From Escherichia coli phage NG_A1: a stretch of 64,000 nucleotides of DNA. The notes beneath the pieces were generated by a model that was not told the DNA's origin, did not search any database, and saw nothing but the letters and a program-made list of their open reading frames with translations. Where the stretch lies: the sequence record LC788705.1; one strand, given 5' to 3'. Position 1 is the first letter of the stretch. The number at the start of each line of letters is the position of its first letter. The position numbers and the translations under genes are program-made. Below, piece by piece: positions 1 to 64,000 of this stretch.

Positions 1-1
1 A

Positions 2-1290
2 ACCTTTCGTGTTCCAGATAAGAATGGGGTGCAGGAGGGATCAATACGCGCTCTTTATGGCCGTGGAGATGGTGGGAATAGTGGTGCAAATGGGCAACTG
101 TTCGAATCCGCTGCGCCTAATATTACAGGTTTTTCACCACATATGCCTCTCAAACCTATGCCCAGGCATTAGGACATACAGGTGGTTGCTTTAGTGCAAA
201 CAATAATGCGTTTCCTGACGGAAGAGGTGACGGAATCGCTCCAGGGTCTACAGCTCTTGCTGGACGTTATAATACCTGCGACTTCAATGCCTCAATATCA
301 AGTCCGATTTACGGGGCATCAACAGATGAGATTCTTACACGAAACTTTGTCGGCGTCTGGGTAATCCGTGCTTCTGGTGGGTTCGTGGCAGCAAATACAT
401 CATGGAGTGTTATTAACGCTGATAAAACAACCCCCGATTCAGGTGTTGTTGTTTCTGGTGGTAGTGTTAAATCTGAATATAAATCTCCCAGTGCAAGTGT
501 AACAGCGGAACTAAAATCAAGTAAAGTAATTAATGGTGCATGGGGTGTTAGCTTAACTATAACAGATGATAGAGGGATCCCTGTAAGCATTAAGTATGAC
601 AGTAATGGTCAGTTTTCAACATCTCATAGGCCATCTGGAGTCGGTACTGGGAGTTCCTATACTCATTGCGCTTATCGCGCGCCAGACTGGTGGAATAACA
701 CAGCATATAGTGCCTTCGTACCAATTCTTGGAGGTGGTAGCGGTAATTCACTAAAGAACTATAGATCTTTTGCTTGTTTTGGACAAATATCTTATCCTGA
801 TTCTAGTAATAGTTATCCTAGAGCTGCAATTGCTCAAGTAAGGGATTGGGCACTACCAGATGGTGAACAAGGTAACGGCAAGAGTATTACCGTGTTTACG
901 TTTATTGATAATTCATTTGACCTTCAATATGGGTACAACGATGGTTCGCTAAACTATATTTTTTCAAAATCTCCAATTTGTGATGAAAGATTAAAGAAAA
1001 ATATTGAATCCATTGATACTAATATTGCAATAAGTAATATTAAGCAGATGTCATATAAATCATACATCTATAAAAATGACGAGAATGAACAGGTGCGCCG
1101 TGGTTTTATAGCTCAGGATTTACAGAAAATAGATCCCCAATATGTACGGGAATATGGAGATCCTGGAAGAGAGAAAACGTTGGCCATTGATGAAAACGTT
1201 ATGTTGCTTGATTCAGTTGCTGCGGTTAAGTGGCTTATTAATAAAGTTGAGGAGTTGCAAGAAGAAATAAATGTATTGAAAGCTAAGTAA
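2..1290 (+). CDS. Tail fibre protein, C-terminal part with intramolecular chaperone (peptidase S74-like) domain; 5' partial and frame-broken near 130-134
   Basis: Frame 1 is open 121..1290; the last ~120 aa (ERLKKNIESID...GFIAQDLQKIDPQYV...LINKVEELQEEINVLKAK) look like the self-cleaving chaperone domain of phage fibres. Upstream Gly/Asn/Ser-rich fibre-like sequence is in frame 2 (2..169). Confidence 0.55.
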
Positions 1291-1294
1291 AAGA

Positions 1295-1328
1295 AAACCC
1301 CAGAGGGATATCCCTCTGGGGTTTATTA
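1295..1328. terminator. Bidirectional rho-independent terminator between convergent tail-fibre and dUTPase genes
   Basis: Perfect hairpin ccccagaggga/tccctctgggg flanked by A-run and T-run. Confidence 0.75.
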
Positions 1329-1351
1329 TTATTATTTATTTGATACGTAGA

Positions 1352-1798
1352 TTATTTACTTCCTGAGCTTCCAAAGCCGCCTTCTCCACGATTAGTCTCC
1401 CCTAGTTCGTCAACGATTTCAAAATTATGGGTTGAATAGTGGGGTAGTACCACTAGCTGACAAAGTCTTTCAAAATTTTCCAAAGTTTGAATTTCAGAAC
1501 CATAGTTGAACAGGTTCATCTTAATAGTTCCACGATAGTCTGAGTCGATCACTCCTGCAGTATTTGCAATCATCAGATGGCGTTTACCTAAAGAGCTGCG
1601 TGGAACTACCAAACCGAACCAACCTCGCGGAATTTCCACCGCGACACCGGTGTCAATCATTAAGGATTTGCCTGGTGCAATAGCGCGTAAGTCTGCGGCA
1701 GGGTTAGTACCAAAGAATGCTCGCAGATCCATACCTGCGGCATCTTCGGAACCAATCTTAGGCATACAATCTGGATGAGTTAATTTAATTTTAATCAT
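1352..1798 (-). CDS. dut: dUTPase
   Basis: 148 aa; dUTPase-like motifs (AAGMDLRA, RSSLGKRH, GVIDSDYRG). Confidence 0.9.
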   Translation of the reverse strand: MIKIKLTHPDCMPKIGSEDAAGMDLRAFFGTNPAADLRAIAPGKSLMIDTGVAVEIPRGWFGLVVPRSSLGKRHLMIANTAGVIDSDYRGTIKMNLFNYGSEIQTLENFERLCQLVVLPHYSTHNFEIVDELGETNRGEGGFGSSGSK

Positions 1799-2670
1799 TG
1801 TTCTGCAATCTCCAAAATATCTTTTGTAAACTTATCTAATACATCTTGACCTACAGCAGCAATAGCATCCACACAGTAGGTAGGTAAATCAACCAGAATT
1901 AGGTTTCGATAAAGCAATTCTTCCGAAGCATTTAAATTCTGTATATATTTCTGTTTTCCAGGCAGTGGAAGCTGCTCAATAATATCCAGAACGTTACCAA
2001 ATTCACGAATAATGTTATACCCGCGTTTTGCCCCAATACCTTCAACACCACGGATATTATCCCCTAAATCACCCATAATTGCTTTTAGAGAGATAAACTG
2101 CTCTACATCATCAACATTATGATGCTCATACATATCACGAAGATGGTATTCACGACGTGTTGTGAAAGAGAAACGAGAAACTTTATCTGTTAATAAAGTA
2201 TCCCAGTCACCGTCTGTAGAGATTAACCAAACATGATCATATAGATGCCCGATCAGCTTAACAATATAAGCCGCCATATCATCTGCTTCTACACCACGAA
2301 TAGTGAAAGTTGGGAATGTAGTTTCACACAATTCGAAAGCATCTTTCAAATACTCGAAGAACTGCTCATCTAGTGCTTTCTCCTCTTCCGTACGCTGCGA
2401 GTATTTCTCATCTCGATTCCCCTTATACTCAGGGAGATGCTCTAAGCGGAATGCAGACTTCCCTTTATCCCCTAAAACTATTGTAGTTCTAGCAGAATAA
2501 GATTTTGCTAGAGACTGAATAGTGGAAACATAACTTGAGGCAAATGGTTTTTTACTGTTGTTATGTTTGAAGCGAAAGCCTAAGTTAGTTCCATCGACAA
2601 TCATTAGATTACGACGGGAAGCCATTTCAGCTTCCTCTTCTTCAATAAATTTTCCCCAGGATTTACTCAT
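1795..2670 (-). CDS. Flap endonuclease / 5'-3' exonuclease (T5 D15-like)
   Basis: 291 aa; FEN/PIN-like N-terminus (LMIVDGTNLGFR), H3TH-like region; stop overlaps dut start. Confidence 0.85.
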   Translation of the reverse strand: MSKSWGKFIEEEEAEMASRRNLMIVDGTNLGFRFKHNNSKKPFASSYVSTIQSLAKSYSARTTIVLGDKGKSAFRLEHLPEYKGNRDEKYSQRTEEEKALDEQFFEYLKDAFELCETTFPTFTIRGVEADDMAAYIVKLIGHLYDHVWLISTDGDWDTLLTDKVSRFSFTTRREYHLRDMYEHHNVDDVEQFISLKAIMGDLGDNIRGVEGIGAKRGYNIIREFGNVLDIIEQLPLPGKQKYIQNLNASEELLYRNLILVDLPTYCVDAIAAVGQDVLDKFTKDILEIAEQ

Positions 2671-3152
2671 TATTTAATTAAGTCCTCAACAGATGCATGA
2701 TGTAGCCACGGCTCAAATAAACCAATTACGATTTCCATGTCTTTCTTATTTAACACCATATGGGTACGACTCATTAAGTTGTCAACCATCTGGTCTGAGC
2801 TATCCAAAGCTATTAACCACTGTCCTCTGTCTTTCTTGAATATTAATGCAGGTTTGGAGTTCATCTGCTCACCTTCACGTGAGCACTGCTGCCACCACTT
2901 CTCTAGAGTGGATTCACCAACATTAAATAAATTACTTGATAATGCGTCATCTTTATACCACTTAACTTCGAAGCAGTATTTACTAATGTGTCCACTTTGT
3001 GGTGGAAGGTAGATGTCACCCTTCAATCCGTGGCTCTGGCCAAAAGCACCAGAACCAGGAACACGTTCCCACTCAAGACCCGTACGTTCACGTAAAATAT
3101 CTCTTACCTGATATTCACCACGTTTACCTTTCTCTCTACTATCTACAGCCAT
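2670..3152 (-). CDS. Putative Holliday junction resolvase-like nuclease (Hjc/PD-(D/E)xK type)
   Basis: 160 aa; N-terminal REKGKRGEYQVRDIL...GSGAFG...KGDIYL...FEVKWYK pattern. Confidence 0.45.
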   Translation of the reverse strand: MAVDSREKGKRGEYQVRDILRERTGLEWERVPGSGAFGQSHGLKGDIYLPPQSGHISKYCFEVKWYKDDALSSNLFNVGESTLEKWWQQCSREGEQMNSKPALIFKKDRGQWLIALDSSDQMVDNLMSRTHMVLNKKDMEIVIGLFEPWLHHASVEDLIK

Positions 3153-3155
3153 GTT

Positions 3156-4994
3156 TTATTCTAAGTAGGAAAATCCTTCTGCATCTTTTTTGACAGTAAT
3201 CTTATGAGCTAATGGATGCGTATGCCCATGAGAAACAATGATAGAATTTAGACTTTCTTCCTCATTTAATAGCTCAACGAGAGTATCAAGTCCTTTCGTA
3301 TCAATAAAGCTAATTACTTCATCAAGGAATAGAAGATTAATATTAACTTTACTAATAGATGTTAACAGCATCCGAATAGCTAACAGGGTTGCTAGATTAA
3401 TTCGACTTTGCTGACCAGTAGAGCAGTTTTCCATACTGGTACGGTTTCCATCATTGAAGATTACTACTTGTAATTTAGTTTCATCTAGTTCAAATCCAAG
3501 TGCGAATTTACCGCCAGTCATAATAGAAAGATATTTATTAATTAGCTCTTCAAATACTTTCACACTATGCTCTAGTTTATATCCAACCAGATTTTTCAAT
3601 GCAGCAATTAGAATATCGAGATCAGCAACAGCTTCTGATACTCCATCCAGTTTGGAAGTAATCTCAGACATTTCTGCCTCAGCTTTCTCAATCTGTTCTA
3701 GTTTCGCCTTATATTTTGCATTGGCTAACTCAATATTTGCATTATGTTCTTTAGCAATTGCAACCTTAGAACGTCCATCAGCTATTTCCTGTTCTAATTG
3801 TCGGATTTGCACCTGTAGGATTTGCACATTGAGTTCTTCAAAAGAAGCATCACTCATTGAATTTTTGAACTCGTCTCTAGCTACCACTGCCTTATCCAAA
3901 GCATCCTTTGCTCTAGTATACGCAACGTACTCAAGTTGTTCCTTCTTCAACTGTTCTAGCTTAGCTTCAAGAGATTGCTTCTCTTTGAACAGAGGATCAT
4001 ATTCTACTCTAGCCATATCCATTGCTTTTTGAGCAGTAGTTGTATCCAGGTGAGTACCACAAGTAGGGCATTCAGTATTTGAAGCCTCTTGCTTGAACTT
4101 CTGATAACGTTTCTTAACTTCGCTCGCACGTGAGGTCACAATCGTTAGGTCACGCGTAACACTCGAGATCTCTTCATTTTGGTCGGTGGGCGCGGGCAAA
4201 TTTTTGAAAGGTTCGAAAGATTGTTCGGCAACTTGTACAGCTTTGTCCAAATTACGCAACTTAGTAATATTAGCCTCTTGAGACTTGGCTAATGCCGCCT
4301 TAATTTTCGATTCAGTAAGTTCTTGTGCTAATGGCTCTTCATCAAACTCCGGTACTTCTACAGGTTCCTGCAAAGTTCCTAGATTATTTTTCCCATTAAG
4401 GATTTTCGTAATTACAGCCATCTGGCCCTGCAAATTATTTAAGGTATTTGCTATTTCTTTACGGTCGGCCTTAATAGTTTCCGACATTTCTTTGTATTGC
4501 TCTTGATTGAACAAGTTAACAAGAAACGCTTTACGTGTTGCATCCGTTGCTTTTAGAAAGTCTAGGTTGGAACCCACTGATTGATAAATCAGTTTGGTGA
4601 ATGTTTGAAAGTCACCACCCATAATCTCTTCAATCATCTTGTATGTTTGGGTTGCAGTATGCCCGCTAATATCTTCCCCATTCTTAATCAACGTTACTTT
4701 AGCAGTTGACTTGACAACTTTATGCAGCTCATACTCATCATCATCTTTTGAAAAGTAAGCGTGCATATCGTATTCTTTCTTGGGGGCATTCCAAGAGAAT
4801 AATGCATCTTTCTTAATACCACGTGAGTTCTTGTTATAAAACAATTCCTCGATAACCGTAGCGATGGTGGATTTCCCTAGCCCATTGCCACCAATTAGTT
4901 GAGTAACGGGATTCTTATCGAAATGAATTACGATGTCCTTACCGTAAGACATAACGTTACTAAATTTTAGTGTCTTAATTGTAATCTTTGACAT
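3156..4994 (-). CDS. SbcC/Rad50-like ATPase
   Basis: Walker A GGNGLGKST near N-terminus, long coiled coil, CPTCG zinc hook, C-terminal ABC signature; start moved to MSKITIK (track start 5075 would overlap SbcD by 100 nt). Confidence 0.8.
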   Translation of the reverse strand: MSKITIKTLKFSNVMSYGKDIVIHFDKNPVTQLIGGNGLGKSTIATVIEELFYNKNSRGIKKDALFSWNAPKKEYDMHAYFSKDDDEYELHKVVKSTAKVTLIKNGEDISGHTATQTYKMIEEIMGGDFQTFTKLIYQSVGSNLDFLKATDATRKAFLVNLFNQEQYKEMSETIKADRKEIANTLNNLQGQMAVITKILNGKNNLGTLQEPVEVPEFDEEPLAQELTESKIKAALAKSQEANITKLRNLDKAVQVAEQSFEPFKNLPAPTDQNEEISSVTRDLTIVTSRASEVKKRYQKFKQEASNTECPTCGTHLDTTTAQKAMDMARVEYDPLFKEKQSLEAKLEQLKKEQLEYVAYTRAKDALDKAVVARDEFKNSMSDASFEELNVQILQVQIRQLEQEIADGRSKVAIAKEHNANIELANAKYKAKLEQIEKAEAEMSEITSKLDGVSEAVADLDILIAALKNLVGYKLEHSVKVFEELINKYLSIMTGGKFALGFELDETKLQVVIFNDGNRTSMENCSTGQQSRINLATLLAIRMLLTSISKVNINLLFLDEVISFIDTKGLDTLVELLNEEESLNSIIVSHGHTHPLAHKITVKKDAEGFSYLE

Positions 4995-5952
4995 ATTTCG
5001 CAGCTCTAGCCAAGATTCTATCAATGTCGCCTTGAGATAGCTTCTCGACTTCACGGAAGTAAAGTTCAAGTTCACCTAACATATCAAGATCAACAAGATT
5101 TAACTTAGCGTCTTTAGTAACTCGATGGTTAATCTTCTTATCTAATAAATCAGAGTCTTTGATAGACTTTAATTGAACAACGTCACCAGTAACTTCGTAG
5201 ACTACACGATCATAATCACTAGGTTCCATCTCTTCACCAGCTCCGATTGTTTTACGAATCAGTTGTGGTAAATCACCTAGTTCAATCCATTCTACTTTTA
5301 ATGTGTCGGTATCAATGATAAAGCAACCATTTGTACCTTTTGTGCGTTCTCTATGGAACGATGTAGTTAATGGAGATCCTGGGTAGAGAAGTCTAGTAGA
5401 TCCGATAGTCTGGCTATTAGTATAAGAATGTAAATCGCCAGCAATTACAGTATCATAACAGTTGTACTTAGTTAGATCAATTTCTGGTTTTACATGTGGA
5501 GGGATTTCACCACGAACATGCGTGAAACATAGTTTTGATTCAGCAGGTTTCCACTTGGGTTTATGAATCTCATCATATGGGACAATATCAAATTCAGGGG
5601 AACGATATGGTTTGGTAATTACTTCCCATTTCCCACTAGTTACTTTATTAATAACCCCCGCATAATGATATAGACATGAAATGGTTTTAGTTAACATTTC
5701 ATGATTTCCAGTAAAGATTTTACCTGGATGGTCAAGTCTTGACATGAACTGTTCAAGCAGTTCTATTTCTTCTGACGACGGGTCGGCAACATCAAGTATA
5801 TCACCACCAGCAATATGAAGATCACAGTTATGATTATGGAATATATCATTTAACCGTTCTCCTAGCATCAGGAAGCGACGCTTCTGCCATTCCTTTGGAA
5901 CTTTATCTTGTCCTAGTTTGATATGATGATCAGCACTAAATAATATTCTCAT
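4975..5952 (-). CDS. SbcD/Mre11-like nuclease (metallophosphoesterase)
   Basis: 325 aa; MRILFSADHH...GGDILD...GNHE phosphoesterase motifs. Confidence 0.8.
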   Translation of the reverse strand: MRILFSADHHIKLGQDKVPKEWQKRRFLMLGERLNDIFHNHNCDLHIAGGDILDVADPSSEEIELLEQFMSRLDHPGKIFTGNHEMLTKTISCLYHYAGVINKVTSGKWEVITKPYRSPEFDIVPYDEIHKPKWKPAESKLCFTHVRGEIPPHVKPEIDLTKYNCYDTVIAGDLHSYTNSQTIGSTRLLYPGSPLTTSFHRERTKGTNGCFIIDTDTLKVEWIELGDLPQLIRKTIGAGEEMEPSDYDRVVYEVTGDVVQLKSIKDSDLLDKKINHRVTKDAKLNLVDLDMLGELELYFREVEKLSQGDIDRILARAAKYVKDYN

Positions 5953-5975
5953 ATGTTAAAAAGAAAGGGGCCGAA
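5950..5975 (-). terminator. Rho-independent terminator (minus strand)
   Basis: Hairpin aggggc-cgaa-gcccct with T-run on minus strand. Confidence 0.6.
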
Positions 5976-5988
5976 GCCCCTCTATTTA

Positions 5989-6762
5989 TTAGTCGTCCAG
6001 ATCACTTGCAGCTTCTTGGTCAATACCTTTCTGGGAGCCAGCATTGCTGTTACCAGATTTGGCATCATCATCTTTATTCTCACGACCTTCCATGAAGGCT
6101 TGAATTGCTTCTTTCTGCTCTTCATAGGTAGGAACCGGATAGGTTTGTTCCAGAGAAGGGACTTTCTCAAACTTAATGATGTCGCCATCTTCATCACACA
6201 TAGCTTCACCAATCAGATCTACATCTGCAGCATATTGCTTAGATTCTGCACTGTTAGGATCTTGCAGCTTAATCTGGAACTGCATAGCAGCAATCTGCTG
6301 TACATCATACTCAGTATCGAAACCTTTGCCTTTTTTCTCGATAGAAATATCAATATCAAACGGAGTTGCCAGATTCAGCTGCTTCATGATAGACTGGATG
6401 CCTTTCAGAATAGTAGCTTTGACTTCCATTACTTTCAGTTTGTTATCAGAACGGTCGATAACAAAAGCGATATAGTTTTTCTTCGGTTTCAGCGGAACGC
6501 GATTGCCATCTTTATCCAGCTCTTTCTCAAAGAAGCCCATCTCATGAACCGGATCAGCTTTACCACGAACAAAGCTCTCTTTGTCGCGGTTAAAACGGAG
6601 ACATTCGAAAGGAGCTACGCTACCTTCTTTATTAGTCAGCCAATAGACATAACGTGGAAGAACACCAGAAACGATACGAACACGAGTGATACCGTTGTTG
6701 AACTTCAGGAATTCGATTTTATCGTTAGAACCGCCAGTAGTTTCGCCCCAAGACTTAGCCAT
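5989..6762 (-). CDS. Putative ssDNA-binding protein (acidic C-terminal tail)
   Basis: 257 aa; C-terminus QEAASDLDD; position inside replication module. Confidence 0.4.
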   Translation of the reverse strand: MAKSWGETTGGSNDKIEFLKFNNGITRVRIVSGVLPRYVYWLTNKEGSVAPFECLRFNRDKESFVRGKADPVHEMGFFEKELDKDGNRVPLKPKKNYIAFVIDRSDNKLKVMEVKATILKGIQSIMKQLNLATPFDIDISIEKKGKGFDTEYDVQQIAAMQFQIKLQDPNSAESKQYAADVDLIGEAMCDEDGDIIKFEKVPSLEQTYPVPTYEEQKEAIQAFMEGRENKDDDAKSGNSNAGSQKGIDQEAASDLDD

Positions 6763-7039
6763 ATTTTATTTCCTCTTTAAAGATTAATTTCGATTTGTTA
6801 ATTGCGATTAGTGGGTTAGTGTCGATTACTAAACGTGGTATCCATACTGGAACATATTGTATGTCCAAACTAGGATCGTTTGTAAACTTGTATTCGGCAT
6901 AATTTCGTAGACTTAAAATTCCTAGATATTCTGCCAGTTGTCTATTAGACAATTTATTTGGATTATCAATTATTGTTGATTCATTCAAAATGAATGAGGA
7001 ACCGACCAATAATTGGTGAGCATCAGGCTCTGTAAGCAT
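6755..7039 (-). CDS. Hypothetical protein
   Basis: 94-aa ORF, weak RBS. Confidence 0.3.
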   Translation of the reverse strand: MLTEPDAHQLLVGSSFILNESTIIDNPNKLSNRQLAEYLGILSLRNYAEYKFTNDPSLDIQYVPVWIPRLVIDTNPLIAINKSKLIFKEEIKYG

Positions 7040-7146
7040 TCTTTTGAATAGCTTAATAATTAGGTCGGAATTTCCTCTAGCTAGTAAGTATAGCTTTTCA
7101 TAATCGAAGAATTTAATTTTTGTTTTCTCCTCGAATTTATGTATAT

Positions 7147-7176
7147 ATTATACTAGATTTCGAGAGAATTTAGCAA
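7147..7176 (-). promoter_or_regulatory. Early-type sigma70 promoter (TTGCTA-18-TATAAT)
   Basis: rc reads aaaattttagTTGCTAaattctctcgaaatctagTATAATatatacataaattcgaggag. Confidence 0.6.
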
Positions 7177-7247
7177 CTAAAATTTTTATTTTTCTGCTTC
7201 GGACTTTCTTATCAATCCGAAACTTTCTCTCTCAAATTTATGTATAT

Positions 7248-7276
7248 ATTATACATCATTTATGAGCTGTTGCCAA
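7248..7276 (-). promoter_or_regulatory. Early-type promoter (TTGGCA-17-TATAAT), tandem with the 7147 promoter
   Basis: rc reads TTGGCAacagctcataaatgatgTATAATatatacataaatttgagagag; -35 lies in the 3' end of the helicase gene. Confidence 0.55.
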
Positions 7277-8612
7277 ATGCAATTTTAGCTAATTGAACTG
7301 CTTTCTCCGGAGTCATAGTAATAGTTTTCCACCCGTTGTTACGATACACTGCCATACGTCCAGAAGCCTGTCTTAGTCCAGTGCCACCTTTCATAATTAG
7401 ATCTACAACAATAGGGTCGAGTTTGCCCTCGACAATACGTTGAACACGGCCTGCAAGCTGTTCAATGAGAGATTCATTATTAATGAGGCTTCCCATTATT
7501 AAACAAGACAGCTCATTAAGGGAAATGCCTTCAGAGAAGATACTTTGAGCTGCTGCAAGTACACAAGGCCCACCTTTTGCTATATCTTCCTGAATTTTTA
7601 ATCGATCATCAAGTGGGGTTGCGCCAATAATCTCATAGATTATGACTCCTCGCTGAGATAATGCTTCTAGTACTGTTTGGATTAACTCTGTTCTATCACT
7701 TACAATGAGTACTTTATGTCCCATATTCACATATAAATGTGCTAGGTTTATAATAGTCTCTCGATATTCGGGATGGTTATACACATCATTAGCACGTAAT
7801 GCCCACGGTACGTTTTGGTTTCCTGATAGCTCAACAGGCACGGAGTACCTATGGATTGTAGGTGCAACAGTATTATTAACCGGTGGGCTAAATATCTTAT
7901 ATCCAAAGAAATCTTTGAACATAACTTGTAAACCATCTTTTCGTTTTAGCGTACCGGATAGTCCAATTTTATAGCGAGCACATGATATTTCTAGGAAGTT
8001 AGTGAAAGTTGTAGCCACACAATGGTGAACTTCATCAACTATAACAGTACCGAATACTTTAGAAAGATTATTCGCATGTTTATTCACTGTTTGAATATTA
8101 CTGACCACAATTGGTGGATCAATATTGTATTTTCCAGAACCTATGATACCTGGTTCAAACCCAAACCATTTACGAACTTCTGCCGCCCACATTTCACGAA
8201 TAGATGTGTTGGTACAAATTACCAAAGTTTTCTGGCCAAATTTATACGCAAGTGCCAGGGCTAGGATAGTTTTGCCAAATCCAGGCTTACCATTAATAAT
8301 ACAGGTATCATCGCACTCTTCATATATTGGGAGCTGGTCTTCTTCACGCAGCTTGAACTTAGGTCTTGGTATATCTACTGGAGCTAATGTGCGTTTATCG
8401 ACTAATTCGTATTTTACTCCTTTAGCATCTAGTAAATCCAGACGCGTGATAGGAATCCACTTAATCTCTTTGGCAACAACACCACTATTCTTATACATAA
8501 TAGGGTATTTACTAGTCATTGTCTCAATGTGATAAGTGGTTTGTTTACTACAATAATCCCAAAGTTCATCATCGGGCTTGAAATAGGCTTTATTAGATAT
8601 AACAACCTTCAT
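7260..8612 (-). CDS. SF2 DEAD/DEAH-box helicase (T5 D10-like)
   Basis: 450 aa; Walker A GKPGFGKT, DEVHH box, helicase C motifs. Confidence 0.8.
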   Translation of the reverse strand: MKVVISNKAYFKPDDELWDYCSKQTTYHIETMTSKYPIMYKNSGVVAKEIKWIPITRLDLLDAKGVKYELVDKRTLAPVDIPRPKFKLREEDQLPIYEECDDTCIINGKPGFGKTILALALAYKFGQKTLVICTNTSIREMWAAEVRKWFGFEPGIIGSGKYNIDPPIVVSNIQTVNKHANNLSKVFGTVIVDEVHHCVATTFTNFLEISCARYKIGLSGTLKRKDGLQVMFKDFFGYKIFSPPVNNTVAPTIHRYSVPVELSGNQNVPWALRANDVYNHPEYRETIINLAHLYVNMGHKVLIVSDRTELIQTVLEALSQRGVIIYEIIGATPLDDRLKIQEDIAKGGPCVLAAAQSIFSEGISLNELSCLIMGSLINNESLIEQLAGRVQRIVEGKLDPIVVDLIMKGGTGLRQASGRMAVYRNNGWKTITMTPEKAVQLAKIAFGNSS

Positions 8613-9106
8613 AATTTTATTCTAAGTCTAGGAATTTCAGGCTCCTCTTGATGGACTTGGTAAATAACAGGGCTATTATTTACCAGAATATAGCTTATAT
8701 AAGCTGGAACATAGGATAATACAAATGGATATGGAACTTTAGCTACATAGCATTGGTATTTTCCGTTGTAAATTCTAGCTGAATGCAAAACTTTAGAGGT
8801 GACAACATCATAAAACGTAGTTTTCTTCCAGTTAATAAGATTTCCATCAGAATCTATAAATTGGCTACGCTTTGACCCAACTAATTGAGACAACATGGAT
8901 ATTCTGCCCCTAATAGGATAGAGCTTATATGGTAATTCTTTCCGTTTCTCAAATAGAATAAGCCTACGTTGAGAAAAAGTGCCAGGCAACTTCCTGTTAT
9001 CTAGTACATATTTATTATATCTTGTTGTAATTACGGAATAATCACCTTCTTGCTCAATTGATACAAAAGCCCGTAAAGCATATACGGGCAATTTGAAATC
9101 AAGCAC
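8609..9106 (-). CDS. Hypothetical protein
   Basis: 165-aa ORF translationally coupled between polymerase and helicase. Confidence 0.5.
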   Translation of the reverse strand: MLDFKLPVYALRAFVSIEQEGDYSVITTRYNKYVLDNRKLPGTFSQRRLILFEKRKELPYKLYPIRGRISMLSQLVGSKRSQFIDSDGNLINWKKTTFYDVVTSKVLHSARIYNGKYQCYVAKVPYPFVLSYVPAYISYILVNNSPVIYQVHQEEPEIPRLRIKL

Positions 9107-11666
9107 CGAGAATCCTTCTCACGTTATCCAAATCTTTACATACAGCAATAAACTTATCATCCTTGTATTTGCTATGATCTGGATGCTCTTTATCCATTGC
9201 AGCTAGTTTCTTATACTCGAATTCTGCATCAAGTAATACACCCTTGACATAACGAGTATATTCATCATCATCAATACAAGCGATTGATGGGTGCTGTTTC
9301 TTCATCTTACCACAAGAGTAGTCGCGAGAACCTCCAGCTTCAGAATCTGAATCAATACCAATCGGACAGCCAGGAATACTAATACCGCGGTCTTTCTGAA
9401 TATTACGAATCAGGATTTCATTGTATTGGTCGATCAAATCCTCACGAACAATAGCAACTACGGAGTCGTGAACCAGCATAACAATCTTCATCTCTTGTTC
9501 TAGGCCAAGAGAAATGATCTCATTATCTGCATCTACAGCACCTAAAAGGAGACTATCAGAAGAAGCAGACTGAATGATTGCGTTAAATCCAGAACGGATT
9601 TCTTCACCTTGAACACCACGGTCTTCGGAGTGGATATTATGCAGACGACGTTTACGACCAAAGTGACTATAGATAAATCCATGATTCTTGATCTGATCAT
9701 GGCACTTATCAATCCAACGCTTAAGCTGCGGGAACTGACCGAAGTAAGTTTCTATATACTCTTTAGCATCTGCAACCGTACACTCTACAAACGGTTCGCC
9801 TGTCTTAGCAGCCTGTTCCAGAAGAGCTTCGTTAACAGAATGAGCTACTTTAGCTGGGCCAGAACCATACAGAATACCAAAGGTGATTGCTTTAGCTGCT
9901 TGACGCAGAGCTGGGAATAACTTTTTAACATCACGAGGCTCGCATTGGAGCTTAAATACCATGTGTGCGATGTTAGAGTGGAAGTCGGGGTATTTATCTG
10001 GTTCATTTCTCATGTTGATAAATACTTGTTGCATATTTCTATCACCAGATAGAACAGCAGCATAATAAACTTCCGCAGTTGTTAAGTCCCATGCAATTAC
10101 ACGATACCCGGGAGGAGCTACTACACAACCCTTGATAATAGATTCATCACGAGGTAACTGTTGCAGGTTCAGTTTACCAGAAGAACTCAGACGACCAGAA
10201 GTAGTCATATGTTCATGGAAACCAGTACGAATGCAACCATCTGCATCAATACTCAGAAGAATCTTCTCAACATAAGTAGAGATCAGCTTAGTCAGCTTAC
10301 GAATCTCTAGTAGAGTCTTAGCAATTGGATGCTGCGTAGACAATTCGTTCAGAGCTTCTGCATCTGTAGAGTCTGCTCCAGTATCCGTCAATTTACCTGT
10401 TGGAGTTAAGCCAACATAATCAAATAGAAGAACACGGAGTTGTTTAACAGAGTTTGGGTTAAACGCTTCGTTCTGATCTTTCTCTAGCTGAACGACTTCT
10501 GGATAAGTATACAGTTTTTCACGAGCTTTATTCAGATTATGGGTTAACTGGTACTGAGCTTCTTTTAAACGATCAATAGAAATAGGTACACCACGATCCT
10601 CAACACGCTGGAGAAATACACAACCAGGCATTAGGACATCATAATACAGACTACAAAGTTTTTCATTCTTCTCAATTTTTGGTAAGAAGAAGTTGTGCAA
10701 ACGTATGGTAGCATCGGTATCTTTCGCAGCGTAAGGCCACATAATATCAAACGGAATTAAATCATAGGTGAAATCTTCTTTCTTGATTTTATGTGCTTTG
10801 CAGTAATCCTCTTTGAACTTATCTAGTTCGAAGTCATAGTCACCCATATCGGTATACTTCATTGCTAGAGATTTCAAGCCATGAGTACCACGACGTTCAT
10901 CTAGAACATAATGCTGCAACATAGTATCATGGAGCCTGCGTTCTTTATGCGCTTTATCAAAAGTAAGTCCCAGATGGTACTTATAAAAGTGCATATCAAA
11001 CTTCAGGTTGTGAAAAACAATAGTGTGGTTTTCACTATCCAGAATTTTCTGGAGATAATATACTGCAACCTCTGTGAGACAATCAGAATCGATATATACA
11101 CCCTGATACTCTTGGTGAGACATAGAAACACCAAGCAGATAACCATCTCGACAGTATAGTGCTGAGGTTTCGGAGTCGAATGCGACAGGTCCGATAACCA
11201 TATTATACACCATCTTGATATATTCTTCCGCCTCGTCAGGGTCAGTAATAGGACGGTAATCACCAGCTTTTGCAACCTTCTCACGACCATTGATAATATC
11301 GTGGATATTTTCTACTGTTGCATCGAAAACTGGTTTCATTTCAGGTTTAAAGTGTAACTGGGCTGGGCTGATACTCGCAATCCAGTTAGCATATCCATTA
11401 TACTCTACACGTTTACCAGTATAGTCACCAATGCCTTTCTTACCTGCGAAATACAGGAAAGGTTCAGCACCTACTAGTATAACAAAATCGTAATCATTCG
11501 GATCAAATGGGTTTTCTGGTGTTCCAATAGTAATGTGCTTTTTAAGCAAACGACCAGATAACTTCTCATTACACATATGGAATACATCAACTTCCTCGCC
11601 GTATAGCTGGAAATGTTTATCGTAACGAGTGTTGTTTAGGGCTTTATCAACTACTGCGATTTTCAA
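9099..11666 (-). CDS. DNA polymerase, family A (T5 polymerase-like) with 3'-5' exonuclease domain
   Basis: 855 aa; exo motif FDSETSAL, Pol A motifs (RxxAKxITFGILYG, HDS...). Confidence 0.95.
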   Translation of the reverse strand: MKIAVVDKALNNTRYDKHFQLYGEEVDVFHMCNEKLSGRLLKKHITIGTPENPFDPNDYDFVILVGAEPFLYFAGKKGIGDYTGKRVEYNGYANWIASISPAQLHFKPEMKPVFDATVENIHDIINGREKVAKAGDYRPITDPDEAEEYIKMVYNMVIGPVAFDSETSALYCRDGYLLGVSMSHQEYQGVYIDSDCLTEVAVYYLQKILDSENHTIVFHNLKFDMHFYKYHLGLTFDKAHKERRLHDTMLQHYVLDERRGTHGLKSLAMKYTDMGDYDFELDKFKEDYCKAHKIKKEDFTYDLIPFDIMWPYAAKDTDATIRLHNFFLPKIEKNEKLCSLYYDVLMPGCVFLQRVEDRGVPISIDRLKEAQYQLTHNLNKAREKLYTYPEVVQLEKDQNEAFNPNSVKQLRVLLFDYVGLTPTGKLTDTGADSTDAEALNELSTQHPIAKTLLEIRKLTKLISTYVEKILLSIDADGCIRTGFHEHMTTSGRLSSSGKLNLQQLPRDESIIKGCVVAPPGYRVIAWDLTTAEVYYAAVLSGDRNMQQVFINMRNEPDKYPDFHSNIAHMVFKLQCEPRDVKKLFPALRQAAKAITFGILYGSGPAKVAHSVNEALLEQAAKTGEPFVECTVADAKEYIETYFGQFPQLKRWIDKCHDQIKNHGFIYSHFGRKRRLHNIHSEDRGVQGEEIRSGFNAIIQSASSDSLLLGAVDADNEIISLGLEQEMKIVMLVHDSVVAIVREDLIDQYNEILIRNIQKDRGISIPGCPIGIDSDSEAGGSRDYSCGKMKKQHPSIACIDDDEYTRYVKGVLLDAEFEYKKLAAMDKEHPDHSKYKDDKFIAVCKDLDNVRRILGA

Positions 11667-11727
11667 ATTTAATCTCCTCTTGGTAAGTAAGTATAACTTC
11701 AGTGTTTCTTCTCTAACTTACCAATAT

Positions 11728-11757
11728 ATTATACCAAATCTTTAAGCGATTCAGCAA
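11728..11757 (-). promoter_or_regulatory. Early-type promoter upstream of DNA polymerase
   Basis: rc reads TTGCTGaatcgcttaaagatttggTATAATatattgg. Confidence 0.5.
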
Positions 11758-12619
11758 CTAAAATTTCAATACGTTTTGCTAACATATCAATTTCTTCTTT
11801 ATTTAAGTCACCGGGGTCTTTACCTTCGGGTAGAAGAAAGTTAGCAACTACAGGTGTTAAACGCGTTTTTGTACGAATTAACTTGGCCAATGCTTGTGCA
11901 GCCTTATTACCAGAAGCATCATTATCTAGTAAGATAACAACAACTTTTACACCAGCAATAATATAAGGGCTGAACTTATCTGCAATATTATCCGAGGTAA
12001 ACTGATGTGTACCAAAGCAACAAGAAGCATAGTCTATACCATTATCCTCTAGGTTCAGCATATCAAAGATACCTTCAACTAGAATAAGAACTGGAGTATT
12101 ATATCGTACAGGGAAAATCGGTGGTGAAACTTGTTTTGGTTTTACTAAGTATTTAGGAGGGGCAGAACTGTTTATAGAACGACCCAAAAATAGGATATTG
12201 CGTCCAACAGCATCTGTGATTGGGAATACAATTCTGCCTTCCCAGTCTGCTTGGTGTTGGAAAGCAAAATATTTCTTCAAGGTCTTAGAACTTATACCTC
12301 GGAAATCACCTTCGAAAAGGTAAGCAGATTCAGGAATTGCAAGATTTGTAGATCCATTCCTAATCTCTGAAATCTTTTTACGTACCTGCGATAGTCTTGG
12401 AGACTGTCGGTACTGAGTCTCATTAAAATAATGGTAAATGCTCGGTATACCTTTACCGAAGCCACAACTCAAGCAGTGCATAATACCTGTTTCAGGATCA
12501 ATACGCAAACTTGGATGTTTATCGTCATGATCTGGATTTAAGCAACAGATTAAAATATCTCCACCAGTATCTTTATACTCAATTCCCTTAAGATCAAGTA
12601 ATTCTGTTATTCGACTCAT
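11729..12619 (-). CDS. DnaG-like DNA primase (zinc finger + TOPRIM)
   Basis: 296 aa; CLNPDHDDKHPS...CLSCG zinc ribbon, TOPRIM-like LVEGIFDMLNL. Confidence 0.75.
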   Translation of the reverse strand: MSRITELLDLKGIEYKDTGGDILICCLNPDHDDKHPSLRIDPETGIMHCLSCGFGKGIPSIYHYFNETQYRQSPRLSQVRKKISEIRNGSTNLAIPESAYLFEGDFRGISSKTLKKYFAFQHQADWEGRIVFPITDAVGRNILFLGRSINSSAPPKYLVKPKQVSPPIFPVRYNTPVLILVEGIFDMLNLEDNGIDYASCCFGTHQFTSDNIADKFSPYIIAGVKVVVILLDNDASGNKAAQALAKLIRTKTRLTPVVANFLLPEGKDPGDLNKEEIDMLAKRIEILVAESLKDLV

Positions 12620-13137
12620 GAATTTAACTCCTCCAGTGAAGGATACTTAGTTGGATCAAAAATCTCTTGAACAGCATTTTCTCCATGTAATTGTAGACGT
12701 AGTTCATTGGCTTTAGTGACTGCAAGCTTTAGATCTGCATAATTAAAGAGCCCACCGTGAACTTTTTCTCCCATAGAATTTACTACTCTTACATGCCATT
12801 TGTGATCCCGCTTAAACCAGAAAACTCCCAAGTACCCAGATTTACTTCTAGCTGTTTTATTTCTGCTATTTTCTTGCCGGGTGGATGGCCTAATATTAAT
12901 CCATCTATTATCCCAAGTAATTCGATTAATATGGTCTACTTCCCCTGGCATATATCCTTCCATATATAGGAAGGCTAGTTGGTGTGCAAAGTATAATTTT
13001 CTATCTACCTTTATCCGTATGTATCCACTATCTAGAGTACCCGCAATACTACCAGCTTTCTGATTGCCTCTAGATACTTTTCTAGTAAACTCCCCAGTCT
13101 CTGGGGAGTAGTCAAATAGTTCTGTTATTCTACTCAT
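12616..13137 (-). CDS. HNH homing endonuclease (HNH + AP2-like domain)
   Basis: 173 aa; HQLAFLY...VDHINRITWDNRWINIR, SGYLGVFW; paralog of 36627..37175. Confidence 0.8.
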   Translation of the reverse strand: MSRITELFDYSPETGEFTRKVSRGNQKAGSIAGTLDSGYIRIKVDRKLYFAHQLAFLYMEGYMPGEVDHINRITWDNRWINIRPSTRQENSRNKTARSKSGYLGVFWFKRDHKWHVRVVNSMGEKVHGGLFNYADLKLAVTKANELRLQLHGENAVQEIFDPTKYPSLEELNS

Positions 13138-14657
13138 ATATCGCTGGCCTGTTCACCTGTTGAATTTTCAGCTTTGTCTTTCTTAGCACGTTTAGATTGA
13201 GCCGGCTTATCCTTCTCAATAGGGATAACGAACTCAGCTTCCATTTGAGATATATCTTCCATTGCTAGATTGGTAGTGTTATCCATCCGCAGGGTTTCCC
13301 AGTTCATTTTAGGCATAAACTTCACGCTATCAGAAGAACGAGTCTTAACGAAGTCAAACATAATAGCACCTTGACCATTATCAGCTTTTGCAGCATTAAG
13401 ATTAGCAGCCATGTCTGCGGAATCAAGAATCCCCTTTGACATACGTGTTCTACCATCTTGATCGATCTGGTAAGGAGCTACGCCAGCCACGTTATGTTTC
13501 TGGCAGATGGATTTGAAAGACGAGCTAACAACCATCTGTTCTTTCCAGTCATACATATCAATGGTTTTAGAATCTGGAAGTCGGGTTTGGTTAATATAGT
13601 CCAGTAAAGCTACTGTAACTTTATCACCATATCTAGCAACTAATTTATTTAATTCTACGTCAACTGTTGTAATGGACAGTTCAGGGTCATAAACGATAAT
13701 CATAGGAGTATGTAGTTCATACCCTTCTATTAGCTTACTCTCCATATCGTAGAAATCACTCATCTTAGCCATTGTATACTGTTTAACGAAGTTATCGAAA
13801 AGCTCTTCACCACCGTTGAACATTCTAGCTCTAGTTCTGGCTAATCTCAATAGAGCTGCACCTTCTAGAGTATTATTACGCATTGCTAGTGCTGATACCC
13901 CGGCTAACATGGCTAGATTACGTCTAAATACTTCATGTTCTTTCATCTCAATTGAGAAGTATGGAGCAATATCTCCATTCAAATATTGCTGAACCTGTAT
14001 GTTTGAACAGATAATGGATTTACCAGTACCACGCCAACCACCAAGCAGTAACGTTTCTGTGCGAGCTAAACCAATTTGAGCGTCGAACTCATTACAAATA
14101 CCAAGAGCGATTAAGTTCAGTTTGGTATCTTCTTCTCTCTGGAAAATACGCATGTTATCTGCGTTGAATACTTTTCCAGTATTCGTTACTTTCTCTTCTA
14201 ATTTTAAGTGAAGGGAGGCAACTCGGTTGAGAATTTCTCCCTGATCCAGCATTGTTAAATCTTGAAGCACGTCTGTTTCTAGAAGCTTCAGGAATAAATC
14301 CTGTGTATATTCAGCCTCTAGGACTTCAAGTGCCTGTTCCATGCTCACTTCTGGAATTTGAGTGTTAGCTAAGACGACTAGAGCTTGAGAAAGGCGGGCG
14401 TTCCTATTAGCTTCAAGCATAAGTGCGTCAATGGACGGCATTGTGTTATATTTTTTATAATAATTCTGGACGGCTTGGTAAATTGAGGAGAAAGCGTCAT
14501 TAAAATGATCTTTATGCAGTTTTGAGAATGTTTCCAATGCTATTTGCTTCTGTTCGGAAGCTAGAAGCATCTTCAACACTACAGCTTGCACGTTAAACAA
14601 GGTCATTCTCCTTTGCACGCTTTCGTGCCTTCTAAATGCAAAAAGGGGAAGGAGCAT
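13134..14657 (-). CDS. DnaB-like replicative helicase (RecA-fold ATPase)
   Basis: 507 aa; Walker A GGWRGTGKS; start uncertain (alternative 14606). Confidence 0.65.
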   Translation of the reverse strand: MLLPLFAFRRHESVQRRMTLFNVQAVVLKMLLASEQKQIALETFSKLHKDHFNDAFSSIYQAVQNYYKKYNTMPSIDALMLEANRNARLSQALVVLANTQIPEVSMEQALEVLEAEYTQDLFLKLLETDVLQDLTMLDQGEILNRVASLHLKLEEKVTNTGKVFNADNMRIFQREEDTKLNLIALGICNEFDAQIGLARTETLLLGGWRGTGKSIICSNIQVQQYLNGDIAPYFSIEMKEHEVFRRNLAMLAGVSALAMRNNTLEGAALLRLARTRARMFNGGEELFDNFVKQYTMAKMSDFYDMESKLIEGYELHTPMIIVYDPELSITTVDVELNKLVARYGDKVTVALLDYINQTRLPDSKTIDMYDWKEQMVVSSSFKSICQKHNVAGVAPYQIDQDGRTRMSKGILDSADMAANLNAAKADNGQGAIMFDFVKTRSSDSVKFMPKMNWETLRMDNTTNLAMEDISQMEAEFVIPIEKDKPAQSKRAKKDKAENSTGEQASDI

Positions 14658-14672
14658 AGCCCCCTCCCCTTA
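14640..14672 (-). terminator. Putative hairpin terminator
   Basis: GC-rich imperfect hairpin aggggaagg...ccctcccct followed by T-run on minus strand. Confidence 0.4.
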
Positions 14673-14688
14673 GGTTTAATTTACCAGA

Positions 14689-15456
14689 TTATTCAGCAGC
14701 CGCAGCTTTTGCATCCAGTTTAGCACGCTTAGCGGCACCATCATAGTCCTTAGCAACCAGACCACGACGAGACAGCATAGATTTAACACCGCGCTCAGAC
14801 TTACCAGTTTTCTCAGCGATCTCAGCAACAGTCATGTTAACCAGATCCAGACCTTCTAACAGATCTTCACGAGTTTTAGCACTTGAGGTTTCCTGTACCG
14901 GCATAGCAGCGATACGACCTTCACGAAGCAGGCTCAGAGCTTTACCGCGGATCTGCTTAATATTACGACCGAAGTGAGCAGCGATAGCTTCAATAGTAGC
15001 ACCAGCAACAACCTGATTAACAAAATCAGTTTCTTCATCTGGAGTGAAGGAACGAACAGCAGCAGCTTTTTCGGTTGGCTTAACAGAAGCGGTCATTTCC
15101 AGACTCAGAATCTTACCCTGTACCTGCTTAGCACCGAACTGACCACCAGCCACAGCAGCAGCGATTTCAGCATAGGTATACTGACCAGCATGAGCGTTCA
15201 GGAAATCAACCAGTTCAGCTTCCTGCTCAGGAGTCCACGGGGATTTCTGTACTTCGTTAGCTTTCTGTACTTCAAAACCTTCTTTACGCAGTTTAGAGCC
15301 AACAGAGCGAGCGGTAACATCTTTGCCAGTTTCAGCGGCCAGTTCAGCAGCGATAGCAGCTACTTGTTCTTGAGAGATTACAGCAACACCCAGAGCAGTG
15401 GCTTTTGCTTTCAGAGACTCGGTTACACCTTCTACGTTCCAGTTCAGTTTAGACAT
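14689..15456 (-). CDS. Ala-rich putative DNA-binding protein (possibly T5 D5-like)
   Basis: 255 aa, low complexity, E. coli-like high-expression codon usage. Confidence 0.4.
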   Translation of the reverse strand: MSKLNWNVEGVTESLKAKATALGVAVISQEQVAAIAAELAAETGKDVTARSVGSKLRKEGFEVQKANEVQKSPWTPEQEAELVDFLNAHAGQYTYAEIAAAVAGGQFGAKQVQGKILSLEMTASVKPTEKAAAVRSFTPDEETDFVNQVVAGATIEAIAAHFGRNIKQIRGKALSLLREGRIAAMPVQETSSAKTREDLLEGLDLVNMTVAEIAEKTGKSERGVKSMLSRRGLVAKDYDGAAKRAKLDAKAAAAE

Positions 15457-16222
15457 TATTATTTTTCTCCAATAGTTCTTTAATCGACAGGATTTCTATC
15501 CCATTCGTTTCGGCTTTCTTATAAGATGAGGAAGAACGTTTTGATTCATCCTCACAGATTAGGTATTTGACGTCTTTGGTAACGGATTTCTTAACCGTGT
15601 ATCCTAGACCTTCTAAGTAGTTTGTTGCATCCGTTCGATTTGCAAAATCTTGCAAAGATCCGGTAATACATACCGCGATTCCATTTGGCTGGGCAACTAA
15701 ATCATCAGTAACGACGGTTTTAGCTTTAGCACCAGTTGAGAATTTCCACGGTAATTCGATAACATCCTTGCCTTGTGGGGAATTTAGCCAGGCTTTATAA
15801 TTTTCTCCAGCCTTGCCGTCAGCCTTCACATCATGGAAGCTAGTGCAATTTTGGGATAATTTCTTTGCTGCAACCTCTCCAATTAGAGGGATTCCTAAAG
15901 AACCGAGAACTGAACCAAAGTCAATGTCTCCGCGAACTTTAGTATTTAATTCGCTAATTAACTTAGCGGCAACCTTGCTACCCACGGCTCTAACCAAATC
16001 TTCTTCGGTTAGGTAAAAGAGTTCTGAAATCTTCGTCAGCTCCAGCTTCTCAATAGTTTTCGGGCCAAAGCCCTTTAACTTCATTTTTGAACAGAAGTTC
16101 TCAATTAACTTACTTGATTGCGCTGGACAGTTGGACTTATTCCGACAGAATAATTGTCCGTTGACAAGATCTAGCTTAGAACCACAAGAGGGACATTGTG
16201 TTGGAATTTCGATTTTCATCAA
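15449..16222 (-). CDS. NAD-dependent DNA ligase, C-terminal half (Zn finger, HhH, BRCT)
   Basis: 257 aa; CPSCGSKLDLVNGQLFCRNKSNCPAQ zinc finger, HhH region, BRCT-like tail. Confidence 0.85.
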   Translation of the reverse strand: MMKIEIPTQCPSCGSKLDLVNGQLFCRNKSNCPAQSSKLIENFCSKMKLKGFGPKTIEKLELTKISELFYLTEEDLVRAVGSKVAAKLISELNTKVRGDIDFGSVLGSLGIPLIGEVAAKKLSQNCTSFHDVKADGKAGENYKAWLNSPQGKDVIELPWKFSTGAKAKTVVTDDLVAQPNGIAVCITGSLQDFANRTDATNYLEGLGYTVKKSVTKDVKYLICEDESKRSSSSYKKAETNGIEILSIKELLEKNNNV

Positions 16223-16249
16223 ATTTCTTCCTTATCAATTTATATAAAT

Positions 16250-16278
16250 ATTATAGCAAGTATTTAAGCATTTAGCAA
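16250..16278 (-). promoter_or_regulatory. Early-type promoter inside the ligase spacer, driving the C-terminal ligase ORF
   Basis: rc reads TTGCTAaatgcttaaatacttgcTATAATatttatataaattgataagg. Confidence 0.65.
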
Positions 16279-16421
16279 CTACAATTTTAACTAACTTTGC
16301 TTACCCTCGCCATAACTTTCTATCCCTCAACTGAATGATAATAGTATATACCTAAGCGGCGAAAATGTCAATAACCACTTTATAATTCCGATATGGTAGA
16401 TGGGTAGCAAAGGGTTATGTA

Positions 16422-17393
16422 TTAATCGTATACTCGCTCTACTATGCACGGGATTACACCACCAGCACGAATCACTCGAATTTGGCAACCGATCTCTAGA
16501 TCAAGAGAGTTAATATAATCAACGTTATTAAGAGTCGCTTTAACAATTGTAGCATCATCAATAATTACCGGTTCGAAATAACCAACTGGAGTTACTTTAC
16601 CAGAAGCCCCTACCTGCCATTCAACTTTAGTAAGAGTTGTAATCTCACCTTCTTCATCCTCTTTAATAGCGAATGCTCCACGAGGGAATTTATTAGTCCA
16701 GCCTTCTCGGAAGAACTTGTTGTTGTCGTTAATACGAACAACTTTACCGTCCGTCGGAATCCATTTAAAGAAGGAACGCACATTAACAACTGTTAAGAAG
16801 TTCTCATTCTCTAGCCAAAGCATATCTTTTAAATACGCTTCTGTAATACCTACAGATTCAGCAGAACACTGGATACCATATGCAACGAAGATTAAACCAC
16901 CTTCCCCGATACGTTGTACAAAATCATCACTATCTTTGAGGTTAATAGCACCAGAGGCAAAGTTACGTTTATTTTCTACTTCTTTTGTAATTAGAACTTC
17001 ACCAGTGATTTGAGTAGGTACTTTTTGGGAAATCTTTTTAGGGATGTTCAGCAATCTTACGTTGCTTGTGACATCATTCCCTAGAATACCATTACCACGA
17101 GTTAGTGCTTGAACAAATTCGCCATTAATATATAACAGAGAAATCGCACAACCATCTAACTTATCAGTTTCTACTTGACCTAACGGGTTAAATGGGGGTT
17201 TATCTCCACGATTATAATAAACTTTCTGTAAAGAATACATACGATACAGATGTGGAATATCACCCTTAGGTCCGATCTCTTCTTCTAACGGGAAGCGTTT
17301 TACCAGGCAATCATACTCCTCATCTGAGATTAAAGACATACCTTGATAATATGCTTCTTGGCAACGTTTAATAAAGTCTTTTACATTGGTCAT
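16422..17393 (-). CDS. NAD-dependent DNA ligase, N-terminal adenylation/OB half
   Basis: 323 aa; KxDG adenylation motif (TDKLDGCAISL), LigA Ia-like N-terminus. Confidence 0.85.
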   Translation of the reverse strand: MTNVKDFIKRCQEAYYQGMSLISDEEYDCLVKRFPLEEEIGPKGDIPHLYRMYSLQKVYYNRGDKPPFNPLGQVETDKLDGCAISLLYINGEFVQALTRGNGILGNDVTSNVRLLNIPKKISQKVPTQITGEVLITKEVENKRNFASGAINLKDSDDFVQRIGEGGLIFVAYGIQCSAESVGITEAYLKDMLWLENENFLTVVNVRSFFKWIPTDGKVVRINDNNKFFREGWTNKFPRGAFAIKEDEEGEITTLTKVEWQVGASGKVTPVGYFEPVIIDDATIVKATLNNVDYINSLDLEIGCQIRVIRAGGVIPCIVERVYD

Positions 17394-17666
17394 TTATTCT
17401 GCCTCATAGTATGTGGGTTGTCTAGTGGATCCGTGCCATGTATAATTTTTGCAAAGATGCAAATATGTAGTTTTTACTAGCCTATCTGACAACGGAGAGT
17501 ATATTTCAGCTACTAATACTTCTTTTTCGTAATGAAGTGAAATCAGCTTATACCCACTTCTAGTTTTAGTATACTTTTCTCCATTAATCTTCTCCTCCCA
17601 CATAAGTATAAGAGGCTGTCCGATGTACGGGAAAGGTTTAAGTGTACTTATACTTATCTTTTTCAC
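17394..17666 (-). CDS. Hypothetical protein
   Basis: 90-aa ORF directly downstream of a minus-strand early promoter. Confidence 0.5.
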   Translation of the reverse strand: MKKISISTLKPFPYIGQPLILMWEEKINGEKYTKTRSGYKLISLHYEKEVLVAEIYSPLSDRLVKTTYLHLCKNYTWHGSTRQPTYYEAE

Positions 17667-17696
17667 TTTGCAACCCTCTCATTAATTTATATAAAT

Positions 17697-17725
17697 ATTA
17701 TATAACAAAACTGAGTTGAAAGCAA
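17697..17725 (-). promoter_or_regulatory. Early-type promoter
   Basis: rc reads TTGCTTtcaactcagttttgttaTATAATatttatataaattaatgagagg. Confidence 0.65.
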
Positions 17726-17752
17726 GTACATTTATAAAGAAAAAGCCAAGAA

Positions 17753-18061
17753 CTAGGCATTCTTGGCTTTGAGTTCTTCAGCTCGTTTCTGTACTTCATG
17801 TAAAACCTCAGATTCGCTAAGAATCTGTGTAAACGCATAGAAAAGCTGTGATGTTGTTTCTAGGGTGTAAGGAAAAGAGAAGCCAGATTTCGTTGGAAAC
17901 CATTCATCATTAATATCAAGAAGCCAGTAACGAATACCCATGTATAGATTCCCACGAAATTCAGATACTGTTAATCTTACTTGTTCCCCCTCCTTCTCCC
18001 AAAGTATGATGGACTGGTCATCAACGTGTCCTTCATAGTTTTGATTTACCTGTTCGCTCAT
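17753..18061 (-). CDS. Hypothetical protein
   Basis: 102-aa ORF. Confidence 0.5.
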   Translation of the reverse strand: MSEQVNQNYEGHVDDQSIILWEKEGEQVRLTVSEFRGNLYMGIRYWLLDINDEWFPTKSGFSFPYTLETTSQLFYAFTQILSESEVLHEVQKRAEELKAKNA

Positions 18062-18079
18062 TTACATATCCCAAATACA

Positions 18080-18102
18080 CAAAAAGCCCCATATAGGGGC
18101 TA
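18080..18102 (-). terminator. Rho-independent terminator (minus strand)
   Basis: Hairpin agcccc-atat-aggggct with T-run on minus strand. Confidence 0.6.
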
Positions 18103-18111
18103 ATTGGTTTC

Positions 18112-18408
18112 TTATCGGCCTACTGGAGAAGCACGATCTAACTCTGATTGGAGGCTAGTCACACGACGGACTTTCTCGACAGGAATAAAACGGAAGCTAT
18201 CATTAGTACGAGAGAAGACAAGGATCTCATCATCTTTCGCTTTACGAATACGTTCACGTTTAATACGCTCAGCCAGATATTTATCTTGGGCTGGATCAAA
18301 TTCCATCGTACCCTGAAGGTACGTGGTTCCTTTCTGACGAAGTTTCTCGTAATGAAGATAAAACTCACCAAATTTTTCACATTGTGCGATAATTTCAGCT
18401 TTGGTCAT
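18112..18408 (-). CDS. Hypothetical protein
   Basis: 98-aa ORF. Confidence 0.5.
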   Translation of the reverse strand: MTKAEIIAQCEKFGEFYLHYEKLRQKGTTYLQGTMEFDPAQDKYLAERIKRERIRKAKDDEILVFSRTNDSFRFIPVEKVRRVTSLQSELDRASPVGR

Positions 18409-18444
18409 AACTGTGTTCCTTTTGTTGGTGGATTTATCTAAAAA

Positions 18445-18855
18445 TTACTTAGTGATAGCTCGGATTGCTTCTGCCAGATGAGCAGCCGCTTTACCGGTCA
18501 GTTTGTCGATAATTGCATCATCCAGAAAATCTGGTGCTAGGCCAGCATCAGAGAATGCTGAACGAAGATCGGCATGAGCTTGGGCTTTGGAAGTGCGAGA
18601 ACCACCAGAAGCTTTTTCTCCAGTAGATGCACTAGATTTAGAAGCAGAGCCAGCAGCTTTCTTGATATATACACCTGCTTTGGTCAACTTCATACGAAAA
18701 CCGTTCGGAGTTACACCATTTTCCTGAGCAATTTCGCTAACAATTTCCATGCTAACACCCGGACGTTCATCCTCTGGGAATTGCTCCATACGAGCAACGT
18801 ATTCGGAAGACATTTTTTCGAACAGTTCATCAGTCCACTGAGTTGGAGTAGTCAT
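18445..18855 (-). CDS. Hypothetical protein (Ala/Ser-rich)
   Basis: 136-aa ORF after promoter 18913..18941. Confidence 0.5.
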   Translation of the reverse strand: MTTPTQWTDELFEKMSSEYVARMEQFPEDERPGVSMEIVSEIAQENGVTPNGFRMKLTKAGVYIKKAAGSASKSSASTGEKASGGSRTSKAQAHADLRSAFSDAGLAPDFLDDAIIDKLTGKAAAHLAEAIRAITK

Positions 18856-18912
18856 ATTTTATATTTCCTTAATTAAGAATTAAACAGAATAGTTCTTTCA
18901 AACTATGAGAAT

Positions 18913-18941
18913 ATTATATCAAGAATTATAGGATTAAGCAA
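18913..18941 (-). promoter_or_regulatory. Early-type promoter
   Basis: rc reads TTGCTTaatcctataattcttgaTATAAT. Confidence 0.6.
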
Positions 18942-18958
18942 CTGAAATTTTTCTGTAG

Positions 18959-19234
18959 TTACTCCACCAGGCCAACAGCAAGCATATCATCAATGCTGGC
19001 AATCTCCCAATCGTCAGCAATAGCTTCGCATACTGTTAACGTAACAACCTCACTATAGGGATAATTACCAGCTACCCAGGTATGTTGGGTAACTACATCT
19101 GAGTCAGCGTCTAAAGTTAGTAACACTAAGCCATTATTGTCATTATCCCAGCTTCTACGATATAGAGTTTTTACTTCCCCATCTTTAAGCAAATCTGTTA
19201 GCTTACTCACGGCGTTTTCCTTTTTCTTTATCAA
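18959..19234 (-). CDS. Hypothetical protein
   Basis: 91-aa ORF. Confidence 0.4.
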   Translation of the reverse strand: MIKKKENAVSKLTDLLKDGEVKTLYRRSWDNDNNGLVLLTLDADSDVVTQHTWVAGNYPYSEVVTLTVCEAIADDWEIASIDDMLAVGLVE

Positions 19235-19907
19235 GTTTCAGGGCAGCCTTAGCAGCTTCGTTAATCAACGTAATAATTTCTTCACGAGTCCACTTATATC
19301 CTAGAGATTTTACGTCTACCCCTAACTTTTCCAGATGTTTAACAGAAGCCAGCTCGTAATTCATATAATGAACGTTCTGTTGTTTGCCTTCTGATAGAAG
19401 CCATACACGGTAACAACCAACAGGGTTATCCATTGCTTTTTTGATTTCACCGATACACTGGTATCCAGGAACCCAAACAAGCTCACCAACTGCAAATTCT
19501 TCTGCTACAGCATCATCAGGAATAATTGGAGGATTCAATGGATCTACAATATCATTCAAACGAAGCAGAGCACCATATCGTTCCAGAACAGATTTAACCA
19601 TTGCTACAGAGCGGTAATTACGATCGGCAATCTCTTCGAAAGAATCACCAGATAAATACTGCTCAATAACGTTAGCTAACTCAATGCCTTCAATGAGTGT
19701 GCCACGTTTCTTTTTCTTCATTTCGGCAACTTGAATCTGGCGGTCTTGCCATTCTTCAATCATCCTTTCCATAGTTGTGTTGGATGATACGCCAAGCATT
19801 TCACATGCTGCTTTCTTAGTACCACCGTTCTCTAGATGCTCTATAACTTTTTTAAAGACTTCATCAGGGATTTCATGGATATGTTTCTTTCTGCGAGAAC
19901 CAGCCAT
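19203..19907 (-). CDS. Helix-turn-helix DNA-binding protein
   Basis: 234 aa; N-terminal HTH-like GGTKKAACEMLGVSSNTTMERMIEEW. Confidence 0.55.
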   Translation of the reverse strand: MAGSRRKKHIHEIPDEVFKKVIEHLENGGTKKAACEMLGVSSNTTMERMIEEWQDRQIQVAEMKKKKRGTLIEGIELANVIEQYLSGDSFEEIADRNYRSVAMVKSVLERYGALLRLNDIVDPLNPPIIPDDAVAEEFAVGELVWVPGYQCIGEIKKAMDNPVGCYRVWLLSEGKQQNVHYMNYELASVKHLEKLGVDVKSLGYKWTREEIITLINEAAKAALKLDKEKGKRRE

Positions 19908-19938
19908 ATTTAAACTCCTCTCTCAAATTTATGAATCT

Positions 19939-19967
19939 ATTATACAGAAAAATTTTCCTGAAAGCAA
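19939..19967 (-). promoter_or_regulatory. Early-type promoter
   Basis: rc reads TTGCTTtcaggaaaatttttctgTATAATagattcataaatttgagagag. Confidence 0.65.
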
Positions 19968-19975
19968 ATAAATTT

Positions 19976-20434
19976 TTAATTTGGATAGAGTTCGGACTTA
20001 AAATTAGCCCTAACTTTTTTAGCCTCTTCTATAGTATTGCACTGCTGGTACTTACGAATAGACCCTTTCTGCATTAGCACACAGTATTTATCGCCCCTCA
20101 TGTAGATATTAGGCTCGCCCAACTTATTGTCTTTACGTACATTAATATTGTGCATTTGCTTAGATCTATTGGAGTCTTCTAAATTCTCTATAAAGTTGCA
20201 ATCTTTAATCCTGTTTTTGTGGTCTATCTCTTCTGGTATATACCCCTTATGATATAAGAATACCAGCTGATGCTCTCCCCAGTGCCTACGCTTAAACCCT
20301 ATTCTTATATACCCTTTATGTTTACCCCCGGCAAACTTACCTACTAGACTCTTCTGTCTTGTTTTCTTCCATTTAAGATGGCCTGTTTCAGGATCATACT
20401 CAAAAGCCTCCCTAACCTCTTCCTGTGTTATCAT
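19976..20434 (-). CDS. HNH homing endonuclease
   Basis: 152 aa; HQLVFLYHKGYIPEEIDHKNRIKDCNFIENL. Confidence 0.7.
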   Translation of the reverse strand: MITQEEVREAFEYDPETGHLKWKKTRQKSLVGKFAGGKHKGYIRIGFKRRHWGEHQLVFLYHKGYIPEEIDHKNRIKDCNFIENLEDSNRSKQMHNINVRKDNKLGEPNIYMRGDKYCVLMQKGSIRKYQQCNTIEEAKKVRANFKSELYPN

Positions 20435-20672
20435 TTTCTTTAATCAATTCTCCCAATTCTCTATAGATTTGATCTAACTCAAAAGATATACGTAATGATA
20501 TACTTTGCTTTCTCTGCTTTAGCAACCATGCGCCTATACCATTTATGGATGCTAGTCTAGCAGGAACCACCCTACATAGCTTTTCCGAAGTATCATAAAC
20601 AGGAACTTTACGTTCTTTTACTGGAAACTTCCTTGTTTCCCATTTTTTATTCTTCACTGTCATTTCTAGCAC
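20412..20672 (-). CDS. Hypothetical protein
   Basis: 86-aa ORF. Confidence 0.4.
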   Translation of the reverse strand: MLEMTVKNKKWETRKFPVKERKVPVYDTSEKLCRVVPARLASINGIGAWLLKQRKQSISLRISFELDQIYRELGELIKENDNTGRG

Positions 20673-23436
20673 CTAGCTCTGACATTGCTTCATCGTGCAT
20701 ATGTTTTTCCTCGTCAGTCATGAACTTATAAGGAATCGGCATACATTCGATTTTACAATAGGTTCTGTACCAGTCTACTATATTTTCAGTGTTCATATCC
20801 TTACCAATACCCATCATACCAAGATACATTCTTGCATATTTTGGATTAGCACTCTGACCTGTTTTAAGGAAGAAGTCCTTCTTCTTACCTTTCAGAGCTT
20901 CTATGAATGGTTTAATGGTCACATTTGAACACTTCTTAATATCTTCCCAGAACATCTCGTGCATCTTATGAAAGAATGCAGCTCGATCATTTGGTTTATC
21001 TTTGATATATTGTTCAACATGCTCAACTGTTACATCTTTAATAGACTCAAGATGATAATAGCGAACAAGAAGTAGTTTAGCTTCATACGCATCTGCATGA
21101 CGTGGGGCACAGTAATCCGGAGTTGAATGTAGGATAGCTTTGATTCGCTCTTCTGTATATTCTTTGCCTGCACCTTCGATAGTTCCCCAGCTTTCACTGA
21201 AAATATCAATAGTTGCACCCTGATCAAGCAAGTAATAACGTAAGGTACTAGTATAGTTCCTAGATTCCAGCTCCCTACGACGTGCGTATAATTGCTGTGC
21301 TAACTCCAGCCAACCCTCATCAATATTATATTGTTCAGAACCTGCGGAGAATCCACTCGTAGATTTATCAATAAAGTAATAAATGTTCTGAGCACCACGG
21401 TCGCGCCTGATTGCTTGGAAACGCATGTTTGGCGCTTGGTTGCTGGTTCTAGTAATAACGAATACGTTATCAAAATAGTTGAAGTCAACGCCACTTGTTA
21501 CGGATGGACTACATAATAAGCAATCAATTTGTTGGTCAATTAGCTCATTAGTTGTGTAATCCAGAATACGTCGAATATCTACATCGGATGTAGAATTTGA
21601 GTGGATTTCCTTAACTAACGCACCCGTATTACGACGCAATGCCATGCCCTTCTCATTCAGTTCATCCGGTCCACAGTCAGATACTAGGATAGATTTCTCA
21701 CCCATCTCTAGAGAAGTCTGAAGTGCAACCCAAATACTGGATTCATCAGGGAACTCATAAGCATGAGCTTTTGACAGCATTTTACGGTGATGATTATAAA
21801 ATGCAACTGGTTTATCAAACTCAATCAAAGAACCATATGCTTCAATTGTTTCTGCACTAATATCCCCATCAGATAATATAATGATTTTTGCAGTTGCAAG
21901 AATATCCCGAAGAACCTGAATACATTCACGACGTTGTTTAACAACCGGGGCGAATAATAGGTCGTTCATTACTGCATCACATTCATCGATAAAGATTGCA
22001 TCAATTTGACCAATAAAACTCTTGAACTTATGCAAAGAGTGAATAGTTGTGGACATACGGTCAATAGCACCACGCTTAAAATTAAGCATATCTACAGACT
22101 TATCGTATTGTCCTGCACTAAATTTCTTAGCATTTGAAGATACCAGTGCTCTAGTATTGGTAATTGCTAAAAAATTACCTTTAATAACTCCTGAATCTAA
22201 CCAACGCACAACCGCCGTGGTTTTACCTGTGCCTAAACTCGCTTTTACAAAAGTCATATAACCTTCTGGTGGCACAGTATTTAGTTTCAAGAAATTATCA
22301 GTTTCTAGAGAATTAGTTTCTAGCTTTTTAAGTGGAATACCTTTTAAAATATCGGGTATATCGCGTTTAGAATTATTAACAAACGCTTTCAGAGCCTGCT
22401 TACGACCGTTATTAAAATAATCTTGAATATTACGACTGTTATCTTTAGTTGCGATATATTCTGATAAGGCTGGACGGATTTCTTTTTCTAGCCATGCAAA
22501 ATCAACACCATCCTCTAATGCTCTATGGTATAGTTTGGGGATAATACGCAAGTACACCCCATCCTCAGCTTCTTCTAGTTCGCTGATAGTTTCCTCTACT
22601 TTATCAGAGGCAGCTTTTTTACCTTTAATTTGATCGAGTAAAGAGTAAAACTCCTCCTTAAACTCACCTCTAGTTGTTTCATAGTCAACCAGATTATTTG
22701 GTAAATTTACTTTAGAACCTTTAACAAATACCAGACGTGAAGCACCCTCCGCTTTAAACGGATCTACTATACCATCGGTAAATAACGGATCTGCAAAATA
22801 ATGGAGCTGTACGGAAGAGTAATAAGCTAAGTCGGCAATATCAAAGCCGTACTTTTGTCTACTACTTTCATTGATAGATGTAAATAAGAATTTGATTTGA
22901 CCCTGAGTTACTTTAACATTAGATTCTAGTATTAAGTGCATTCGGATACCTGGTTTTAGCCCAGCCGAAGACGATGCATGAGCGATAAACCCTGCATCAA
23001 GAGGAAACATATCCTCACTAATACTATTTAACATCCTAATAATATGTCGAGCCATGCCAACAAGATCAAACTTGTTACAACCACCTGTATCTACAATACC
23101 ATCCACGTCCATTGCAATTATATGACTTGGGTTAGATACATTAAAGTTGCCCTTCTTACGTCGCACATTATTTTTAGGTGCAAGACATCGACCTCGTACC
23201 GCAACGATATGAGGGTCAGACGTTAAACGTCTCATAAGAGGAAGCATTTCTACTAGGGTTTGAGGATCAACTTCATCAATTACATCAAACTTGAAGGGCA
23301 TTGAGGCTGGTTTACCTTCAGGATGCTTTGAGGAAAATCTTTTAGCAAAAAGATAGTCTTCTGCTTTAACTTCTCGCCAATTGCCTGTGGCTAAATCGCG
23401 ATGAAATCCTGCATGACCTTGTAGGATTGAGAACAT
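20647..23436 (-). CDS. Large P-loop NTPase, putative replication initiation / origin-binding (primase-helicase-like) protein
   Basis: Walker A SLGTGKTTAV mid-protein; start moved to MFSILQGH preceded by AGGAG (track start 23514 has no RBS). Confidence 0.65.
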   Translation of the reverse strand: MFSILQGHAGFHRDLATGNWREVKAEDYLFAKRFSSKHPEGKPASMPFKFDVIDEVDPQTLVEMLPLMRRLTSDPHIVAVRGRCLAPKNNVRRKKGNFNVSNPSHIIAMDVDGIVDTGGCNKFDLVGMARHIIRMLNSISEDMFPLDAGFIAHASSSAGLKPGIRMHLILESNVKVTQGQIKFLFTSINESSRQKYGFDIADLAYYSSVQLHYFADPLFTDGIVDPFKAEGASRLVFVKGSKVNLPNNLVDYETTRGEFKEEFYSLLDQIKGKKAASDKVEETISELEEAEDGVYLRIIPKLYHRALEDGVDFAWLEKEIRPALSEYIATKDNSRNIQDYFNNGRKQALKAFVNNSKRDIPDILKGIPLKKLETNSLETDNFLKLNTVPPEGYMTFVKASLGTGKTTAVVRWLDSGVIKGNFLAITNTRALVSSNAKKFSAGQYDKSVDMLNFKRGAIDRMSTTIHSLHKFKSFIGQIDAIFIDECDAVMNDLLFAPVVKQRRECIQVLRDILATAKIIILSDGDISAETIEAYGSLIEFDKPVAFYNHHRKMLSKAHAYEFPDESSIWVALQTSLEMGEKSILVSDCGPDELNEKGMALRRNTGALVKEIHSNSTSDVDIRRILDYTTNELIDQQIDCLLCSPSVTSGVDFNYFDNVFVITRTSNQAPNMRFQAIRRDRGAQNIYYFIDKSTSGFSAGSEQYNIDEGWLELAQQLYARRRELESRNYTSTLRYYLLDQGATIDIFSESWGTIEGAGKEYTEERIKAILHSTPDYCAPRHADAYEAKLLLVRYYHLESIKDVTVEHVEQYIKDKPNDRAAFFHKMHEMFWEDIKKCSNVTIKPFIEALKGKKKDFFLKTGQSANPKYARMYLGMMGIGKDMNTENIVDWYRTYCKIECMPIPYKFMTDEEKHMHDEAMSELGARNDSEE

Positions 23437-23935
23437 AACAATACTCCTGTGTTGGAAATAAAATAAGTTTTCTTTAGGACTATTCAGAAAGAATAGAACA
23501 ACTGTTACTGTCAATTTCTCAACAAATTAATCGCAAATACTGAAGTGGGGTGGCAACTTCCACTTTCACGCTGCGCTGCTGCTTTGCTATATCGCACAAA
23601 TCCTTGAGGATGGCCGCTAAGCCAGATTTGCTCACCTAATGCTTCATATACTAGCTCATACTAGATGCAATATAACTTACAGAATCACGTCTCGGAGTTT
23701 TTCACTCCTCCCATCTCACTTCACAACCACCTCATACTAGGTTGCTTCGAGGCCTTACCAGGGTTCCTATGGGACGCAGATCGCTAAGTATTCTATTAAC
23801 TATTTGTTTAAAAACTAACACGTAACAGTTAAAACAACCCTTAATGGGGCAGCCTAACTGTTCCGTATCGCGGATTGTAAACAAGAAAAATTAGCAAAAT
23901 CAATTTTTACTAATGTCTCTCAATTCAATATAAAT

Positions 23936-23964
23936 ATTATATCAAGATTTTGGGCATCCTGCAA
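23936..23964 (-). promoter_or_regulatory. Early-type promoter about 480 nt upstream of the NTPase gene
   Basis: rc reads TTGCAGgatgcccaaaatcttgaTATAATatttatattgaattgagagac. Confidence 0.55.
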
Positions 23965-24055
23965 GTAAAATTTTCCGGATGGTGCTATCATTGGTCTTGA
24001 GTACGGATAAAACCGAGCCAAAATGACTCGGTAATCAGAGTTCAGCTAATAAAAA

Positions 24056-24448
24056 TCATTCATCATTTAAGCCTGGAACATAAATCCCAACACGGTTTAA
24101 TTGTTCTTTAGCTTCTTTGAGAATATCTGGAGTGTACTCCCAAATATCATCTTCCACCTGTAAAAGATGGGGCGAACAACCATCATCCGACACACGACAT
24201 ATGGCCAAACCACGTGGGTGGAACAAAGAGAAATTTAGGGCAACAATTAAACCCATAGCAGACAACTCATTCCAATCCAACTCCCATTCCCCCGCGTAGC
24301 CGGATAGGAAAACACCAACACAGGGATCATCTATTTGCTGCTCCGGAAAAGTGAAGGAGGCTTGTCTTACCCCCAACCAACGTTGCAGCAGCTTCTCCCC
24401 ACGTTTCACCAAACTAGGATCAATCTGACGCCAATATACTTGTTCCAT
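24056..24448 (-). CDS. Hypothetical protein, paralog of 24458..24886
   Basis: 130 aa; shares ...GW.ELD.MGL..ALN..LF.P...PG... with its neighbour. Confidence 0.5.
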   Translation of the reverse strand: MEQVYWRQIDPSLVKRGEKLLQRWLGVRQASFTFPEQQIDDPCVGVFLSGYAGEWELDWNELSAMGLIVALNFSLFHPRGLAICRVSDDGCSPHLLQVEDDIWEYTPDILKEAKEQLNRVGIYVPGLNDE

Positions 24449-24457
24449 TCTGCCTCC

Positions 24458-24886
24458 TTAAGCAGTTAAACCTGGGATCATATACCCGAAACGTCGAAGT
24501 TTCTGAATCCCCTCATTTACTTCTTCCGGTGAGTAAGACCAACCATAACGTTCATTAACCTGAAAACCAGGAGATTCACTAGTTTTATAGTTAACAACAA
24601 GGCGATGCTTAGCAGGCATAAACAGCTTATAATTTAACGCAAAAACTAAGCCCATTTCGTCTAACTCTTTCCAGCCCACAATCTCTTCAAGACCCTCCTC
24701 TACCTGCACAATTAAACCAATACAGGGAGCCTCATCAATATCATCTTTAAAAGCAAAGGAGATTTCGTTATTCTCACACCATATTTTCAAAGAGTTAATA
24801 GCCTCATTATACAGGCTAGCTGGGAGAGTACGCCAAAAGTTAGCCAAAATTGGGTTAGCTTTTTTAGAGAATACATTATTGAACAT
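24458..24886 (-). CDS. Hypothetical protein, paralog of 24056..24448
   Basis: 142 aa. Confidence 0.5.
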   Translation of the reverse strand: MFNNVFSKKANPILANFWRTLPASLYNEAINSLKIWCENNEISFAFKDDIDEAPCIGLIVQVEEGLEEIVGWKELDEMGLVFALNYKLFMPAKHRLVVNYKTSESPGFQVNERYGWSYSPEEVNEGIQKLRRFGYMIPGLTA

Positions 24887-24888
24887 AT

Positions 24889-25395
24889 TTACACCTTAAA
24901 TTGTTGCAAGGATTTACACATTTCAAGATCTGGGCTAAATTCTAGCATATAGCTAACAGCTTTTAAATCTTGAAGATTTATCCCAGTCCTACCATTGACT
25001 ATAACCGTTGGATACTGGTACATCATAGCACCAGCGTCATCCAGAACACACCAATGTTTGAGCTTATGCTTTTCAACGAAGCGAAGAACAGAATTACCCC
25101 TAGATAATCCACCCCCAGTAAAATCCGTTGTACCAAGAAAACGATCGATAAGACCTAATCCGGTCATAATCTGAACGTTCTCCATCTCATTCCTGACAGA
25201 GAACCATGAGGATACTCCAACAATCATTATCGGAGAAGGACGAATAAAGTCCTGAAAAGCCTTGAGAAGCGGTTTGAAAACCCAATCACTTCCAAAGAAA
25301 ATCTTTTCGTCATCAGGTGCATGATGGTGGGAGATGCTCGAATTGAGCACCCCATCAATATCTAGAAAAATAATTGGAGTATTACTTATTTCCAT
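24889..25395 (-). CDS. HAD-superfamily phosphatase-like protein
   Basis: 168 aa; motif I IIFLDIDGVLNS. Confidence 0.55.
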   Translation of the reverse strand: MEISNTPIIFLDIDGVLNSSISHHHAPDDEKIFFGSDWVFKPLLKAFQDFIRPSPIMIVGVSSWFSVRNEMENVQIMTGLGLIDRFLGTTDFTGGGLSRGNSVLRFVEKHKLKHWCVLDDAGAMMYQYPTVIVNGRTGINLQDLKAVSYMLEFSPDLEMCKSLQQFKV

Positions 25396-25591
25396 TTTTG
25401 TTCCTTTCTAAGAACCTATCATACTCAACCGTATCAACATATATAACACCATAGTCATCGGATTTATAGTCCATCTCCCACAGCTCACAGCGATAGCACC
25501 AACTACCATCCGCCCATACAAATATATCATCGGGGTGTGTATACACAGATTTAACTATGGACATACCTGTTTCCCTTGCTTCTCGACACAT
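25382..25591 (-). CDS. Hypothetical small protein
   Basis: 69-aa ORF. Confidence 0.35.
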   Translation of the reverse strand: MCREARETGMSIVKSVYTHPDDIFVWADGSWCYRCELWEMDYKSDDYGVIYVDTVEYDRFLERNKNGNK

Positions 25592-26387
25592 AAGGTCTAC
25601 CCTCTAAATGAGCTTCTACACGAGCAATAAAATCAGGATCACTAAAAGCATCTACCGCACCTTTACTCCAGTAAGGGACACCACGTTCTTCCAGCTGGTA
25701 CATCTCACTACGAGTCATACCTTGATAGCCCGGTTCCGCCGCGAGGGCACTATCATAGTAGTTAACTACCATAAATTTCGCAGCAGTCCTATTAAGAACA
25801 GGAAATAATTCCCAGTAGAAGTTAATTACTTGGTTAGAGCAACCAACCACAATGATCATATCTTGACTGGTAATACCATCAAAAACATTATACATTTCTG
25901 CGTATGCAGGAGCATGCTCTCCAAAGAAGATTACATTAGGTTTAACCCATTTATAATCATCTGGATCAATAGAATTGTATCCTACATCAATAATCCGTTT
26001 ATTGCTACTATTGTAGCTATCAGCTACAACAACCTCTTTTAAATATCCGTGAATATGCAGAATGTCACTATGTGGAACGCCAGCACGCTCAATAAGGTCA
26101 TCAACGTTGGTAGTCAAGTTTACTACTTGACCTGGATATTGTTTATACCATTCACCAATACGCAAATGCGCAAGATTGGGTTCAACAGTTTTTAGCTCTT
26201 CACGACGCTTGTTGTAAAACATATGGGTTTTATGATAAAAATTACCACGAAAGGCATGAATATTACATACTTCTTCTAGATCATAGTCATCCCACAATGC
26301 TTTACCACTAGCAGTATCAGTACGGAAGGCTCGTACACCACTTTCAACACTCAAACCCGCACCACTAATAATAATTAATCTACGCAT
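25551..26387 (-). CDS. Sir2 (sirtuin)-like NAD-dependent protein, no obvious Zn module
   Basis: 278 aa; GAGLSVESGVRAFR, TTNVDDLIERAG, HIHG, NVIFFGE motifs. Confidence 0.65.
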   Translation of the reverse strand: MRRLIIISGAGLSVESGVRAFRTDTASGKALWDDYDLEEVCNIHAFRGNFYHKTHMFYNKRREELKTVEPNLAHLRIGEWYKQYPGQVVNLTTNVDDLIERAGVPHSDILHIHGYLKEVVVADSYNSSNKRIIDVGYNSIDPDDYKWVKPNVIFFGEHAPAYAEMYNVFDGITSQDMIIVVGCSNQVINFYWELFPVLNRTAAKFMVVNYYDSALAAEPGYQGMTRSEMYQLEERGVPYWSKGAVDAFSDPDFIARVEAHLEGRPYVSRSKGNRYVHS

Positions 26388-26601
26388 TTTTCACCTGTTC
26401 TCTGAAGTTTTGCCCAATACTGTCTAATAGCTCAGCTAATTCTTTATTGCCTTTCTCCATTAAGGTATTAGCAATAACTTCTAGCATAGTAGCGCAGGAT
26501 TCAACACCATCCTTATAGCCAGTTTCCCAGTGCTGCATTAATGCGTTTTCCAAAGCGGCGTTTAAACCCTTATCTGGTAGCATCGGCTTCGAGAATGCCA
26601 T
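26380..26601 (-). CDS. Hypothetical protein
   Basis: 73-aa ORF. Confidence 0.4.
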   Translation of the reverse strand: MAFSKPMLPDKGLNAALENALMQHWETGYKDGVESCATMLEVIANTLMEKGNKELAELLDSIGQNFREQVKNA

Positions 26602-26794
26602 AAAGTTTCTCCTCTAGTTCCATAACACGATTTTCATAAGAGGCACGCAACTTTTCAATTGCCAGCGCACGCACTGTAACCTCATTAGAATTAATAGCTA
26701 ACTGGGCCAGATCTTCTGTTTCCATACGTCCATTGTAAATTAAGCGATATTTAAGATGTTTTACATTCTTAGTCATTATTAAACTCCACTGCAA
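26570..26794 (-). CDS. Hypothetical protein
   Basis: 74-aa ORF, start uncertain. Confidence 0.35.
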   Translation of the reverse strand: MQWSLIMTKNVKHLKYRLIYNGRMETEDLAQLAINSNEVTVRALAIEKLRASYENRVMELEEKLYGILEADATR

Positions 26795-27149
26795 CTGTTT
26801 CTAGGTCTTCATCAGAAAAATTAGAGTATACATCTTTAAGATATTGTTTAATGCCTTCAGTAATATCTTCGTATCCCTCAGGACTACGTTGGTATACTTT
26901 TAGTACTCTATTATAAACAAATTCAATATCATACTTTATTTCACCCTCATCCTCTTCAAACAAGCAATCTGAGTTATACGGTGATACATCTAGATTTGTT
27001 TCTACCCAATCACCAATAATTGATGAATATCCAATACCCTCTAGATGGGAATAATCTCCAGTAGATGCAAAAATAGCTTCTCTAAGATCGTCTACGCCAA
27101 GATGGAAACCACCACATGTAGACTCAACTATATAGGGCTTTAATTCCAT
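26769..27149 (-). CDS. Highly acidic hypothetical protein (first gene after an early promoter)
   Basis: 126 aa, rich in D/E and aromatics. Confidence 0.5.
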   Translation of the reverse strand: MELKPYIVESTCGGFHLGVDDLREAIFASTGDYSHLEGIGYSSIIGDWVETNLDVSPYNSDCLFEEDEGEIKYDIEFVYNRVLKVYQRSPEGYEDITEGIKQYLKDVYSNFSDEDLETVAVEFNND

Positions 27150-27177
27150 ATCTTTCTCCTCTCAAATTTATAAATCT

Positions 27178-27206
27178 ATTATATATAAATTTTTGGCTGA
27201 AAGCAA
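27178..27206 (-). promoter_or_regulatory. Early-type promoter
   Basis: rc reads TTGCTTtcagccaaaaatttataTATAATagatttataaatttgagaggag. Confidence 0.65.
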
Positions 27207-27248
27207 ATAAAATAAAAGCCAGGTCGACTAGCAACCCGGCTGATTAGC

Positions 27249-29096
27249 TTATTTAGCTCGAATATCCTGATGTTTCACCCTGCCCATCACCTCGTGCTGT
27301 TTGCCAGGGTTAAATGGACGAGCACCCGGATTTCCAAGATACCCACAAACTCGACGAGTTACTTCAAGAGTTTCGGGGTCATGATTACCACAGATAGGGC
27401 ACTTAAATCCATCTTCGGATGCTATTGTTTCACCTAAGAATCCACATTTACCACAAGAATCCACTGGAGTATTAATACCGAAGTAATGAACTTTACTAGC
27501 AGCATAATTAATAACCCATTCCAGTGCATCTGGGAATCGTTTCATATCTGGTAGTTCTACATAGGAAATGCACCCACCAGAAGCAATCGGAGTAAAATTA
27601 GATTCATAATCAAATTTCACATTGGGAGCAACTTTGCGTTCTACATCAAGGTGGTGCGAGTTAGTGTAGTATCCTTTAGACAGAATATCTTCATGCTCCG
27701 GGAAATATTCACGGTCTAGACGACAAAAACGATCACATAGGGATTCTGATGGTGTAGCATACAGGCTATAACCTAACTTAGTTTCTTCCTTCTTCTGATC
27801 GACTCTATCCCGCATGTACTGCAATACACGCTGAACAAATTTGATGCAGGTCTCGGACATTGTGTCCACATCTTTGCCAAACATGAACTGTAGCATTTCA
27901 TGGCAACCAATATACCCTAGAGATACAGAAGCACGGTTATAGAAATGATCAAATACATATTCATCAGGCTCCAAGCGTAACCCAAAGGCTCCTGACATAT
28001 AGAGGATGGGTGCAGCTTTAGCTTGGATGTATTTTAAGCGATCAACTCTCCACTCCAATGCTTTTAACGCTGTATCCACACGTAGCTCAAGCAAATCAAA
28101 GAATAGATCAATATTTCCTTCAGCTTCGATAGCAATTCTAGGCAAGTTTACAGAAACAACACCTAAGTTATTACGACCGGCAGTTTCACCATCTTCTGTA
28201 GCAGCTAGGAATGAACGGCAACCCATAGAAACTTTATAGTCTCCAGTAACTTCCACAACCTTATCATAGCTGATATAATCTGGATACATACGTTCAGACG
28301 TACATTTCATAGCTAACTTCTTGATGTCATAATTAACATCTCCTGGTTTCATATTTACGCCATCACGAAGTACAAATACCAGTTTCGGGAAGATAGCTGT
28401 ACGTTTATTGATACCTAAACCATCCATGCGTACTTTCAGTATTGCTTTCTGTACTAGACGTGCTTCCCAAGAAGTTCCTAGACCAAAACCAAAGGTAATA
28501 AATGGACTCTGACCGTTAGAGTTGAACATCGTATTGATTTCATACTCTAGACCCTGACAGGCATCATAGACTTCCTTTTCAGTCATCTCCGTAGCCATTA
28601 CGGATGCTTTGGCTTCATCCTTAGTCCAACGTTTTGCAAACGCATGATTTTTGTCATATGATTTACGAACATAAGGGGCTAATACTTCATCAAGGCGGTC
28701 TACAGAAGTACCACCATACTGATGGGAGCTAACCTGAGTGATAATCTGAGCAGTAATAGCCGCCGCAGTAGTGATAGAGTTTGGAGTGCTAATTTCAGCA
28801 TTACCAACCTTCATACCATTCTTCAACATATCTTCCAAAGCTACCAGACAACAGTTAGTCATGCCTAATGCAGCATAATCAGCATCATGGAAATGAATAT
28901 CCCCAATCATATGAGCATTTCGAATCTGGATTGGCATTTCTTCTAGAATTAGATACTTACTCAATTCACCTGCAAGCATATCCCTTTGTGTAGGGAAACG
29001 TTCTGAGGGTTTATTAGCATTATTAAACAGCAGCTCTTCATCTGCTGACCCTTCGATAATCTCTTTGCAGTTTCTAATCAATTCATCTTTGTTCAT
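27249..29096 (-). CDS. nrdD: Anaerobic ribonucleoside-triphosphate reductase (class III, NrdD)
   Basis: 615 aa; C-terminal glycyl-radical motif TRRVCGYLG, Cys-rich zinc site CGKCGF...CPICG. Confidence 0.9.
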   Translation of the reverse strand: MNKDELIRNCKEIIEGSADEELLFNNANKPSERFPTQRDMLAGELSKYLILEEMPIQIRNAHMIGDIHFHDADYAALGMTNCCLVALEDMLKNGMKVGNAEISTPNSITTAAAITAQIITQVSSHQYGGTSVDRLDEVLAPYVRKSYDKNHAFAKRWTKDEAKASVMATEMTEKEVYDACQGLEYEINTMFNSNGQSPFITFGFGLGTSWEARLVQKAILKVRMDGLGINKRTAIFPKLVFVLRDGVNMKPGDVNYDIKKLAMKCTSERMYPDYISYDKVVEVTGDYKVSMGCRSFLAATEDGETAGRNNLGVVSVNLPRIAIEAEGNIDLFFDLLELRVDTALKALEWRVDRLKYIQAKAAPILYMSGAFGLRLEPDEYVFDHFYNRASVSLGYIGCHEMLQFMFGKDVDTMSETCIKFVQRVLQYMRDRVDQKKEETKLGYSLYATPSESLCDRFCRLDREYFPEHEDILSKGYYTNSHHLDVERKVAPNVKFDYESNFTPIASGGCISYVELPDMKRFPDALEWVINYAASKVHYFGINTPVDSCGKCGFLGETIASEDGFKCPICGNHDPETLEVTRRVCGYLGNPGARPFNPGKQHEVMGRVKHQDIRAK

Positions 29097-29754
29097 TAAT
29101 TATTTCCTCAATAAACCTTGCTACTACTTCTGGCTCAATACTAAAAAATTCTGTAGCACCATCAAAATCTTTATATTGACAATTATATTCCTTAAACTGT
29201 AAATGGGTTTCTCTCTCAATATGCATAGCTTTTGATCTATCTGAAAAGCTATACTCCTTAAATATTTTTAAATCATGTATGTTAGAGGAAGTTTTAATAT
29301 CTCTGAGTCTATCTTTAGTTCTGCTAGACACACCTATTTTGGTTCCCACATTACTTACTAAAATATATACGTTAGTAGGATAATTATCCTTCTCTAATAA
29401 ACATATAGGACAACCAGAATTATGATTTCTAACACTATCAAGTGTAGACTCCCATTTATGATCATTCTCACAGCTGAACATGATTTTACTCTTGGAATTG
29501 ATGTATTTACCTTCCATCTTTATTCCACGGGCAGCTAAAGATTCATTTACTTCTTTAAGATCTAAAGTACGGCTAGCACAATAAGGGCAACCTCTACCAC
29601 CTTTTACGTTATCTACTCTAGCTTCCCAACTATGCCCATTAGAGCACTTAAATATAGCCTTGGATTTAGCTGATATATACGTGCTTAGCATAACTATCCC
29701 TCTAGGAGCAAGTGCTAAGTTCACATCTTCTGTAGTTATTTTCTTTCTTACCAT
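29083..29754 (-). CDS. Zinc-ribbon repeat protein with GIY-YIG/T5orf172-like domain (putative homing endonuclease)
   Basis: 223 aa; two C-x4-H...CPxC ribbons then NVYILVSNVGTKIGVSSR. Confidence 0.45.
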   Translation of the reverse strand: MVRKKITTEDVNLALAPRGIVMLSTYISAKSKAIFKCSNGHSWEARVDNVKGGRGCPYCASRTLDLKEVNESLAARGIKMEGKYINSKSKIMFSCENDHKWESTLDSVRNHNSGCPICLLEKDNYPTNVYILVSNVGTKIGVSSRTKDRLRDIKTSSNIHDLKIFKEYSFSDRSKAMHIERETHLQFKEYNCQYKDFDGATEFFSIEPEVVARFIEEIINEQR

Positions 29755-29775
29755 TAAATTCTCCTTAATTCACAT

Positions 29776-29804
29776 ATTATACATAATTCCACCCCATACG
29801 TCAA
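29776..29804 (-). promoter_or_regulatory. Promoter (TTGACG-17-TATAAT) for the minus-strand early block
   Basis: rc reads TTGACGtatggggtggaattatgTATAATatgtg. Confidence 0.5.
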
Positions 29805-29976
29805 CTACATTTTTCTAATACTATTTGACTTTTGATTTTTATCAATTTTTATTGATGCTATACAGCATAATATCTTTACATATAAATAAATGATTATCTA
29901 GTATCATATTTCTACCTTTATAAGCAAGTAAATTTTTTATTTAAAAGCAATATCATAGGTTTATTTAAAATTATAC

Positions 29977-30005
29977 TTGCTTTTTGCTGTAAACCTTGTT
30001 ATAAT
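29977..30005 (+). promoter_or_regulatory. Early-type promoter for the plus-strand block
   Basis: TTGCTTtttgctgtaaaccttgtTATAAT. Confidence 0.6.
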
Positions 30006-30081
30006 ATATTTGTAAGTTGATAAACAAGATCTCTTTGTTGATCCTCTGTTAGAAGCGAAGTACACTATAGGAGTGTTATTT

Positions 30082-30834
30082 ATGGGAAAAGCACGTCAAA
30101 AAAGAGAGAACCGTAATGGTTCAAGAAAGCGTGGCAACAAATATGAGAATAACGTAATTCAGGCTGATTTTTCTAATGATTACGCTAACCCAGTTGCTAA
30201 ATCCCTAGTAGGTAAAAACCGCGAGCAAAAATCATATATCAATATGATCAAGAACAACACAGTGACTGTGGGTATTGGTGAGCCGGGTACTGGTAAAACC
30301 TTTATCCCGTCTGTTCTTGCAGCTCAGGAACTCGTAGACATTCACTCAGATATTGAGCAAGTGATTCTCGTACGTCCTAATGAACCTCTAGGTAAGTCTC
30401 TTGGTATGCTTCCTGGTGATCTAGCAGAAAAGCTAGAGCCTTGGTTGGAGCCAATAGCTGATGGTATGAAATGGGCCATCGGTGATCATGCCTATAAGGG
30501 ATATGTCGAACGCCAGAAAATTAAATTTTTGGCTATAGAACATGCTCGTGGCAGAACTTTCAACAACTCCTATGTAATTGTCGATGAAGCTCAGAATATT
30601 TCCGTTGAGGCAATGGTTTGTCTCCTAACTCGTGTAGGACAAGACTGCCGTTTAATTATCTGCGGAGATATAGCTCAGAAAGACATTAAAGGTGACTCAG
30701 GTCTAGCACTTCTTATGGAAGTTTATGAGAAATATGAAAATGCTCCATTCTCAATGATCGAATTGATTGATAACGTTCGTTCTGCTGAGTCTAAAGCATT
30801 CTACGATATTTTTAAAGACATGGGGAAGGTGTAA
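30082..30834 (+). CDS. phoH: PhoH-like ATPase
   Basis: P-loop GIGEPGTGKTF, DEAQN; start at ATG 30082 after AGGAG (track GTG start 30073). Confidence 0.85.
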   Translation: MGKARQKRENRNGSRKRGNKYENNVIQADFSNDYANPVAKSLVGKNREQKSYINMIKNNTVTVGIGEPGTGKTFIPSVLAAQELVDIHSDIEQVILVRPNEPLGKSLGMLPGDLAEKLEPWLEPIADGMKWAIGDHAYKGYVERQKIKFLAIEHARGRTFNNSYVIVDEAQNISVEAMVCLLTRVGQDCRLIICGDIAQKDIKGDSGLALLMEVYEKYENAPFSMIELIDNVRSAESKAFYDIFKDMGKV

Positions 30835-30835
30835 T

Positions 30836-31078
30836 ATGGGAAACGTCGTACATCTACACCGTAAAACTAAAATACATCGTACTTCACTGAGTGCTGCTAA
30901 TATGATTACACGTAAGGAAGGGGAAGAAAGTCCTAAGACTACCCTAGCGTGGAAAATTGTAACCTCAAATCCAAATCGGCCCTTCAATTATAACGAGCTG
31001 AGCACCTCCATAGATATTCTATTAAAAGAAGTAGCTAGAGCTAAAGTAATTGAACAAGCTAAAAAGCTAGACTGGTAA
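30836..31078 (+). CDS. Hypothetical protein
   Basis: 80-aa ORF from ATG 30836. Confidence 0.4.
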   Translation: MGNVVHLHRKTKIHRTSLSAANMITRKEGEESPKTTLAWKIVTSNPNRPFNYNELSTSIDILLKEVARAKVIEQAKKLDW

Positions 31079-31199
31079 TATACAGGGCCTGGGTATGAAA
31101 ATACTCGGGCCTTTTCTATCAGAAAATTTTATTTGCCTAATGACCAATAATAAAGTAGAATATTCCTTAAATCCTGATAACTATAAAAAGGAAAGCCAA

Positions 31200-33530
31200 A
31201 TGAGCCATCGCATTGAAAAAGTAATTAAACGTGACGGTACTGTAGAAGACTTTGCTCCTGAAAAACTCAATGGTTGGGCGGAGTATGGTTGCAAAACAGT
31301 TGATGTAAGTTGGTCAGCCATTACTATGGCTGCCCAAAAAACTCTGCCTAAAGGGGTTGTAGATTCCGACACTCTGATGGATGCATTAATTAAAGCTGCT
31401 GAAAGTCTTATCAAAGATAATCCAGCATACGATGTGCCAGCAAAGGAGTTACGTCTTGCGCAAATGCGTAAACGCCTTTATGATTCTTTCGAACCACCTT
31501 CTCTACGATTCTTCCATGACCATATGGTTAGCGTAGGTGCATGGGAAGACATGAGTGCATGGATTACCGATGAGCAATTTGAAGCTCTGAATCAGGTTAT
31601 CGACCATGATCGTGATCGTCTTTTTACTAGTGGTGGGCTGAAGCAGTTCTTTGATAAGTATTCCCGTCGTAACATAGCCACTGGTGAAATTTATGAAACT
31701 CCGCAGTTTGCCTACATGGGTATGGCAATGGCGATGTTATCTCAACCTAACTGGACAATTCTAGATGCAATCGACCTCTACAACGCAATGTCACTCCACA
31801 AAATCAACGTCCCTACGCCGCCACTGGTTGGTCTGCGCTCTAGTGACCGTGGATTCGCTAGTTGCTGCCTCGTGGATTCCACTGACACGTTGGATTCAAT
31901 CGATACCGCCGAGCACATCGTCTTCAAAATGGTCGCAGCCAGAGCGGGAATCGGGTATCATCTTGAAAGCCGATCAATTGCTGATCCGGTGCGAAATGGG
32001 GCATTCCCGCATTCCGGAAAACTGCCATATTATCGACACATTGACCGCTCAGTAAAGGCCAATACTCAGCAAACTCGTGGTGGTTCTGCTACAGTGTCTT
32101 ATCCATACTTCGACCCTGAAATCATTCAATTGATGCAGGTTAAGCAACAACGTGCTACAGATGAGAATAAAATCGATAAGATGGATTATTCTCTGAGCTT
32201 TAACAATCTTTTGTTAAAACGTTATCTTAAAAACGAAGATATTACGCTAATGTCATACTTCTATGCTCCAGAAGTTCATGAAGCGTTTTATAGTGATGAC
32301 GAGGCTAAATTTGAAGAAAACTACGTGGCAGCGGAGAAACGTGTGGCATCTCTTACAAAGATCGACCACGAAGGAAAAACAGTTCCAGCAGCTCCTAAAG
32401 TCTCTGCAAAAGAAATCCTAGATACTTGGCTACGTATCCGAATGGAAACAGGACGTATGTATGCGCATCACATCGGGGAATCTAATCGTCACGGTAATTT
32501 CCTTGATCCGATCCGTATGACAAACCTTTGTGTTGAGATTACTCAGCCTACACGCCCGTTCCACCATATCACGGAACTGTATAAAACAAAAGAACAACTT
32601 GATCAAACGAAGCCGGAGGATATTGGTGAAGTATCTCTGTGTAACTTAGGTGGTGTTGTACTTGGACGCATGGAATCTCTGGCCGAGTGGGAAAAAACTT
32701 GCTACATCCTCCTGAAATTCGTTGATACAATTATTGAAATTCAGGATTATCCGTTCCCAACTATGGAATATACGGCTAAGAAACGTCGTAATGTTGGTAT
32801 TGGCCTGATGAACGCAGCGGGTGCAATGGCAGCAGAAGGTCTGGCTTACGAAGGTATTGAAGCCCGTAACTGGATTCATCGTGAGGCTGAAAAACTGTCT
32901 TACTTCCTGCATAAAGCCTCCGTACGCCTAGCTAAAGAACAGGGTGCATGTGAGTGGTTTGATCGTACTAAACCATCTAAAGGAATTCTGGTAATCGACA
33001 CGTACAAGAAAACTGTTGATGAACTGGTATCCGTAGGTCTAGAAATGGATTGGGAGTCTCTGCGTGCAGATATCCTGAAATACGGTATGCGTAACTCTGT
33101 TCTGACTGCTCAGATGCCTGGAGAAAGTTCTTCTGTTCTGTTAGGTGTTACTAACTCTATCGAACCACCTCGTAAGATTGTATCTATCAAGGGTAGTGCA
33201 GTAAATAAAGTAATTGCAATTGCTCCAGGTGCAACCGATTGGGAAACGTTAATGAGCTATAAACTGGCTTATGATGTAGATCGTATCGAGTGGATCAAAT
33301 GGGTAGCAACTATGCAGAAATTCTTCAGTCAGTCTATCAGTACGAATATGTATTATGACTACACCAAGTTTGAGAATGAAATCATTCCTGGCCCAGTAGT
33401 AGTTCGTGATTTCATGACTGCTGTTAAGTATGGGTGGAAAACTTGGTATTATGCTAACTTCAATACCGCAAATGGTGGAGGTGCTGGAGAAGAAGCAGCC
33501 GGTTGTGCATCCGGTGGTTGTACTATTTAA
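31200..33530 (+). CDS. nrdA: Ribonucleotide reductase large subunit (class Ia NrdA)
   Basis: ATP-cone MSHRIEKVIKRDGTVEDF preceded by AAGGAAA; active-site NLCVEI; C-terminal CxxGGC. Confidence 0.9.
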   Translation: MSHRIEKVIKRDGTVEDFAPEKLNGWAEYGCKTVDVSWSAITMAAQKTLPKGVVDSDTLMDALIKAAESLIKDNPAYDVPAKELRLAQMRKRLYDSFEPPSLRFFHDHMVSVGAWEDMSAWITDEQFEALNQVIDHDRDRLFTSGGLKQFFDKYSRRNIATGEIYETPQFAYMGMAMAMLSQPNWTILDAIDLYNAMSLHKINVPTPPLVGLRSSDRGFASCCLVDSTDTLDSIDTAEHIVFKMVAARAGIGYHLESRSIADPVRNGAFPHSGKLPYYRHIDRSVKANTQQTRGGSATVSYPYFDPEIIQLMQVKQQRATDENKIDKMDYSLSFNNLLLKRYLKNEDITLMSYFYAPEVHEAFYSDDEAKFEENYVAAEKRVASLTKIDHEGKTVPAAPKVSAKEILDTWLRIRMETGRMYAHHIGESNRHGNFLDPIRMTNLCVEITQPTRPFHHITELYKTKEQLDQTKPEDIGEVSLCNLGGVVLGRMESLAEWEKTCYILLKFVDTIIEIQDYPFPTMEYTAKKRRNVGIGLMNAAGAMAAEGLAYEGIEARNWIHREAEKLSYFLHKASVRLAKEQGACEWFDRTKPSKGILVIDTYKKTVDELVSVGLEMDWESLRADILKYGMRNSVLTAQMPGESSSVLLGVTNSIEPPRKIVSIKGSAVNKVIAIAPGATDWETLMSYKLAYDVDRIEWIKWVATMQKFFSQSISTNMYYDYTKFENEIIPGPVVVRDFMTAVKYGWKTWYYANFNTANGGGAGEEAAGCASGGCTI

Positions 33531-33536
33531 TAAAAA

Positions 33537-33565
33537 CAAGGAGATCTTCGGGTCTCCTTTTTCTT
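33537..33565 (+). terminator. Rho-independent terminator after nrdA
   Basis: Hairpin ggagatc-ttcg-ggtctcc then TTTTTCTTT. Confidence 0.7.
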
Positions 33566-33576
33566 TGAAATTTTAC

Positions 33577-33605
33577 TTGCTAATCGCTACCAGATTTGCT
33601 ATAAT
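33577..33605 (+). promoter_or_regulatory. Early-type promoter
   Basis: TTGCTAatcgctaccagatttgcTATAAT. Confidence 0.6.
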
Positions 33606-33636
33606 ATTCCTGAAATAGTGAGAAAGAGGAAAATCA

Positions 33637-34782
33637 ATGACTACTTTACTAAACCTGAATTGGGATCATACTAACGCTGACCTTTTCCTGGGAGATTCTC
33701 TCGGTATCGCAGATTATGTACGTGTAGCACATCCAGAACTAGAACGTCTGGCACTTCTGCAACGCTCTCAATTTTGGACTGAAACTGAAATCAGTCTGGA
33801 AGCAGATAAGAAACAATGGCCTAATCTCCCACGTGAAATTCAGGAAATTACACTCCTGAACTTAGCATGGCAGACTCAAACAGATTCCTTTATCAGTCGT
33901 GCTCCTGAAGCAGCTATTATGCCGCTTGTAAGTCGTCCAGAATTGGAAGGTATGCTCAAACAGTGGAGCTATTTTGAAGACTTGCATAGTCGTGCTTATA
34001 GCAATATTATTCGTAATGTGCTGACTGATCCAGCAGAATTTATTGATTCTGTAACCAAAAACCAAGAAGCATTCGCACGCATCGCTGATTCTGTTGAACT
34101 ATTCGATGAACTGTACCAGTTAGGTCAGTATTTCATCGCAGTACGCGATCATCGTGGCGACAATACATATCCAGAAACTGAGTTCCCTGAAGTTAAACGT
34201 GAAACTCAGGCTAAACTATTAGACGCTTACTTTGCGATCTATGGTCTGGAAGCAATGCAGTTTTACGCATCCTTTGCATGTACCTTTGCATTAGCAGAGA
34301 ACGATATTCTGCAAGGTATTGCTAAAAATCTGCAATTAATCGCTAAAGATGAAGCTCTGCACACTCAGATGTCCAAAGCAATCATCCAGATTATGTTTCA
34401 GCAATTTGACAAAGATCTGGTAGATGAAGCAGTGGCTAAAGCACCAGCACAGCTCCTGAAAACTCTGAAAACTGAAATTGAATGGGGTCATTTCATTTTC
34501 AAAGGTCGTAGTCTGATTGGCTTGAATGCAGAACTTCTAGAAGAATATCTGTACTTTGTGGGGCGCAATGCATTTATGCACATCGGTGTAGAATGGCCAA
34601 GTAATCTGCCGGTAATCACCAAAAACCCTATTCCGTGGATCATGAACTGGTTGGATACCACTTCTTTACAGCCTGCTCCACAAGAAATCCAGATTGGTGC
34701 AGCATATCGTGTAGGTCAGGTAACTGAGACCTCTACTGATACTCTGAAAGATCTGGGTAATGAATTTGGAGATTTCTTATGA
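33637..34782 (+). CDS. nrdB: Ribonucleotide reductase small subunit (NrdB)
   Basis: 381 aa; di-iron ligand pattern (E..H, FACTF tyrosyl region). Confidence 0.9.
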   Translation: MTTLLNLNWDHTNADLFLGDSLGIADYVRVAHPELERLALLQRSQFWTETEISLEADKKQWPNLPREIQEITLLNLAWQTQTDSFISRAPEAAIMPLVSRPELEGMLKQWSYFEDLHSRAYSNIIRNVLTDPAEFIDSVTKNQEAFARIADSVELFDELYQLGQYFIAVRDHRGDNTYPETEFPEVKRETQAKLLDAYFAIYGLEAMQFYASFACTFALAENDILQGIAKNLQLIAKDEALHTQMSKAIIQIMFQQFDKDLVDEAVAKAPAQLLKTLKTEIEWGHFIFKGRSLIGLNAELLEEYLYFVGRNAFMHIGVEWPSNLPVITKNPIPWIMNWLDTTSLQPAPQEIQIGAAYRVGQVTETSTDTLKDLGNEFGDFL

Positions 34783-35312
34783 TTACAGCAATGTATGCAG
34801 TTGGGCCGAATGGGGAGTTCGGCCTCCGCGGTAAACTTCCATGGGGTTCCTTCAAAGAAGAACTAGATGCTTTCTATTCTCAACTGGACGTGTTGAATCC
34901 AGATAACATCATCATTGGTGCGGGTACTTATTTAGCTCTTCCATATGCCGTTAGGGAACGTATGATTGGAGCTTCTGACCTATTTATTCGTGCTGATCGT
35001 CCATTGCCAGACGATATTACACATGATATTTACACTCCCATATCAATGATAGGTGATACATTACCTACCTTTCTAAAAGATCAACAAACAGTAGTTCTAG
35101 GCGGAGCTAATCTTCTTCTAGAAATGTACCAACATGGGCATATAGAAAGTGCTTTTGTATCTACAATCTTTAGCGAACAGAAGCTAGAGGCAGATATACA
35201 CCTAGATAGTATGATACTGGATTATAACTATGAATCCACCCGATTAGTCTATGCAGTTGGCGCAAACAGTGATAACAGCCTGCGATTTGTACAGGAATTG
35301 GTTACTTATTAA
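34779..35312 (+). CDS. frd: Dihydrofolate reductase
   Basis: 177 aa; DHFR N-terminus MITAMYAVGPNGEFGLRGKLPW. Confidence 0.8.
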   Translation: MITAMYAVGPNGEFGLRGKLPWGSFKEELDAFYSQLDVLNPDNIIIGAGTYLALPYAVRERMIGASDLFIRADRPLPDDITHDIYTPISMIGDTLPTFLKDQQTVVLGGANLLLEMYQHGHIESAFVSTIFSEQKLEADIHLDSMILDYNYESTRLVYAVGANSDNSLRFVQELVTY

Positions 35313-36151
35313 TGCAACAATACTTAAAAATTTTGACAGATGTAATTTTACTAGGTGAACCCCGTAATGACCGTACAGGAACAGGCACAGTTTCAATTTT
35401 TGATTCCTATGCTAAGTTCGACCTACGTGAAGGGTTCCCGGCTGTAACTACTAAACGCCTGGCCTGGAAATCAGTAGTAGGAGAACTTTTATGGTTCTTG
35501 TCTGGTTCCACAAATCTTCATGATCTACGTGTATTCACATTTGGTCGTGACGAAGGACAGTGGACTATCTGGACTCCAAATTATGAAGACCAAGCTATAA
35601 GTATGGGTTATGATAAGGGTAATCTAGGACCAGTATATGGTAAACAGTGGCGCAACTTTGGTGGGCGAGATCAGATTCTAGAACTTATTGAAGGACTCAA
35701 GAATAATCCTCATGGCCGCAGACATCTAGTTTCTGCATGGAACGTAGCTGAACTTGATAAAATGGCATTACCACCCTGTCACTACGGCTTCCAGTGCTAT
35801 GTAAGTAACGATGGATACTTAGATCTTAAATGGACACAACGCTCTGTGGATTGTTTCCTCGGTTTACCTTTCAATATTGCTAGTTATGCTTTATTAACAC
35901 ATATATTAGCAAAACTGACAGGATTAAAACCTCGTTATCTTATCTTTAGTGGCGGTGATACTCATATCTATAATGACCACATGGAACAGGTAGAAGAACA
36001 GGTAAAACGCAAGCCACGCCCTCTGCCAACTCTAGTAATGCCAGAGTTTGTAGATCTCTACGATTTACTGGAGAATAATACTGTAGCTTGGTCATTCCAT
36101 TTAGAGGGGTACGATCCTCACCCAGCTCTTAAAGCTAAGATGTCTTCTTAA
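35312..36151 (+). CDS. thyA: Thymidylate synthase
   Basis: 279 aa; active-site PPCHYGFQCYV, R.L..W. Confidence 0.9.
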   Translation: MQQYLKILTDVILLGEPRNDRTGTGTVSIFDSYAKFDLREGFPAVTTKRLAWKSVVGELLWFLSGSTNLHDLRVFTFGRDEGQWTIWTPNYEDQAISMGYDKGNLGPVYGKQWRNFGGRDQILELIEGLKNNPHGRRHLVSAWNVAELDKMALPPCHYGFQCYVSNDGYLDLKWTQRSVDCFLGLPFNIASYALLTHILAKLTGLKPRYLIFSGGDTHIYNDHMEQVEEQVKRKPRPLPTLVMPEFVDLYDLLENNTVAWSFHLEGYDPHPALKAKMSS

Positions 36152-36156
36152 TTTAA

Positions 36157-36180
36157 ATAGCCCTTCGGGGCTATTATATT
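36157..36180 (+). terminator. Rho-independent terminator after thyA
   Basis: Hairpin atagccc-ttcg-gggctat then T-rich tail. Confidence 0.65.
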
Positions 36181-36222
36181 TGAAATTGTACTTGCTTATT
36201 AAGTACAATTTCAAATATAATA
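36172..36222. repeat. 51-bp near-perfect palindrome (22-bp arms, 7-bp centre) overlapping promoter 36192..36221
   Basis: Hand-aligned: 36172-36193 is the exact reverse complement of 36201-36222. Confidence 0.8.
36192..36221 (+). promoter_or_regulatory. Early-type promoter embedded in the palindrome
   Basis: TTGCTT-18-TATAAT. Confidence 0.55.
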
Positions 36223-36250
36223 TACTCAATAAGTACAAAAGGATAATAAA

Positions 36251-36634
36251 ATGAGTAAAGAAATTGAATTAGAACAAGCCCTTCTGAATTACTCCAATTA
36301 CTTGCAGGGTGATAAAGAAACTATTACTAAGGAACAGGTATTACTAATACTAGACTCTATCACTTCTAAATTCAGGACTTTAGAAGACTACTACTCTGTA
36401 GGCAATGGAGATGAGAAGATAGAGTTATGTCTAAATCTCCTAGAAGATATGGGCTGGAATGTGGAAGATCAAGTAGGATATTTAGGTATATCTACAGAAA
36501 TTCTAGAAAATACAGAGCATGAAAATATACTTGAAGTAAAGAGCAGAAGTGCTATTCGGTATAATACTTATGGTACAGGTATTACAGGAATAAAAGCATT
36601 ACTTAGTATAGATATAGGATGGTTAGATGAATAA
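36251..36634 (+). CDS. Hypothetical protein
   Basis: 127-aa ORF. Confidence 0.5.
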   Translation: MSKEIELEQALLNYSNYLQGDKETITKEQVLLILDSITSKFRTLEDYYSVGNGDEKIELCLNLLEDMGWNVEDQVGYLGISTEILENTEHENILEVKSRSAIRYNTYGTGITGIKALLSIDIGWLDE

Positions 36635-37175
36635 AAAGTTACCTAGCCAAGAAAGATTAAAAGAATTATTAATCTATGATCCAGATACCGGTATATTTAC
36701 TAATAAGGTAAGTCGTGGTAGGGGAGGAAAAGCAGGTTCACCCGCTGGATACCTAAGAAAAGATGGCTATATAACTATTAAGATAGATAAAATAGATTAT
36801 TTAGCACATAGACTAGCCTTTCTATACATGACAGGATCAATACCAGATTTAATAGACCACAAAAATAGGATTAGGTCAGATAATAGGTGGATAAACCTAA
36901 GAGAAGCTACAAGCCAGTCTAATAATAGAAACTGTACCGCATCGAGTAAATCTGGATATCTAGGTGTACACTGGAACAAACAACTACAGAAATGGCAAGT
37001 ACAGGTGATTGATAATAAGGGTAAAAATATTTATGGGGGTGTTTTTGACTACTTAGACCTAGAAAGTGCGGTCATAAAGGCTAATGAACTGAGAAAAACA
37101 CTTCATGGTAGCGAAGCAGTTATAGAAGATTTCTATACTAACTATTACCCACCAGTAGAGGAACTTAATAAGTGA
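36627..37175 (+). CDS. HNH homing endonuclease (HNH + AP2-like domain)
   Basis: 182 aa; HRLAFLYM...IDHKNRIRSDNRWINLR, SGYLGVHW; paralog of 12616..13137. Confidence 0.75.
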   Translation: MNKKLPSQERLKELLIYDPDTGIFTNKVSRGRGGKAGSPAGYLRKDGYITIKIDKIDYLAHRLAFLYMTGSIPDLIDHKNRIRSDNRWINLREATSQSNNRNCTASSKSGYLGVHWNKQLQKWQVQVIDNKGKNIYGGVFDYLDLESAVIKANELRKTLHGSEAVIEDFYTNYYPPVEELNK

Positions 37176-37648
37176 GCGTTTTCCACATTTACACAGATGG
37201 TGCTTGTAAGTCTAACCCAGGTCCAGGTGCTTGGGGATTTATTGTCTATGATGATAACGATGATCGTTTAGGTTCTAAATCTGGATATAGTCCTAAAACT
37301 ACAAATAATGAGATGGAACTCACGGCTATTGTAGAGGCTCTACGTTGGTCAGTTAAAAAAGATAATAGACCAATTGTTATCTATACTGATTCTGCTTATT
37401 GCAAAAATGGTATGGAAAGTTGGATGTTTTCTTGGCAAAGGAAAGGCTGGAAGAAAGCAGATGGTGAAGTTCCTCTTAATCTAGAACTTTGGCAGGAAGC
37501 ATTTAAATTAACACAACAGTATATCAACTTTCATAATACTAATCCTACCTTTATTAAGGTTAAAGGACATTCTGGTATTAGTGGTAATGAAGCTGTAGAC
37601 GCCTTATGTAACACAGTTATTACTGAAGCTGAAATGGCTGAGATGTGA
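37172..37648 (+). CDS. rnh: Ribonuclease H
   Basis: 158 aa; YTDGACKSNPGPGAWGF, NNEMELTA, TDS motifs. Confidence 0.85.
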   Translation: MSVFHIYTDGACKSNPGPGAWGFIVYDDNDDRLGSKSGYSPKTTNNEMELTAIVEALRWSVKKDNRPIVIYTDSAYCKNGMESWMFSWQRKGWKKADGEVPLNLELWQEAFKLTQQYINFHNTNPTFIKVKGHSGISGNEAVDALCNTVITEAEMAEM

Positions 37649-37669
37649 TAAATAAATTAAAAAATTTTC

Positions 37670-37698
37670 TTGCTTAAAGCCCTCTAATTTAGTATAAT
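37670..37698 (+). promoter_or_regulatory. Early-type promoter; spacer complementary to the downstream RBS
   Basis: TTGCTTaaagccctctaatttagTATAAT; aaagccctc (37676-84) is rc of gagggcttt (37717-25). Confidence 0.6.
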
Positions 37699-37725
37699 AT
37701 TCGTATTGAAAGTGAGGAGGGCTTT

Positions 37726-38004
37726 ATGAGAATTTATAACTCAAATTCATTAGGATTTAAACCGTTGAGAAAACGTGCACAATCACCTCGTCAAATAAGA
37801 AAGGCTAATATTGGTGAGCCAGAAACACGTCTTCCACCTCCTCCGGAACAGCGTTTAGTTTATCTGGATGAAGAATTAGCTGAACGCGAAAGAAAAGCTC
37901 AAGAAGAGATTGAGCGTAAGAAAATGTGTACTGCTCCAGCGTATAATAAAGGAGCATATCAATATGTTTCCGATGCAGAACAAGCCAAGATGGTTGGTAG
38001 ATAA
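37726..38004 (+). CDS. Hypothetical protein
   Basis: 92-aa ORF. Confidence 0.4.
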   Translation: MRIYNSNSLGFKPLRKRAQSPRQIRKANIGEPETRLPPPPEQRLVYLDEELAERERKAQEEIERKKMCTAPAYNKGAYQYVSDAEQAKMVGR

Positions 38005-38020
38005 TTTTTAAAAAATTCAT

Positions 38021-38049
38021 TTGCTAAACGCTTCAAATTCTCGTATAAT
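38021..38049 (+). promoter_or_regulatory. Early-type promoter
   Basis: TTGCTAaacgcttcaaattctcgTATAAT. Confidence 0.65.
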
Positions 38050-38087
38050 ATACTTCATAAATTGATAAACAAAAAGGAAAATAAATA

Positions 38088-38603
38088 ATGGCTAAGCAGA
38101 AAAACGCAAAAACTCAAGCAGCCCCGGCAGTTAAAACTTTCCCTCAGACTGAGGCTAACCGCAAAGCTCGTCTGGAACGCCACCTGCGCAAGCACCCTAC
38201 TGATGCTCAAGCTGCACAGGCACTGAATCGTCCGGCTCCGATTCGTCAAAAGCCGAAGGCTAAGAATGCCACTCGTTCTGTAGCCCGCCTTGTGACCTAT
38301 GTACAGGGTTATGGTCACAAATCTGTTCCAGTAGCACTGAGTTTCAATGCTGGAGCAGAATTGTTCCCTCGTAATGGCATGTCCATGAAAGATTACGAGA
38401 AAGCAGTTAACCAGAAACGCAAACCAACGGCAGATGTATTGCGTGATACTCGTGGACAGTTTGGTTCTGTTAAGCCAAATATCTTTGGCGTAGAGTATAG
38501 TAAAGATAATGTTCGTGCTCTGTGTTACGGTGTAGGTATTAAGTTCACGGGTGATTCTGCTCGTAAATCTGCTAAACCAGCTCATAAGCGTAAAGCGAAG
38601 TAA
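38088..38603 (+). CDS. Highly basic hypothetical protein (putative nucleic-acid-binding)
   Basis: 171 aa, K/R-rich at both termini; E. coli-like high-expression codon usage. Confidence 0.5.
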   Translation: MAKQKNAKTQAAPAVKTFPQTEANRKARLERHLRKHPTDAQAAQALNRPAPIRQKPKAKNATRSVARLVTYVQGYGHKSVPVALSFNAGAELFPRNGMSMKDYEKAVNQKRKPTADVLRDTRGQFGSVKPNIFGVEYSKDNVRALCYGVGIKFTGDSARKSAKPAHKRKAK

Positions 38604-38610
38604 TAGATAA

Positions 38611-38635
38611 ATAGGGGCGAGAGCCCCTACAATCT
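38611..38635 (+). terminator. GC-rich hairpin (weak terminator or RNA-stability element)
   Basis: aggggc-gaga-gcccct, no clear U-tract. Confidence 0.35.
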
Positions 38636-38667
38636 ACTGATTCTCTAACTAATCAAGGATATTTTTT

Positions 38668-38883
38668 ATGTTCTCTAAGAAACCACGTTCCGTTACTGAA
38701 ATCGTTGCTTCCTTTACCACTATCACTGATGAGCTTCAAGCTCGTATTGAGGCTGATCAAAAAATTGCTGCGGATATTCAGAAACAGCAGGAAGAGCTCG
38801 CTTTAAAGTTGGCTGAAACCAACAAGAGTGAAAAATCTGCCCAAACTATTATGGAAAATATCCTTAAACTGCTGGGCAAGTAA
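38668..38883 (+). CDS. Hypothetical protein
   Basis: 71-aa ORF. Confidence 0.4.
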   Translation: MFSKKPRSVTEIVASFTTITDELQARIEADQKIAADIQKQQEELALKLAETNKSEKSAQTIMENILKLLGK

Positions 38884-38924
38884 TTTAAATTAGGGGGCGA
38901 AAGCTCCTCTTATTTGGAGAAACT

Positions 38925-39161
38925 ATGCGTAATTTTGTAGCAAAGAATGATTTTAACCGTGCTAGCACCCATAAGTCAGTTAGGGATTATACACGACTTT
39001 CTAGTCATGAGGTAATGGATACCTGTTATGAAGAGCTGGAAGGTAGCTGGGATGAATGGCCCGACTTCTCTATGGAAGAGAACTGGGATGTCAGTGAGGA
39101 TATGCTTCCTGGTTTTAAAGACCCCAAGAAGTGGGAGTCTATTAAAGAGCTGTCTCTTTAA
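38925..39161 (+). CDS. Acidic Trp-rich hypothetical protein
   Basis: 78-aa ORF. Confidence 0.4.
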   Translation: MRNFVAKNDFNRASTHKSVRDYTRLSSHEVMDTCYEELEGSWDEWPDFSMEENWDVSEDMLPGFKDPKKWESIKELSL

Positions 39162-39189
39162 TAGTTTTCTACACAATAAAGGATAAGTT

Positions 39190-39891
39190 ATGAAAGTAAA
39201 ACCATTTGGTATGCTAGATATTGAATCTCTGGGAACTCCAGGAGATTGTGGTACTACTCATATCGCAATGCCTTCTTTCGCTTTTGTGGCTATGCATGGA
39301 ATTGATAAAGACCCTGATCTAATATTTGTTACTTTGGATGTACAAGATCAGCTTAATTCTGGTGCCAAAGTTACAGCATCTACTCTAGCATTCTGGATGG
39401 ATCAAGCTAAAAATAGCCCGTCTGCTATCCACATTATGGAAGCTATGAAGGAACGTAATCCAAAACTGATTGCCTTCCAAAATGGTAAACATCATTGCAC
39501 TAATAAATTAGGCTCAAACTATGCTGCCTTCTCTATGGCTCAAAATATTATGGAGTTGGCTCTAGGCGAAAATGCTTTGTATTACGGCAATGGCCCAGAG
39601 TTTGATATGACTATCTACTCTGCAAACACGTTCCATGCTGGAACCAATGAAGAGGTAGTTCCGTGGAAATTCTGGAATTTAGGCAATGTTCGATCTCTTC
39701 GTAATCTCTGGATGCAAGCTGGTTATAGTTACAAAGATCTAGAGGCTGAAGGTATTAGCTGGGCAATAGCTAAAATGGAGAAGATGGACACTATTCGTTA
39801 TGGGATCTATCCGGCTAAGCACGACCCAGCATTTGATGCCTTAGTTGAGAGCTATTGTGTTGCAGCTATGATCGAAAAAATGAAAATTTGA
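39190..39891 (+). CDS. DEDD-family (DnaQ-like) 3'-5' exonuclease-like protein
   Basis: 233 aa; Exo I-like LDIESLG and Exo III-like HDPAFDA. Confidence 0.45.
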   Translation: MKVKPFGMLDIESLGTPGDCGTTHIAMPSFAFVAMHGIDKDPDLIFVTLDVQDQLNSGAKVTASTLAFWMDQAKNSPSAIHIMEAMKERNPKLIAFQNGKHHCTNKLGSNYAAFSMAQNIMELALGENALYYGNGPEFDMTIYSANTFHAGTNEEVVPWKFWNLGNVRSLRNLWMQAGYSYKDLEAEGISWAIAKMEKMDTIRYGIYPAKHDPAFDALVESYCVAAMIEKMKI

Positions 39892-39892
39892 T

Positions 39893-39921
39893 TTGCTTCC
39901 GGCTCCAAAATTCTGTATAAT
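39893..39921 (+). promoter_or_regulatory. Early-type promoter
   Basis: TTGCTTccggctccaaaattctgTATAAT. Confidence 0.6.
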
Positions 39922-39961
39922 ATATTCATAAATTTGAGAAAACAATAAAAGGAAAACAAAT

Positions 39962-40144
39962 ATGCCAGTATCTAAAAATATTCGTAAAAATGGTAAGAAA
40001 GCTACTCGTAATCTGGGTATCCGTCGTATGGCTGAACGTCAATCAGGTATCCAGAAAATCTTTGATCTGTTAAATCGTGCTAATCCTAAAATTGATAACA
40101 GTAATGATACTGTTCTGCGCACTCTGCTGGCAATTGGTCTGTAA
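39962..40144 (+). CDS. Small basic hypothetical protein
   Basis: 60-aa ORF. Confidence 0.4.
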   Translation: MPVSKNIRKNGKKATRNLGIRRMAERQSGIQKIFDLLNRANPKIDNSNDTVLRTLLAIGL

Positions 40145-40197
40145 TAGATCAAATTTAAACAAATTCAAATCTCAAACTTCATATAAGGAAGCAAATA

Positions 40198-40836
40198 ATG
40201 ACTACTCGTATTTCTAAAACTCGCGCTCTGGCAACTATCAAATCTCTGGAAGCTAAAATCCGTAAAGCTACTGAACAACAGCTTCTGATCGCTGTTGGTG
40301 AAGGTAAGGATAAAAATAAGGTTGTAGTTGGCGCTGCAATCGAAGTAGACGATCTATCTGCTCGTATTAAGGCAGATTTCCAATCTCTCCTAGATATGAT
40401 GTCCCAGCGTGATCGTATCAAAGCTGCTCTGATTAAGAGCAATGCGGAAACAATCGTTGAGATTGGCTCTTGTAAGATGACTGTTGCGGAAGCAATTGAA
40501 GCTAAGCGTTCTATGGAGCTTAAAGCTCAGCTGCTGGCTAACATGCGTAAGCAGTTCCATGCCGCTACGGTTAAGTTTAATACGCAGAAAGCACAGTTTG
40601 ATGCTAAATATGAGCGTTTGCAGGATAGCATGGCTACTCGCGATAAGAAAACTTCCGAAGATGAAGTTAAAATGCAGCTCAACCTGCTGGAACTCAAGAA
40701 TACTCCATTCTTGATTGATCCGCTGGAACTGGAGAAGCTGATTAAGCAGCATGACGAGGAATACCAGGACTTTGCAACAAATGTTGACTTTGTTCTGTCC
40801 GAGTCTAACGCCTCTACCTTCATTGAAGTAGAGTAA
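40198..40836 (+). CDS. Hypothetical coiled-coil protein
   Basis: 212-aa ORF. Confidence 0.5.
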   Translation: MTTRISKTRALATIKSLEAKIRKATEQQLLIAVGEGKDKNKVVVGAAIEVDDLSARIKADFQSLLDMMSQRDRIKAALIKSNAETIVEIGSCKMTVAEAIEAKRSMELKAQLLANMRKQFHAATVKFNTQKAQFDAKYERLQDSMATRDKKTSEDEVKMQLNLLELKNTPFLIDPLELEKLIKQHDEEYQDFATNVDFVLSESNASTFIEVE

Positions 40837-41219
40837 TAATTTAAAAGCTAGTAAATCGGTAGACGAAAGCCCAAGCATCTTACCTCGCAGCAGCGGTTGA
40901 AATACGAGGTTAAATAAGACCGCTGACCATACTATAAAGTATAATCTATTGGAGATTATGTTTATTACACCAGCCTTTTAAGCTGACACGTAAGAACAAA
41001 GCGTCGTTGATATTACCGACACAACTTCAAAGATCAACATTTAAGTATGAAAGCTGAAAAGTTTAAAGAACTCAAACTTCTAAACTTCTAAAGCTAAAAG
41101 ATGCAAAGTATTCGTTGATGATTCAAACCCTAGATCAAAGGTACATGGCTCGTAAGATATGGCCTGTGGCGCCTCTAGGCTGTTTATCGGTTTACTAGTT
41201 TCACAATTTAAAAATGTAT

Positions 41220-41248
41220 TTGCTAATTTATTAAGTTTTCTGTATAAT
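41220..41248 (+). promoter_or_regulatory. Early-type promoter
   Basis: TTGCTAatttattaagttttctgTATAAT. Confidence 0.65.
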
Positions 41249-41278
41249 ATATTTTTAAATTGATGAAACGAGGCTATT

Positions 41279-41596
41279 ATGACTTTTCATATTTTGATTG
41301 ATGATGTGCGTAATCTTCATGGAATGGACATTATCATTCGAACCCCAGAAGCCGCTGTCGAGTTTCTGAATAAAACTGATACCACAGGCCACTTTGTTTA
41401 TATGGATAATGACTTGGCTGTAGATGGTATGGAAGGTTATCAAATTCTTCGTTTACTCTTAGAATTTGGGCAGAGACCAAAGAAAGTGGTACTAGTAACC
41501 TCGAATCCCGTAGCTAAGCAAACTATGCGTAATGATTTGCTTGACTTAGGGTATAAAGAAAATCCCAATCGTGTCGAATATGATTGGCAGGAGTAA
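41279..41596 (+). CDS. Small protein with receiver (CheY-like REC) domain-like pattern
   Basis: 105 aa; HILIDD...VYMDNDL.VDGMEGYQILRLL...VVLVTSN. Confidence 0.35.
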   Translation: MTFHILIDDVRNLHGMDIIIRTPEAAVEFLNKTDTTGHFVYMDNDLAVDGMEGYQILRLLLEFGQRPKKVVLVTSNPVAKQTMRNDLLDLGYKENPNRVEYDWQE

Positions 41597-41601
41597 AAAG
41601 A

Positions 41602-42051
41602 ATGAAGACAGCTTTGCTTTTAGTAGCTGCCCTTACCTTCAGCTTTAGTAGTCAGGCATCGCACGATGCAAAAGAAATAGATTGCATTGCTAAAAATATC
41701 TATTTCGAAAGTCGTGGTGAGGGCATAAAGGGAATGACGGCGATTGCACATGTTACTAAAAACCGTGTAAACTCCGGTAAATTCCCAGATTCCTACTGTA
41801 AAGTAGTATATCAGTCTAACCAGTTCTCTTGGGTATCTAAGAGACCAAAAGTTGATAAAACTGATGAGGCTTGGCAAACCGCCAAGAATTTAGCTAGAGT
41901 GATATACTACGTTGATTTACCACAAGATCCTACACATGGAGCTTTATACTTCCATAGTGGTAAAGATAAACCATACTGGACAAAGAAGTTTAAGAAAACA
42001 ACTAAGATTAAGGGACATACATTTTATAAGCCTGTTGTCACTAAAACTTAA
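41602..42051 (+). CDS. SleB-like cell-wall hydrolase with signal peptide
   Basis: Signal peptide MKTALLLVAALTFSFSSQA; IAKNIYFESRGE...AIAHVTKNRV...NQFSW; start at ATG 41602 after GGCAGGAG. Confidence 0.65.
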   Translation: MKTALLLVAALTFSFSSQASHDAKEIDCIAKNIYFESRGEGIKGMTAIAHVTKNRVNSGKFPDSYCKVVYQSNQFSWVSKRPKVDKTDEAWQTAKNLARVIYYVDLPQDPTHGALYFHSGKDKPYWTKKFKKTTKIKGHTFYKPVVTKT

Positions 42052-42059
42052 AAATTTAT

Positions 42060-42088
42060 TTGCTTAAATACTTAAACTTCTGTATAAT
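42060..42088 (+). promoter_or_regulatory. Early-type promoter
   Basis: TTGCTTaaatacttaaacttctgTATAAT. Confidence 0.65.
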
Positions 42089-42119
42089 ACTTTCATAAAT
42101 TAATGAGGGGAAGCGAAAT

Positions 42120-42290
42120 ATGAAATCAGTTGTAATTATTGGTGTTAATACTCGCGGTATTCGTACTACGAAAACTGTTAAAACTTCCAACGTTGCTGAG
42201 ATCACTACGAACCCTAAAAAGTTTGATTTCGCCAAAGTCTCAGCAGTTATGACAGAACAATCTTTTAACCAAGCGTTAGGAATGAAATAA
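42120..42290 (+). CDS. Small hypothetical protein (56 aa)
   Basis: ATG 42120 after GAGGGGAAG; below track cut-off. Confidence 0.3.
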   Translation: MKSVVIIGVNTRGIRTTKTVKTSNVAEITTNPKKFDFAKVSAVMTEQSFNQALGMK

Positions 42291-42733
42291 TGGAAGAGGA
42301 TATTTTAGATGTTTTGCGTAGAGCTTTGCAGGATTCTAAGTTTAATGGTTCTGATAAAGAAGTCGCTAAAAGCTATCAGACCATAATCGGGGATCTTCAG
42401 CGTATTAATAAAGATTTCATCACTTCTGAACAATTTGTGTCTTATCTCAAAGCTCAACTAAAAAGCATTAACCAGATGAAAGCTAAACTTCATGGTCAAG
42501 ATCTTGATAGTTATAGCTTGCAGTCCGCTCAGTATGAATACATTCTAAATAAGTGGTTGCAGGAGTATCTGCCCTCTCAGTTATCTGATACTGAGATTCG
42601 TAAATACTTTGCAGAATTAGTTAAGCTAAACCCTGGAATTACAAAAGGTATGCTGATGAAAGCGATCAAGGAAGAATTTCCTGGGCGTTATGATGGTGGT
42701 ACTGCTGCTCAGATTGCTGGCGAATTTAATTAA
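42290..42733 (+). CDS. GatB/YqeY-domain protein
   Basis: 147 aa; LQEYLPSQLSDTEI...GMLMKAIKEEFPGRYDGGTAAQIAGEF matches YqeY/GatB C-terminal domain pattern. Confidence 0.65.
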   Translation: MEEDILDVLRRALQDSKFNGSDKEVAKSYQTIIGDLQRINKDFITSEQFVSYLKAQLKSINQMKAKLHGQDLDSYSLQSAQYEYILNKWLQEYLPSQLSDTEIRKYFAELVKLNPGITKGMLMKAIKEEFPGRYDGGTAAQIAGEFN

Positions 42734-42741
42734 AAATTTAT

Positions 42742-42770
42742 TTGCTAAATGCTTATAAATTCTGTATAAT
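42742..42770 (+). promoter_or_regulatory. Early-type promoter at the head of the tRNA region
   Basis: TTGCTAaatgcttataaattctgTATAAT. Confidence 0.65.
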
Positions 42771-43007
42771 ATATTCATAAATTAGAGAACAGCGAGCCGA
42801 TTACGCTGAACTTGTCTTAATGTAAGATGCGTCGAGCACTAAGATTCGTTGAATAGAGTCGGTGGGTTAGTTGTAAAACTAGTACACAGGGGGCGGCAAT
42901 CCCGGTTAGTGGCTAGAACGTGTAAAATGAGGCGTCTGAAACCTCTCCCCTAAACTCTTCTCTAATTTATAAATAGTGGGGTGTGGAAATCACTTATGTA
43001 GTAACAC

Positions 43008-43080
43008 TGCCGTCCTAGTATAATTGGTATTATCAAGCCGTAACTGGTGGAAGATGTAGGTTCGAATCCTACGGTCGGTA
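43008..43080 (+). ncRNA. tRNA-like element (canonical T-arm, imperfect acceptor pairing)
   Basis: T-arm gtagg-ttcgaat-cctac at 43056-43072, D-loop-like aattggta; no 7-bp acceptor helix found. Confidence 0.25.
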
Positions 43081-43589
43081 AGAACTGGATAACTGATGCT
43101 TTTAATGTAAAAGCTTCCGAGGTTAGTTGCGCACTGCCTAAACCACGCGGTAGTTGGTTCCAGACTAACCAACCAGTCTGCTGAATAGTTTTATTACGAT
43201 TTAACTATGTCCAGGCTAAAGAAGAACTTTAGAAGGTATTCTAGGATAGTGAAGTTCTTTCTCCATATCGGAGTAGTTTTTCAAGCTATCCACAAAGTGG
43301 GAAATGCTGACATGAGAGATGTCACTAATGGTGCACAATAGCACAGGTAATTCGCGATAACTCCTGTTGAGTAGCAGCAAAAGGTGGGAAGTCATGACCC
43401 CAAGCCTAACCGAGTCCTCAATATACCGCAGGACATAACTACTAAGTCACCCTGACTTAAACTGGAAAATAATAGACGTTACTGTATTTTGTCTTGAAAT
43501 ACTTAATGAGTGAGACTTATGACTCTCCCGGTATCGTCTGTATTTTTAAGAGTTTTTACGAGAGTTCTTAAAAATACTTAAACGGGGTG

Positions 43590-43657
43590 TAGTCTAAGGG
43601 AGAGGCAGGAGTCTTCTAAATTCCTTTATGCAGGTTCGAATCCCTTGTCACGCACCA
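43590..43657 (+). ncRNA. tRNA-like element ending in CCA
   Basis: ggttcgaatcc T-loop at 43633-43643 and ...cgcaCCA 3' end; stems imperfect. Confidence 0.25.
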
Positions 43658-43689
43658 AATTTGATGGTCAGAGTAAATTAAACCTACTA

Positions 43690-43733
43690 TCTCGGTTGAG
43701 CTGTTTTAATGGGTTCGAATCCCAGCGAGGCGT
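43690..43733 (+). ncRNA. tRNA-like minihelix (T-arm plus short acceptor-like stem)
   Basis: ctcg...tggg-ttcgaat-ccca-g-cgag. Confidence 0.2.
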
Positions 43734-43782
43734 AACTGCCTGGTGTGATAGAGGCATCATTCCACTAACATTGGAAAAACTA

Positions 43783-44013
43783 ATGAAACGAAAATTAAAA
43801 AAGTCTTATATAATTAAGATAAATAAGCTACGAAGTAGGGCAAAAGGATGGCCACTTCGAATATTAATTGCGGATAACCATACTAGATACCATGCGGAAC
43901 AACGTCATTACAAACAGTGGGAGTCATACTGCCGCTCAAAAGCAGGTCGTTTAGATGGATCTTATGAGTTTCTATTTGGTAAAAAGCCTACTAGAGTAGC
44001 TTTAGGTAATTAA
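43783..44013 (+). CDS. Small basic hypothetical protein in the tRNA region
   Basis: ORF from ATG 43783 (track ORF 43645..44013 begins inside tRNA-like sequence). Confidence 0.3.
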   Translation: MKRKLKKSYIIKINKLRSRAKGWPLRILIADNHTRYHAEQRHYKQWESYCRSKAGRLDGSYEFLFGKKPTRVALGN

Positions 44014-44018
44014 TACTT

Positions 44019-44109
44019 GGAAGAGCAAATCGAATTGGCGACGAAAACCGCTTGGAAAGTGGCTGACTGGTAAAACGGCTTGAGAGTTCAAATCTCTCCT
44101 CTTCCGCCA
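44019..44109 (+). tRNA. Type II tRNA, probably tRNA-Ser (anticodon GGA tentative)
   Basis: 7-bp acceptor ggaagag/ctcttcc, discriminator G, CCA; T-arm gagag-ttcaaat-ctctc; 91 nt with long variable arm. Confidence 0.5.
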
Positions 44110-44121
44110 AACAATTTATAT

Positions 44122-44216
44122 GGTAGGTCAATCCAACGGCTGGCGCTGGACTCCGACTTGAAATCGGTTGATCGTAGTGATACGGTGTAAGGGTTCGATC
44201 CCCTTACCTACCTCCA
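44122..44216 (+). tRNA. tRNA-Ser (UGA), type II
   Basis: Acceptor ggtaggt/acctacc, CCA; anticodon loop cTTGAaa on stem ccga/tcgg; T-arm aaggg-ttcgatc-ccctt. Confidence 0.55.
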
Positions 44217-44221
44217 AATCT

Positions 44222-44352
44222 TGGAATATGCCGGAATTGGTAGACGGGACTGCCGAATAGGTTTACTAGGAACATCCACTCCTAGAAATATACCTTAAAA
44301 GCGGTTGAGTTAAATGGTCTAACTCATGAAGGTTCAAGCCCTTCTATTCCTT
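44222..44352 (+). ncRNA. Atypical tRNA-like element, about 131 nt
   Basis: Leu/Tyr-type D-arm ccggaattggtagacgg, T-arm gaagg-ttcaagc-ccttc, acceptor-like tggaata/tattcct, but about 80 nt between D- and T-arms. Confidence 0.3.
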
Positions 44353-44581
44353 GATACATCAATGGCTCAAAGTGTAACGGTGCTATTTGATGCTCTTGGA
44401 AAGACTTTCCCGACATGCGTTCGGGGGTAAGCTTCTGAGGCTAGAATAGAAGAGTTTCTGAGAGCCGCCACAATTGAAAATTCGTACTCGTCTTGAGCTG
44501 CATGCAATAGGAGATAACTTGATTAGTATTCTAGAACATGCTAATTGAGGATGGTTTCGCTAACCCTGCGAGTTTTCAATT

Positions 44582-44659
44582 GTGGCTATATCATAATTGG
44601 TTAATGATCCTGATTGTGAATCAGGCCTATGTGGATTCGAATTCCACTAGCCACCCCCA
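44582..44659 (+). tRNA. tRNA-His (GUG)
   Basis: Acceptor gtggcta/tagccac, D-stem tcat/atga, anticodon loop ttGTGaa on stem cctga/tcagg, T-arm gtgga-ttcgaat-tccac, 3' CCCCA. Confidence 0.65.
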
Positions 44660-44684
44660 AATTAACTTAAATAGGAAATAAAAT

Positions 44685-44879
44685 ATGGCTGATTTCTGCA
44701 AACAATGCTCCATTGATATGTGGGGCAGAGATACTGGTGATCTTTCTGGGCTGATTACAGAAGCCGAAGTCAAAGAAGGTTATGGTGCAGTTGTGGTTTG
44801 TGAAGGATGCGGAGTCATTCGAGTAGATCATGAGGGTAAGCGCCTTGAAGAACCTGAGCCAGTTACCCTATTTCCCTAA
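44685..44879 (+). CDS. Small Cys-rich (zinc-ribbon-like) protein
   Basis: 64 aa; CKQC...CEGCG. Confidence 0.4.
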   Translation: MADFCKQCSIDMWGRDTGDLSGLITEAEVKEGYGAVVVCEGCGVIRVDHEGKRLEEPEPVTLFP

Positions 44880-44892
44880 AGTAAAGAATTAT

Positions 44893-44968
44893 TGGGATGT
44901 AGATCAATTGGCAGATCGTCGGCCTCTGACTCCGAAGGTTCCACGTTCGATCCGTGGCATCCCAGCCA
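44893..44968 (+). tRNA. tRNA-Gln (CUG)
   Basis: Acceptor tgggatg/catccca (U1:A72), D-stem gatc/gatc, anticodon loop ctCTGac, T-arm ccacg-ttcgatc-cgtgg, G+CCA. Confidence 0.7.
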
Positions 44969-44974
44969 AATACT

Positions 44975-45050
44975 TGGAGAGTAGTGTAACGGTTAGCACA
45001 ACGGCCTTTGACTCCGTTAATGGTAGGTTCGATTCCTCCTTCTCCAGCCA
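44975..45050 (+). tRNA. tRNA-Gln (UUG)
   Basis: Acceptor tggagag/ttctcca (U1:A72), anticodon loop ctTTGac, T-loop ttcgatt, G+CCA. Confidence 0.7.
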
Positions 45051-45057
45051 AATTAAT

Positions 45058-45132
45058 GCGTGATTAGTTCAGTGGCTAGAATAACTGGCTTCCAACCAGT
45101 AGACACGAGTTCGACTCTCGTATCCCGCACCA
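45058..45132 (+). tRNA. tRNA-Gly (UCC)
   Basis: Acceptor gcgtgat/atcccgc (one mismatch), anticodon stem actgg/ccagt with loop ctTCCaa, T-arm acgag-ttcgact-ctcgt, A+CCA. Confidence 0.7.
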
Positions 45133-45146
45133 AATAAGGAAACACT

Positions 45147-45398
45147 ATGCACGTTTTTGAGTTTCGTAATAAAAGTACTGATAAGCGAGTTATCATTATT
45201 GGAGAAACATATCGAGCATATGAACAAACTGATGGCTCTGTTATCTTGAATGATGAGAAAGGAGGTTTTAGCTTTTATCCAGAAGAACCTTATGAAGAGT
45301 TTCGAAAACAATTTAACCTAGACTGGAGAAAGCATTTAAACACTGTTGCTTCATCTGTAGTATTGCCAACTACCAGTACTGTACTCTCTAATGGCTGA
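45147..45398 (+). CDS. Hypothetical protein
   Basis: 83-aa ORF after AAGGAAA. Confidence 0.4.
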   Translation: MHVFEFRNKSTDKRVIIIGETYRAYEQTDGSVILNDEKGGFSFYPEEPYEEFRKQFNLDWRKHLNTVASSVVLPTTSTVLSNG

Positions 45399-45555
45399 CA
45401 ACCTAAAAGTAAAGATTGATAAACAAAAGAAACGTGTAGAAGTAGAGATTGGTGAAGAACGTGTTGCCTTTACTTTTGAATTTCTACAGCAAATGGCAAT
45501 GGCAGTTATGACTGATAAGTCTCCTGTTATTGAAAAAGAAATCCCGTTGAAATAA
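45391..45555 (+). CDS. Small hypothetical protein (54 aa)
   Basis: ATG 45391 overlapping previous ORF end; hairpin 45541-45565 follows. Confidence 0.3.
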   Translation: MADNLKVKIDKQKKRVEVEIGEERVAFTFEFLQQMAMAVMTDKSPVIEKEIPLK

Positions 45556-45565
45556 CGGGATCATC

Positions 45566-45640
45566 GCTCCTAAAGCATTGCTGGCGATGCAGTTGCCTTG
45601 TAAGCATCTGAACCGGGTTCGATTCCTGGTGGGAGCACCA
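45566..45640 (+). tRNA. tRNA-Thr (UGU)
   Basis: Acceptor gctccta/tgggagc, D-stem gcat/atgc, anticodon loop ctTGTaa, T-arm ccggg-ttcgatt-cctgg, A+CCA. Confidence 0.65.
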
Positions 45641-45655
45641 AATTTAAAAATTCAT

Positions 45656-45684
45656 TTGCCTTCTCTCTTATTTATTGTTATAAT
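45656..45684 (+). promoter_or_regulatory. Early-type promoter
   Basis: TTGCCTtctctcttatttattgtTATAAT. Confidence 0.6.
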
Positions 45685-45714
45685 ATTTATATAAATTAAT
45701 GAGAGGGAAACCAA

Positions 45715-46005
45715 ATGAAACGTTATCTTTCTATTGTATTCCAAACTGGTGGTCAAAGATATACCTATGAATTTCCATCTTCTTGGAAAATCAAAGAAGG
45801 TGATCAAGTAGTAGTGTTAACACCGCGTGAAGGGTATAAAGTAGTAATGGTTAAACAAGTATTCCCAAAAGATCATGAACCAGCTAAAGGCATTCGCTAT
45901 AAGATGATTCATGGTGTGGTCCGTCAAGTACCACGAACTGAGGTAGAAGTAGATAAGACTGGAGAAACTAAATTCCATTATACTTCTTACTTAGATAGTG
46001 TGTGA
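45715..46005 (+). CDS. Hypothetical protein
   Basis: 96-aa ORF with GAGAGGG RBS. Confidence 0.5.
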   Translation: MKRYLSIVFQTGGQRYTYEFPSSWKIKEGDQVVVLTPREGYKVVMVKQVFPKDHEPAKGIRYKMIHGVVRQVPRTEVEVDKTGETKFHYTSYLDSV

Positions 46006-46020
46006 TGTAAATATTCTAAT

Positions 46021-46097
46021 ACTTCGGTAGCTTAGCGATCTAAAGCACCCGGCTGATAACCGAGAGATCGGGGGTTTAAATCCCTCCCGGAGTACCA
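46021..46097 (+). tRNA. tRNA-Ile (GAU)
   Basis: Acceptor acttcgg/ccggagt, D-stem gctt/aagc, anticodon loop ctGATaa, T-arm ggggg-tttaaat-ccctc, A+CCA. Confidence 0.6.
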
Positions 46098-46193
46098 AAT
46101 TTAGGAATTAAGACTATGCGTCCAGGAAAGTTTAAAAAAGCTAATTGGTCTAAAGAGTATAAAGAATACTTACTTAGTCTAGTAAAACATAAC

Positions 46194-46269
46194 AGTTAGT
46201 TGGCAGAGTGGTTATGCACCTCCTTCATACGGAGCGACTACAGTGGTTCAAATCCACTACTAACTACCA
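46194..46269 (+). tRNA. tRNA-Met (CAU); could be initiator or a lysidine-modified Ile isoacceptor
   Basis: Exact acceptor agttagt/actaact, anticodon loop ttCATac, T-arm agtgg-ttcaaat-ccact, A+CCA. Confidence 0.6.
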
Positions 46270-46306
46270 TTAAAAGAGCTAGAGATAGCTAAATTTAGGA
46301 GCAGCT

Positions 46307-46501
46307 ATGTTAACAATTAAAATAATGTCAGCCAAGAATGGTGAACATATCCATACAGGCAAAAGTGTAAGCTTTAATCCTAGAAATAAAAGATTGGCTA
46401 TAGTTGGAGTAGACCAAGCCATCTTTTTAAAAGAAGATGAAGTAGCATATGTCATGAACCAAACTGGTAAGACAGTTTCCGTATACTATGGAAAAGTATA
46501 A
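46307..46501 (+). CDS. Hypothetical protein
   Basis: 64-aa ORF. Confidence 0.4.
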   Translation: MLTIKIMSAKNGEHIHTGKSVSFNPRNKRLAIVGVDQAIFLKEDEVAYVMNQTGKTVSVYYGKV

Positions 46502-46543
46502 AGAATAAATAGCTGAGCCAAATTCTAACATCGGGGAGATCTA

Positions 46544-46912
46544 ATGAAAGCATATCAAAGTCTTAAATCTGGCGTAATTAACCTTGTTCATGAAAATCAG
46601 ATTATTCAGCTATACTCCGACAACGGTGAACTTAAACAGAAAGTTCTAGTTGAAGATCTAGAAGGTATCACACCACAATTCGATCCCGAAGCCTTCCGTG
46701 AAGTCAAAGTGGAAGTCGCCCCTCAAATCGAAGGTGGTCAGCACCTAAATGTCAATGTGTTAAGCCGTGATCAGCTTTTGGATGTGCAGAAACATCCTGA
46801 AAAATATCCTCAGTTGACCATCCGTGTCTCTGGCTACGCTGTTCGATTTAACGCACTGACTCGTGAACAACAGAACGACGTTATTAGTCGTACATTTACT
46901 CAGGCGATGTAA
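46544..46912 (+). CDS. grcA: GrcA/YfiD-like autonomous glycyl-radical cofactor protein
   Basis: 122 aa; [11 protein letters not shown]...[31 protein letters not shown] matches the glycyl-radical domain of GrcA/PFL. Confidence 0.8.
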
Positions 46913-46993
46913 TGGGGTTTGGATACGATTTCTCCCAGCTACGCAAGGTAGTCGAGCAAACTCCGTTTATCTCCCAAGTTTTAGGAGAAATGG

Positions 46994-47308
46994 GTGGATC
47001 GAGCATTAAGACGCCATCACCGGCAACGTGTGAAGAACAACCGCAAGAAGTATTGGACAGTCTTTCCACATGAAGAAAGCCCTAAGCGGTTAGGTATTAT
47101 CACTACTACTCCTTGCATCTGTTCTTGCTGGATGTGTGGGAACCCTCGCAAATATTATAAGAATAGTAAAGCAGGTATGAAAACCTCGGAGATTAGGAAA
47201 ATGGAAGCAATGATTACGGATATTTCAAATGATGAATTTGATGGCTTTGTAGGATTCGGAGAAGGAATTAGCTCAGGCTGTTTCGAAGATGTACGCCCCG
47301 ATTTGTAA
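46994..47308 (+). CDS. Hypothetical Cys-containing protein
   Basis: 104-aa ORF, start uncertain. Confidence 0.35.
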   Translation: MDRALRRHHRQRVKNNRKKYWTVFPHEESPKRLGIITTTPCICSCWMCGNPRKYYKNSKAGMKTSEIRKMEAMITDISNDEFDGFVGFGEGISSGCFEDVRPDL

Positions 47309-47317
47309 TTAATAACA

Positions 47318-47355
47318 AACCCCAGCTATTGAATAGGTAGTCTGGGGTTTTTCTG
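47318..47355 (+). terminator. Rho-independent terminator
   Basis: ccccag...ctgggg hairpin then TTTTTC. Confidence 0.7.
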
Positions 47356-47429
47356 TATACAGGTAGATAATTTATGTATAATAAAATTCATCCACATTAG
47401 GTTAATTTAAAAAACTTAATGGAGGTAAT

Positions 47430-47777
47430 ATGAGCCGTACTTATCGTAAACAATCTGGTGATCAGTGGTGGAAGTCTAAAGAACAATTCTCTCAAGAATA
47501 TTCTTTCATCAAAGAAAATGGATACTGGATTCGTGTTATTTATGCCAAATCTTGGGACGACATCAAAAAAGAAATGAAGGAAGCAACCATTCGTAATGAG
47601 AAAAAGGATGGTTATAACTGGAATTCTATTAGCAAGAATGTTAAGTGGCATTCTAATAAAATGGTTCGTCAAGGAAATCGTCAAGAACTCCACCGCGTGA
47701 TGAAAGATCCAGAAAATTACGACTATAATCGCGATCATGACATGCGTAAGCGTGGATTATGGTGGTGCTATGACTAA
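47430..47777 (+). CDS. Hypothetical Trp-rich protein
   Basis: 115-aa ORF after GGAGG. Confidence 0.5.
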   Translation: MSRTYRKQSGDQWWKSKEQFSQEYSFIKENGYWIRVIYAKSWDDIKKEMKEATIRNEKKDGYNWNSISKNVKWHSNKMVRQGNRQELHRVMKDPENYDYNRDHDMRKRGLWWCYD

Positions 47778-47794
47778 TTTCTGAAATAATTCAT

Positions 47795-47823
47795 TTGCTA
47801 AACCTCTCTTTTCTTGTTATAAT
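47795..47823 (+). promoter_or_regulatory. Early-type promoter; spacer complementary to the downstream RBS
   Basis: TTGCTAaacctctcttttcttgtTATAAT; aaacctctct (47800-09) is rc of agagaggttt (47842-51). Confidence 0.65.
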
Positions 47824-47853
47824 ATTTATATAAATTGATGAGAGAGGTTTGAA

Positions 47854-48135
47854 ATGAAAACTCGTCTAGACTGTGCTATTCACGTTGTCGAGCATAGTGT
47901 TGTTGGAACCTGTATGTCTTACCATGAAGCAGGTCGTTTAATTAAAGAACGTGTGGCAGATGTGTGTGGATTGAAGATTACTGCTGAGGAATCTGATGAT
48001 CTTTTAGGTCAAGCACTGGAGAAAACCGAAATGTTCCTCTGCGATTCTTGTTCTTGGTGGTGTGAAGCTCACGAACGTTCTTTCAATGATTATGATGTAT
48101 GTCGTGATTGTAGTGGGGAGGATGAAGATGAATAA
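47854..48135 (+). CDS. Small Cys-rich acidic protein
   Basis: 93 aa; C-terminus CRDCSGEDEDE. Confidence 0.5.
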   Translation: MKTRLDCAIHVVEHSVVGTCMSYHEAGRLIKERVADVCGLKITAEESDDLLGQALEKTEMFLCDSCSWWCEAHERSFNDYDVCRDCSGEDEDE

Positions 48136-48427
48136 GTTTATTATTGCACTGATGATCTCCGCAGTTAGTTTCGGTTCTCTGGCATCTACCAAAGTTTCTA
48201 TGAAAAATGGTAATGTTAAAGTCCAACAGAACGGCATTATTACCGAGTATGGTAAAGTTCGTGATGTTAAGGAACGTAATGGTAAAGTAGAAATATATAC
48301 TAATAAAAACTTCACTACTCCAGCCGTTACTATTAGCAAACGTGGTGAGATAACTACTCAACGTACTAATAGCTCTAGTTCTTTTACTTGTCGTTATGAT
48401 TGCGACTTTGAAGGTGAAGATGAATAA
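48128..48427 (+). CDS. Small secreted protein (signal peptide)
   Basis: MNKFIIALMISAVSFGSLAS signal peptide; C-terminus CRYDCDFEGEDE; start after GGGGAGGA. Confidence 0.5.
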   Translation: MNKFIIALMISAVSFGSLASTKVSMKNGNVKVQQNGIITEYGKVRDVKERNGKVEIYTNKNFTTPAVTISKRGEITTQRTNSSSSFTCRYDCDFEGEDE

Positions 48428-48839
48428 TTTAGATCCTAGAATTAATTTTGCTATTACAGAAATCCAAGATCAAATTGATGAGGACTTCACTGTTTGGTCA
48501 AGGTCTGGCAATGGAGAGTATTGCCAGCTTTATAGCATGAAAATGGGTATCTCAATTGAGCTTAATATCAACTCTGAAGGTAGAGTAGAAGCCCAGCCCA
48601 TGTTCAGTGTTCCAGGCTTCTCTGGATTTGTTGCAGGTATAAAATTGTGTCTACCAAATAACCATCTTCATCGAGTTATTTGTCAGCTAGTGACTATTAA
48701 GCATTTCTTGCCAGAAGGTAATATTAATGACTACTACCACGAAGTTGTAGCAGCTCATATGATGAAAGAACGCAAACGTCGGAGAGAAGAACGTGAAAAG
48801 ACTAAACATCAACAGCACAGTGCAGATTCCAGCAACTAA
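48420..48839 (+). CDS. Hypothetical protein
   Basis: Start ATG overlaps upstream stop (GAAGATGAATAA). Confidence 0.45.
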   Translation: MNNLDPRINFAITEIQDQIDEDFTVWSRSGNGEYCQLYSMKMGISIELNINSEGRVEAQPMFSVPGFSGFVAGIKLCLPNNHLHRVICQLVTIKHFLPEGNINDYYHEVVAAHMMKERKRRREEREKTKHQQHSADSSN

Positions 48840-49089
48840 GGATGTTTTAATATTCCTACGTAGTGAGAATACCCAGTTTTGGCATGACTATATTCAGGAA
48901 AATAAAAATAATCCAGACATAGTTGCTTTTGCCAAGAAACGTATTGGTGAATATAAAGATCCAGAGATTAAAGATGGGATGATTACCATGCAGTTATGGA
49001 TAGCTATGAAAACCTTTGGACCCACTATGAGTCTAGGATTTACTCCGCTGTTTACTAATATTCTAATTAATGAAAAGGATCTGAAATGA
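48793..49089 (+). CDS. Hypothetical protein
   Basis: 98-aa ORF, start uncertain. Confidence 0.35.
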   Translation: MKRLNINSTVQIPATKDVLIFLRSENTQFWHDYIQENKNNPDIVAFAKKRIGEYKDPEIKDGMITMQLWIAMKTFGPTMSLGFTPLFTNILINEKDLK

Positions 49090-49337
49090 TTATCTCTCCA
49101 TTTGCTCTTTGGTTCATCATTGGATCTGTAGTTGCTATTTACAGCTTGGTTGATGATCTGTATATTTCTAAGAATAAAGATGTAATATTATACGTTATAC
49201 ATAAAACTCGACCGTTAGATCTGCCACCTCTTGATGATAAAACATTACTCAGATGTGCTAGATCTGTGATATTTATTGTGGATATTCTTCTAGGCCCAAC
49301 ATCTGTGTTTTTCTTTATAGAAAAACTCGTAATATGA
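49086..49337 (+). CDS. Small membrane protein
   Basis: 83 aa with N-terminal hydrophobic helix. Confidence 0.4.
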   Translation: MIISPFALWFIIGSVVAIYSLVDDLYISKNKDVILYVIHKTRPLDLPPLDDKTLLRCARSVIFIVDILLGPTSVFFFIEKLVI

Positions 49338-49443
49338 AAAAATTTAAAGCTGAAATGCAGAATACTTAAAGAACTCGCGTAGGACCGAGTTGCGTCACCT
49401 GCAACTGTTACGGATAAGGGAGTCGTGCCCCTTAGTGCGGTAA

Positions 49444-49824
49444 GTGGTGAGGTGGCTGCTAGCCCTAACTGGAGATAATATGACTATATTACTAATTCTT
49501 GTTACAACTTGGTTTTTAATCGGTGCTGGATATGCGATAGCTATTATTAGACATTTGGACGAACATTCTGCTGAATGGTTTGTTAAGTATCTACGTATTG
49601 ATGATCAAGAACAGAAGTTTAAAGATGAAAAGCAGAAAAAAGCAGTAAATAATATGACAGCCAAAGAATGCTTGTTCTACATGCGTATTGTAGGGTTCTT
49701 TGGACTATTAGTTGCTGGCCCAATTGGTTCTACCATTGCTCCATATAAAGAAACAGTTGCTGACATCAAATTGTGGAGAAATGCAGGGGTACTACGCAAA
49801 GCTAGAGAAACTAATATTACATAA
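49444..49824 (+). CDS. Small membrane protein
   Basis: 126 aa, two hydrophobic segments. Confidence 0.4.
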   Translation: MVRWLLALTGDNMTILLILVTTWFLIGAGYAIAIIRHLDEHSAEWFVKYLRIDDQEQKFKDEKQKKAVNNMTAKECLFYMRIVGFFGLLVAGPIGSTIAPYKETVADIKLWRNAGVLRKARETNIT

Positions 49825-49867
49825 GATTGACACTAAGTCAGCTTACTAGCAAAAGCAAATAATGACA

Positions 49868-49905
49868 AAGCCCAGCCTGCACTTTTGCGACTGGGCTATT
49901 TTTAT
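49868..49905 (+). terminator. Rho-independent terminator
   Basis: agcccag...ctgggct hairpin then ATTTTTAT. Confidence 0.65.
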
Positions 49906-49918
49906 AATAAAATTTTAG

Positions 49919-49947
49919 TTGCTTAGATGCCCAAACTTTTGTATAAT
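49919..49947 (+). promoter_or_regulatory. Early-type promoter
   Basis: TTGCTTagatgcccaaacttttgTATAAT. Confidence 0.65.
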
Positions 49948-49978
49948 ATGTTTATAGATTGAGGCAAGAGGATTAAAT

Positions 49979-50677
49979 ATGAGGATTATTTCTAAGTTCG
50001 CCGATGTGTATGATTTGCAGAACAGTTTGTTCGACCCAGATCGTGTGTGGGAACGTAAAACCGAGGAGTTGCTGGTTAAAGTAACCGATGATGCAGAAAA
50101 GAACATTGTGCATACTCGCCAGGTATTTCGTGATGGTTCGCTATCTTTCCGTGGTGATTTCGAATACTTTGTAAACCCACTATTTGTTGCGGGTGAAGTT
50201 TACTGGTTACACGAGCTGTACTGCTGGCATCCAACATTTAGCTTCAAAACGTTCGACCTCGACACTATGTTCGATAAAATGGAAGAGATGGGATTGCATG
50301 CTCGCTCTTACTTAATGGATAAGAGTCGTGGAGATGTTCGTGAAACAATGCGTGATCTGCTCGCTGAAGCAAAACCTAAAGCAGAACGTATCTTATCCGA
50401 ACTGCGTGTACCGATTGCATATGTGAAAGGTATTAAAAAGAACGATAACGATGATGTTCGTAACTTCGTAATTCAGACTAACATTCGTTTCCATCAGTCC
50501 GGTATTCCGTGGCAGGAAATTGAAAGTAACTTATACCGTTTACACCAAGTTCTCGAACAGTATATCTTCGGTGTACTAGGAACTGGTGAGCCTGATATGA
50601 TTAAAGTATCAGATAAAGACAGGTTAGCAGCGCATGGATTTGATACAAAAACTTCTTTCAGGAATATGGCACGGTAA
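49979..50677 (+). CDS. Hypothetical protein
   Basis: 232-aa ORF. Confidence 0.5.
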   Translation: MRIISKFADVYDLQNSLFDPDRVWERKTEELLVKVTDDAEKNIVHTRQVFRDGSLSFRGDFEYFVNPLFVAGEVYWLHELYCWHPTFSFKTFDLDTMFDKMEEMGLHARSYLMDKSRGDVRETMRDLLAEAKPKAERILSELRVPIAYVKGIKKNDNDDVRNFVIQTNIRFHQSGIPWQEIESNLYRLHQVLEQYIFGVLGTGEPDMIKVSDKDRLAAHGFDTKTSFRNMAR

Positions 50678-51083
50678 GTGGTATATCCTGGGAGCAGGTC
50701 TAGCGATAGGCATCGGGTTCGGTGCTTATCACTTAGTAGATAAAGTGGAGACTTTAGCAGGAGATCTTGCGGTAGCTACTAAAAAGATTTCTTCTCTAGA
50801 GACTTCCCTCAATAAGGTGAAAGGTGAAAGCGAACTTCGTGAGACTAGAATGAATCAGTATTTCACAATGAATAATATTTCGCAAGCAGATCTAGACAAA
50901 AAGATTAAGCAGTTAGACAAAGCTCTTAGTCGCCAAGATATTATAGCTGCAAAGCCTGGATTGGTAACATTAATTGCTAAAAAGCAGAGTAAAGAGTTCG
51001 AGGAAAGATTAGCATGTTTAACTGGAAACTTGGAATACTGCTCGCAGCCGCAATCACAATCACAGGCTGTGCAGAAGAAATAA
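50634..51083 (+). CDS. Putative i-spanin (Rz-like)
   Basis: N-terminal TM helix WYILGAGLAIGIGFGAY, coiled-coil periplasmic part, overlapped by lipoprotein gene. Confidence 0.5.
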   Translation: MDLIQKLLSGIWHGKWYILGAGLAIGIGFGAYHLVDKVETLAGDLAVATKKISSLETSLNKVKGESELRETRMNQYFTMNNISQADLDKKIKQLDKALSRQDIIAAKPGLVTLIAKKQSKEFEERLACLTGNLEYCSQPQSQSQAVQKK

Positions 51084-51367
51084 AACCAGAGCCATCTCAT
51101 GAGTTAAAGCAAGCTCATGTAGACTGGCCTAAAGGACTTCAACCTTGTAGCTTTGACTTTAAGTTTGAAAAGAAAGTAGCTACAAATGGAGAAGATGGCG
51201 TAGTAGTTGTTGTACCATATAAAGATTGGAATATGTTGGCAAAATGCCGTGAGGCAGAATATTCATATATTTCACGACTGACAAGTATGGTTTGCTTCTA
51301 TCGCCAAGATTTACAAGAAAAACGTTGCTTAGTTTACTATCCACCCATTACAAATAGGAAAGATTAA
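51014..51367 (+). CDS. Putative o-spanin (Rz1-like lipoprotein)
   Basis: Lipoprotein signal LAAAITITGC; starts inside the 3' end of the i-spanin gene. Confidence 0.5.
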   Translation: MFNWKLGILLAAAITITGCAEEIKPEPSHELKQAHVDWPKGLQPCSFDFKFEKKVATNGEDGVVVVVPYKDWNMLAKCREAEYSYISRLTSMVCFYRQDLQEKRCLVYYPPITNRKD

Positions 51368-52119
51368 TGTCAGTATTAGTCGGTTTACATGGTGAAGCTG
51401 GTTCGGGAAAAGATACCGTTGCAAAATTAATTATCGATTGGTGTAATGACACGTATCCAACGTGTTTACCCCGTCGTTATAGTTTTGCTAAGCCCGTTTA
51501 TGAACTTGCATCCGTAATCCTCGGTGTAACTCCGGAGTTTCTAGGAGAGCGCAGGGGAAAAGAGGTTGACCAATGGTTTACGGTCACACAATCTCAATTG
51601 GAGCGAGCCAGAGATGTGTGGTTTAAGTATGGTATCGATAAGTTTGAAGACTTCTCGTACGTTTGGCCTATTTTTGAGGAAAAATATCTTAATCCTCAAC
51701 AACTTATCTCAGAGAGTAAAAAAGACGGACTTTATAGTTTATTTATTTCTCCGAGAAAAATGTTACAGCTCGTAGGGACAGAGCTAGGAAGGCAGCTGGT
51801 GCATGAACGCATTTGGCTCATAATTCTGGAGCAATCCATCGCTAAAGACGACCCAGATGTCGCCGTAATAACAGATGTTAGATTCCCCAATGAAGGAGAG
51901 TTACTCAGAGAAACAAACCATTTAGATATGGATTCTTTGATAGTAAATGTAGTACCCGCTGAGCAGAAGTTCACTATTAAATCAGATCATCCATCTGAAA
52001 GTGGTATTCCTGCAAAATATATTACTCACGAATTAGTTAATAAATTCGATGGTATCAATAACCTTAAACTAGAAGTTTATAACTTCTGTGACTTAGAGCT
52101 AGAACCACTAGTTGGATAA
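51367..52119 (+). CDS. Deoxynucleoside monophosphate kinase-like P-loop kinase
   Basis: 250 aa; Walker A GLHGEAGSGKDT. Confidence 0.65.
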   Translation: MSVLVGLHGEAGSGKDTVAKLIIDWCNDTYPTCLPRRYSFAKPVYELASVILGVTPEFLGERRGKEVDQWFTVTQSQLERARDVWFKYGIDKFEDFSYVWPIFEEKYLNPQQLISESKKDGLYSLFISPRKMLQLVGTELGRQLVHERIWLIILEQSIAKDDPDVAVITDVRFPNEGELLRETNHLDMDSLIVNVVPAEQKFTIKSDHPSESGIPAKYITHELVNKFDGINNLKLEVYNFCDLELEPLVG

Positions 52120-52131
52120 TCAAGGATCACT

Positions 52132-52731
52132 ATGACTAATAAAAAAGAAGAAAAGACTAACCTGTTTCACTCCATTCGCCAATCTAATGAGTATACCTTT
52201 TTCTTTGATGAAGAATTAGGCCCGCCGGATGAATACCGTGATTTATCAATGGTACTTATGCAAGCAAATGAGGACGACGAAATTAATCTGATGATTAATG
52301 GCCCTGGTGGTTATGTTGATACTGCTGCACAGTTATCTAACTTAATTGCTAATTGCCGTGGAACAGTTATAGGACATCTGGTTGGTCCTAGTGCTTCTGC
52401 TTACTGCACAATTTTCCTATCCTGTCATGGGTGGGTAGTACATCCACATGCTACGCTAATGGGACACACGTTCTCTGGCGGATTCTGTGAGAAGGGTCAA
52501 GAAATCAAGAAAGCCTATGAATCTTACAACAAGTTCGTAGAAGATATGATGCTAGATGTCTACTATCCGTTTTTCTCAATAGACGAAATCGATGAGATGG
52601 TAAAAGACAACAAAAATATCTATCTAGATAGCAAAGAAATCCATAAGCGTATTGAAATCTTGGCAAAATATCGATCTGAGCAGTATAATAAAGCCCAGTT
52701 ACCTCAATCAGAGGAGCATAAAGAAGAGTAA
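52132..52731 (+). CDS. ClpP-like serine peptidase
   Basis: 199 aa; INGPGGYV...GPSASAYC...MGHTF resembles the ClpP Ser/His region. Confidence 0.55.
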   Translation: MTNKKEEKTNLFHSIRQSNEYTFFFDEELGPPDEYRDLSMVLMQANEDDEINLMINGPGGYVDTAAQLSNLIANCRGTVIGHLVGPSASAYCTIFLSCHGWVVHPHATLMGHTFSGGFCEKGQEIKKAYESYNKFVEDMMLDVYYPFFSIDEIDEMVKDNKNIYLDSKEIHKRIEILAKYRSEQYNKAQLPQSEEHKEE

Positions 52732-52740
52732 GTAGTTTTA

Positions 52741-52773
52741 AGCCAGGGTTTAACGACCCTGGCTTTTCTTTTA
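52741..52773 (+). terminator. Rho-independent terminator
   Basis: agccaggg...ccctggct hairpin then TTTTCTTTT. Confidence 0.7.
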
Positions 52774-52887
52774 TCTAAAATTCTTCTTGACAACGACAAA
52801 ATTTTGTGCTCCAAAGAAAATCTTTAAAAACACATTGTAATTTTCCTCCAAAATTAGTATAATGGTACTGGTTAGAGGAGGTTACAA

Positions 52888-53544
52888 TTGGAAAAGTTCT
52901 TACAATTATTAACGGTACTGCTCCAAGAAGCGAAAGATCCAGCATCGCTTCTTAAACGTCTGCTAACTATCTTAGTTGCTGTCATTATTTTCTTATTTGT
53001 TAGTAATACTAGCGAGGTGATGTCATTCTTAAAGACTTTCTCCACGTCTGCGGTTCTACAGGATGTTCAAACTCAAAGGATAGATAACTTTCCTAATGTA
53101 GCTAGAGAAAAGAGCATGGTACTCTTTTCTCAAACGGGTGCGGATGCTGTTTTTGTAGTCAAGTATAAACCCGATGCCATTAATGATTATTCTAACATTA
53201 TTGCATGGGAAAGCAATGCGCAATTAGATAGGGCTGACTTGGCCGATAAAGCAGTAAATAAAACGTCTGAGCTATACAGACGTCACTTAGAGGGCTTTAA
53301 CTACGCATCGGATTTAAGTGTAAGAGTAAATAAATATACGGGGTTAAATATACCTGCGTTTAAGAACGTTACTTTTAATTACATATACACTTGTCCATAT
53401 TTCAATCTAAACAATATCTATGCTGGATATATTGGTATTGCTTGGAAAGATAATCCTGTAGATGCAGCCGATTCTGAGAAATTTAAGGAATATTTAACAA
53501 AGCTCTGTTCCCCACAACAGAGATCTTTAGGTAGATCAATATGA
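52888..53544 (+). CDS. Putative holin (218 aa, TTG start)
   Basis: AGGAGG RBS, N-terminal TM segment, immediately upstream of and coupled to endolysin. Confidence 0.5.
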   Translation: MEKFLQLLTVLLQEAKDPASLLKRLLTILVAVIIFLFVSNTSEVMSFLKTFSTSAVLQDVQTQRIDNFPNVAREKSMVLFSQTGADAVFVVKYKPDAINDYSNIIAWESNAQLDRADLADKAVNKTSELYRRHLEGFNYASDLSVRVNKYTGLNIPAFKNVTFNYIYTCPYFNLNNIYAGYIGIAWKDNPVDAADSEKFKEYLTKLCSPQQRSLGRSI

Positions 53545-53954
53545 GTTTTAAATTTGGTAAAAATAGCGAAAAACAATTAGCTACCGTTAAGCCAGAGCTA
53601 CAAAAAGTAGCTCGTAGAGCTTTAGAATTATCTCCATATGATTTCACGATCGTACAGGGTATTCGTACAGTAGCACAAAGTGCCCAGAATATTGCTAATG
53701 GTACTTCATTTTTAAAAGATCCTAGTAAAAGCAAGCATATTACTGGGGATGCCCTTGATTTTGCTCCATACATTAATGGCAAAATTGATTGGAATGATTT
53801 AGAAGCATTTTGGGCAGTTAAAAAGGCTTTTGAACAAGCGGGTAAAGAACTAGGCATTAAACTTCGTTTTGGTGCTGATTGGAATGCTTCGGGAGATTAT
53901 CACGACGAAATAAAACGTGGTACCTATGATGGCGGTCATGTCGAACTAGTTTAA
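53541..53954 (+). CDS. Endolysin (putative zinc peptidase type, T5 Lys-like)
   Basis: 137 aa; size and position match the T5 endolysin as recalled; H/D-containing segments (HITGDALDF, GGHVE). Confidence 0.65.
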   Translation: MSFKFGKNSEKQLATVKPELQKVARRALELSPYDFTIVQGIRTVAQSAQNIANGTSFLKDPSKSKHITGDALDFAPYINGKIDWNDLEAFWAVKKAFEQAGKELGIKLRFGADWNASGDYHDEIKRGTYDGGHVELV

Positions 53955-53963
53955 TTAATAACT

Positions 53964-53989
53964 GAGGCGGGAATATTCCCGCCTTTTTA
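53964..53989 (+). terminator. Rho-independent terminator
   Basis: ggcggga-atat-tcccgcc then TTTTT. Confidence 0.75.
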
Positions 53990-54031
53990 GGCAAAGGGGG
54001 CTTTAATAATTTTTGAAGATAGGAGAAAGCC

Positions 54032-54448
54032 ATGTTTGCAGAACTATTCACTATGATGCTGCTAGGTATCTGGAAAATAAGTCTAGTAGTATTCGTTTTA
54101 ATGATAGTCTTTACTATCATTGCATTAACTACCCGAAATAGCTTATTAATAAAGGTTATTCACGGACTAGAGTATATAATTATGGGTTCATTCGGCGTTT
54201 GTAAATGCAATTGCCATAGAGATACGAAATATTGTTGGTTATGGATGGAACTAGAGAATCCTATATCCATAGCTTTGGCTGTTTCATTCGGTATGATTCT
54301 TATGGCCCTTACTCTAGCATTAATACCTTTGATGTTAGCTGGGGGAGTTACAGCGTATTTCACCCTTTTCTCCCCGATACTTATGTACTCAATTTACCCA
54401 ATAACTATGTATCTAGTTAGGAAAAAATTTATACATACAGTAGATTAA
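54032..54448 (+). CDS. Small membrane protein
   Basis: 138 aa, multiple hydrophobic helices. Confidence 0.4.
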   Translation: MFAELFTMMLLGIWKISLVVFVLMIVFTIIALTTRNSLLIKVIHGLEYIIMGSFGVCKCNCHRDTKYCWLWMELENPISIALAVSFGMILMALTLALIPLMLAGGVTAYFTLFSPILMYSIYPITMYLVRKKFIHTVD

Positions 54449-54461
54449 GATAAAAAAGTAG

Positions 54462-54490
54462 TTGACTTTTAGCCCTAGTTATTATATAAT
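54462..54490 (+). promoter_or_regulatory. Early-type promoter
   Basis: TTGACTtttagccctagttattaTATAAT. Confidence 0.65.
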
Positions 54491-54523
54491 ATATACATAA
54501 ATTAGTTAAGAGAGGTATATATT

Positions 54524-54955
54524 ATGTCTGATCGTTTCTATACTCAAATGGCGGAACATTTTCGTATACCACATTACGAGCTAAACATTGCACTCCGTGA
54601 TCATGACTCTCCTGAGTACAAAAAGCTCGAAAAGAAAGCGGAAAAATCTATTGATACAAAGGTAGGTGCATCTATGTCTAAGGGCAAAAAGTTAACTCGT
54701 CTTGATCTTAATAAAATTTTAACTGAACTTTTGGGTACTGATATTGAAGGTGCTAAATTACCGCTTCTTGTACTAGAGACTATGATTAAAAAGGTCAAAA
54801 ATAAAGAATATAAGAAGGTAGAAGTCCCGGAAGGCAGATTAAAAGCTCCTTATCAGGAAGCATTAACCGAGTGTTTGGGTGTAAATCTTGATCTAAGCAC
54901 CGCAACCGTAAAAACTATGAAAAACTTCTTAGAGGCCATTAATAACTATGAGTAA
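54524..54955 (+). CDS. Hypothetical protein
   Basis: 143-aa ORF with GAGAGG RBS. Confidence 0.5.
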   Translation: MSDRFYTQMAEHFRIPHYELNIALRDHDSPEYKKLEKKAEKSIDTKVGASMSKGKKLTRLDLNKILTELLGTDIEGAKLPLLVLETMIKKVKNKEYKKVEVPEGRLKAPYQEALTECLGVNLDLSTATVKTMKNFLEAINNYE

Positions 54956-55238
54956 ATTAGTATATCTATTGAAAGGTTCCACTTGCAATCCTTGCAAAAT
55001 GTTTGAGCCAGTATTTGATAAAGTAGTCAATGACTATAATTTGGAAATCCATAAAGAGACTGATAATACAGAATTAATGCAGAAATTTGGTGTGCGCCAA
55101 GTTCCTGTAGTAGTTCTGGCAGATCGCTTACCTAATGGTCGAGTAGAAGCTAATCATATTCTGATTGGACGTCAGCTTCGTAAAGAAACTATGCACGAAG
55201 CTATTAAAAATTTCCTGGATGATAATCCAGAGGACTAA
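54948..55238 (+). CDS. Thioredoxin/glutaredoxin-like protein
   Basis: 96 aa; CNPC redox motif near N-terminus. Confidence 0.55.
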   Translation: MSKLVYLLKGSTCNPCKMFEPVFDKVVNDYNLEIHKETDNTELMQKFGVRQVPVVVLADRLPNGRVEANHILIGRQLRKETMHEAIKNFLDDNPED

Positions 55239-55245
55239 TAAACAA

Positions 55246-55277
55246 AGCCTGATCTTAGCGGATCAGGCTTTTATTTT
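55246..55277 (+). terminator. Rho-independent terminator
   Basis: agcctgatc...gatcaggct hairpin then TTTTATTTT. Confidence 0.75.
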
Positions 55278-55279
55278 AC

Positions 55280-55308
55280 TTGCTTTTTGCTAAAAATTTT
55301 GGTATAAT
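55280..55308 (+). promoter_or_regulatory. Early-type promoter
   Basis: TTGCTTtttgctaaaaattttggTATAAT. Confidence 0.65.
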
Positions 55309-55335
55309 ATTTATATAAATTGATCGGAGGATTAA

Positions 55336-55581
55336 ATGTTAGCGGAACAGGCAAAACGTTTAGCCAGAATAAATAGAGCTGCACTTCTTAAAAGCAGAAA
55401 GAAACAATATAAGTATGTTAAAAAGAGAATAGTTTCTTCTGTGGGGATTGGAGGTTCTTTTGTACAGTTTAATCGTGATGAAATTGGTTATGAAGCTATA
55501 AAAGCCCTCTATAAAGAGGGTTATACCCTCCAACTATCTAATGATTATGGCACAACTATTTTAACTGTTATTTGGGAATAA
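55336..55581 (+). CDS. Hypothetical protein
   Basis: 81-aa ORF. Confidence 0.4.
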   Translation: MLAEQAKRLARINRAALLKSRKKQYKYVKKRIVSSVGIGGSFVQFNRDEIGYEAIKALYKEGYTLQLSNDYGTTILTVIWE

Positions 55582-56447
55582 TTATGAAAAAAGAATTTAA
55601 TGTACATAAAACTCTAGTAGTGCCGGATGATGCCAACTTGTTTTTCGTTGGTGATATTCATGGGTGCAACGATTTGCTAGAAGATGCGTTAAAATTAGCT
55701 GGGTATAATAGCAAAAAAGATTGCGTAGTATGTGTTGGTGACTTAATTGACCGAGGCACACAAAACTTACAAGTTTTAGCCAAATTCCTGTATAATCCAC
55801 GCTTTATCAGTGTCCGTGGCAATCATGACCAATTTATGATTGTGGGAGATTGGGCTAACTGGATGTATAATGGTGGTATGTGGGCCATGAATGAACTAGA
55901 TGCTGACACCATTAAAAATATTGCCGAAGATATGGCTGAAAAAATGCCAGTATTCCTAACTGTTAGACATCGTGGTAAGAAGTTTGGTGTTGTTCATGGT
56001 GGTATACCTTTTACATACAAAGAATGTGGTAATGAAGTAGAAACCCCAGTATGGGATAATCTTATTGCACAAGTAGAAGCAACTAAGGAAGACCCACATG
56101 ACCATCCGGGATACCATGTTGAACCATATTTATGGGATCGAGATGTAATCCAAGAAATAGGCTTCTACTTGTCCAAAAATGGTGAGGAACACCCATATTT
56201 CCAGCGTTATGCAGGATTTAAAGAAAAATACATGGTAGAAGTGCCTGAAGTTAAAGGGGTAGATTTCGTGTTTCACGGGCATACTGGGGTCCCTTACCCA
56301 CTTCTTTATAAAAACCGTGTTTATCTTGATACTGGCGGTGTTTTCAACGGGCAGTTGACGGTTGCGCAGGTTAATGATGAAACGGGCAAAATCACCACAT
56401 TTACTACACTCCGGGAAGATAGCTGTGGTGTACAGAGGATTCTTTAA
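55572..56447 (+). CDS. Ser/Thr protein phosphatase (calcineurin-like metallophosphoesterase)
   Basis: 291 aa; GDIHG, GDLIDRG, GNHD, HGG motifs. Confidence 0.8.
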   Translation: MGIIMKKEFNVHKTLVVPDDANLFFVGDIHGCNDLLEDALKLAGYNSKKDCVVCVGDLIDRGTQNLQVLAKFLYNPRFISVRGNHDQFMIVGDWANWMYNGGMWAMNELDADTIKNIAEDMAEKMPVFLTVRHRGKKFGVVHGGIPFTYKECGNEVETPVWDNLIAQVEATKEDPHDHPGYHVEPYLWDRDVIQEIGFYLSKNGEEHPYFQRYAGFKEKYMVEVPEVKGVDFVFHGHTGVPYPLLYKNRVYLDTGGVFNGQLTVAQVNDETGKITTFTTLREDSCGVQRIL

Positions 56448-56734
56448 TGAATGATAGAATGAAAGAAGTACGAGAAGAATTACGAGCAATGCGTATTGAT
56501 GCCCTTCGTTGGAGGGCATTAGTTAATGCTTTCGTCAAAGGAGATACTGGGGTAATATATTCTGGGATAGCAGTCAATTTTTGTTTTAATTCTCCTGCTG
56601 AAATAGAGATAGAAACAAGGCTTACTACCTACCTTAATGAGGTAGACCTTAAGGAAGGAGAGACTCCAGAGGAGTTTAAAACTAGAGTATTAACTACCTG
56701 GGTTGATAATTTAATACAAAAAAGGAGTAAGTGA
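56447..56734 (+). CDS. Hypothetical protein
   Basis: 95-aa ORF. Confidence 0.45.
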   Translation: MNDRMKEVREELRAMRIDALRWRALVNAFVKGDTGVIYSGIAVNFCFNSPAEIEIETRLTTYLNEVDLKEGETPEEFKTRVLTTWVDNLIQKRSK

Positions 56735-57324
56735 TGAAGGTTAAATTCTGGTCAGACTTGCACTTAGACCACCCTGGAGCACTACGTTTCCGTCCGTGGT
56801 TTAAGAACATGAAAGAGCACGATGAGTATATTCTAGATACTTTGTCCAAGCATATTGGTAAACGAACAAAACTTATTTTGCTAGGAGATATTGCAGTAGG
56901 TCGTGAAGGTCTGGCCAAGTTAAAGTCGGTTATCCACAATGTCCCTAATCAACTCATTATGGGTAATCATGATGCGGAGCGTCAAGGACTGAGTATTAGG
57001 GACTTAGCGGAAGTTTATGACGATATTCAAGCTCTAGGCAAACAGACTGGAGGTGGCAAAAAGTTTTGGCTATCTCACTGCCCTTTGCATCCCAATGAAC
57101 TTCGTGGCAAACTAAATATTCACGGACATGTACATACTACTTCTTTACGTGACCCACGTTATATTAATGTCTCATTTGAAATGAGTAGAACTCCAATTCC
57201 ACTAGAGGATATTGTGTCTGGTAAGTTTACTAGTTACGATAGAGTGGTTAATTGTACTACCGGCGAGGTATTACAAATAGGAGAAGACGTAGCTGCTGTA
57301 TTGCGTGGCGATATAAATGTCTAA
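56731..57324 (+). CDS. Metallophosphoesterase
   Basis: 197 aa; SDLHLDH, GDIAVG, GNHD, HGHVH motifs. Confidence 0.7.
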   Translation: MMKVKFWSDLHLDHPGALRFRPWFKNMKEHDEYILDTLSKHIGKRTKLILLGDIAVGREGLAKLKSVIHNVPNQLIMGNHDAERQGLSIRDLAEVYDDIQALGKQTGGGKKFWLSHCPLHPNELRGKLNIHGHVHTTSLRDPRYINVSFEMSRTPIPLEDIVSGKFTSYDRVVNCTTGEVLQIGEDVAAVLRGDINV

Positions 57325-57432
57325 GTATATAGCTGAGGTTATTATTAAACGAATCATACAGGCGATAGCAATACTTATAATCATTTGTATTGCTGTTGGC
57401 ACAGGATTAGGCATTTTAATTAAAAGTTTTAT

Positions 57433-57461
57433 TTGCTAAAATGCTTAAGTTTCTGTATAAT
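57433..57461 (+). promoter_or_regulatory. Early-type promoter
   Basis: TTGCTAaaatgcttaagtttctgTATAAT. Confidence 0.65.
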
Positions 57462-57491
57462 TACTGTATAAATTGATGAGAAGGAATCAAA

Positions 57492-57923
57492 ATGAACAAA
57501 GTTGATAAAGCTCTAGTTTTTGCAGCAGCAGATAAGTTTGAACAAGTTAAAGCTACTTTCAGAACCCTGTTTCAGTCCTACGTTCAGGATAAGTCTAATC
57601 CTATTTCTGAACGCTTGATGGTTTGGGAGTGTCATGCTTGTAATGCCCTGCTAATTGCTGATTACCGTAGTGATATAGATAAAGATCTTTGTGAAATCCT
57701 TATCCCCGAGGAAGCAGAACGTTATCAGTTAATCTCTTTTCAAGATTTAGCAGAACACATCATCCCAGATGATCTTTGGGACAAGTATTATGGTGATCCT
57801 GAAGACGAAGGAATGGCTCCAGAAGCATGTATTGAGTTAATCTGTAAAGATCATCCTGAAATTGCAGAAAAATTTGAAAAAGTTTTTGCTTCTGAGTTCT
57901 CAGGTTTCGTTAACGATTGGTAA
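57492..57923 (+). CDS. Hypothetical acidic protein
   Basis: 143-aa ORF. Confidence 0.5.
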   Translation: MNKVDKALVFAAADKFEQVKATFRTLFQSYVQDKSNPISERLMVWECHACNALLIADYRSDIDKDLCEILIPEEAERYQLISFQDLAEHIIPDDLWDKYYGDPEDEGMAPEACIELICKDHPEIAEKFEKVFASEFSGFVNDW

Positions 57924-57940
57924 GTAATTAAAAAATTCAG

Positions 57941-57969
57941 TTGCTTTAAGCCTTAAAATTCTGTATAAT
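57941..57969 (+). promoter_or_regulatory. Early-type promoter
   Basis: TTGCTTtaagccttaaaattctgTATAAT. Confidence 0.65.
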
Positions 57970-58001
57970 AAGTTCATAAATTAATGAGAGAGGAAATTCT
58001 A

Positions 58002-58253
58002 ATGGAAAACATGACTAAAAATGAAATGGCTAACGTTCTGGCAATTCTCCTCGACATGCAAGGATTTGAGGGGCAACTGATGAAAATGTCTATTCCGGCG
58101 ATGAAGAAGATGTATGATTCCCTGAATAAGAATGCTATGGCATTCAACCTTGCAAAACAAGAAGCACGTTTTGCTAAAGAGCATCAGGCAACTGCCGAAC
58201 GTCGTGCAGCATCTTTTGAGCGTGAAGTTAAGCAACTGAAAGGTAAGAAATAA
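58002..58253 (+). CDS. Hypothetical protein
   Basis: Start moved to ATG 58002 after GAGAGAGG (track start 57984 is too close to the -10). Confidence 0.4.
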   Translation: MENMTKNEMANVLAILLDMQGFEGQLMKMSIPAMKKMYDSLNKNAMAFNLAKQEARFAKEHQATAERRAASFEREVKQLKGKK

Positions 58254-58275
58254 GGACTAAGGGAGTATATAATTA

Positions 58276-58557
58276 ATGTTGATTGAAATTCTTATTGGGT
58301 TACTAGTTCTTACTACGCTAGTAGCGATTGGCGGAGTTATTGGGATTGTGAATGCACGAAAAAGCATGGAAAATATGCTTATTACTAATGATGGACTACA
58401 CCACCGTTTGCTAGAGCAAGAGCAGGATATTGAATTAGCACAAAGACGCTCGGATATTCTTAAGGAAAAATTAAATAATATAGAAGCAGTAGTTGGGAAT
58501 AATAAATTACCTGCTAAAGTAATGCGTACACAGATAATCACGGAGATTAAAAAATGA
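58276..58557 (+). CDS. Small membrane protein
   Basis: 93 aa, N-terminal TM helix. Confidence 0.4.
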   Translation: MLIEILIGLLVLTTLVAIGGVIGIVNARKSMENMLITNDGLHHRLLEQEQDIELAQRRSDILKEKLNNIEAVVGNNKLPAKVMRTQIITEIKK

Positions 58558-58725
58558 TGATGTTTATCCTAGCATTTTATTTGATTGTGGTAGGGGTTCT
58601 AGTTACTAAGTACCACATATAGGCACCAAATAATGTAGGTAAGGTAGCACTGTTTGTTATCCCAGTTCCACTTATTATACTTTCTATGTTACTGGTGATG
58701 TTAATAGGTAAAGTAACAAAAACAG

Positions 58726-59115
58726 ATGTTAAGCGCATTGCTGACGAATTGCAACAGTCCTGTGATATGGTTGAGGATATTCTTAAAGATGAAGTTTAAT
58801 TTTAATGAATTAAATACCTTACATGAGATATTACAGTTTGTGAATAATAATATTAGTATTCCAGATGATACACTAGAAGTTCTCATGTTAATCGAGAAAA
58901 AGGTAGGAATTGAAATTGAGGATTCTTGGAAACCACTTTCTGTATTAACACCTCTTAATATGAAAGTGATAGTTAAAAATATTGATACTGGTGAAGAGTG
59001 TGAAATGATTCGTAAAGAACTAGCTGATAGCTACTCACCAAAGTCTGTAGTAATGTACCATGATGATACCGCTAAGACTCTACAGACAGCTAATTACGTA
59101 TGGCGTCTCCCATGA
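58726..59115 (+). CDS. Hypothetical protein
   Basis: 129-aa ORF, start uncertain. Confidence 0.35.
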   Translation: MLSALLTNCNSPVIWLRIFLKMKFNFNELNTLHEILQFVNNNISIPDDTLEVLMLIEKKVGIEIEDSWKPLSVLTPLNMKVIVKNIDTGEECEMIRKELADSYSPKSVVMYHDDTAKTLQTANYVWRLP

Positions 59116-59214
59116 TTAATTTAGTACCAATTACTGCGTGGCTAATAGCACTATTAGTGCTCGCAGTTTTTATTATTGTGGAGCAGGCCAAAGTAATAAG
59201 GAGACTTAAAAACA

Positions 59215-59415
59215 ATGATAAAACGTCTTGTTTATCAGGCACCAAAGATTGTAACTGAGTATTTTGTATTACTGCCTCAGATTGTATTTCTAACAGCATT
59301 ATTTAATATACTTTTTCGACATCTAGGAATAACGGAAAATATCTTCTACACTTCTGGACTACTTCCTTTTATGTACGAAGGCATTATCGTGGCAATTAAC
59401 GGAGTTCGTAAATGA
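59215..59415 (+). CDS. Small hydrophobic protein
   Basis: 66-aa ORF. Confidence 0.35.
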   Translation: MIKRLVYQAPKIVTEYFVLLPQIVFLTALFNILFRHLGITENIFYTSGLLPFMYEGIIVAINGVRK

Positions 59416-59873
59416 CAGCACTACAACAACTACAGAATTACTGGTTTGATAACCAATTTAACGATCTTTTCATCCAGTTGTTTGTCGAAACGAACGGACG
59501 CTTCAACTACCGATTCTTTAACAAGTTTCACGAAACAAAATTCTCGCATACAGAAATTAATGCAGCGATCCAAGACCTAACTGGTTCTAAAGTAGTTCAA
59601 TATCGTGAAGTAGACTTTACACCAGATTGTTTTGGGTTTGAGTTGTTTAAGAAAGCATATAAATTTGGTAAGTTTGAGTATGCTCGTCAATGGGTTCATG
59701 ATTTCTGGTACAACACTGATATTGTTCCTAGTCGTGTACTGATTCTTAACTGGATTGCTAAACAACATCCGCCTAAAGCTCAATCATCCTTCTTACCAAC
59801 TGACACAGGAAACCTCTACCATGACAGAAAAGAAAAATCCATTATTGGAGCAGATGAAGGAGTGGGAGAGTAA
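59412..59873 (+). CDS. Hypothetical protein
   Basis: 153-aa ORF. Confidence 0.5.
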   Translation: MTALQQLQNYWFDNQFNDLFIQLFVETNGRFNYRFFNKFHETKFSHTEINAAIQDLTGSKVVQYREVDFTPDCFGFELFKKAYKFGKFEYARQWVHDFWYNTDIVPSRVLILNWIAKQHPPKAQSSFLPTDTGNLYHDRKEKSIIGADEGVGE

Positions 59874-60192
59874 TATTGAATCTGGTCTAGTAGACGGAGA
59901 AGATATTGTTAACTCCATGCTAGAAGTAACAGTAGATAATATTAATCCTATTTTGGCCAAAGAAACCTCCGATCTTATAGGACTCTCTAGCACATTTGAT
60001 TCTTTAGCTAAATTAGCCTTAGATGACGAAGAGATAACCAAAGAAGATCTCGCCTCAGCTATGAATATGGCTATTAACGCTTACATTGGTAAACGTACCG
60101 ATGAACTTGGTAAACAGATCAATAAGCGTGATGCTACGCTAGGTCTTATGGAAACGGCCACTATGTTAAGAAGTGGTAAACAACTTCATTAA
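59821..60192 (+). CDS. Hypothetical protein
   Basis: Start moved to internal Met (MTEKKNPL) to reduce overlap. Confidence 0.4.
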   Translation: MTEKKNPLLEQMKEWESNIESGLVDGEDIVNSMLEVTVDNINPILAKETSDLIGLSSTFDSLAKLALDDEEITKEDLASAMNMAINAYIGKRTDELGKQINKRDATLGLMETATMLRSGKQLH

Positions 60193-60197
60193 TTCTA

Positions 60198-60228
60198 GAG
60201 GCCAGGACTTAATTGTTCTGGCCTTTTG
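60198..60228 (+). terminator. Rho-independent terminator
   Basis: ggccag...ctggcc hairpin then TTTT. Confidence 0.65.
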
Positions 60229-60251
60229 AGTACATATAAAAGGAGACTATA

Positions 60252-60485
60252 GTGGAAATTGTATTAGTTATTCTTGCAATAGCACTATTATTCGCAATCA
60301 GCGTATCTATTAAAAAGACTCGTGATCTTAATAGGACTATAGATGATAACAGAAAACTACGTGGTGAAAAGGCTAGGCTTAACCTACAACATGAAGCTCT
60401 GAAGTTATTTGTAGTTCAGGGCAATAGAAACCATACTCCTGAAGACTTTATTAAACAGCTTAAAAAGCACTTAGGGCTCAAATAA
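60252..60485 (+). CDS. Small membrane protein
   Basis: 77 aa, N-terminal TM helix. Confidence 0.4.
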   Translation: MEIVLVILAIALLFAISVSIKKTRDLNRTIDDNRKLRGEKARLNLQHEALKLFVVQGNRNHTPEDFIKQLKKHLGLK

Positions 60486-60670
60486 TGGAAACTCTTTTTC
60501 TTTTAATGCTCGTAGGTTCTCTGTTACTAATACTAGCACTTCTACTAATCTGCAATATTCTTAATAATAAGAATCTAGAGCTAAAGTGTGAGAACCAAAT
60601 CCTTAACCGTGAACTTAAACAATATAATCTAGCAGCCTATAAACTGTTAGACAAACTGGAGAATAAATAA
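60485..60670 (+). CDS. Small membrane protein
   Basis: 61 aa, TM helix, coupled to previous. Confidence 0.4.
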   Translation: METLFLLMLVGSLLLILALLLICNILNNKNLELKCENQILNRELKQYNLAAYKLLDKLENK

Positions 60671-61272
60671 TGACTTTTAATGCGCAACAATCTATTCAAG
60701 TAGTGCCAGATCATGAACTGAACACATGGGATTATAGCTTTAAAGATTTAACCGCTACTGTACAATTTAAATCTATGAAGCTAACATTTGCACACACTGA
60801 CCTTAGAGCATGTAAAGGTCTTGAGGATAAGCTCGAAGATGCTCGCAAGATTTTTGGTAAGGCTCGCATCCCAGCTGATAATCTAATTAACGCATTAATC
60901 GATGCAGGGTACAAACTTGTGAAGACTGAGGTGAACCGCCCTAGTACTCCAGTGACTATTAGAGATCCGTGGCAGTCAGGGACAATCGCAATGCTGAATA
61001 AATCATCGGATTTGCACAATGTTCCTTGTGGGGGTGTGATAAGTAGTACGCAGTCATATAAGTTTGGGGAAGATTACGGCCCTTCTGTACAGTTGAAACA
61101 TACTCAAGAAGCTTTTGAATCTGATATGCGAAGCGTAGCACCTGCGGATGCTGAAGGTTTTAGAAGTCCCATCTATGTTACTCACTTTAATAATCTTAGG
61201 CCTGGGAGTATAAATGATGCTATCCTTGAAGCGTTGGGAGCTGCTATTAATGAAGATAAGAGGGGTAATTAA
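60670..61272 (+). CDS. Hypothetical protein
   Basis: 200-aa ORF. Confidence 0.5.
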   Translation: MTFNAQQSIQVVPDHELNTWDYSFKDLTATVQFKSMKLTFAHTDLRACKGLEDKLEDARKIFGKARIPADNLINALIDAGYKLVKTEVNRPSTPVTIRDPWQSGTIAMLNKSSDLHNVPCGGVISSTQSYKFGEDYGPSVQLKHTQEAFESDMRSVAPADAEGFRSPIYVTHFNNLRPGSINDAILEALGAAINEDKRGN

Positions 61273-61997
61273 TGAGTATAAAAAAGAATTTAGCAGAGAT
61301 TATTAAGTTAGCTAGAGCTTGTAATGGAAAATGTGTTTCTCAGCTTAATGAACTAGAAGCACATGCAGTAGCATTTTGTGCAGAGTTTTATCCTGCATAC
61401 CTTAATGCTAGTGGGCAACCTAAATATAATAAGGATGCCGAAGAAGTTACGTTAGCTCCTTCATATATTAGCTTGCGTCGTTTAATTCAAACCGTTGATC
61501 CTACTATTAAAGGATTCTCAGCAGATTCATTCCACGTCTTTGCAGATAAAGAACTCCCGTATTTTAAAGAAGGAAATGCAAAGTCATGTTTAGAATGTTA
61601 TCCTAATATACTGATGATTCCTCAAAAGCAATGTAAATACGATCATCTTCCTAGACTTACAAAGAAAGTAGCACCACCTTATTCTTCTCTATCTGAATTA
61701 AAGCTAGGAATTGTATCTACACTTGCGCAGATTCATCTAAGTATAGTTGACGACTCAACAACATCTAACCCTATTCTAGATGCTGCTCACTTTGAAATTT
61801 TACGTGATCCTGAACAAGCTAGAAAAGTTGCTAAGTCTGTTAAGTTTGATATATCAACAATTCTTGACACTAAACAAGAAACTAGACCTAGAGGAAGTGT
61901 AGATTATTCTGCGCTAAATTCCGAGTCATCTTACTTAGCAACATTCCTTTTCATGGCGTCAAAAGGGGTTATTCTAAAGGTTAATAAAGATGGATGA
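61272..61997 (+). CDS. Hypothetical protein
   Basis: 241-aa ORF. Confidence 0.5.
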   Translation: MSIKKNLAEIIKLARACNGKCVSQLNELEAHAVAFCAEFYPAYLNASGQPKYNKDAEEVTLAPSYISLRRLIQTVDPTIKGFSADSFHVFADKELPYFKEGNAKSCLECYPNILMIPQKQCKYDHLPRLTKKVAPPYSSLSELKLGIVSTLAQIHLSIVDDSTTSNPILDAAHFEILRDPEQARKVAKSVKFDISTILDTKQETRPRGSVDYSALNSESSYLATFLFMASKGVILKVNKDG

Positions 61998-62718
61998 TTT
62001 ACGTGCTGAAATTAATAAAAAGTTACGAGAGGAAGCCCGGAGGTTTCCTCTTAAAAACTTTTTGAAGTCAAATGGCTCTACTAATATAACGAAGATTAGG
62101 CAACTTCACCCTGACTTCCAACAAGAGGCCTTAAACCTTATCTTTATTAGGAAAGCTTTAAAAGTCCAGAAAGAAGAGTATGGGTATGAAAGAGTTAATT
62201 ATAAGACAGCCAATCAGTTAGTAGAGATATGGTGCTATAAACATAAAGGATACTTTATGCAAACTGCTAGATCTCACCTAGATGGGCACGGTTGTTTACA
62301 ATGTGCTAGGGAAAGCAACCTAAATACACCTATCGAGAAACCGGAGGTAGAAGAAGATGTTCAGTCCCCCACATATCTCTATATCTTCTCTAATAAAGAT
62401 CAGTCTAGGAAGAAATTAAAGACAAAGATTGGGGTTTCTAGAGAGCCACATCAAAGGTTTAAGAATCTAGAGTATGATAAATTGCGTGTGCCGGGTTTTG
62501 AAGATATGGAAGTATTTGGTATCTACCAGTATAAGAAAGGATCGAAAGAACTCGCTTACAAAATAGAACACCAAGCACATAAATTTTTCGAGAATAAATT
62601 TGCTAACCATTATAAATTCGATGGAGCAAAAGAGATATTCAACATTAAAGCTGTAGAGGCAGAAGAATATCTATTAAGTCAAGGTTGCATAAAAATTTAC
62701 CCAACTCCAAACTCATGA
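61990..62718 (+). CDS. Zinc-ribbon + GIY-YIG/T5orf172-like protein (putative homing endonuclease), paralog of 29083..29754
   Basis: 242 aa; GHGCLQC ribbon then YLYIFSNKD...KIGVSREPHQRFKNL. Confidence 0.45.
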   Translation: MDDLRAEINKKLREEARRFPLKNFLKSNGSTNITKIRQLHPDFQQEALNLIFIRKALKVQKEEYGYERVNYKTANQLVEIWCYKHKGYFMQTARSHLDGHGCLQCARESNLNTPIEKPEVEEDVQSPTYLYIFSNKDQSRKKLKTKIGVSREPHQRFKNLEYDKLRVPGFEDMEVFGIYQYKKGSKELAYKIEHQAHKFFENKFANHYKFDGAKEIFNIKAVEAEEYLLSQGCIKIYPTPNS

Positions 62719-62745
62719 CAAAAATTTAAAAGTAACGAAATCTGC

Positions 62746-62775
62746 TTGACATTCGTGAGAATAATGTGTTATAAT
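62746..62775 (+). promoter_or_regulatory. Consensus sigma70 promoter (TTGACA-18-TATAAT) reading into the terminal repeat region
   Basis: ctgcTTGACAttcgtgagaataatgtgtTATAATaatc; no ORF of 60 aa or more for about 700 bp downstream. Confidence 0.55.
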
Positions 62776-63116
62776 AATCTCATAGATTAAAAACATCAAC
62801 TTGTTTTTACCTCTAGGCCGTAGATTTACATCATTCCTCGTAGGAAAACACTTGATGACGGTTCTGCTCGCAGGTTCTCGTCAATTGTTCTTCCACACCG
62901 AGACTTAGGAGGATGTATCAAATCGCACGCGCCTAGAGGGGCTAACTCTCATGAAATGGGGGTATATTTACTTTTAAATAACTAAAAAATATTTAAAGGC
63001 AATATCTGTGTTCAAGATGATACACCTGTTGCCGCTCTCCATCTCTAGGATCACATACACTTTCCTAGAAACTCCAGAGTTCTCACTAAATACTCACGAA
63101 ATATCACACTTCTAGT

Positions 63117-63196
63117 GGGCGGTTCTCCTAAGTTTCTAGGAACATATACTAGGCGGTTTAATACAGGGCGGTTAATATAGGGCGGTTAATATAGGG
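63117..63196. repeat. Five copies of GGGCGGTT, four of them as exact 14-bp-period tandem repeats (unit GGGCGGTTAATATA)
   Basis: GGGCGGTT at 63117, 63142 (ggcggtt), 63156, 63170, 63184. Confidence 0.85.
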
Positions 63197-63236
63197 CGGT
63201 TATTTCTAGGAGACATTTTTCCAAAACACATTTCCA

Positions 63237-63836
63237 GAAATTACTATCGGATTTGCACATTGTGTTTCTAGAAATTTATGGTCGGATTTGCACAAACGCC
63301 TAAGTTTTTAGGAACTCTTACTCCCCTGAAAATGGCAGCATTATTTCGGGCCGAAGGCCCATAATTGCCTGAGTTTTTAGAGCCACAAGAATTTTCACTT
63401 GTCAAGCTATTTTGCCACCTTTAGCAAATAAAATTTTACTTTATCTCCACTAATCTCAAATTAACCCAAATCTTCTCAACTCTTCCCCAAAAACGCAGCA
63501 AATCAGGCGTTGCACGCCACCCATGCTGCTCCTCCAGTTTCTCCCCTTATTTTCTCTCGCTCTCTCAACTTCTCCCCAAACCTATACAATCACATACCCT
63601 CCAATCGAAGTCACAAAAATCTTGTCGGATTCGCACATCTTAATCCTAGAAAAACCGTGTCGGATTTGCACATACCCCACAGGATTCGAACGCAGTTCGT
63701 GATTGCTGGAGTTTTTAGGAAAATTCATTGTCGGATTTGCACACTATAAAAATTTTTCGGGTCGGATTTGCACACTACCAAAAATTGTCGGATTCGCACA
63801 TACACGCCCGCACGTAACACCCGTGGAGCAATGTCG
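63237..63836. repeat. Eight same-orientation copies of the 14-bp motif GTCGGATT(T/C)GCACA
   Basis: Copies at 63237, 63271, 63614, 63649, 63720, 63751, 63777, 63823; irregular spacing (26-343 bp). Confidence 0.85.
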
Positions 63837-63841
63837 GATTT

Positions 63842-63859
63842 GCACAAAAGCGCAGGGCA
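63842..63859. repeat. 18-bp perfect palindrome GCAGGGCAATTGCCCTGC
   Basis: gcagggcaa is the reverse complement of ttgccctgc. Confidence 0.85.
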
Positions 63860-63866
63860 ATTGCCC

Positions 63867-64000
63867 TGCTCGCCTGAATGCGAATGATAATGAGAATGAT
63901 TCTCATTTAAAAAGCGGAATGAGAATGATAATAATTCGCATTTAAGAATGGAAGTGAGAATTATTCAGGAAGTGAAACGATTCTCATTTAAAAAGCAGAA
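63867..64000. repeat. Cluster of palindromes and direct repeats at the window edge (GAGAATGATTCTC, ATTCTCATTTAAAAAGC x2, GCGAAT/ATTCGC)
   Basis: tgagaatgattctca palindrome at 63881-63895; attctcatttaaaaagc at about 63888 and 63969; array may continue beyond the window. Confidence 0.7.

What the first reader, a model, noticed from the sequence alone, without database searches (positions are those of the whole stretch)
23437..24055. About 480 nt of ORF-free leader between a promoter and the large NTPase gene
Promoter 23936..23964 (minus) lies about 480 nt upstream of the start of the 929-aa NTPase at 23436, with no ORF between. The region contains a strongly pyrimidine-biased tract on the plus strand (purine-rich in the mRNA), a short direct repeat (tcatactag x2) and several hairpins. 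It is a candidate regulatory leader, ncRNA or origin adjacent to a putative initiator gene.
Basis: partly seen in the sequence, partly recalled or inferred. Interest (0 to 1): 0.45.

Follow-up and report, generated by a model that had tools for sequence, protein, structure and literature searches.

The report
Large folded RNA before T5 helicase
The roughly 490-base gene-free stretch in front of the phage T5 replication helicase gene D2 is not a spacer but a large, intricately folded RNA that T5-like phages preserve by paired compensating mutations; it matches no RNA family in Rfam and its job is unknown.

Summary
The window is a T5-like phage. The finding is the gap between a terminator-promoter pair and the gene for the D2 bipolar helicase, the proposed replication initiator. 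In detail: a T5 early-type promoter lies at 23964..23936 (minus), about 493 nt precede the ATG at 23436, and no ORF is conserved.

The leader is a multi-domain structured RNA on the sense strand. It has two 5' hairpins and a 27-38 bp long-range rod that closes a core of about 245 nt. The core holds two junctions, an invariant C[UUAGCG]G hairpin and an 11-nt conserved loop.

- In 44 distinct sequences from six lineages, 98% of 75 curated pairs are standard and 57 pairs change on both sides.
- Slid registers give 35-49% paired.
- G.U outnumbers A.C 233 to 15.
- A plain MAFFT alignment and a covariance-model alignment both exceed all 500 shuffles.
- A model built from the window's type alone finds five other lineages at the same place, and nothing in unrelated viral loci.
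- Rfam 15 has no match.

The origin reading has no support (no iterons, GC-skew turn 6 kb away), and neither does the ORF reading.

Function is inferred. Most likely this is an RNA-level module tied to D2 expression, with the rod serving as an RNase III-type processing stem.

The parts
24009..24031 (-). Intrinsic terminator ending the upstream operon (8-bp stem CCGAGUCA/UGGCUCGG, loop UUU, then UUUU)
   Evidence: Sequence. Annotated as a terminator in T5 NC_005859 and in phage Lindwurm.
23936..23964 (-). T5 early-type promoter: -35 TTGCAG, 17-nt spacer, extended -10 TGaTATAAT
   Evidence: It is one of 5 ACTTGC-N17-19-TATAATA sites in the window, with 0 expected. Annotated as a promoter in NC_005859. 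91-100% conserved in 34 Markadamsvirinae sequences.
23874..23929 (-). P1: hairpin at the 5' end of the transcript (leader nt 1-56; inner stem nt 16-25 with 31-40), followed by a U-rich tract. The start at 23929 is inferred, not mapped.
   Evidence: MFE folds of the window and of T5. Compensatory changes in the Pectobacterium phages, with pairs A-U / C-G / U-A. About 100% identical across Tequintavirus and Epseptimavirus.
23843..23869 (-). P1b: conserved hairpin with internal loops (GAU-AC-GG-AA-CAGU[UAG]GCUG-CC-CC-AUU). It contains the near-invariant island ACGGAACAGUUAGGCUGCCCCAU.
   Evidence: Of the 10 pairs counted, the 9 assigned to P1b are almost all standard (90% of cells over all 10) and 4 change on both sides, e.g. 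GG/CC to AG/CU and CAGU/GCUG to CGGU/GCCG.
23787..23830 (-). 5' arm of the long-range rod P2 (leader nt 100-143)
   Evidence: Pairs with nt 389-430. The repeat finder reports the arms as I6 (9 nt, 100%) and I1 (19 nt). There are 27-38 inter-arm pairs in all 7 lineages tested. 6 of the 9 closing pairs change on both sides.
23500..23541 (-). 3' arm of the rod P2 (leader nt 389-430)
   Evidence: As above. The three states G-C, G.U and A-U at one closing pair follow the lineages.
23775..23784 (-). P3 5' strand, GCG-AU-CUGCG (leader nt 146-155), with a conserved two-base bulge (AU; AG in phage My1)
   Evidence: A regular-expression search finds exactly one complementary partner 209-216 nt downstream in every sequence, in 8 sequence variants. 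6 of 8 pairs change on both sides.
23568..23575 (-). P3 3' strand, CGCAG-CGU (leader nt 355-362)
   Evidence: Double compensatory GCG/CGC to ACA/UGU occurs within the window's own type.
23709..23774 (-). P4 domain (leader nt 156-221): P4 UCCCAU/AUGGGA, a small hairpin P4a, and P4b CAACC/GGUUG with the conserved internal loop GAAG/UGAAGU
   Evidence: P4 changes on both sides at 5 of 6 pairs and P4b at 5 of 5. In register even in the plain MAFFT alignment for four lineages.
23694..23708 (-). P5 hairpin GGAGU[GAAAA]ACUCC, followed by the conserved junction GAGA(A/C)GUG at 23686-23693
   Evidence: 4 of 5 pairs change on both sides. No equivalent was found in the T5 type.
23579..23682 (-). P6 domain (leader nt 248-351): P6', P6, P6b, P6a and the hairpin HL
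   Evidence: Covariance-model alignment A7: 93.9% paired against 71.7% in shuffles, and 28 of 35 pairs change on both sides. P6a is 100% paired, with all 7 pairs covarying.
23612..23623 (-). HL: hairpin GGC[UUAGCG]GCC. CUUAGCGG is invariant in every enterobacterial-type leader.
   Evidence: invariant columns. The stem changes from GGC/GCC to GAC/GUC in phage My1 and to GCC/GGU in the Proteus-type locus.
23543..23565 (-). P7 hairpin AAGUGG[AAGUUGCCACC]CCACUU with a conserved 11-nt loop
   Evidence: 5 of 6 pairs change on both sides. U-A to G-C occurs within the window's type. No complementary target for the loop elsewhere in the window.
23480..23496 (-). P8 hairpin CUAUUC[UUUCU]GAAUAG between the rod and the ribosome-binding site, followed by the conserved UCCUAAAGAAAAC (23467-23479)
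   Evidence: 97% conserved block. (hairpin kept with different sequences in L056, L041 and L033).
23434..23448 (-). Shine-Dalgarno AGGAG (23448..23444) and the D2 start codon ATG (23436..23434). The start is GTG in nearly all relatives.
   Evidence: No conserved pairing that covers the SD was found.
20647..23436 (-). D2 gene (929 aa): bipolar SF2 helicase and proposed replication initiator, the gene served by the leader
   Evidence: Pfam Herpes_ori_bp on aa 394-533; phrog_3712. Identified with T5 D2 / AAU05245 through Wong et al. 2013, PMC3632103.

Best explanation
The promoter at 23964..23936 starts a transcript whose first ~450 nt fold into a conserved multi-domain RNA before the D2 helicase coding sequence begins.

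Shown:
- The structure consists of a hairpin at the 5' end (P1), a second conserved hairpin (P1b), and a 27-38 bp long-range rod (P2).
- The rod closes a core of about 245 nt made of a three-way and a four-way junction (P3-P7). The core carries an invariant C[UUAGCG]G hairpin and a conserved 11-nt loop.
- A small hairpin (P8) and an unstructured A/U-rich stretch then lead to the ribosome-binding site.
- Selection acts on the sense strand, at the level of base pairing.

Inferred: the module works as RNA, in cis with D2 expression.
- The 5' hairpin protects the transcript end.
- The rod, three to four helical turns of dsRNA formed by sequences that flank a folded core (as in rRNA precursors), is a processing stem for RNase III. 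Cleavage would separate the folded core from a mature D2 mRNA that starts near P8.
- The core is a binding platform, most plausibly for D2 itself or another replication factor. That would tie the amount of the initiator helicase to its own level or to the state of the infection.

My probabilities:
- Conserved functional RNA structure: about 0.9.
- RNA-level control or processing of D2 expression as its main role: about 0.45.
- RNase III cleavage of the rod: about 0.4.
For: Identity and context:
- The window is 99.8% identical to T5_ev212.
- The unit is terminator, promoter, leader, then D2.
- The spacing from -10 to the start codon is 487-499 nt in most loci of Tequintavirus, Epseptimavirus, Sugarlandvirus and Hongcheonvirus. 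It is 474, 525 and 615-619 nt in three other lineages, and about 100 nt longer where a discrete insertion is present.
- A block covering the promoter and leader nt 1-100 is 98-100% identical in 34 Markadamsvirinae sequences, more conserved than the flanking genes.

Structure:
- Curated table of 14 helices and 75 pairs in 44 distinct sequences: 98.1% standard pairs, 57 pairs with changes on both sides.
- Registers slid by 1-3 give 35-49% paired and 18-33 such pairs.
- Shuffles give 78.5% (sd 0.5).
- Within the window's own closely related type, where the alignment is unambiguous, 7 pairs are compensatory against 0-1 in slid controls.
- G.U cells number 233 and A.C cells 15.
- Plain MAFFT alignment A2 with the same structure: 81.5% against 72.1% paired, 49 against 29.2 covarying pairs, score 0.300 against 0.159, with 0 of 500 shuffles reaching any of the three.

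Homology:
- Covariance model R1, built from the window's type alone (leader nt 245-390), finds the homologous place in L056 (6e-13), DU_PP_V (2e-8), My1 (5e-6), a Sugarlandvirus (3e-5) and T5 (2e-4).
- It finds nothing better than E=0.25 elsewhere in the window or in 21 unrelated viral loci.
- The resulting alignment is 93.9% paired against 71.7%, with 28 of 35 covarying pairs.
- Model R2 reaches the Providencia phages at 0.0044 and 0.045.

Other:
- The rod has 27-38 inter-arm pairs in 7 lineages and is seen independently by the repeat finder.
- Fold z-scores are -2.97 and -2.15.
- No conserved ORF.
- No Rfam family.
- D2 is a replication helicase and candidate initiator (PMC3632103).
Against: - No transcript data were available. 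The start site, the ends of the RNA and any processing are inferred.
- No expression platform was found. There is no terminator between the core and the ATG, and the SD is not in any conserved pairing, so it is not shown how the fold would change D2 output.
- A core of 14 helices is far more than known autoregulatory operators need.
- The two Pectobacterium phages and the L036 type (listed as Proteus by elimination) carry a second promoter between the RNA and D2 (TGTATAAT inside the rod's 3' arm; TTGACA-17-TATAAT). D2 can therefore be made without the leader there, which fits a role for the RNA beyond cis control.
- The curated alignment was built by eye for six reference sequences and leans towards pairing. 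The covariance-model alignment is fitted to the model.
- Vibrio and Aeromonas phage leaders, and the L036 type, were not shown to be homologous.
Confidence: 0.55

Rival explanations
1. The folded core is a stable non-coding RNA in its own right. It is excised from the leader and acts in trans or as a ribonucleoprotein with D2 in starting T5 DNA replication. It could be a pre-primer or R-loop-forming origin transcript, as with ColE1 RNA II or T4 oriF/oriG, or a scaffold that loads the helicase.
For: - The size and complexity are typical of ribozymes and RNP scaffolds rather than operators.
- A long flanking rod enclosing a folded core is the layout of excised stable RNAs.
- A strong dedicated early promoter drives it.
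- Linkage to the candidate initiator gene holds across the family.
- A second promoter just upstream of D2 in three lineages uncouples D2 from the RNA.
- Two divergent 'alleles' of the core exist within one genus, between identical flanks.
- The T5 origins have not been mapped to sequence, going by PMC3632103 and my own knowledge of the literature.
Against: - No evidence that the RNA accumulates or is cleaved.
- The conserved loop has no complementary target in the window.
- No GC-skew turn at this locus.
- No RNA-DNA hybrid signature was tested.
- The RNA is always co-transcribed with D2, which a cis role explains more simply.
Confidence: 0.3
2. The core is a metabolite-sensing riboswitch, for instance for a nucleotide or dNTP-pool signal, that tunes D2 synthesis.
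For: - It sits in a 5' leader with invariant loop and junction nucleotides and covarying stems.
- The downstream gene is an NTP-consuming replication enzyme.
Against: - At about 330 nt between the rod ends it is well above known aptamers.
- No terminator and no SD-sequestering alternative helix was found.
- The two alternative pairings that the repeat finder shows (nt 64-75 with 99-110; nt 207-219 with 377-389) are not maintained in relatives.
- No Rfam riboswitch match.
Confidence: 0.1
3. The element acts as DNA. It is a replication origin with initiator-binding inverted repeats and an AT-rich unwinding region, or a single-strand initiation structure, next to the initiator gene.
For: - It is adjacent to the proposed initiator D2.
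- It contains AT-rich stretches and inverted repeats.
- The 5' block is conserved beyond what pairing alone requires.
Against: - The pairs tolerate G.U (233 cells) but not A.C (15), so selection is on one strand only. Duplex binding sites do not predict that.
- The 'repeats' change sequence freely between lineages while keeping complementarity.
- There are no iterons; only a two-copy 15-nt repeat.
- The GC-skew minimum is about 6 kb away, where gene orientation switches.
- To my knowledge, a 14-helix fold in single-stranded DNA has no precedent.
Confidence: 0.06
4. The gap hides one or more small protein genes, as several GenBank records annotate.
For: ORFs of 33-50 codons exist. Records such as WP85 annotate three small CDS here.
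Against: - No ORF is conserved in position, frame or length among lineages.
- There are 9-17 stops in every sense frame.
- Starts are TTG or GTG, and no ribosome-binding site was noted by eye in front of any of them.
- The substitution pattern is compensatory pairing, not codon-like.
Confidence: 0.02

Closest known systems
RNase III-processed phage and bacterial leaders and precursor stems (lambda N leader, T7 early RNase III sites, the stems flanking 16S/23S rRNA)
   Same: A strong early promoter is followed by a long leader. More than 20 bp of dsRNA is formed, here by sequences that flank a folded RNA, as in rRNA precursors. A small hairpin is left at the start of the downstream message.
   Different: Cleavage is not shown. 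The enclosed RNA is a new fold, not rRNA. The lambda and T7 sites are local hairpins without an enclosed multi-junction core.
ColE1 RNA II and the transcript-primed origins of T4 (oriF, oriG) and T7
   Same: A promoter-driven, highly structured transcript of about 500 nt sits next to replication functions. In ColE1 the fold of the RNA decides whether it can prime.
   Different: No R-loop or RNase H site, no antisense partner and no origin activity are known here. The transcript continues into a protein gene.
Large bacterial and phage non-coding RNAs of unknown function (ROOL, GOLLD, OLE, raiA)
   Same: Hundreds of nucleotides, many covarying helices, invariant loop and junction nucleotides, found in phage or mobile contexts, discovered by comparative analysis.
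   Different: No sequence or structure match to any of them in Rfam 15. Those are free-standing genes, often near tRNAs. This one is the leader of a helicase mRNA and is confined, so far, to Demerecviridae of enterobacteria.
Autoregulatory leaders of replication and RNA-metabolism genes (T4 gene 32 and gene 43 operators, E. coli rne and pnp leaders)
   Same: A structured 5' leader in front of a nucleic-acid enzyme. Feedback by the encoded protein is the simplest logic.
   Different: Apart from the ~360-nt rne leader, those operators are tens of nucleotides to a single hairpin. This is a fold of about 430 nt with 14 helices, and binding by D2 is untested.
Bacterial RNase P RNA
   Same: Similar size. 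Short strings recall its conserved regions (ACAGAAC..CCGGCU, GGCUUAxCGG, CCAUAGG, GGUAAG).
   Different: No Rfam RNase P model matches, even at E up to 10. The ACRGAAC island forms a local hairpin supported by covariation rather than the long-range P4 helix. The order of the strings differs.

Membership tests
Any Rfam 15 family (riboswitches, RNase P, group I/II introns, GOLLD/ROOL/OLE, ribozymes, leaders) | The covariance-model score reaches the family's gathering threshold | tested here: not met
   Window 22900-24600 at E up to 10: only two chance hits of 13-15 bits. Ten related loci at E up to 1: only terminator-like hits outside the core.
Bacterial RNase P RNA | P4 long-range helix between the GGAAAGUCC-type strand and the ACAGAA strand, and P1 formed by the two ends | tested here: not met
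   The ACRGAAC island pairs locally, CAGU[UAG]GCUG, with compensatory changes. No GGAAAGUCC partner was seen in the leader by eye. No model hit.
T5 early promoter class | -35 TTGC(A/T), 17-19 nt spacer, extended -10 TGnTATAAT, A/T-rich upstream, conserved initial transcribed GAGAG | tested here: met
   Sequence. Five sites of the same pattern in the window against 0 expected. Annotated in NC_005859. The same promoter type matches elsewhere in Klebsiella phages.
RNase III processing stem | About two or more turns (>= ~20 bp) of dsRNA, possibly with internal loops | tested here: met
   27-38 inter-arm pairs in 7 lineages. There are 9+11 pairs with a single bulge in the window and a run of more than 20 pairs in L056.
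RNase III processing stem | Cleavage by RNase III in vivo or in vitro | not testable with these tools
   Needs end mapping in wild-type and rnc hosts, or cleavage assays.
Riboswitch | Conserved ligand-binding core with covarying stems | tested here: inconclusive
   A conserved core exists, but nothing identifies a ligand pocket, and the size exceeds known aptamers.
Riboswitch | Expression platform: a terminator/antiterminator or an SD-sequestering alternative helix | tested here: not met
   No terminator between the core and the ATG. The SD is not in any conserved pairing. Candidate alternative helices are not maintained in relatives.
Iteron-type or initiator-bound duplex origin | Three or more direct repeats (iterons), or inverted binding sites conserved in sequence | tested here: not met
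   Only a two-copy 15-nt repeat. Inverted repeats keep complementarity but not sequence.
Iteron-type or initiator-bound duplex origin | Compositional strand switch (GC-skew extremum) at the site | tested here: not met
   The cumulative skew minimum is at about 30 kb, where gene orientation flips, not at 23.5-24 kb. This is a weak test for a phage whose skew follows transcription.
Iteron-type or initiator-bound duplex origin | Origin activity and initiator binding | not testable with these tools
   Needs replication-intermediate mapping and D2 footprinting.
Transcript-primed origin (ColE1 RNA II type) | A promoter-driven structured pre-primer upstream of the start of DNA synthesis | tested here: inconclusive
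   The promoter and a structured ~450-nt RNA are present. A persistent hybrid, an RNase H site and a DNA start were not tested.
Small protein gene | ORF conserved in frame and position, with codon-like substitution | tested here: not met
   (ORFs and stops per frame in 10 lineages). (substitutions are compensatory in pairs).

The most novel reading that the evidence does not exclude
The folded core is a new class of large functional RNA that works with the D2 helicase to start T5 replication. It would be cut out of the D2 leader at the rod and then act either as the origin-defining primer or R-loop transcript, or as an RNA cofactor that loads D2. On this reading the two divergent core 'alleles' seen between identical flanks would be specificity variants. 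That would make T5-like phages an example of RNA-dependent replication initiation by a helicase-initiator.
Probability: 0.15. Interest if true: 0.9.

Novelty: new variant of a known kind. Interest (0 to 1): 0.7.

Why it matters
T5 is one of the classical model phages, and hundreds of T5-like genomes are deposited, many of them from phages isolated for biocontrol or therapy. In every record listed by the two searches, this stretch is left blank or filled with doubtful 30-60-codon 'hypothetical proteins'.

Recognising it as a covarying RNA of about 430 nt and 14 helices has three consequences:
- It adds a candidate new family of large structured RNAs. Such RNAs are rare, and past examples turned out to be ribozymes, riboswitches or RNP scaffolds.
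- It corrects the annotation.
- It places an unexplained RNA directly in front of D2, the helicase proposed to initiate T5 replication, whose origins and control are still not defined at the sequence level.

The RNA gives a concrete handle for experiments: mutate and restore P3 or the rod, test RNase III dependence, and test D2 binding. These bear on how T5 starts and doses its replication machinery.

Tried and rejected
1. Rfam scans of the window region and of ten related loci: nothing.
2. RNase P resemblance, based on short shared strings: rejected on topology and on the lack of a model hit.
3. A pseudoknot between GGCUGC (nt 76-81) and GCGGCC (nt 313-318): not supported. The My1 change GGC/GCC to GAC/GUC fits the local hairpin HL, and the 5' island forms its own hairpin.
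4. Switch-like alternative helices reported by the repeat finder:
   - I4 (nt 64-75 with 99-110) is broken in most T5-type and all Pectobacterium sequences, because the rod covaries without it.
   - I3 (nt 207-219 with 377-389) is weakened where P7 covaries.
5. A 5'-3' panhandle between UUUUUCUU (nt 40-47) and AAGAAAA (nt 456-462): possible in several lineages, but it is polypyrimidine against polypurine, so chance complementarity is high. Left open.
6. SD sequestration by ACUCC of P5: not conserved.
7. A trans target for the P7 loop in the window: none.
8. A collection-wide pattern scan, CTTAGCGG-N45-75-CCAYCCC: far too unspecific, with 120+ chance loci. Some of these were used only as negative controls.
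9. mafft-xinsi and mafft-qinsi for structural alignment: not installed. Plain MAFFT puts the T5 type out of register in the core, so the seed model was built from the window's type only.
Pfam and PDB profile searches found nothing significant.
11. The 1976 paper on T5 origins (PMC515544) is not held.
12. Literature searches found no description of this RNA.
13. Models R1 and R2 did not detect the L036-type, Vibrio or Aeromonas leaders.
Full report
WHAT THE WINDOW IS

The 900 bases around the finding are 99.8% identical to Escherichia phage T5_ev212 and EC148. They match 526 phage records, almost all T5-like (Demerecviridae).

All genes here run on the minus strand. Upstream lie two DUF7415 genes, the second ending at 24056. 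Downstream is a 929-aa protein whose only Pfam hit is Herpes_ori_bp, on residues 394-533. Databases call it 'replication origin binding protein' (phrog_3712).

Wong et al. 2013 (PMC3632103) cloned exactly this T5 ORF (AAU05245, 2787 nt, GTG start) as D2. They showed it to be a bipolar SF2 helicase and proposed it as a replication initiator.

THE OBSERVATION

It is correct.
- After the stop at 24056 comes a canonical intrinsic terminator (24031..24009).
- Then comes a promoter: TTGCAG, 17 nt, TGaTATAAT (23964..23936).
- Then come about 493 nt up to AGGAG and the ATG at 23436.

The generic promoter scan missed the site because of its weak -35. It is nonetheless one of five ACTTGC-N17-19-TATAATA sites in the window, where none is expected by chance. 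The T5 reference record annotates a terminator and a promoter at the same place, and phage Lindwurm annotates the terminator.

The two copies of TCATACTAG and a moderately pyrimidine-rich plus-strand tract are there.

Small ORFs of 33-50 codons exist, and some depositors annotate them. None is conserved in place or frame, and each sense frame holds 9-17 stops in every lineage.

THE GAP IS CONSERVED

A non-coding stretch of 530-890 nt precedes the D2 homologue in all 41 loci first collected. Stretches of 590-1600 nt precede it in Pectobacterium, Vibrio and Aeromonas phages.

The distance from the -10 to the start codon is 487-499 nt in four genera. It is 474, 525 and 615-619 nt in three other lineages. 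In some phages a discrete insertion of about 97 nt, or a triplicated 9-mer, adds length.

Conservation is uneven:
- The promoter plus leader nt 1-100 are 98-100% identical in 34 Markadamsvirinae sequences, more than the flanking genes.
- A second block (nt 424-463) is 97% identical.
- The middle is only about 60% identical.

Even so, short islands survive in phages whose D2 is only 61-74% identical: ACGGAACAGUUAGGCUGCCCCAU, CUUAGCGG and GUUGCCACCCC. That pattern, invariant islands between variable stretches, is what structured RNAs look like.

THE STRUCTURE

Leader position n corresponds to window coordinate 23930 - n. Comparing six lineages gives the following elements. The lineages are the window's type, the T5/Epseptimavirus type, a Sugarlandvirus, a metagenomic type L056, and the Pectobacterium phages DU_PP_V and My1.

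- P1 (nt 1-56): a hairpin that starts at the inferred 5' end.
- P1b (nt 61-87): a hairpin with conserved internal loops.
- P2: a long-range rod between nt 100-143 and 389-430.
- P3 (146-155 with 355-362): carries a conserved two-base bulge (AU, AG in My1).
- P4 domain (156-221).
- P5 (222-236).
- P6', P6, P6b and P6a (248-351), enclosing the hairpin HL.
- HL: GGC[UUAGCG]GCC (307-318).
- P7 (365-387): has an 11-nt conserved loop.
- P8 (434-450).

An A/U-rich stretch then leads to the SD.

P3 was located by a regular expression. It has exactly one fully complementary partner, 209-216 nt away, in every sequence, in eight sequence variants.

The repeat finder independently reports the two arms of the rod. 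When the two arms alone are joined by a tetraloop, they form 27-38 pairs in all seven lineages tested.

HOW STRONG IS THE EVIDENCE?

1. Curated table. It has 14 helices and 75 pairs in 44 distinct sequences. Group members were mapped by sequence alignment to six hand-annotated references.
   - 98.1% of 3078 cells are standard pairs, and 57 pairs change on both sides.
   - Sliding the 3' partner by 1-3 positions gives 35-49% paired and 18-33 such pairs.
   - Shuffling partners gives 78.5%.
   - Because I chose the registers by eye, this table leans towards pairing. The next three tests do not share that bias in the same way.

2. Closely related sequences only. Within the window's own type (19 sequences, unambiguous alignment), 7 pairs show double compensatory changes against 0-1 in slid controls. 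Examples are G-C to A-U twice in P3, and U-A to G-C in P7. Within the T5 type, 3 pairs do, against 0.

3. Plain MAFFT alignment of 25 full leaders. This alignment puts the T5 type out of register in much of the core, yet it still gives:
   - 81.5% paired against 72.1% in shuffles;
   - 49 against 29.2 covarying pairs;
   - a covariation score of 0.300 against 0.159.
   No shuffle out of 500 reaches any of these. Slid controls give 33-46% paired.

4. Covariance model built from seven sequences of the window's type only (nt 245-390, 35 pairs).
   - It finds the homologous site in L056 (6e-13), DU_PP_V (2e-8), My1 (5e-6), the Sugarlandvirus (3e-5) and T5 (2e-4).
   - It finds nothing better than E=0.25 elsewhere in the window or in 21 unrelated viral loci.
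   - The alignment it produces is 93.9% paired against 71.7%, with 28 of 35 pairs covarying. That alignment is fitted to the model.
   - A second model reaches the Providencia phages (0.0044 and 0.045). It does not reach the L036 type, Vibrio or Aeromonas phages.
   - The Providencia leader has a 12-bp long-range helix enclosing its CUUAGCGG hairpin. The Aeromonas phage has 12- and 18-bp long-range helices and three to four UUAGCG hairpins in 1.6 kb of unannotated sequence. Homology there is suggested, not shown.

WHICH STRAND, AND RNA OR DNA?

G.U cells outnumber A.C cells 233 to 15, so pairing is selected on the sense strand only. The intermediate state is visible: one closing pair of the rod is G-C in the window's type, G.U in T5 itself and A-U in the other T5-type phages.

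Together with the dedicated promoter, this makes an RNA structure the natural reading. It argues against duplex binding sites.

The origin idea has no direct support. There are no iterons, and the GC-skew minimum lies near 30 kb, where gene orientation flips.

WHAT IT IS NOT

- No Rfam 15 family matches the window or ten related loci.
- Some strings recall RNase P RNA, but the topology differs. The ACRGAAC island is a local covarying hairpin.
- Two alternative helices that could have suggested a switch are not maintained in relatives.
- I found no terminator between the core and the ATG, and no conserved pairing of the SD. A classical riboswitch platform is therefore missing.
- No paper in the held library links T5-like phages with a structured RNA.
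- None of the records listed by the two searches annotates an RNA here.

HOW IT MOST LIKELY WORKS (INFERENCE)

The transcript end is buried in P1. By established knowledge of E. coli mRNA decay, a 5'-terminal stem-loop protects against 5'-end-dependent RNase E attack.

The rod is three to four turns of imperfect, AU- and G.U-rich dsRNA made by sequences that flank a folded core. This is the layout of the RNase III processing stems around 16S and 23S rRNA, and its length suits RNase III. Cleavage there would release the core and leave a D2 mRNA that begins near P8.

The core, with its invariant loops and junctions, looks like a binding platform. The simplest logic is feedback on the initiator helicase by D2 or a partner protein. 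I put about 0.45 on RNA-level control or processing of D2 expression as the main role.

The main rival, at about 0.3, is that the excised core is a stable RNA that takes part in replication initiation itself. Several points fit a role beyond cis control:
- Three lineages have a second promoter between the RNA and D2.
- The fold is far larger than known operators.
- Two divergent core alleles sit between identical flanks within one genus.

A ligand-sensing riboswitch (0.1), a DNA origin (0.06) and hidden small genes (0.02) are less likely.

NOVELTY AND VERDICT

The promoter and the long leader are already annotated in the T5 record. That the leader is a large, covarying, family-wide RNA fold appears to be undescribed, and it is absent from Rfam.

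I rate it a new variant of a known kind: a large structured leader or non-coding RNA. It is a new family whose function is open. Interest 0.7.

Noticed in passing
L006, L014, L028, L035 (e.g. L035:1856-1952); absent from the window, where the site would be near 23883: Some T5-like phages carry an insertion of about 97 nt between hairpins P1 and P1b of the leader. It has its own 8-bp hairpin (AUUUACGG..CCGUAAAU) and a U-run at its end. It looks like a small inserted element at a permissive site.
   Followed up: partly
L005, L009, L018, L026, L054, L058; L031:1845-2000: In several relatives the leader's promoter is replaced by a different one (TTGCAAGGGAGTATTATTTTATAGTATAAT), while the RNA is kept from GAGAGACAUUAG onward. 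L031 has both promoters in tandem, each followed by a copy of P1.
   Followed up: partly
L004:1656-1686 (Salmonella phage oselot): The 3' strand of P1 carries GCUAAUUUU three times. The depositors annotated it as a repeat_region.
   Followed up: no
window 23434-23436: The D2 start codon is ATG in this window but GTG in nearly all relatives, including T5 itself.
   Followed up: no
window 22237-23436 (D2 residues 1-400): The N-terminal 400 residues of D2 have no Pfam or PDB match. Across 12 lineages down to 25% identity they keep an invariant D110-x-D112, H167 and further invariant acidic residues. That resembles the catalytic motifs of archaeo-eukaryotic primases, so D2 may be a primase-helicase.
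   Followed up: partly
L042:2534-3091 (Klebsiella phage IME260): A second early promoter of the same type is followed by about 560 nt without annotation, between the DNA helicase and SSB genes. This may be another long leader worth the same analysis.
   Followed up: no
L048:19-1608 (Aeromonas phage TS3): There are 1.6 kb without any annotated gene upstream of the D2 homologue. The stretch has three to four UUAGCG hairpins and 12- and 18-bp long-range helices that share a strand, possibly two tandem copies of a related RNA. The models did not detect it.
   Followed up: partly
L047:1200-1400 (Vibrio phage PG07); L044, L045 (Vibrio phages VF16, GRLPWR): Vibrio phage leaders of 640-715 nt contain long direct repeats: a 56-nt unit twice in PG07, and a UGAUCUCUG(U/A)GGGAGU motif twice in VF16. 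Homology to the T5 RNA is not shown.
   Followed up: no
window 40879-41278, 42734-43644, 44014-44829, 46006-46543, 62719-63509: Five other stretches of 400-900 nt lack an ORF of 70 codons or more. Three of them lie in or beside the cluster of 8 tRNA genes (43582-46269). Apart from the tRNA scan of the whole window, they were not examined for other RNAs.
   Followed up: no
window ~30000: The cumulative GC skew turns at about 30 kb, where gene orientation switches. A copy of the early promoter pattern sits at 29975-30006 on the plus strand. This marks a divergent transcription point.
   Followed up: no
L002:1680-2182 (Salmonella phage WP85) and other records: Several GenBank records annotate 33-60-codon 'hypothetical proteins' inside the leader. 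They are not conserved between lineages and are probably annotation artefacts.
   Followed up: yes
window 23467-23479 and 23883-23890: The U/C-rich tract after P1 (UUUUUCUU) is complementary both to GAGAGA at the 5' end and to the conserved AAGAAAA after P8. This raises the possibility of a 5'-3' panhandle, but the sequences are low-complexity, so chance cannot be excluded.
   Followed up: partly

What the first reader, a model, noticed from the sequence alone, without database searches (positions are those of the whole stretch)
24889..26387. Sir2-like protein next to a HAD-family phosphatase in the early region
The Sir2-like ORF has the NAD-binding motifs (GAGxS, TQNxD-like, HG, FGE) but no obvious zinc ribbon, and it is followed by a small HAD-like phosphatase. 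Phage-encoded NAD-consuming or NAD-modifying enzymes can reprogram host metabolism or counter NAD-depleting defence systems. Their function here is not evident from sequence.
Basis: partly seen in the sequence, partly recalled or inferred. Interest (0 to 1): 0.45.

Follow-up and report, generated by a model that had tools for sequence, protein, structure and literature searches.

The report
T5-type phage sirtuin plus HAD phosphatase
This is the well-known Sir2-like gene of T5-type phages (T5.102) and its neighbouring small HAD phosphatase (T5.105), a pair already predicted in 2022 to use NAD+ for RNA-end repair. It is real and conserved, and no experimental test of it turned up in the paper searches.

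Summary
On the minus strand, 25551-26387 encodes a 278-aa Sir2-family protein and 24889-25395 a 168-aa HAD phosphatase of Pfam family HAD_SAK_2. The window is a Tequintavirus, 97% identical to Escherichia phage EC148, and the genes are orthologues of T5.102 and T5.105.

The sirtuin has every catalytic and NAD-binding residue and the class III Tyr-x-x-Arg motif. Its TQNxD motif reads TTNVD, and it has no zinc-binding cysteines although the small beta-sheet is still predicted. Its best structural match is E. coli CobB. It does not match defence-type SIR2 models.

The pair is not new. Iyer et al. 2022 (Viruses 14:1977) described this sirtuin plus Swiss-army-knife HAD neighbourhood in Tequintavirus SP15. 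They predicted a Tpt1/KptA-like, NAD-dependent removal of RNA 2'-phosphates.

I confirmed two of their three gene contexts. I add that the closest non-T5 HAD relatives I looked up sit either next to the sirtuin in the opposite gene order or in front of the NARP1 NAD+-rebuilding operon. That points to an ADP-ribose phosphate as the HAD substrate.

I found no experimental study. A plain CobB-like protein deacylase remains a serious rival.

The parts
25551..26387 (-). Sir2-family protein, 278 aa, orthologue of T5.102. It belongs to a zinc-less 'TTNVDD' clade of class III-like sirtuins. The catalytic His113 codon is 26049-26051.
   Evidence: Pfam SIR2 8.2e-25. phrog_2162 8e-122. AlphaFold2 pLDDT 88, pTM 0.86. 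Foldseek best match E. coli CobB, E about 4e-17, TM 0.83. Invariant residues in 41 homologues.
25382..25591 (-). Small 69-aa ORF between Sir2 and HAD, overlapping both. It is a variable filler: relatives have none, one or two small ORFs here.
   Evidence: phrog_5116 1.6e-29. T5 has two small ORFs here, T5.103 and T5.104. Loci L013-L015 and L020 have none.
24889..25395 (-). HAD phosphatase, 168 aa, Pfam HAD_SAK_2, orthologue of T5.105, with no cap domain visible in the model. The nucleophile Asp12 and acid/base Asp14 codons are 25354-25362.
24458..24886 (-). DUF7415 protein a, 142 aa, orthologue of T5.106. Same operon; function unknown.
   Evidence: Pfam DUF7415 1e-35. Follows the HAD in all 28 T5-like loci that have the HAD.
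24056..24448 (-). DUF7415 protein b, 130 aa, orthologue of T5.107 and paralogue of the previous gene. Last gene of the operon.
   Evidence: Pfam DUF7415 2.2e-29. Relatives of its C-terminal half lie between nrdG and nrdD in T4-like Klebsiella phages.
26380..27149 (-). Three small overlapping ORFs of unknown function (126, 74 and 73 aa) that open the operon upstream of Sir2. T5 annotates two genes here, T5.100 and T5.101.
   Evidence: phrog_11748, phrog_5236 and phrog_5827. ORF list.
27178..27241 (-). nrdD terminator hairpin (27241-27217) followed by a promoter-like site (TTGCTT, 17 nt, TATAAT; the -10 box is 27183-27178) and a ribosome-binding site. This is the start of the Sir2 operon.
   Evidence: Terminator scan. 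Sequence read. T5 annotates a terminator and a promoter at the same place.
24012..24032 (-). Terminator hairpin ACCGAG-(9 nt)-CTCGGT followed by TTTTAT. This is the end of the operon.
   Evidence: Sequence read. T5 annotates a rho-independent terminator after T5.107.
41279..41596 (+). cREC (cyclic-phosphate-processing receiver) domain protein, 105 aa. It lies 15 kb away and is a candidate third component, because it sits three genes upstream of the orthologous sirtuin in Mydovirus-type phages.
   Evidence: Pfam cREC_REC 1.4e-14. Rnl1-cREC-AAA_33-small ORF-SIR2 operon in L005 and L006.

Best explanation
The genes form an NAD+/ADP-ribose phospho-transfer module inside one early operon (promoter at about 27180, terminator at about 24020, minus strand). 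Shown: the sirtuin is catalytically intact, the HAD is catalytically intact, and the two are kept together in two gene orders. Inferred: the sirtuin uses NAD+ the way Tpt1/KptA does. A phosphate oxygen, most likely a 2'-phosphate left on cleaved tRNA or mRNA, attacks C1'' of NAD+ and expels nicotinamide. His113 then helps the ribose 2''-OH attack the phosphate, releasing clean RNA and ADP-ribose 1'',2''-cyclic phosphate. This is the same two-step chemistry that sirtuins perform on an acyl-lysine carbonyl. Inferred: the cREC protein encoded 15 kb away opens the cyclic phosphate. The HAD then removes the remaining phosphate, either from ADP-ribose-1''-phosphate (my preferred substrate) or from an RNA 2'/3' end. 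This is the yeast Tpt1, Cpd1, Poa1p sequence carried out by unrelated folds. It would serve to rescue phage and host tRNAs cut by host anticodon nucleases and to clear the ADP-ribose by-product. The module is accessory, not essential.
For: 1. Intact enzymes. In 41 homologues of 54-86% identity to the window protein the invariant residues include GAGxS, F21, R22, Y58, R61, R62, T92-D97, H113, G114, F154, F155, E157, G182, S184 and N209. The Sir2 fold is confidently predicted, with pLDDT 88. The HAD motifs are invariant, and its fold has pLDDT 94.
2. The orthologous sirtuin (60% identity) sits in an operon of abutting or overlapping genes, Metallophos ... Rnl1-type RNA ligase, cREC, AAA_33 kinase, small ORF, SIR2, in Mydovirus-type phages (L005, L006). 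Fourteen of the 59 IMG/VR sirtuin loci carry part or all of this gene set; 11 carry the RNA ligase. A megaphage relative has an Rnl1 ligase two genes upstream (L065).
3. Sir2 and HAD are adjacent in 28 T5-like loci as Sir2-HAD. In four divergent Demerecviridae-like contigs the order is inverted, HAD-small ORF-Sir2, with the HAD 37-43% identical over 82-88% of the query (L070, L072, L074, L145). Linkage that survives rearrangement argues for a functional coupling.
4. A phosphatase partner makes sense only if the sirtuin reaction involves a phosphate ester. Deacylation produces none.
5. The same HAD clade (37-43% identity) precedes the Prs-like plus NAPRTase-like pair, the Pfam signature of NARP1 (Adps-Namat), in four myovirus contigs. 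A Macro-domain ADPR-1''-P phosphatase is known to occupy that role in other NARP1 operons (bioRxiv 10.64898/2026.01.28.702374). ADP-ribose chemistry is what the two HAD contexts have in common.
6. The phage also encodes cREC and tRNAs.
7. The same RNA-repair prediction was reached independently by Iyer et al. 2022 (PMC9503650).
Against: No sirtuin has been shown to act on an RNA phosphate, so the whole argument rests on gene context. The window encodes no RNA ligase and no polynucleotide kinase (tblastn), so a T5-type phage would depend on host enzymes to seal RNA. The class III Tyr-x-x-Arg motif and every other canonical sirtuin motif checked apart from the Q93T change and the zinc cysteines are fully conserved, which is also what a plain desuccinylase or deacetylase would show. 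About ten phAPEC8-like loci have the sirtuin with no recognisable repair or NAD gene nearby. HAD_SAK_2 homologues also occur alone in T4-like phages. Three T5-like loci have the sirtuin without the HAD.
Confidence: 0.4

Rival explanations
1. The sirtuin is an ordinary CobB-like NAD+-dependent protein lysine deacylase (deacetylase or desuccinylase). It resets the acylation state of host or phage proteins early in infection, for example translation, replication or nucleotide-metabolism enzymes. The HAD phosphatase would then be an unrelated neighbour.
For: The best sequence and structure matches are E. coli CobB, Sir2Af1 and SIRT5. The class III Tyr58-x-x-Arg61 pair, which binds acidic acyl groups in SIRT5 and CobB (background knowledge), is invariant. 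H113, F21, R22, N94, D96 and FGE are all conserved. This is the function proposed for phage sirtuins in PMC5107563, whose authors also noted loss of the zinc site.
Against: It does not explain why a phosphatase stays linked to the gene in two different orders. It does not explain the RNA ligase-cREC-kinase operon in other phages. The four zinc ligands are lost and the TQN glutamine is replaced throughout the clade, which shows at least some divergence from canonical deacylases.
Confidence: 0.3
2. The pair is a counter-defence device aimed at NAD+-targeting immunity. The HAD dephosphorylates ADPR-1''-phosphate made by RES-type (aRES) NAD+ phosphorolysis, as the Macro-domain Adpp does. The sirtuin handles the ADP-ribose side, for example by base exchange with nicotinamide.
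For: The HAD-Prs-like-NAPRTase-like operon in four myovirus contigs copies the architecture of NARP1-AP. T5-type phages are known to invest in NAD+ restoration (NARP3, PMC13464706).
Against: The window has no Adps or Namat, so ADP-ribose released by the HAD could not be rebuilt into NAD+ by this route. A sirtuin consumes NAD+ in net terms. There is no PADLOC match and no experimental link. The Macro and HAD folds are unrelated, so this rests on analogy alone.
Confidence: 0.15
3. The sirtuin is an NADase or ADP-ribosyltransferase toxin that the phage uses to shut down the host or exclude other phages, like defence SIR2 or SirTM enzymes.
For: Sir2 domains can act as NADases or ADP-ribosyltransferases (PMC9503650). 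The gene is in the early region.
Against: There is no match to any defence SIR2 model. There is no sensor domain and no Macro antitoxin nearby. The phage depends on NAD+ for its own split NAD-dependent DNA ligase. The nearest relatives are class III deacylases.
Confidence: 0.05

Closest known systems
Phage sirtuin 'RNA-repair' neighbourhoods of Iyer, Burroughs, Anantharaman and Aravind 2022 (Viruses 14:1977, section 3.7.3), type 3, typified by Escherichia phage SP15
   Same: The same genus, Tequintavirus, and the same gene pair: a distinct-clade sirtuin plus a Swiss-army-knife HAD. This window is a member of that described set.
   Different: Nothing essential. I add the inverted-order variants, the HAD-NARP1 operons, and the point that the HAD may act on ADPR phosphate rather than on RNA.
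E. coli CobB and the class III sirtuins (SIRT5, Sir2Af1)
   Same: Same fold, with TM 0.83 to CobB. Same catalytic His, GAGxS, FGE, GxS and Tyr-x-x-Arg.
   Different: Only 24-25% identity. The four zinc cysteines are absent, TQN is TTN, and there are clade-specific insertions. The genomic partners are phosphoesterases and RNA ligases.
Yeast tRNA-splicing clean-up pathway Tpt1, Cpd1 (2H family), Poa1p (Macro), and bacterial KptA
   Same: The proposed logic is the same: NAD+-dependent 2'-phosphate removal, opening of the cyclic phosphate, then dephosphorylation of ADPR-1''-P.
   Different: All three folds differ: Sir2 rather than Tpt1, cREC rather than 2H, HAD rather than Macro. The resemblance is functional and inferred, not homology.
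NARP1-AP (Adps-Adpp-Namat), bioRxiv 10.64898/2026.01.28.702374
   Same: A small phosphatase gene attached to a Prs-like plus Nampt-like operon. Homologues of this window's HAD occupy that position in four contigs.
   Different: The published Adpp is a Macro-domain protein. This window has the HAD but no Adps or Namat.
T4 Pnkp and Rnl1 tRNA repair
   Same: The phosphatase domain of Pnkp is a HAD that heals RNA 3' ends (background knowledge). An Rnl1-type ligase is the sirtuin's neighbour in Mydovirus-type phages.
   Different: T4 needs no NAD+ and no sirtuin. The T5-type window lacks both ligase and kinase.

Membership tests
Sir2 family (Pfam PF02146) | Profile match above the curated cut-off | tested here: met
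   88.2 bits against a cut-off of 24, E=8.2e-25, profile positions 1-178 of 180
Sir2 family (Pfam PF02146) | Rossmann domain plus small domain fold | tested here: met
   AlphaFold2 pLDDT 88, pTM 0.86. Foldseek: CobB E about 4e-17, TM 0.83; the 50 listed matches are all sirtuins
Sir2 family (Pfam PF02146) | Catalytic His and NAD-binding motifs GAGxS, TQNxD, FGE, GxS | tested here: met
   H113, G9-S13, F155-E157 and G182-S184 are invariant. TQNxD is TTNVD, with N94 and D96 kept and Gln replaced by Thr
Sir2 family (Pfam PF02146) | Four-cysteine zinc site in the small domain | tested here: not met
   No Cys in residues 115-153, where CobB has four. The three beta strands of the module are still predicted, with 10-residue block pLDDT means of 89-98 across residues 111-160. 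Among the 150 representatives, 26 of 41 TTN proteins have no Cys there and 74 of 95 TQN proteins have four or more
Class III sirtuins (CobB/SIRT5 type) | Tyr-x-x-Arg acyl-carboxylate binding pair | tested here: met
   Y58 and R61 are invariant in 41 homologues and align with the FYNARR segment of CobB
Class III sirtuins (CobB/SIRT5 type) | NAD-dependent lysine deacylase activity | not testable with these tools
   Needs an enzyme assay
Defence-associated SIR2 NADases (ThsA, DSR1/2, SIR2-HerA, SIR2-APAZ) | Match to defence SIR2 profiles, and a fused or adjacent sensor or partner (SLOG, HerA, pAgo, large C-terminal domain) | tested here: not met
   No PADLOC match at E up to 0.1. It is a single-domain 278-aa protein whose neighbours are small ORFs and a HAD
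SirTM (Macro-linked ADP-ribosylating sirtuins) | Adjacent Macro-domain gene | tested here: not met
   No Macro domain was found in the eight operon ORFs scanned against Pfam
Tpt1/KptA RNA 2'-phosphotransferases | Homology to the Tpt1 fold | tested here: not met
   The protein is a sirtuin. Only 'works like Tpt1' is proposed, not membership
Tpt1/KptA RNA 2'-phosphotransferases | NAD-dependent removal of an RNA 2'-phosphate with release of ADPR-1'',2''-cyclic phosphate | not testable with these tools
   Needs an enzyme assay
HAD superfamily, family HAD_SAK_2 (PF18143) | Profile match above the cut-off and the four HAD motifs | tested here: met
   73 bits against a cut-off of 27.5. D12xD14, S62/S63, R99 and D119-D120 are invariant in 15 homologues
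HAD superfamily, family HAD_SAK_2 (PF18143) | HAD Rossmannoid fold | tested here: met
HAD superfamily, family HAD_SAK_2 (PF18143) | Fusion to RNA-repair domains, the 'Swiss army knife' architecture that gave the family its name | tested here: not met
   The 120 best homologues carry the HAD_SAK_2 domain alone, and 117 of them are 102-200 aa. The RNA-repair label therefore rests on more distant family members
Sirtuin plus SAK-HAD neighbourhood (Iyer et al. 2022, type 3) | Distinct-clade phage sirtuin next to a HAD_SAK_2 gene in a Tequintavirus-type genome | tested here: met
NARP1-AP (Adps-Adpp-Namat) | Prs-like and Nampt-like genes adjacent to the phosphatase; the phosphatase is a Macro domain | tested here: not met
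   The window has neither gene and the phosphatase is a HAD. HAD homologues elsewhere do sit in such operons

The most novel reading that the evidence does not exclude
The phage HAD_SAK_2 proteins are a second, non-Macro family of ADP-ribose-1''-phosphate (or ADPR cyclic-phosphate-derived) phosphatases. Next to Adps-Namat they would extend NARP1 against RES-type NAD+ phosphorolysis. Next to the zinc-less sirtuin they would clear the phosphorylated ADP-ribose made by a sirtuin that transfers ADP-ribose to a phosphate group. That would be the first sirtuin with a Tpt1-like activity on RNA.
Probability: 0.2. Interest if true: 0.65.

Novelty: already known. Interest (0 to 1): 0.33.

Why it matters
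If the prediction holds, sirtuins would gain a new substrate class, a phosphate ester on RNA instead of an acyl-lysine. T5-type phages would then carry a compact NAD+-driven RNA-healing route that copies the eukaryotic Tpt1, Cpd1, Poa1p pathway with three unrelated folds. The link I found between this HAD clade and NARP1 operons also gives a directly testable candidate for a second kind of ADPR-1''-phosphate phosphatase in the NAD+ arms race between phages and bacteria. As it stands, the finding is a correct re-discovery of an annotated gene pair whose function has already been predicted.

Tried and rejected
1. Defence-type SIR2: no PADLOC match, so rejected.
2. Recent capture of host cobB: only 24-25% identity to CobB, and a large phage-only clade of 50-99% identity, so rejected.
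3. VxP to VIN change after the GxS motif as a marker of altered peptide binding: this position varies (P, N or D) in both the TTN and TQN groups, so it is not diagnostic and I dropped it.
4. Sir2-HAD fusion proteins as a 'Rosetta stone': none seen. The 'Sir2' label on the HAD comes from PHROG 18062, which is the C-terminal half of the HAD.
5. RNA-repair domain fusions among HAD homologues: none in the best 120.
6. Sir2 next to HAD homologues in T4-like Proteus and Aeromonas phages: absent.
7. Recognisable domains in the phAPEC8-like neighbours of the sirtuin: none.
8. Neighbours of 53 distant HAD loci: a few had an Rnl1/kinase/Metallophos cluster (3 loci), NAPRTase (2) or NADAR (1) within 5 kb; most showed nothing with my query set. 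This is too weak for statistics.
9. Experimental literature on phage sirtuins, or T5.102 in gene-fitness screens: nothing found.
10. Sequence search of the HAD against PDB chains: no match.
11. Isoelectric points of the operon proteins: all acidic or near neutral (pI 4.1-6.8), so they give no hint of RNA binding.
Full report
WHAT IS THERE

The window is a T5-type phage. The stretch 24000-27200 is 97% identical to Escherichia phage EC148 and matches 447 phage records, almost all from Salmonella or Escherichia phages. The records whose taxonomy I read are Tequintavirus, family Demerecviridae.

The finding's coordinates run exactly from the stop codon of a 168-aa ORF (24889-25395) to the start codon of a 278-aa ORF (25551-26387), both on the minus strand. 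The larger protein is a clear Sir2-family member (Pfam PF02146, E=8.2e-25). The smaller one belongs to Pfam HAD_SAK_2, 'HAD domain in Swiss Army Knife RNA repair proteins' (E=4e-20). A 69-aa ORF (25382-25591) overlaps both genes.

In phage T5 itself the genes are T5.102 (Sir2) and T5.105. They lie in one annotated transcription unit that starts at a promoter just after the nrdD terminator and ends at a terminator after T5.107. The window has the same signals:
- the nrdD terminator hairpin at 27241-27217;
- a TATAAT box at 27183-27178;
- a terminator hairpin at 24032-24012.

The unit therefore holds three small ORFs, Sir2, a small ORF, the HAD and two paralogous DUF7415 genes. All are tightly packed or overlapping.

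THE SIRTUIN

In an alignment of 41 homologues (54-86% identical to the window protein) the invariant residues include all NAD-binding and catalytic positions. They also include Y58, R61 and R62, which align with the Tyr-x-x-Arg signature of class III sirtuins in CobB (FYNARR). The glutamine of the canonical TQNxD motif is replaced by threonine throughout the clade.

There is no cysteine between HG and FGE, where CobB has four. The AlphaFold2 model is confident (pLDDT 88, pTM 0.86) and still shows the three beta strands of the small module (strands 114-122, 131-134 and 147-152). The scaffold is kept without the metal ligands.

Foldseek against the PDB gives E. coli CobB first (E about 4e-17, TM 0.83 normalised to the target, 24-25% identity). 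Next come Sir2Af1 and SIRT5, all class III. No PADLOC defence model matches.

An exhaustive search of 1.84 billion representatives found 2973 relatives at E up to 0.001. Among the best 150:
- 41 carry TTN, and 26 of these have no cysteine in the zinc region;
- 95 carry TQN, and 74 of these have four or more cysteines there.

The window protein thus belongs to a distinct zinc-less branch next to zinc-containing class III-like proteins.

THE HAD

The 120 best homologues carry this one domain alone, and 117 of them are 102-200 aa; those that carry a source name are nearly all from phages. The 'RNA repair' name of the family is therefore not something I could confirm from domain fusions.

Many GenBank records call this gene 'Sir2'. 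The reason is that PHROG 18062, labelled Sir2, is in fact the C-terminal half of this HAD.

WHAT IS ALREADY KNOWN

The Sir2-like gene of T5 has been noted since the genome paper, which PMC5107563 cites. That study also remarked that phage sirtuins lack the zinc site and proposed a deacetylase role.

[quoted passage not shown] SP15 is a Tequintavirus, so the window is a member of that described set.

Their prediction is that the sirtuin acts like KptA/Tpt1 and removes RNA 2'-phosphates with NAD+. The associated phosphoesterases would prepare the RNA end or process the ADP-ribose cyclic phosphate that is released.

My searches found no experimental study of any phage sirtuin and no mention of T5.102 in the T5 gene-fitness screen.

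TESTS OF THAT PREDICTION WITH INDEPENDENT DATA

I fetched 59 IMG/VR loci that encode relatives of the sirtuin and screened their flanks. They fall into these groups:
- 28 T5-like loci have Sir2, then zero to two small ORFs, then the HAD, then DUF7415.
- 3 T5-like loci have Sir2 and DUF7415 but no HAD.
- 14 loci, from myovirus-sized contigs or short fragments, carry part or all of the gene set seen in Klebsiella phage KpS8 (Metallophos, two small ORFs, Rnl1-type RNA ligase, cREC, AAA_33 kinase, small ORF, SIR2, ATP-dependent DNA ligase). Eleven of them have the RNA ligase. In KpS8 the genes abut or overlap.
- About 10 phAPEC8-like loci have no recognisable partner.

A 607-kb megaphage contig has a zinc-containing relative two genes downstream of an Rnl1 ligase. 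A 279-kb contig has one flanked by DUF4326 and a nucleoside deoxyribosyltransferase-like gene, with an RlaP 'RNA repair pathway' nucleotidyltransferase gene starting 2.3 kb downstream on the other strand.

The window itself encodes a cREC protein 15 kb away (41279-41596, Pfam 1.4e-14), a calcineurin-like phosphoesterase (55602-56420) and eight tRNAs. It encodes no RNA ligase, polynucleotide kinase, NADAR, Prs-like or NAPRTase-like gene.

NEW OBSERVATIONS ON THE HAD

I looked up the genomic context of nine of the window HAD's closest relatives outside Tequintavirus (37-43% identity over 82-100% of the query). They split into two contexts.

In four divergent Demerecviridae-like contigs, including Pantoea phage AAS21, the order is HAD, small ORF, SIR2. 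This is the reverse of the window. Adjacency that survives an inversion of order is better evidence of functional coupling than shared synteny.

In four myovirus contigs (three of about 150 kb, including Serratia phage ChuuTotoro, and one of 62 kb) the HAD opens an operon with a Prs-like gene (PF14572) and a NAPRTase gene (PF04095). That two-gene signature is NARP1 (Adps plus Namat), which rebuilds NAD+ from ADP-ribose and nicotinamide (bioRxiv 10.1101/2024.02.11.579819).

A 2026 preprint shows that some NARP1 operons carry a Macro-domain phosphatase, Adpp. It converts ADPR-1''-phosphate, made by RES-type defence, into ADP-ribose (10.64898/2026.01.28.702374). The HAD occupies the equivalent place.

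What a sirtuin and NARP1 have in common is ADP-ribose chemistry, not RNA ends. For the sirtuin context I therefore favour ADPR-1''-phosphate, formed after the cyclic phosphate is opened, as the HAD substrate. This is the second of the two options Iyer et al. left open.

It also bears on the sirtuin. A phosphatase partner is hard to explain for a deacylase, whose product is O-acyl-ADP-ribose. It is natural if the sirtuin transfers ADP-ribose to a phosphate group.

MOST LIKELY MECHANISM

Inferred, confidence about 0.4:
1. NAD+ binds as in any sirtuin.
2. A phosphate oxygen, most likely an RNA 2'-phosphate, attacks C1'' and nicotinamide leaves.
3. His113 activates the ribose 2''-OH to attack the phosphorus.
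4. RNA with a free 2'-OH and ADPR-1'',2''-cyclic phosphate are released.
5. cREC opens the cyclic phosphate.
6. The HAD removes the remaining phosphate.

The steps that are shown: both enzymes are intact and conserved, they are co-transcribed, and the genomic links hold. The substrates are inferred.

RIVALS

The main rival (about 0.3) is a CobB-like protein deacylase. The intact class III motif and every other canonical sirtuin motif checked, apart from the Q93T change and the zinc cysteines, fit that equally well.

A counter-defence role against NAD+ phosphorolysis (about 0.15) is possible for the HAD. It is incomplete here because the window lacks Adps and Namat.

An NADase or toxin role (about 0.05) is unlikely.

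IS THE MODULE ESSENTIAL?

The module looks dispensable. Shigella phage SHSML-45 lacks the sirtuin and the first 63 residues of the HAD. Three T5-like loci lack the HAD.

VERDICT

The pair is already known, both as an annotation and as a specific computational prediction, so novelty is low. What remains of interest is that the prediction is untested, that a sirtuin acting on RNA would be a new activity, and that the HAD-NARP1 link offers a concrete experiment.

Noticed in passing
L071 5001-8217; L073 6001-9519; L143 4001-7569; L144 4001-7222: HAD_SAK_2 homologues (37-43% identical to the window HAD) open an operon with a Prs-like gene (PF14572) and a NAPRTase gene (PF04095). That is the Pfam signature of NARP1 (Adps-Namat). 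It occurs in four myovirus contigs, including Serratia phage ChuuTotoro. The HAD sits where a Macro-domain ADPR-1''-P phosphatase sits in published NARP1-AP operons.
   Followed up: partly
L070 5001-6591; L072 4398-6040; L074 6001-7683; L145 4001-5610: In divergent Demerecviridae-like contigs, including Pantoea phage AAS21, the order is HAD, small ORF, Sir2. This is the reverse of the window, and no DUF7415 family is on record for the genes downstream.
   Followed up: partly
window 24889-25395; L001 3896-4402; L066 5589-6095: RefSeq and GenBank records label the HAD gene 'Sir2 (NAD-dependent deacetylase)', so many T5-like genomes appear to have two Sir2 genes. PHROG 18062 carries the Sir2 label but matches residues 77-168 of the HAD (E=6e-58). 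It matches the true sirtuin only weakly (E=5e-6).
   Followed up: yes
window 24056-24886: Two paralogous DUF7415 genes end the operon. They follow the sirtuin even in the T5-like loci that lack the HAD (L056, L058, L059). Relatives of the C-terminal half lie between nrdG and nrdD in T4-like Klebsiella phages, so the family may be tied to the anaerobic ribonucleotide reductase neighbourhood rather than to the sirtuin.
   Followed up: partly
L089 (Shigella phage SHSML-45, NC_031022): This is a natural deletion variant. The sirtuin is absent and only residues 64-168 of the HAD remain downstream of nrdD.
   Followed up: partly
window 37650-38650; L069 26969-27418: The closest relative, EC148, encodes a NADAR-domain protein (Pfam 7e-22) two genes downstream of RNase H, just before a 171-aa ORF. 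The window has no NADAR gene there or anywhere else.
   Followed up: yes
window 39190-39891, 41279-41596, 42290-42733: Just upstream of the tRNA block are three genes: a Rv2179c-like 3'-5' exoribonuclease domain protein (E=3.6e-8), the cREC protein (E=1.4e-14), and a protein with a marginal YqeY-like match (E=9e-6, just below the Pfam cut-off). All could bear on RNA metabolism.
   Followed up: no
window 15449-17393: The NAD-dependent DNA ligase is split into two ORFs. ORF 16422-17393 has the adenylation and OB domains; ORF 15449-16222 has the HhH and BRCT domains. The phage therefore has its own need for NAD+.
   Followed up: no
window 43582-46269: ARAGORN finds only eight tRNA genes in the window. 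The syntenic regions of EC148 and vB_EcoD-Elw are annotated with about twenty or more, so the tRNA block is much shorter or differently arranged here.
   Followed up: no
window 19976-20434 and 36627-37175: Two HNH_3 endonuclease genes are inserted among the replication and nucleotide-metabolism genes. They are probably homing endonucleases.
   Followed up: no
L064 5721-7198 and 9000-9902: In a 279-kb phage contig, a zinc-containing relative of the sirtuin is flanked by a DUF4326 gene and a nucleoside 2-deoxyribosyltransferase-like gene. An RlaP ('RNA repair pathway' nucleotidyltransferase) gene starts 2.3 kb downstream on the other strand.
   Followed up: no

What the first reader, a model, noticed from the sequence alone, without database searches (positions are those of the whole stretch)
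36172..36222. 51-bp near-perfect palindrome coinciding with an early promoter, directly after the thyA terminator
Two 22-bp arms (36172-36193 and 36201-36222) are exact reverse complements around a 7-bp centre, and they span the -35 and -10 of promoter 36192..36221. A palindrome this long is unlikely by chance. It could be an operator for a dimeric regulator, a cruciform-prone site, or an RNA hairpin in read-through transcripts.
Basis: seen in the sequence. Interest (0 to 1): 0.5.

Follow-up and report, generated by a model that had tools for sequence, protein, structure and literature searches.

The report
Hairpin-wrapped early promoter after thyA
A real, perfect 51-bp palindrome wraps a strong early promoter of a T5-like phage right after the thymidylate synthase gene; its two arms have stayed complementary in hundreds of related phages even as their sequence changed, so it is kept as a folding hairpin rather than a protein docking site, but its function is untested.

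Summary
Arms 36172-36193 and 36201-36222 are exact reverse complements around a 7-nt centre. This is the longest perfect inverted repeat in the window (22 bp; shuffles give 10±1.2, maximum 15).

The window is a BF23/T5-like phage. The palindrome encloses the homologue of T5 "early promoter T5P27", one of 20 TTGCTW-N16-18-TATAAT promoters here. The -35 lies mostly in the loop, the -10 in the right arm, and the left arm abuts the thyA GC hairpin. None of the other 19 promoters has such symmetry.

Relatives (426 phage records, plus Klebsiella sugarlandviruses) keep the pairing through compensatory substitutions and matched 1-nt indels in both arms. Loop length varies (0, 7, 13-16 nt). A second junction, after pnuC in epseptimaviruses, has the same design with different arm sequences. 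Two phages independently lost exactly the loop.

This argues against a rigid dimer operator and for an intrastrand hairpin. My best guess (about 0.4) is an RNA stem-loop that forms only in transcripts reading through the weak thyA terminator and insulates the two transcription units. Rivals are a DNA cruciform or hairpin effect, or a functionless inverted repeat kept perfect by template switching. I found no published description.

The parts
35312..36151 (+). thyA (thymidylate synthase, 279 aa), last gene of the upstream early unit nrdB-frd-thy
   Evidence: ORF; annotated thymidylate synthase in T5 and BF23 homologues
36156..36175 (+). GC-rich hairpin AATAGCCC-TTCG-GGGCTATT (presumed thyA intrinsic terminator, with a poor interrupted U-tract ATTATATTT); its last 4 nt overlap the left arm
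   Evidence: Sequence; self-complementarity; folds as a 7-bp stem; ARNold terminator in the BF23 record; not called by the simple scan
36172..36193 (+). Left arm of the palindrome. It occupies the T-tract and UP-element position (-37 to -57) of the promoter; its outer ATTATA is the complement of the -10
36194..36200 (+). 7-nt centre GCTTATT (asymmetric). With the last 2 nt of the left arm it forms the -35 hexamer TTGCTT (36192-36197)
36201..36222 (+). Right arm of the palindrome: most of the promoter spacer (36198-36215) plus the -10 hexamer TATAAT (36216-36221) and one more base
36192..36221 (+). T5-type sigma-70 early promoter (homologue of T5 'putative early promoter T5P27'); predicted start near 36228, so its own transcripts lack both arms
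   Evidence: 20 sites against 0.25 expected; family alignment; annotation in T5 and BF23
36251..37648 (+). Downstream unit served by the promoter: orf127 (unknown function, phrog_26840), HNH endonuclease (36627-37175), RNase H (37172-37648). orf127 and HNH are absent from T5

Best explanation
The palindrome is a conserved inverted repeat wrapped around a T5-type early promoter. Together with the abutting GC hairpin it forms a compact terminator/promoter junction between the nrdB-frd-thy unit and the next early unit.

What evolution preserves is base pairing between the arms, not a fixed sequence or a fixed spacing.

The most likely working form is an RNA stem-loop of about 20-22 bp. It exists only in transcripts that read through the weak thyA terminator. 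Transcripts that stop at the GC hairpin end inside the left arm, and transcripts started at the embedded promoter begin about 6 nt after the right arm, so neither can form it.

In read-through RNA it stacks directly on the GC hairpin. There it would end, process or cap the transcript. The duplex is long enough to be an RNase III substrate, and in many relatives it is followed by a U-rich tail. The effect would be to insulate the downstream unit from upstream transcription.

Shown: the structure, its conservation, the covariation, the promoter identity, and the geometry relative to transcript ends. Inferred: that RNA is the active form, and what happens to that RNA.
For: - **Pairing is conserved.** Across 18 distinct variants 96.9% of cells pair, against 31-52% with partners slid. 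Eighteen cells changed on both sides (0 of 500 shuffles reach this) and the covariation score is 0.189 against 0.117. RNAalifold finds the same helix independently.
- **Compensatory events are seen directly.** G:C went to A:T through G:T (window, then T5, then L019). C:G went to T:A in L023. Three pairs differ on both sides between type A and BF23. Matched 1-nt indels in both arms separate types A, B and C.
- **The design recurs in another genus.** Klebsiella sugarlandviruses (RNase H 52% identical) have the same architecture at the same junction. Two further T:A to A:T swaps occurred per arm and the loop has diverged.
- **A second junction has the same design with different arms.** After pnuC in epseptimaviruses the arms are TATTATACAGAAATTTTC / GAAAATTTCTGTATAATA, 18 bp and perfect.
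- **It is specific to this promoter.** The other 19 early promoters of the window show no dyad symmetry above a cross-pairing control (11.9 of 22 against 11.9 +/- 1.3; this one 22 of 22).
- **Loop length is free.** Loops of 0, 7, 13 and 14-16 nt occur. This is harmless for an RNA hairpin and unfavourable for a cruciform or a rigid dimer site.
- **All junctions fold as two abutting hairpins in RNA**, with z-scores of -4.9 to -9.5.
- **Stem mismatches lean to G.U on the + (sense) strand.** About 9 G.U against 4 A.C. In 16 of the 19 T5-type variants the + strand RNA hairpin is the more stable one; in two the two strands are essentially equal, and in L023 the - strand is more stable.
- **Family precedent.** In Vibrio phage PG07 the only hairpin after thy is a GC-rich, U-tailed stem whose loop holds the -10 and the start site of the next promoter. 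In phage D239 the terminator stem overlaps the -35.
- **The left arm keeps ATTATA**, the complement of the -10, at the cost of a good terminator T-tract. Other terminators in the window have TTTTCTTT-type tails.
Against: - There are no transcript data, so read-through, cleavage or termination at this hairpin are all unobserved.
- The G.U against A.C bias is not significant (about 9:4, one-sided p around 0.1), and A.C variants persist in whole clades (Eps7 group, Uniso31 group).
- The tail after the hairpin is U-rich in T5 and type B (TATTTTA) but not in this window (TACTCAAT) or in sugarlandviruses, so termination cannot be the universal role.
- Compensatory changes, matched indels and the two precise loop deletions are also what replication template switching or hairpin processing at the DNA level would produce, without selection on RNA.
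- An RNA-only role does not by itself explain why the hairpin must be built from promoter sequence. Compaction is an inference.
Confidence: 0.4

Rival explanations
1. DNA-level structure. The inverted repeat extrudes as a cruciform, or folds as a hairpin in transiently single-stranded DNA. This hides the -10 and spacer in a stem and the -35 in a loop, so promoter activity would depend on supercoiling or replication state.
For: The DNA hairpin is predicted at -18 kcal/mol with z = -11. The element overlaps every promoter element. Two independent, precise deletions of exactly the loop plus the innermost pair (EC148 and Roth37) and the matched indels suggest that the DNA does fold in vivo at least occasionally.
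Against: The commonest form has a 13-nt non-palindromic centre, and the second site 14-16 nt, which strongly disfavours cruciform extrusion. The T5 lineage carries 2-3 positions that are G.T on one strand and A.C on the other and has persisted and diversified. No supercoiling or probing data exist. T5 DNA is linear and nicked (PMC10644984), so sustained negative supercoiling is uncertain.
Confidence: 0.2
2. No function of its own. An inverted duplication of the promoter spacer and -10 arose by a replication template switch. It is kept perfect by the same quasi-palindrome correction mechanism and tolerated because both arms still serve as T-tract/UP element and as spacer/-10.
For: Published work argues that imperfect inverted repeats in Proteobacteria are preferentially corrected to perfect ones by template switching (PMC5941160; also PMC7202029, PMC8604942). 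Matched indels and multi-base compensatory blocks (TTT/AAA against CAG/CTG between the two sites) are easy by copying and hard by independent point mutations. The right arm of the second site is simply the canonical T5 early spacer. The loop deletions show mutational activity at the hairpin.
Against: The element persists across at least three genera and more than 500 records. Old differences are all compensated. It costs the thyA terminator a proper T-tract. Only 1 of 20 equally AT-rich promoters in this window has it. Long palindromes are normally lost rather than kept.
Confidence: 0.2
3. Operator: a symmetric binding site for a dimeric phage or host regulator that controls this one early promoter.
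For: Perfect dyad symmetry centred on the -35/spacer. The outer 10 bp of each arm are invariant in all variants.
Against: The arm-to-arm distance changes by up to 16 bp among functional-looking relatives (0, 7, 13, 14-16 nt). Inner arm positions change, but always in complementary fashion. 22-bp arms are far longer than known half-sites. No other copy of the arm exists in 64 kb. Neighbouring proteins show no DNA-binding regulator domain. The outer invariance is explained by the -10 itself.
Confidence: 0.08
4. Replication or recombination element: an AT-rich hairpin acting as an unwinding or priming site (ssi-like), or as a fragile site that promotes exchange of flanking gene cassettes.
For: Nucleotide homology among relatives stops at about window position 36224 on the right and at the thyA stop codon on the left, with different genes on both sides. 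Homing endonuclease genes sit next to it in several phages.
Against: The cumulative GC skew turns at about 30 kb, not at 36.2 kb. Break points at gene boundaries are expected for any conserved terminator/promoter module (compare PeSLs, PMC4122927). The other 19 modules lack a palindrome. In a folded single strand the -35 would be unpaired, unlike known single-strand promoters.
Confidence: 0.07

Closest known systems
T5 early promoters (T5P27 as annotated in AY587007; the P25/P26-type family used in expression vectors)
   Same: TTGCTW -35, 17-18 nt spacer, TATAAT -10, AT-rich upstream region and an ATA(T/C)T-type discriminator. The position upstream of an early gene and orthology to T5P27 also match (PMC7472727 for the ATATT discriminator).
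   Different: Only this promoter, plus the pnuC-junction promoter in epseptimaviruses, is enclosed by an 18-22 bp inverted repeat. It lacks the TG extended -10 that many others have, and here the spacer is 18 nt rather than 17.
PeSL composite terminator/early-promoter motifs of T4-like phages (PMC2839356, PMC4122927)
   Same: A small conserved stem-loop-plus-early-promoter cassette at gene boundaries. Flanking genes differ between relatives and homology breaks at the cassette edges.
   Different: A different phage family and sequence. In PeSLs the stem-loop and the promoter lie side by side. Here a second, long AT-rich hairpin is built from the promoter's own spacer and -10 and its upstream region.
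RNase III processing hairpins between early genes of T7/T3 (own knowledge, not tested here)
   Same: An intergenic stem of about 20-22 bp in a phage early region, just upstream of the next gene's leader. The stem is long enough for RNase III.
   Different: T7 sites have internal loops and sit in an obligatory polycistronic transcript. Here the hairpin is perfect, lies behind a terminator, overlaps a promoter, and would exist only in read-through RNA. No cleavage data exist.
Quasi-palindrome correction by replication template switching (PMC5941160, PMC7202029, PMC8604942)
   Same: Arms stay perfect. There are multi-base and indel changes mirrored in both arms, and mutational events centred on the loop.
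   Different: That is a mutational process and not a functional element. It does not explain the fixed placement around one promoter in three genera.
Cruciform-controlled promoters, and hairpin promoters of single-stranded DNA (Frpo of F, phage N4 early promoters; own knowledge)
   Same: Promoter elements lie within an inverted repeat that can fold.
   Different: Frpo-type sites place both -35 and -10 in the duplex stem; here the -35 is in the loop. N4 hairpins have 5-7 bp stems and are read by a virion RNA polymerase. Natural loops of 13-16 nt disfavour extrusion.

Membership tests
T5-type sigma-70 early promoter | -35 TTGCTW, 16-18 nt spacer, -10 TATAAT | tested here: met
   TTGCTT-N18-TATAAT at 36192-36221; 20 such sites against 0.25 expected
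T5-type sigma-70 early promoter | AT-rich upstream block and conserved ATATT-type discriminator / leader ending in an RBS | tested here: met
   The upstream TTTGAAATTGTAC matches other family members. The discriminator is ATACT here and ATATT in T5 and type B. The RBS AAAGGA precedes the ATG at 36251.
T5-type sigma-70 early promoter | Orthology to a promoter recognised in T5 | tested here: met
   Aligns with 'putative early promoter T5P27' of AY587007 and a predicted early promoter of BF23. Activity of this particular promoter was not found in the papers read.
Intrinsic (rho-independent) terminator of thyA | GC-rich stem-loop directly followed by a U-tract | tested here: inconclusive
   The stem AATAGCCC/GGGCTATT with a TTCG loop is present. 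The tail ATTATATTT is interrupted. ARNold called it in BF23 but the simple scan did not.
PeSL-like composite terminator/promoter cassette | Stem-loop plus early promoter forming a short conserved unit at boundaries of variable genes | tested here: met
   The roughly 78-bp unit 36149-36226 is conserved where both flanking genes differ. This is a resemblance in design only; PeSLs are defined in T4-like phages.
Operator of a dimeric regulator | Fixed spacing and conserved sequence of two half-sites | tested here: not met
   Spacing is 0, 7, 13 or 14-16 nt, and inner arm sequence changes with compensation
Operator of a dimeric regulator | A cognate DNA-binding protein | tested here: inconclusive
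   No regulator domain in the four neighbouring ORFs tested. The rest of the genome was not screened.
RNase III processing site | About two helical turns (20 bp or more) of dsRNA in a transcribed region | tested here: inconclusive
   The stem is 20-22 bp in types A-C and 16-18 bp in sugarlandviruses and the second site. It is transcribed only if the thyA hairpin is read through, which is unknown.
RNase III processing site | RNase III-dependent cleavage in vivo or in vitro | not testable with these tools
   No transcript-end data were found
Cruciform-forming palindrome | Perfect arms with a very short centre, extruding under supercoiling | tested here: inconclusive
   Met in this window (22 bp arms, 7-nt centre) but not in the commonest relatives (13-nt centre). 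Extrusion itself is not testable here.
Any curated RNA family (Rfam 15) | Score at or above the family's gathering threshold | tested here: not met
   Only sub-threshold matches to generic miRNA-precursor hairpins (26 bits or less against thresholds of 50-230)
Single-strand DNA hairpin promoter (Frpo-like) | -35 and -10 both reconstituted as duplex in the folded strand | tested here: not met
   The -35 lies in the unpaired centre

The most novel reading that the evidence does not exclude
The hairpin-wrapped promoter is a conformational switch at the DNA level. When the region is single-stranded or negatively supercoiled, for example behind a replication fork or behind its own firing polymerases, it folds. 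Folding either shuts the promoter off, or presents a duplex -10 that lets host RNA polymerase prime complementary-strand synthesis. That would be an unrecognised replication- or topology-coupled control or origin element of T5-like phages.
Probability: 0.1. Interest if true: 0.75.

Novelty: new variant of a known kind. Interest (0 to 1): 0.45.

Why it matters
T5 early promoters are among the strongest known E. coli promoters and are widely used in expression vectors. How T5-like phages insulate their densely packed early transcription units is barely studied.

This element shows a design in which a terminator-side hairpin is built out of the next promoter's own sequence, so that it can act only on RNA arriving from upstream. 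If confirmed, it would be a compact natural insulator that could be copied in synthetic constructs.

The clean covariation and the recurrent loop deletions also make it a natural test case. It could separate selection on structure from template-switch self-correction of palindromes.

Tried and rejected
- **A general property of T5 early promoters.** Rejected: the other 19 promoters show no dyad symmetry above a cross-pairing control.
- **A second copy elsewhere in the genome.** The '2 places' is only the palindrome matching itself on the opposite strand.
- **A divergent (bidirectional) promoter.** The minus strand has TATAAT with a TTAATA -35 in this window. The minus-strand -35 is not conserved in types B and C (CTAAAT), and the transcript would run straight into the GC hairpin.
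- **A known RNA family.** None found.
- **A replication origin judged by skew.** The skew minimum is at about 30 kb.
- **A T5 nick site.** There is no GCGC-type motif (own knowledge of the nick consensus). Not pursued.
- **Strand bias of mismatches as a test of RNA against DNA.** About 9 G.U against 4 A.C, too few independent events to decide.
- **Literature.** Searches for a description of the palindrome or for T5 transcript-end maps found nothing relevant. The T5 genome paper is not in the library.
- **Metagenome scan.** It mostly returned chance matches, with only a few new T5-like variants.

Full report
**1. What the window is**

The region matches T5-like phages (Demerecviridae, Tequintavirus). 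It is 100% identical over 36140-36250 to Salmonella phage SA001 and 94% identical to BF23. The gene order is nrdA-nrdB-frd-thy, then the intergenic region in question, then orf127, an HNH endonuclease and RNase H.

**2. The observation**

The two 22-nt arms (36172-36193 and 36201-36222) are exact reverse complements around GCTTATT. This is by far the longest perfect inverted repeat in the window; the next has 15-bp arms. Block-wise dinucleotide shuffles give a longest arm of 10.0 +/- 1.2, with a maximum of 15. At the element's own composition the expectation is about 2e-4 per window. The strand folds with z = -8.9 as RNA and z = -11 as DNA.

**3. The promoter and the terminator**

TTGCTT (36192-36197), an 18-nt spacer and TATAAT (36216-36221) form one of 20 TTGCTW-N16-18-TATAAT sites in the window, against 0.25 expected by chance.

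Aligned on the -35, these sites share the known look of T5 early promoters: an AT-rich upstream block, an ATATT-type discriminator and a conserved leader with an RBS. PMC7472727 describes the ATATT discriminator. The site is orthologous to 'putative early promoter T5P27' in the T5 record and to a predicted early promoter in BF23.

Upstream, thyA ends at 36151. It is followed by AATAGCCC-TTCG-GGGCTATT at 36156-36175, whose last four bases are the first four of the left arm. Its tail ATTATATTT is a poor U-tract. The simple scan did not call it, whereas ARNold did in BF23.

The geometry is therefore:
- GC hairpin;
- left arm, in the T-tract/UP position;
- the -35, mostly in the loop;
- right arm, made of most of the spacer plus the -10.

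**4. This is not a class property**

For the other 19 early promoters, the best symmetric pairing between the upstream region and the spacer/-10 is 11.9 of 22 on average. Pairing one promoter's upstream region with another promoter's spacer gives the same value (11.9 +/- 1.3). This promoter scores 22 of 22.

**5. Relatives**

The module from stop codon to start site is found in 426 phage records. In most relatives, megablast-level similarity stops at window position about 36224. In many, only 36149-36224 matches, because both flanking genes differ. The flanks include:
- two thyA alleles;
- extra ORFs or a homing endonuclease upstream;
- various ORFs downstream before rnh.

I collected 19 distinct T5-type variants from GenBank, IMG/VR and metagenome loci. 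They fall into four types:
- type A: 22-bp arms and a 7-nt centre (this window and T5);
- type B: 18 bp plus 2 further pairs, with a 13-nt centre (the commonest);
- type C: one extra base in each arm (BF23, S124);
- type D: EC148, a 34-bp palindrome with no centre at all and no -35.

**6. Covariation**

These changes can be read directly from the sequences:
- G:C (window) to G:T (T5) to A:T (L019);
- C:G to T:A in L023;
- three pairs changed on both sides between type A and BF23;
- 1-nt indels always mirrored in both arms.

On a model-based alignment of 18 distinct variants, 96.9% of cells pair, against 31-52% when partners are slid. Eighteen cells changed on both sides and the covariation score is 0.189 against 0.117; no shuffle out of 500 reaches either value. 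RNAalifold predicts the same helix.

Caveat: the alignment was fitted to the structure and the sequences are related, so these numbers support the hand-read events and do not replace them.

**7. Deeper relatives**

Klebsiella sugarlandviruses (RNase H 52% identical) have, at the same junction:
- a different GC hairpin (GGTGGCC-TTCG-GGCCAC);
- 16-bp arms TTATATTAAAAATTCA / TGAATTTTTAATATAA;
- a 13-nt centre carrying TTGCAA;
- a 17-nt spacer and TATAAT.

Against type B, each arm differs at two positions, both compensated, while the centre has diverged.

One sugarlandvirus, Roth37, lacks exactly the centre plus the innermost pair (15 nt), leaving TTCGAA. This is the same event as in EC148. Two independent, precise loop losses suggest that the DNA hairpin is processed in vivo from time to time. 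They also show that a phage can survive without the -35.

In Vibrio and Aeromonas members the palindrome is absent, but terminator hairpins overlap promoters in other ways. In PG07 a 16-bp GC-rich, U-tailed stem has the -10 and the start site in its loop. In D239 the terminator stem overlaps the -35.

**8. A second site**

The covariance model found another instance in a metagenomic T5-like contig. BLAST showed it to be common in epseptimaviruses, at the junction after pnuC. It consists of:
- GC hairpin TATAGCCCTC-TAAGC-GAGGGCTA;
- arms TATTATACAGAAATTTTC / GAAAATTTCTGTATAATA (18 bp, perfect);
- a 14-nt centre with TTGCTT.

Here the right arm is simply the canonical early spacer plus an extended -10, so the left arm must be the derived copy. 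The orthologous T5 promoter has no left arm.

**9. What this excludes**

- **A rigid dimer operator.** It does not fit variable arm spacing, compensatory change along the whole arm, the absence of other copies and the absence of a nearby regulator domain.
- **A divergent promoter.** The minus-strand -35 is not conserved.
- **An origin.** The GC skew turns at about 30 kb, where the early genes diverge, and not here.
- **A known RNA family.** Rfam has nothing above threshold.

**10. What remains**

All evidence points to intrastrand pairing. I rank three readings.

- **(a) RNA stem-loop in read-through transcripts (0.4).**
  - For: it is indifferent to loop size. Its ends coincide with transcript logic, because terminated RNAs end in the left arm and promoter-initiated RNAs start after the right arm. 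It abuts the GC hairpin in every fold. Mismatches lean to G.U on the sense strand. PG07 shows the same idea in an unambiguous terminator.
  - Expected fate of a 20-22 bp perfect duplex (from established knowledge of E. coli RNase III, not tested): cleavage, or service as a 3' cap or second-stage terminator where the tail is U-rich.
- **(b) DNA cruciform or hairpin affecting the promoter (0.2).**
  - For: the loop deletions.
  - Against: the long centres and the lineages with 2-3 mismatches.
- **(c) A functionless inverted duplication kept perfect by template switching (0.2).**
  - For: this process is documented for bacterial inverted repeats (PMC5941160, PMC7202029, PMC8604942) and naturally gives mirrored indels and block changes.
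  - Against: the element persists across genera, and it costs the terminator its U-tract.

The operator (0.08) and replication/recombination (0.07) readings come last.

**11. Novelty**

I found no description of this palindrome.

The closest known kind is the composite terminator/early-promoter cassette (PeSL) of T4-like phages (PMC2839356, PMC4122927). The difference is that here a second hairpin is made from the promoter itself. I rate it a new variant of a known kind, with moderate interest. The decisive experiments are transcript-end mapping in wild-type and rnc hosts and pairing-breaking and pairing-restoring mutations.

Noticed in passing
window 36224-37175 (compare L001 2827-3027): Relative to T5, this phage (like BF23) carries an inserted cassette, orf127 plus an HNH endonuclease ('hegE' in BF23), between the promoter and rnh. 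Nucleotide homology with T5 stops at about 36224. Other relatives carry different ORFs or a homing endonuclease on either side of the module.
   Followed up: partly
L095 1520-1560 (phage EC148) and L239 2665-2694 (Klebsiella phage Roth37): Two phages of different genera independently lost exactly the loop plus the innermost base pair (15 nt, including the -35). What remains is a perfect loop-less palindrome centred on TTCGAA. This suggests hairpin-directed deletion and shows that the -35 is dispensable for viability.
   Followed up: partly
L247 1515-1575 (BSP22A), L249, L250, L251, L178 11826-11882: A second hairpin-wrapped early promoter with different arm sequences lies after the pnuC terminator in epseptimaviruses. 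It is absent from T5 (L248) and from this window.
   Followed up: partly
L242 2690-2750 (Vibrio phage PG07); L243 2355-2400 (Vibrio phage D239): In PG07 the thy terminator stem (16 bp, GC-rich, U-tailed) encloses the -10 and start site of the next promoter, and its right arm includes the next gene's ribosome binding site. In D239 the terminator stem overlaps the -35. Overlapping terminator/promoter modules seem to be a family habit.
   Followed up: partly
window 7147-57969: There are twenty TTGCTW-N16-18-TATAAT early promoters. All those at or below 27206 are on the minus strand and all those at or above 29977 are on the plus strand. The cumulative GC skew minimum falls at the switch (about 28-30 kb).
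   Followed up: no
L001 2803-2812 (T5) against window 36201-36209: The two T5-specific changes in the right arm (AAGTACAAT to AGGTATAAT) create a second perfect TATAAT 18 nt after TTGAAA. T5 may therefore have a tandem promoter 12 bp upstream. L019 then restores pairing with a left-arm G-to-A change.
   Followed up: no
window 1295-1324: A 30-bp perfect GC-rich palindrome AAACCCCAGAGGGATATCCCTCTGGGGTTT (15-bp arms, no loop), flanked by A and T runs. It looks like a bidirectional terminator.
   Followed up: no
window 36199-36208 and 36229-36238: TTAAGTACAA (loop and right arm) is repeated as ATAAGTACAA in the orf127 leader, so the left arm's TTGTACTT could pair alternatively with the leader. BF23 has the same leader but a different right arm, so this is probably coincidental.
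   Followed up: no
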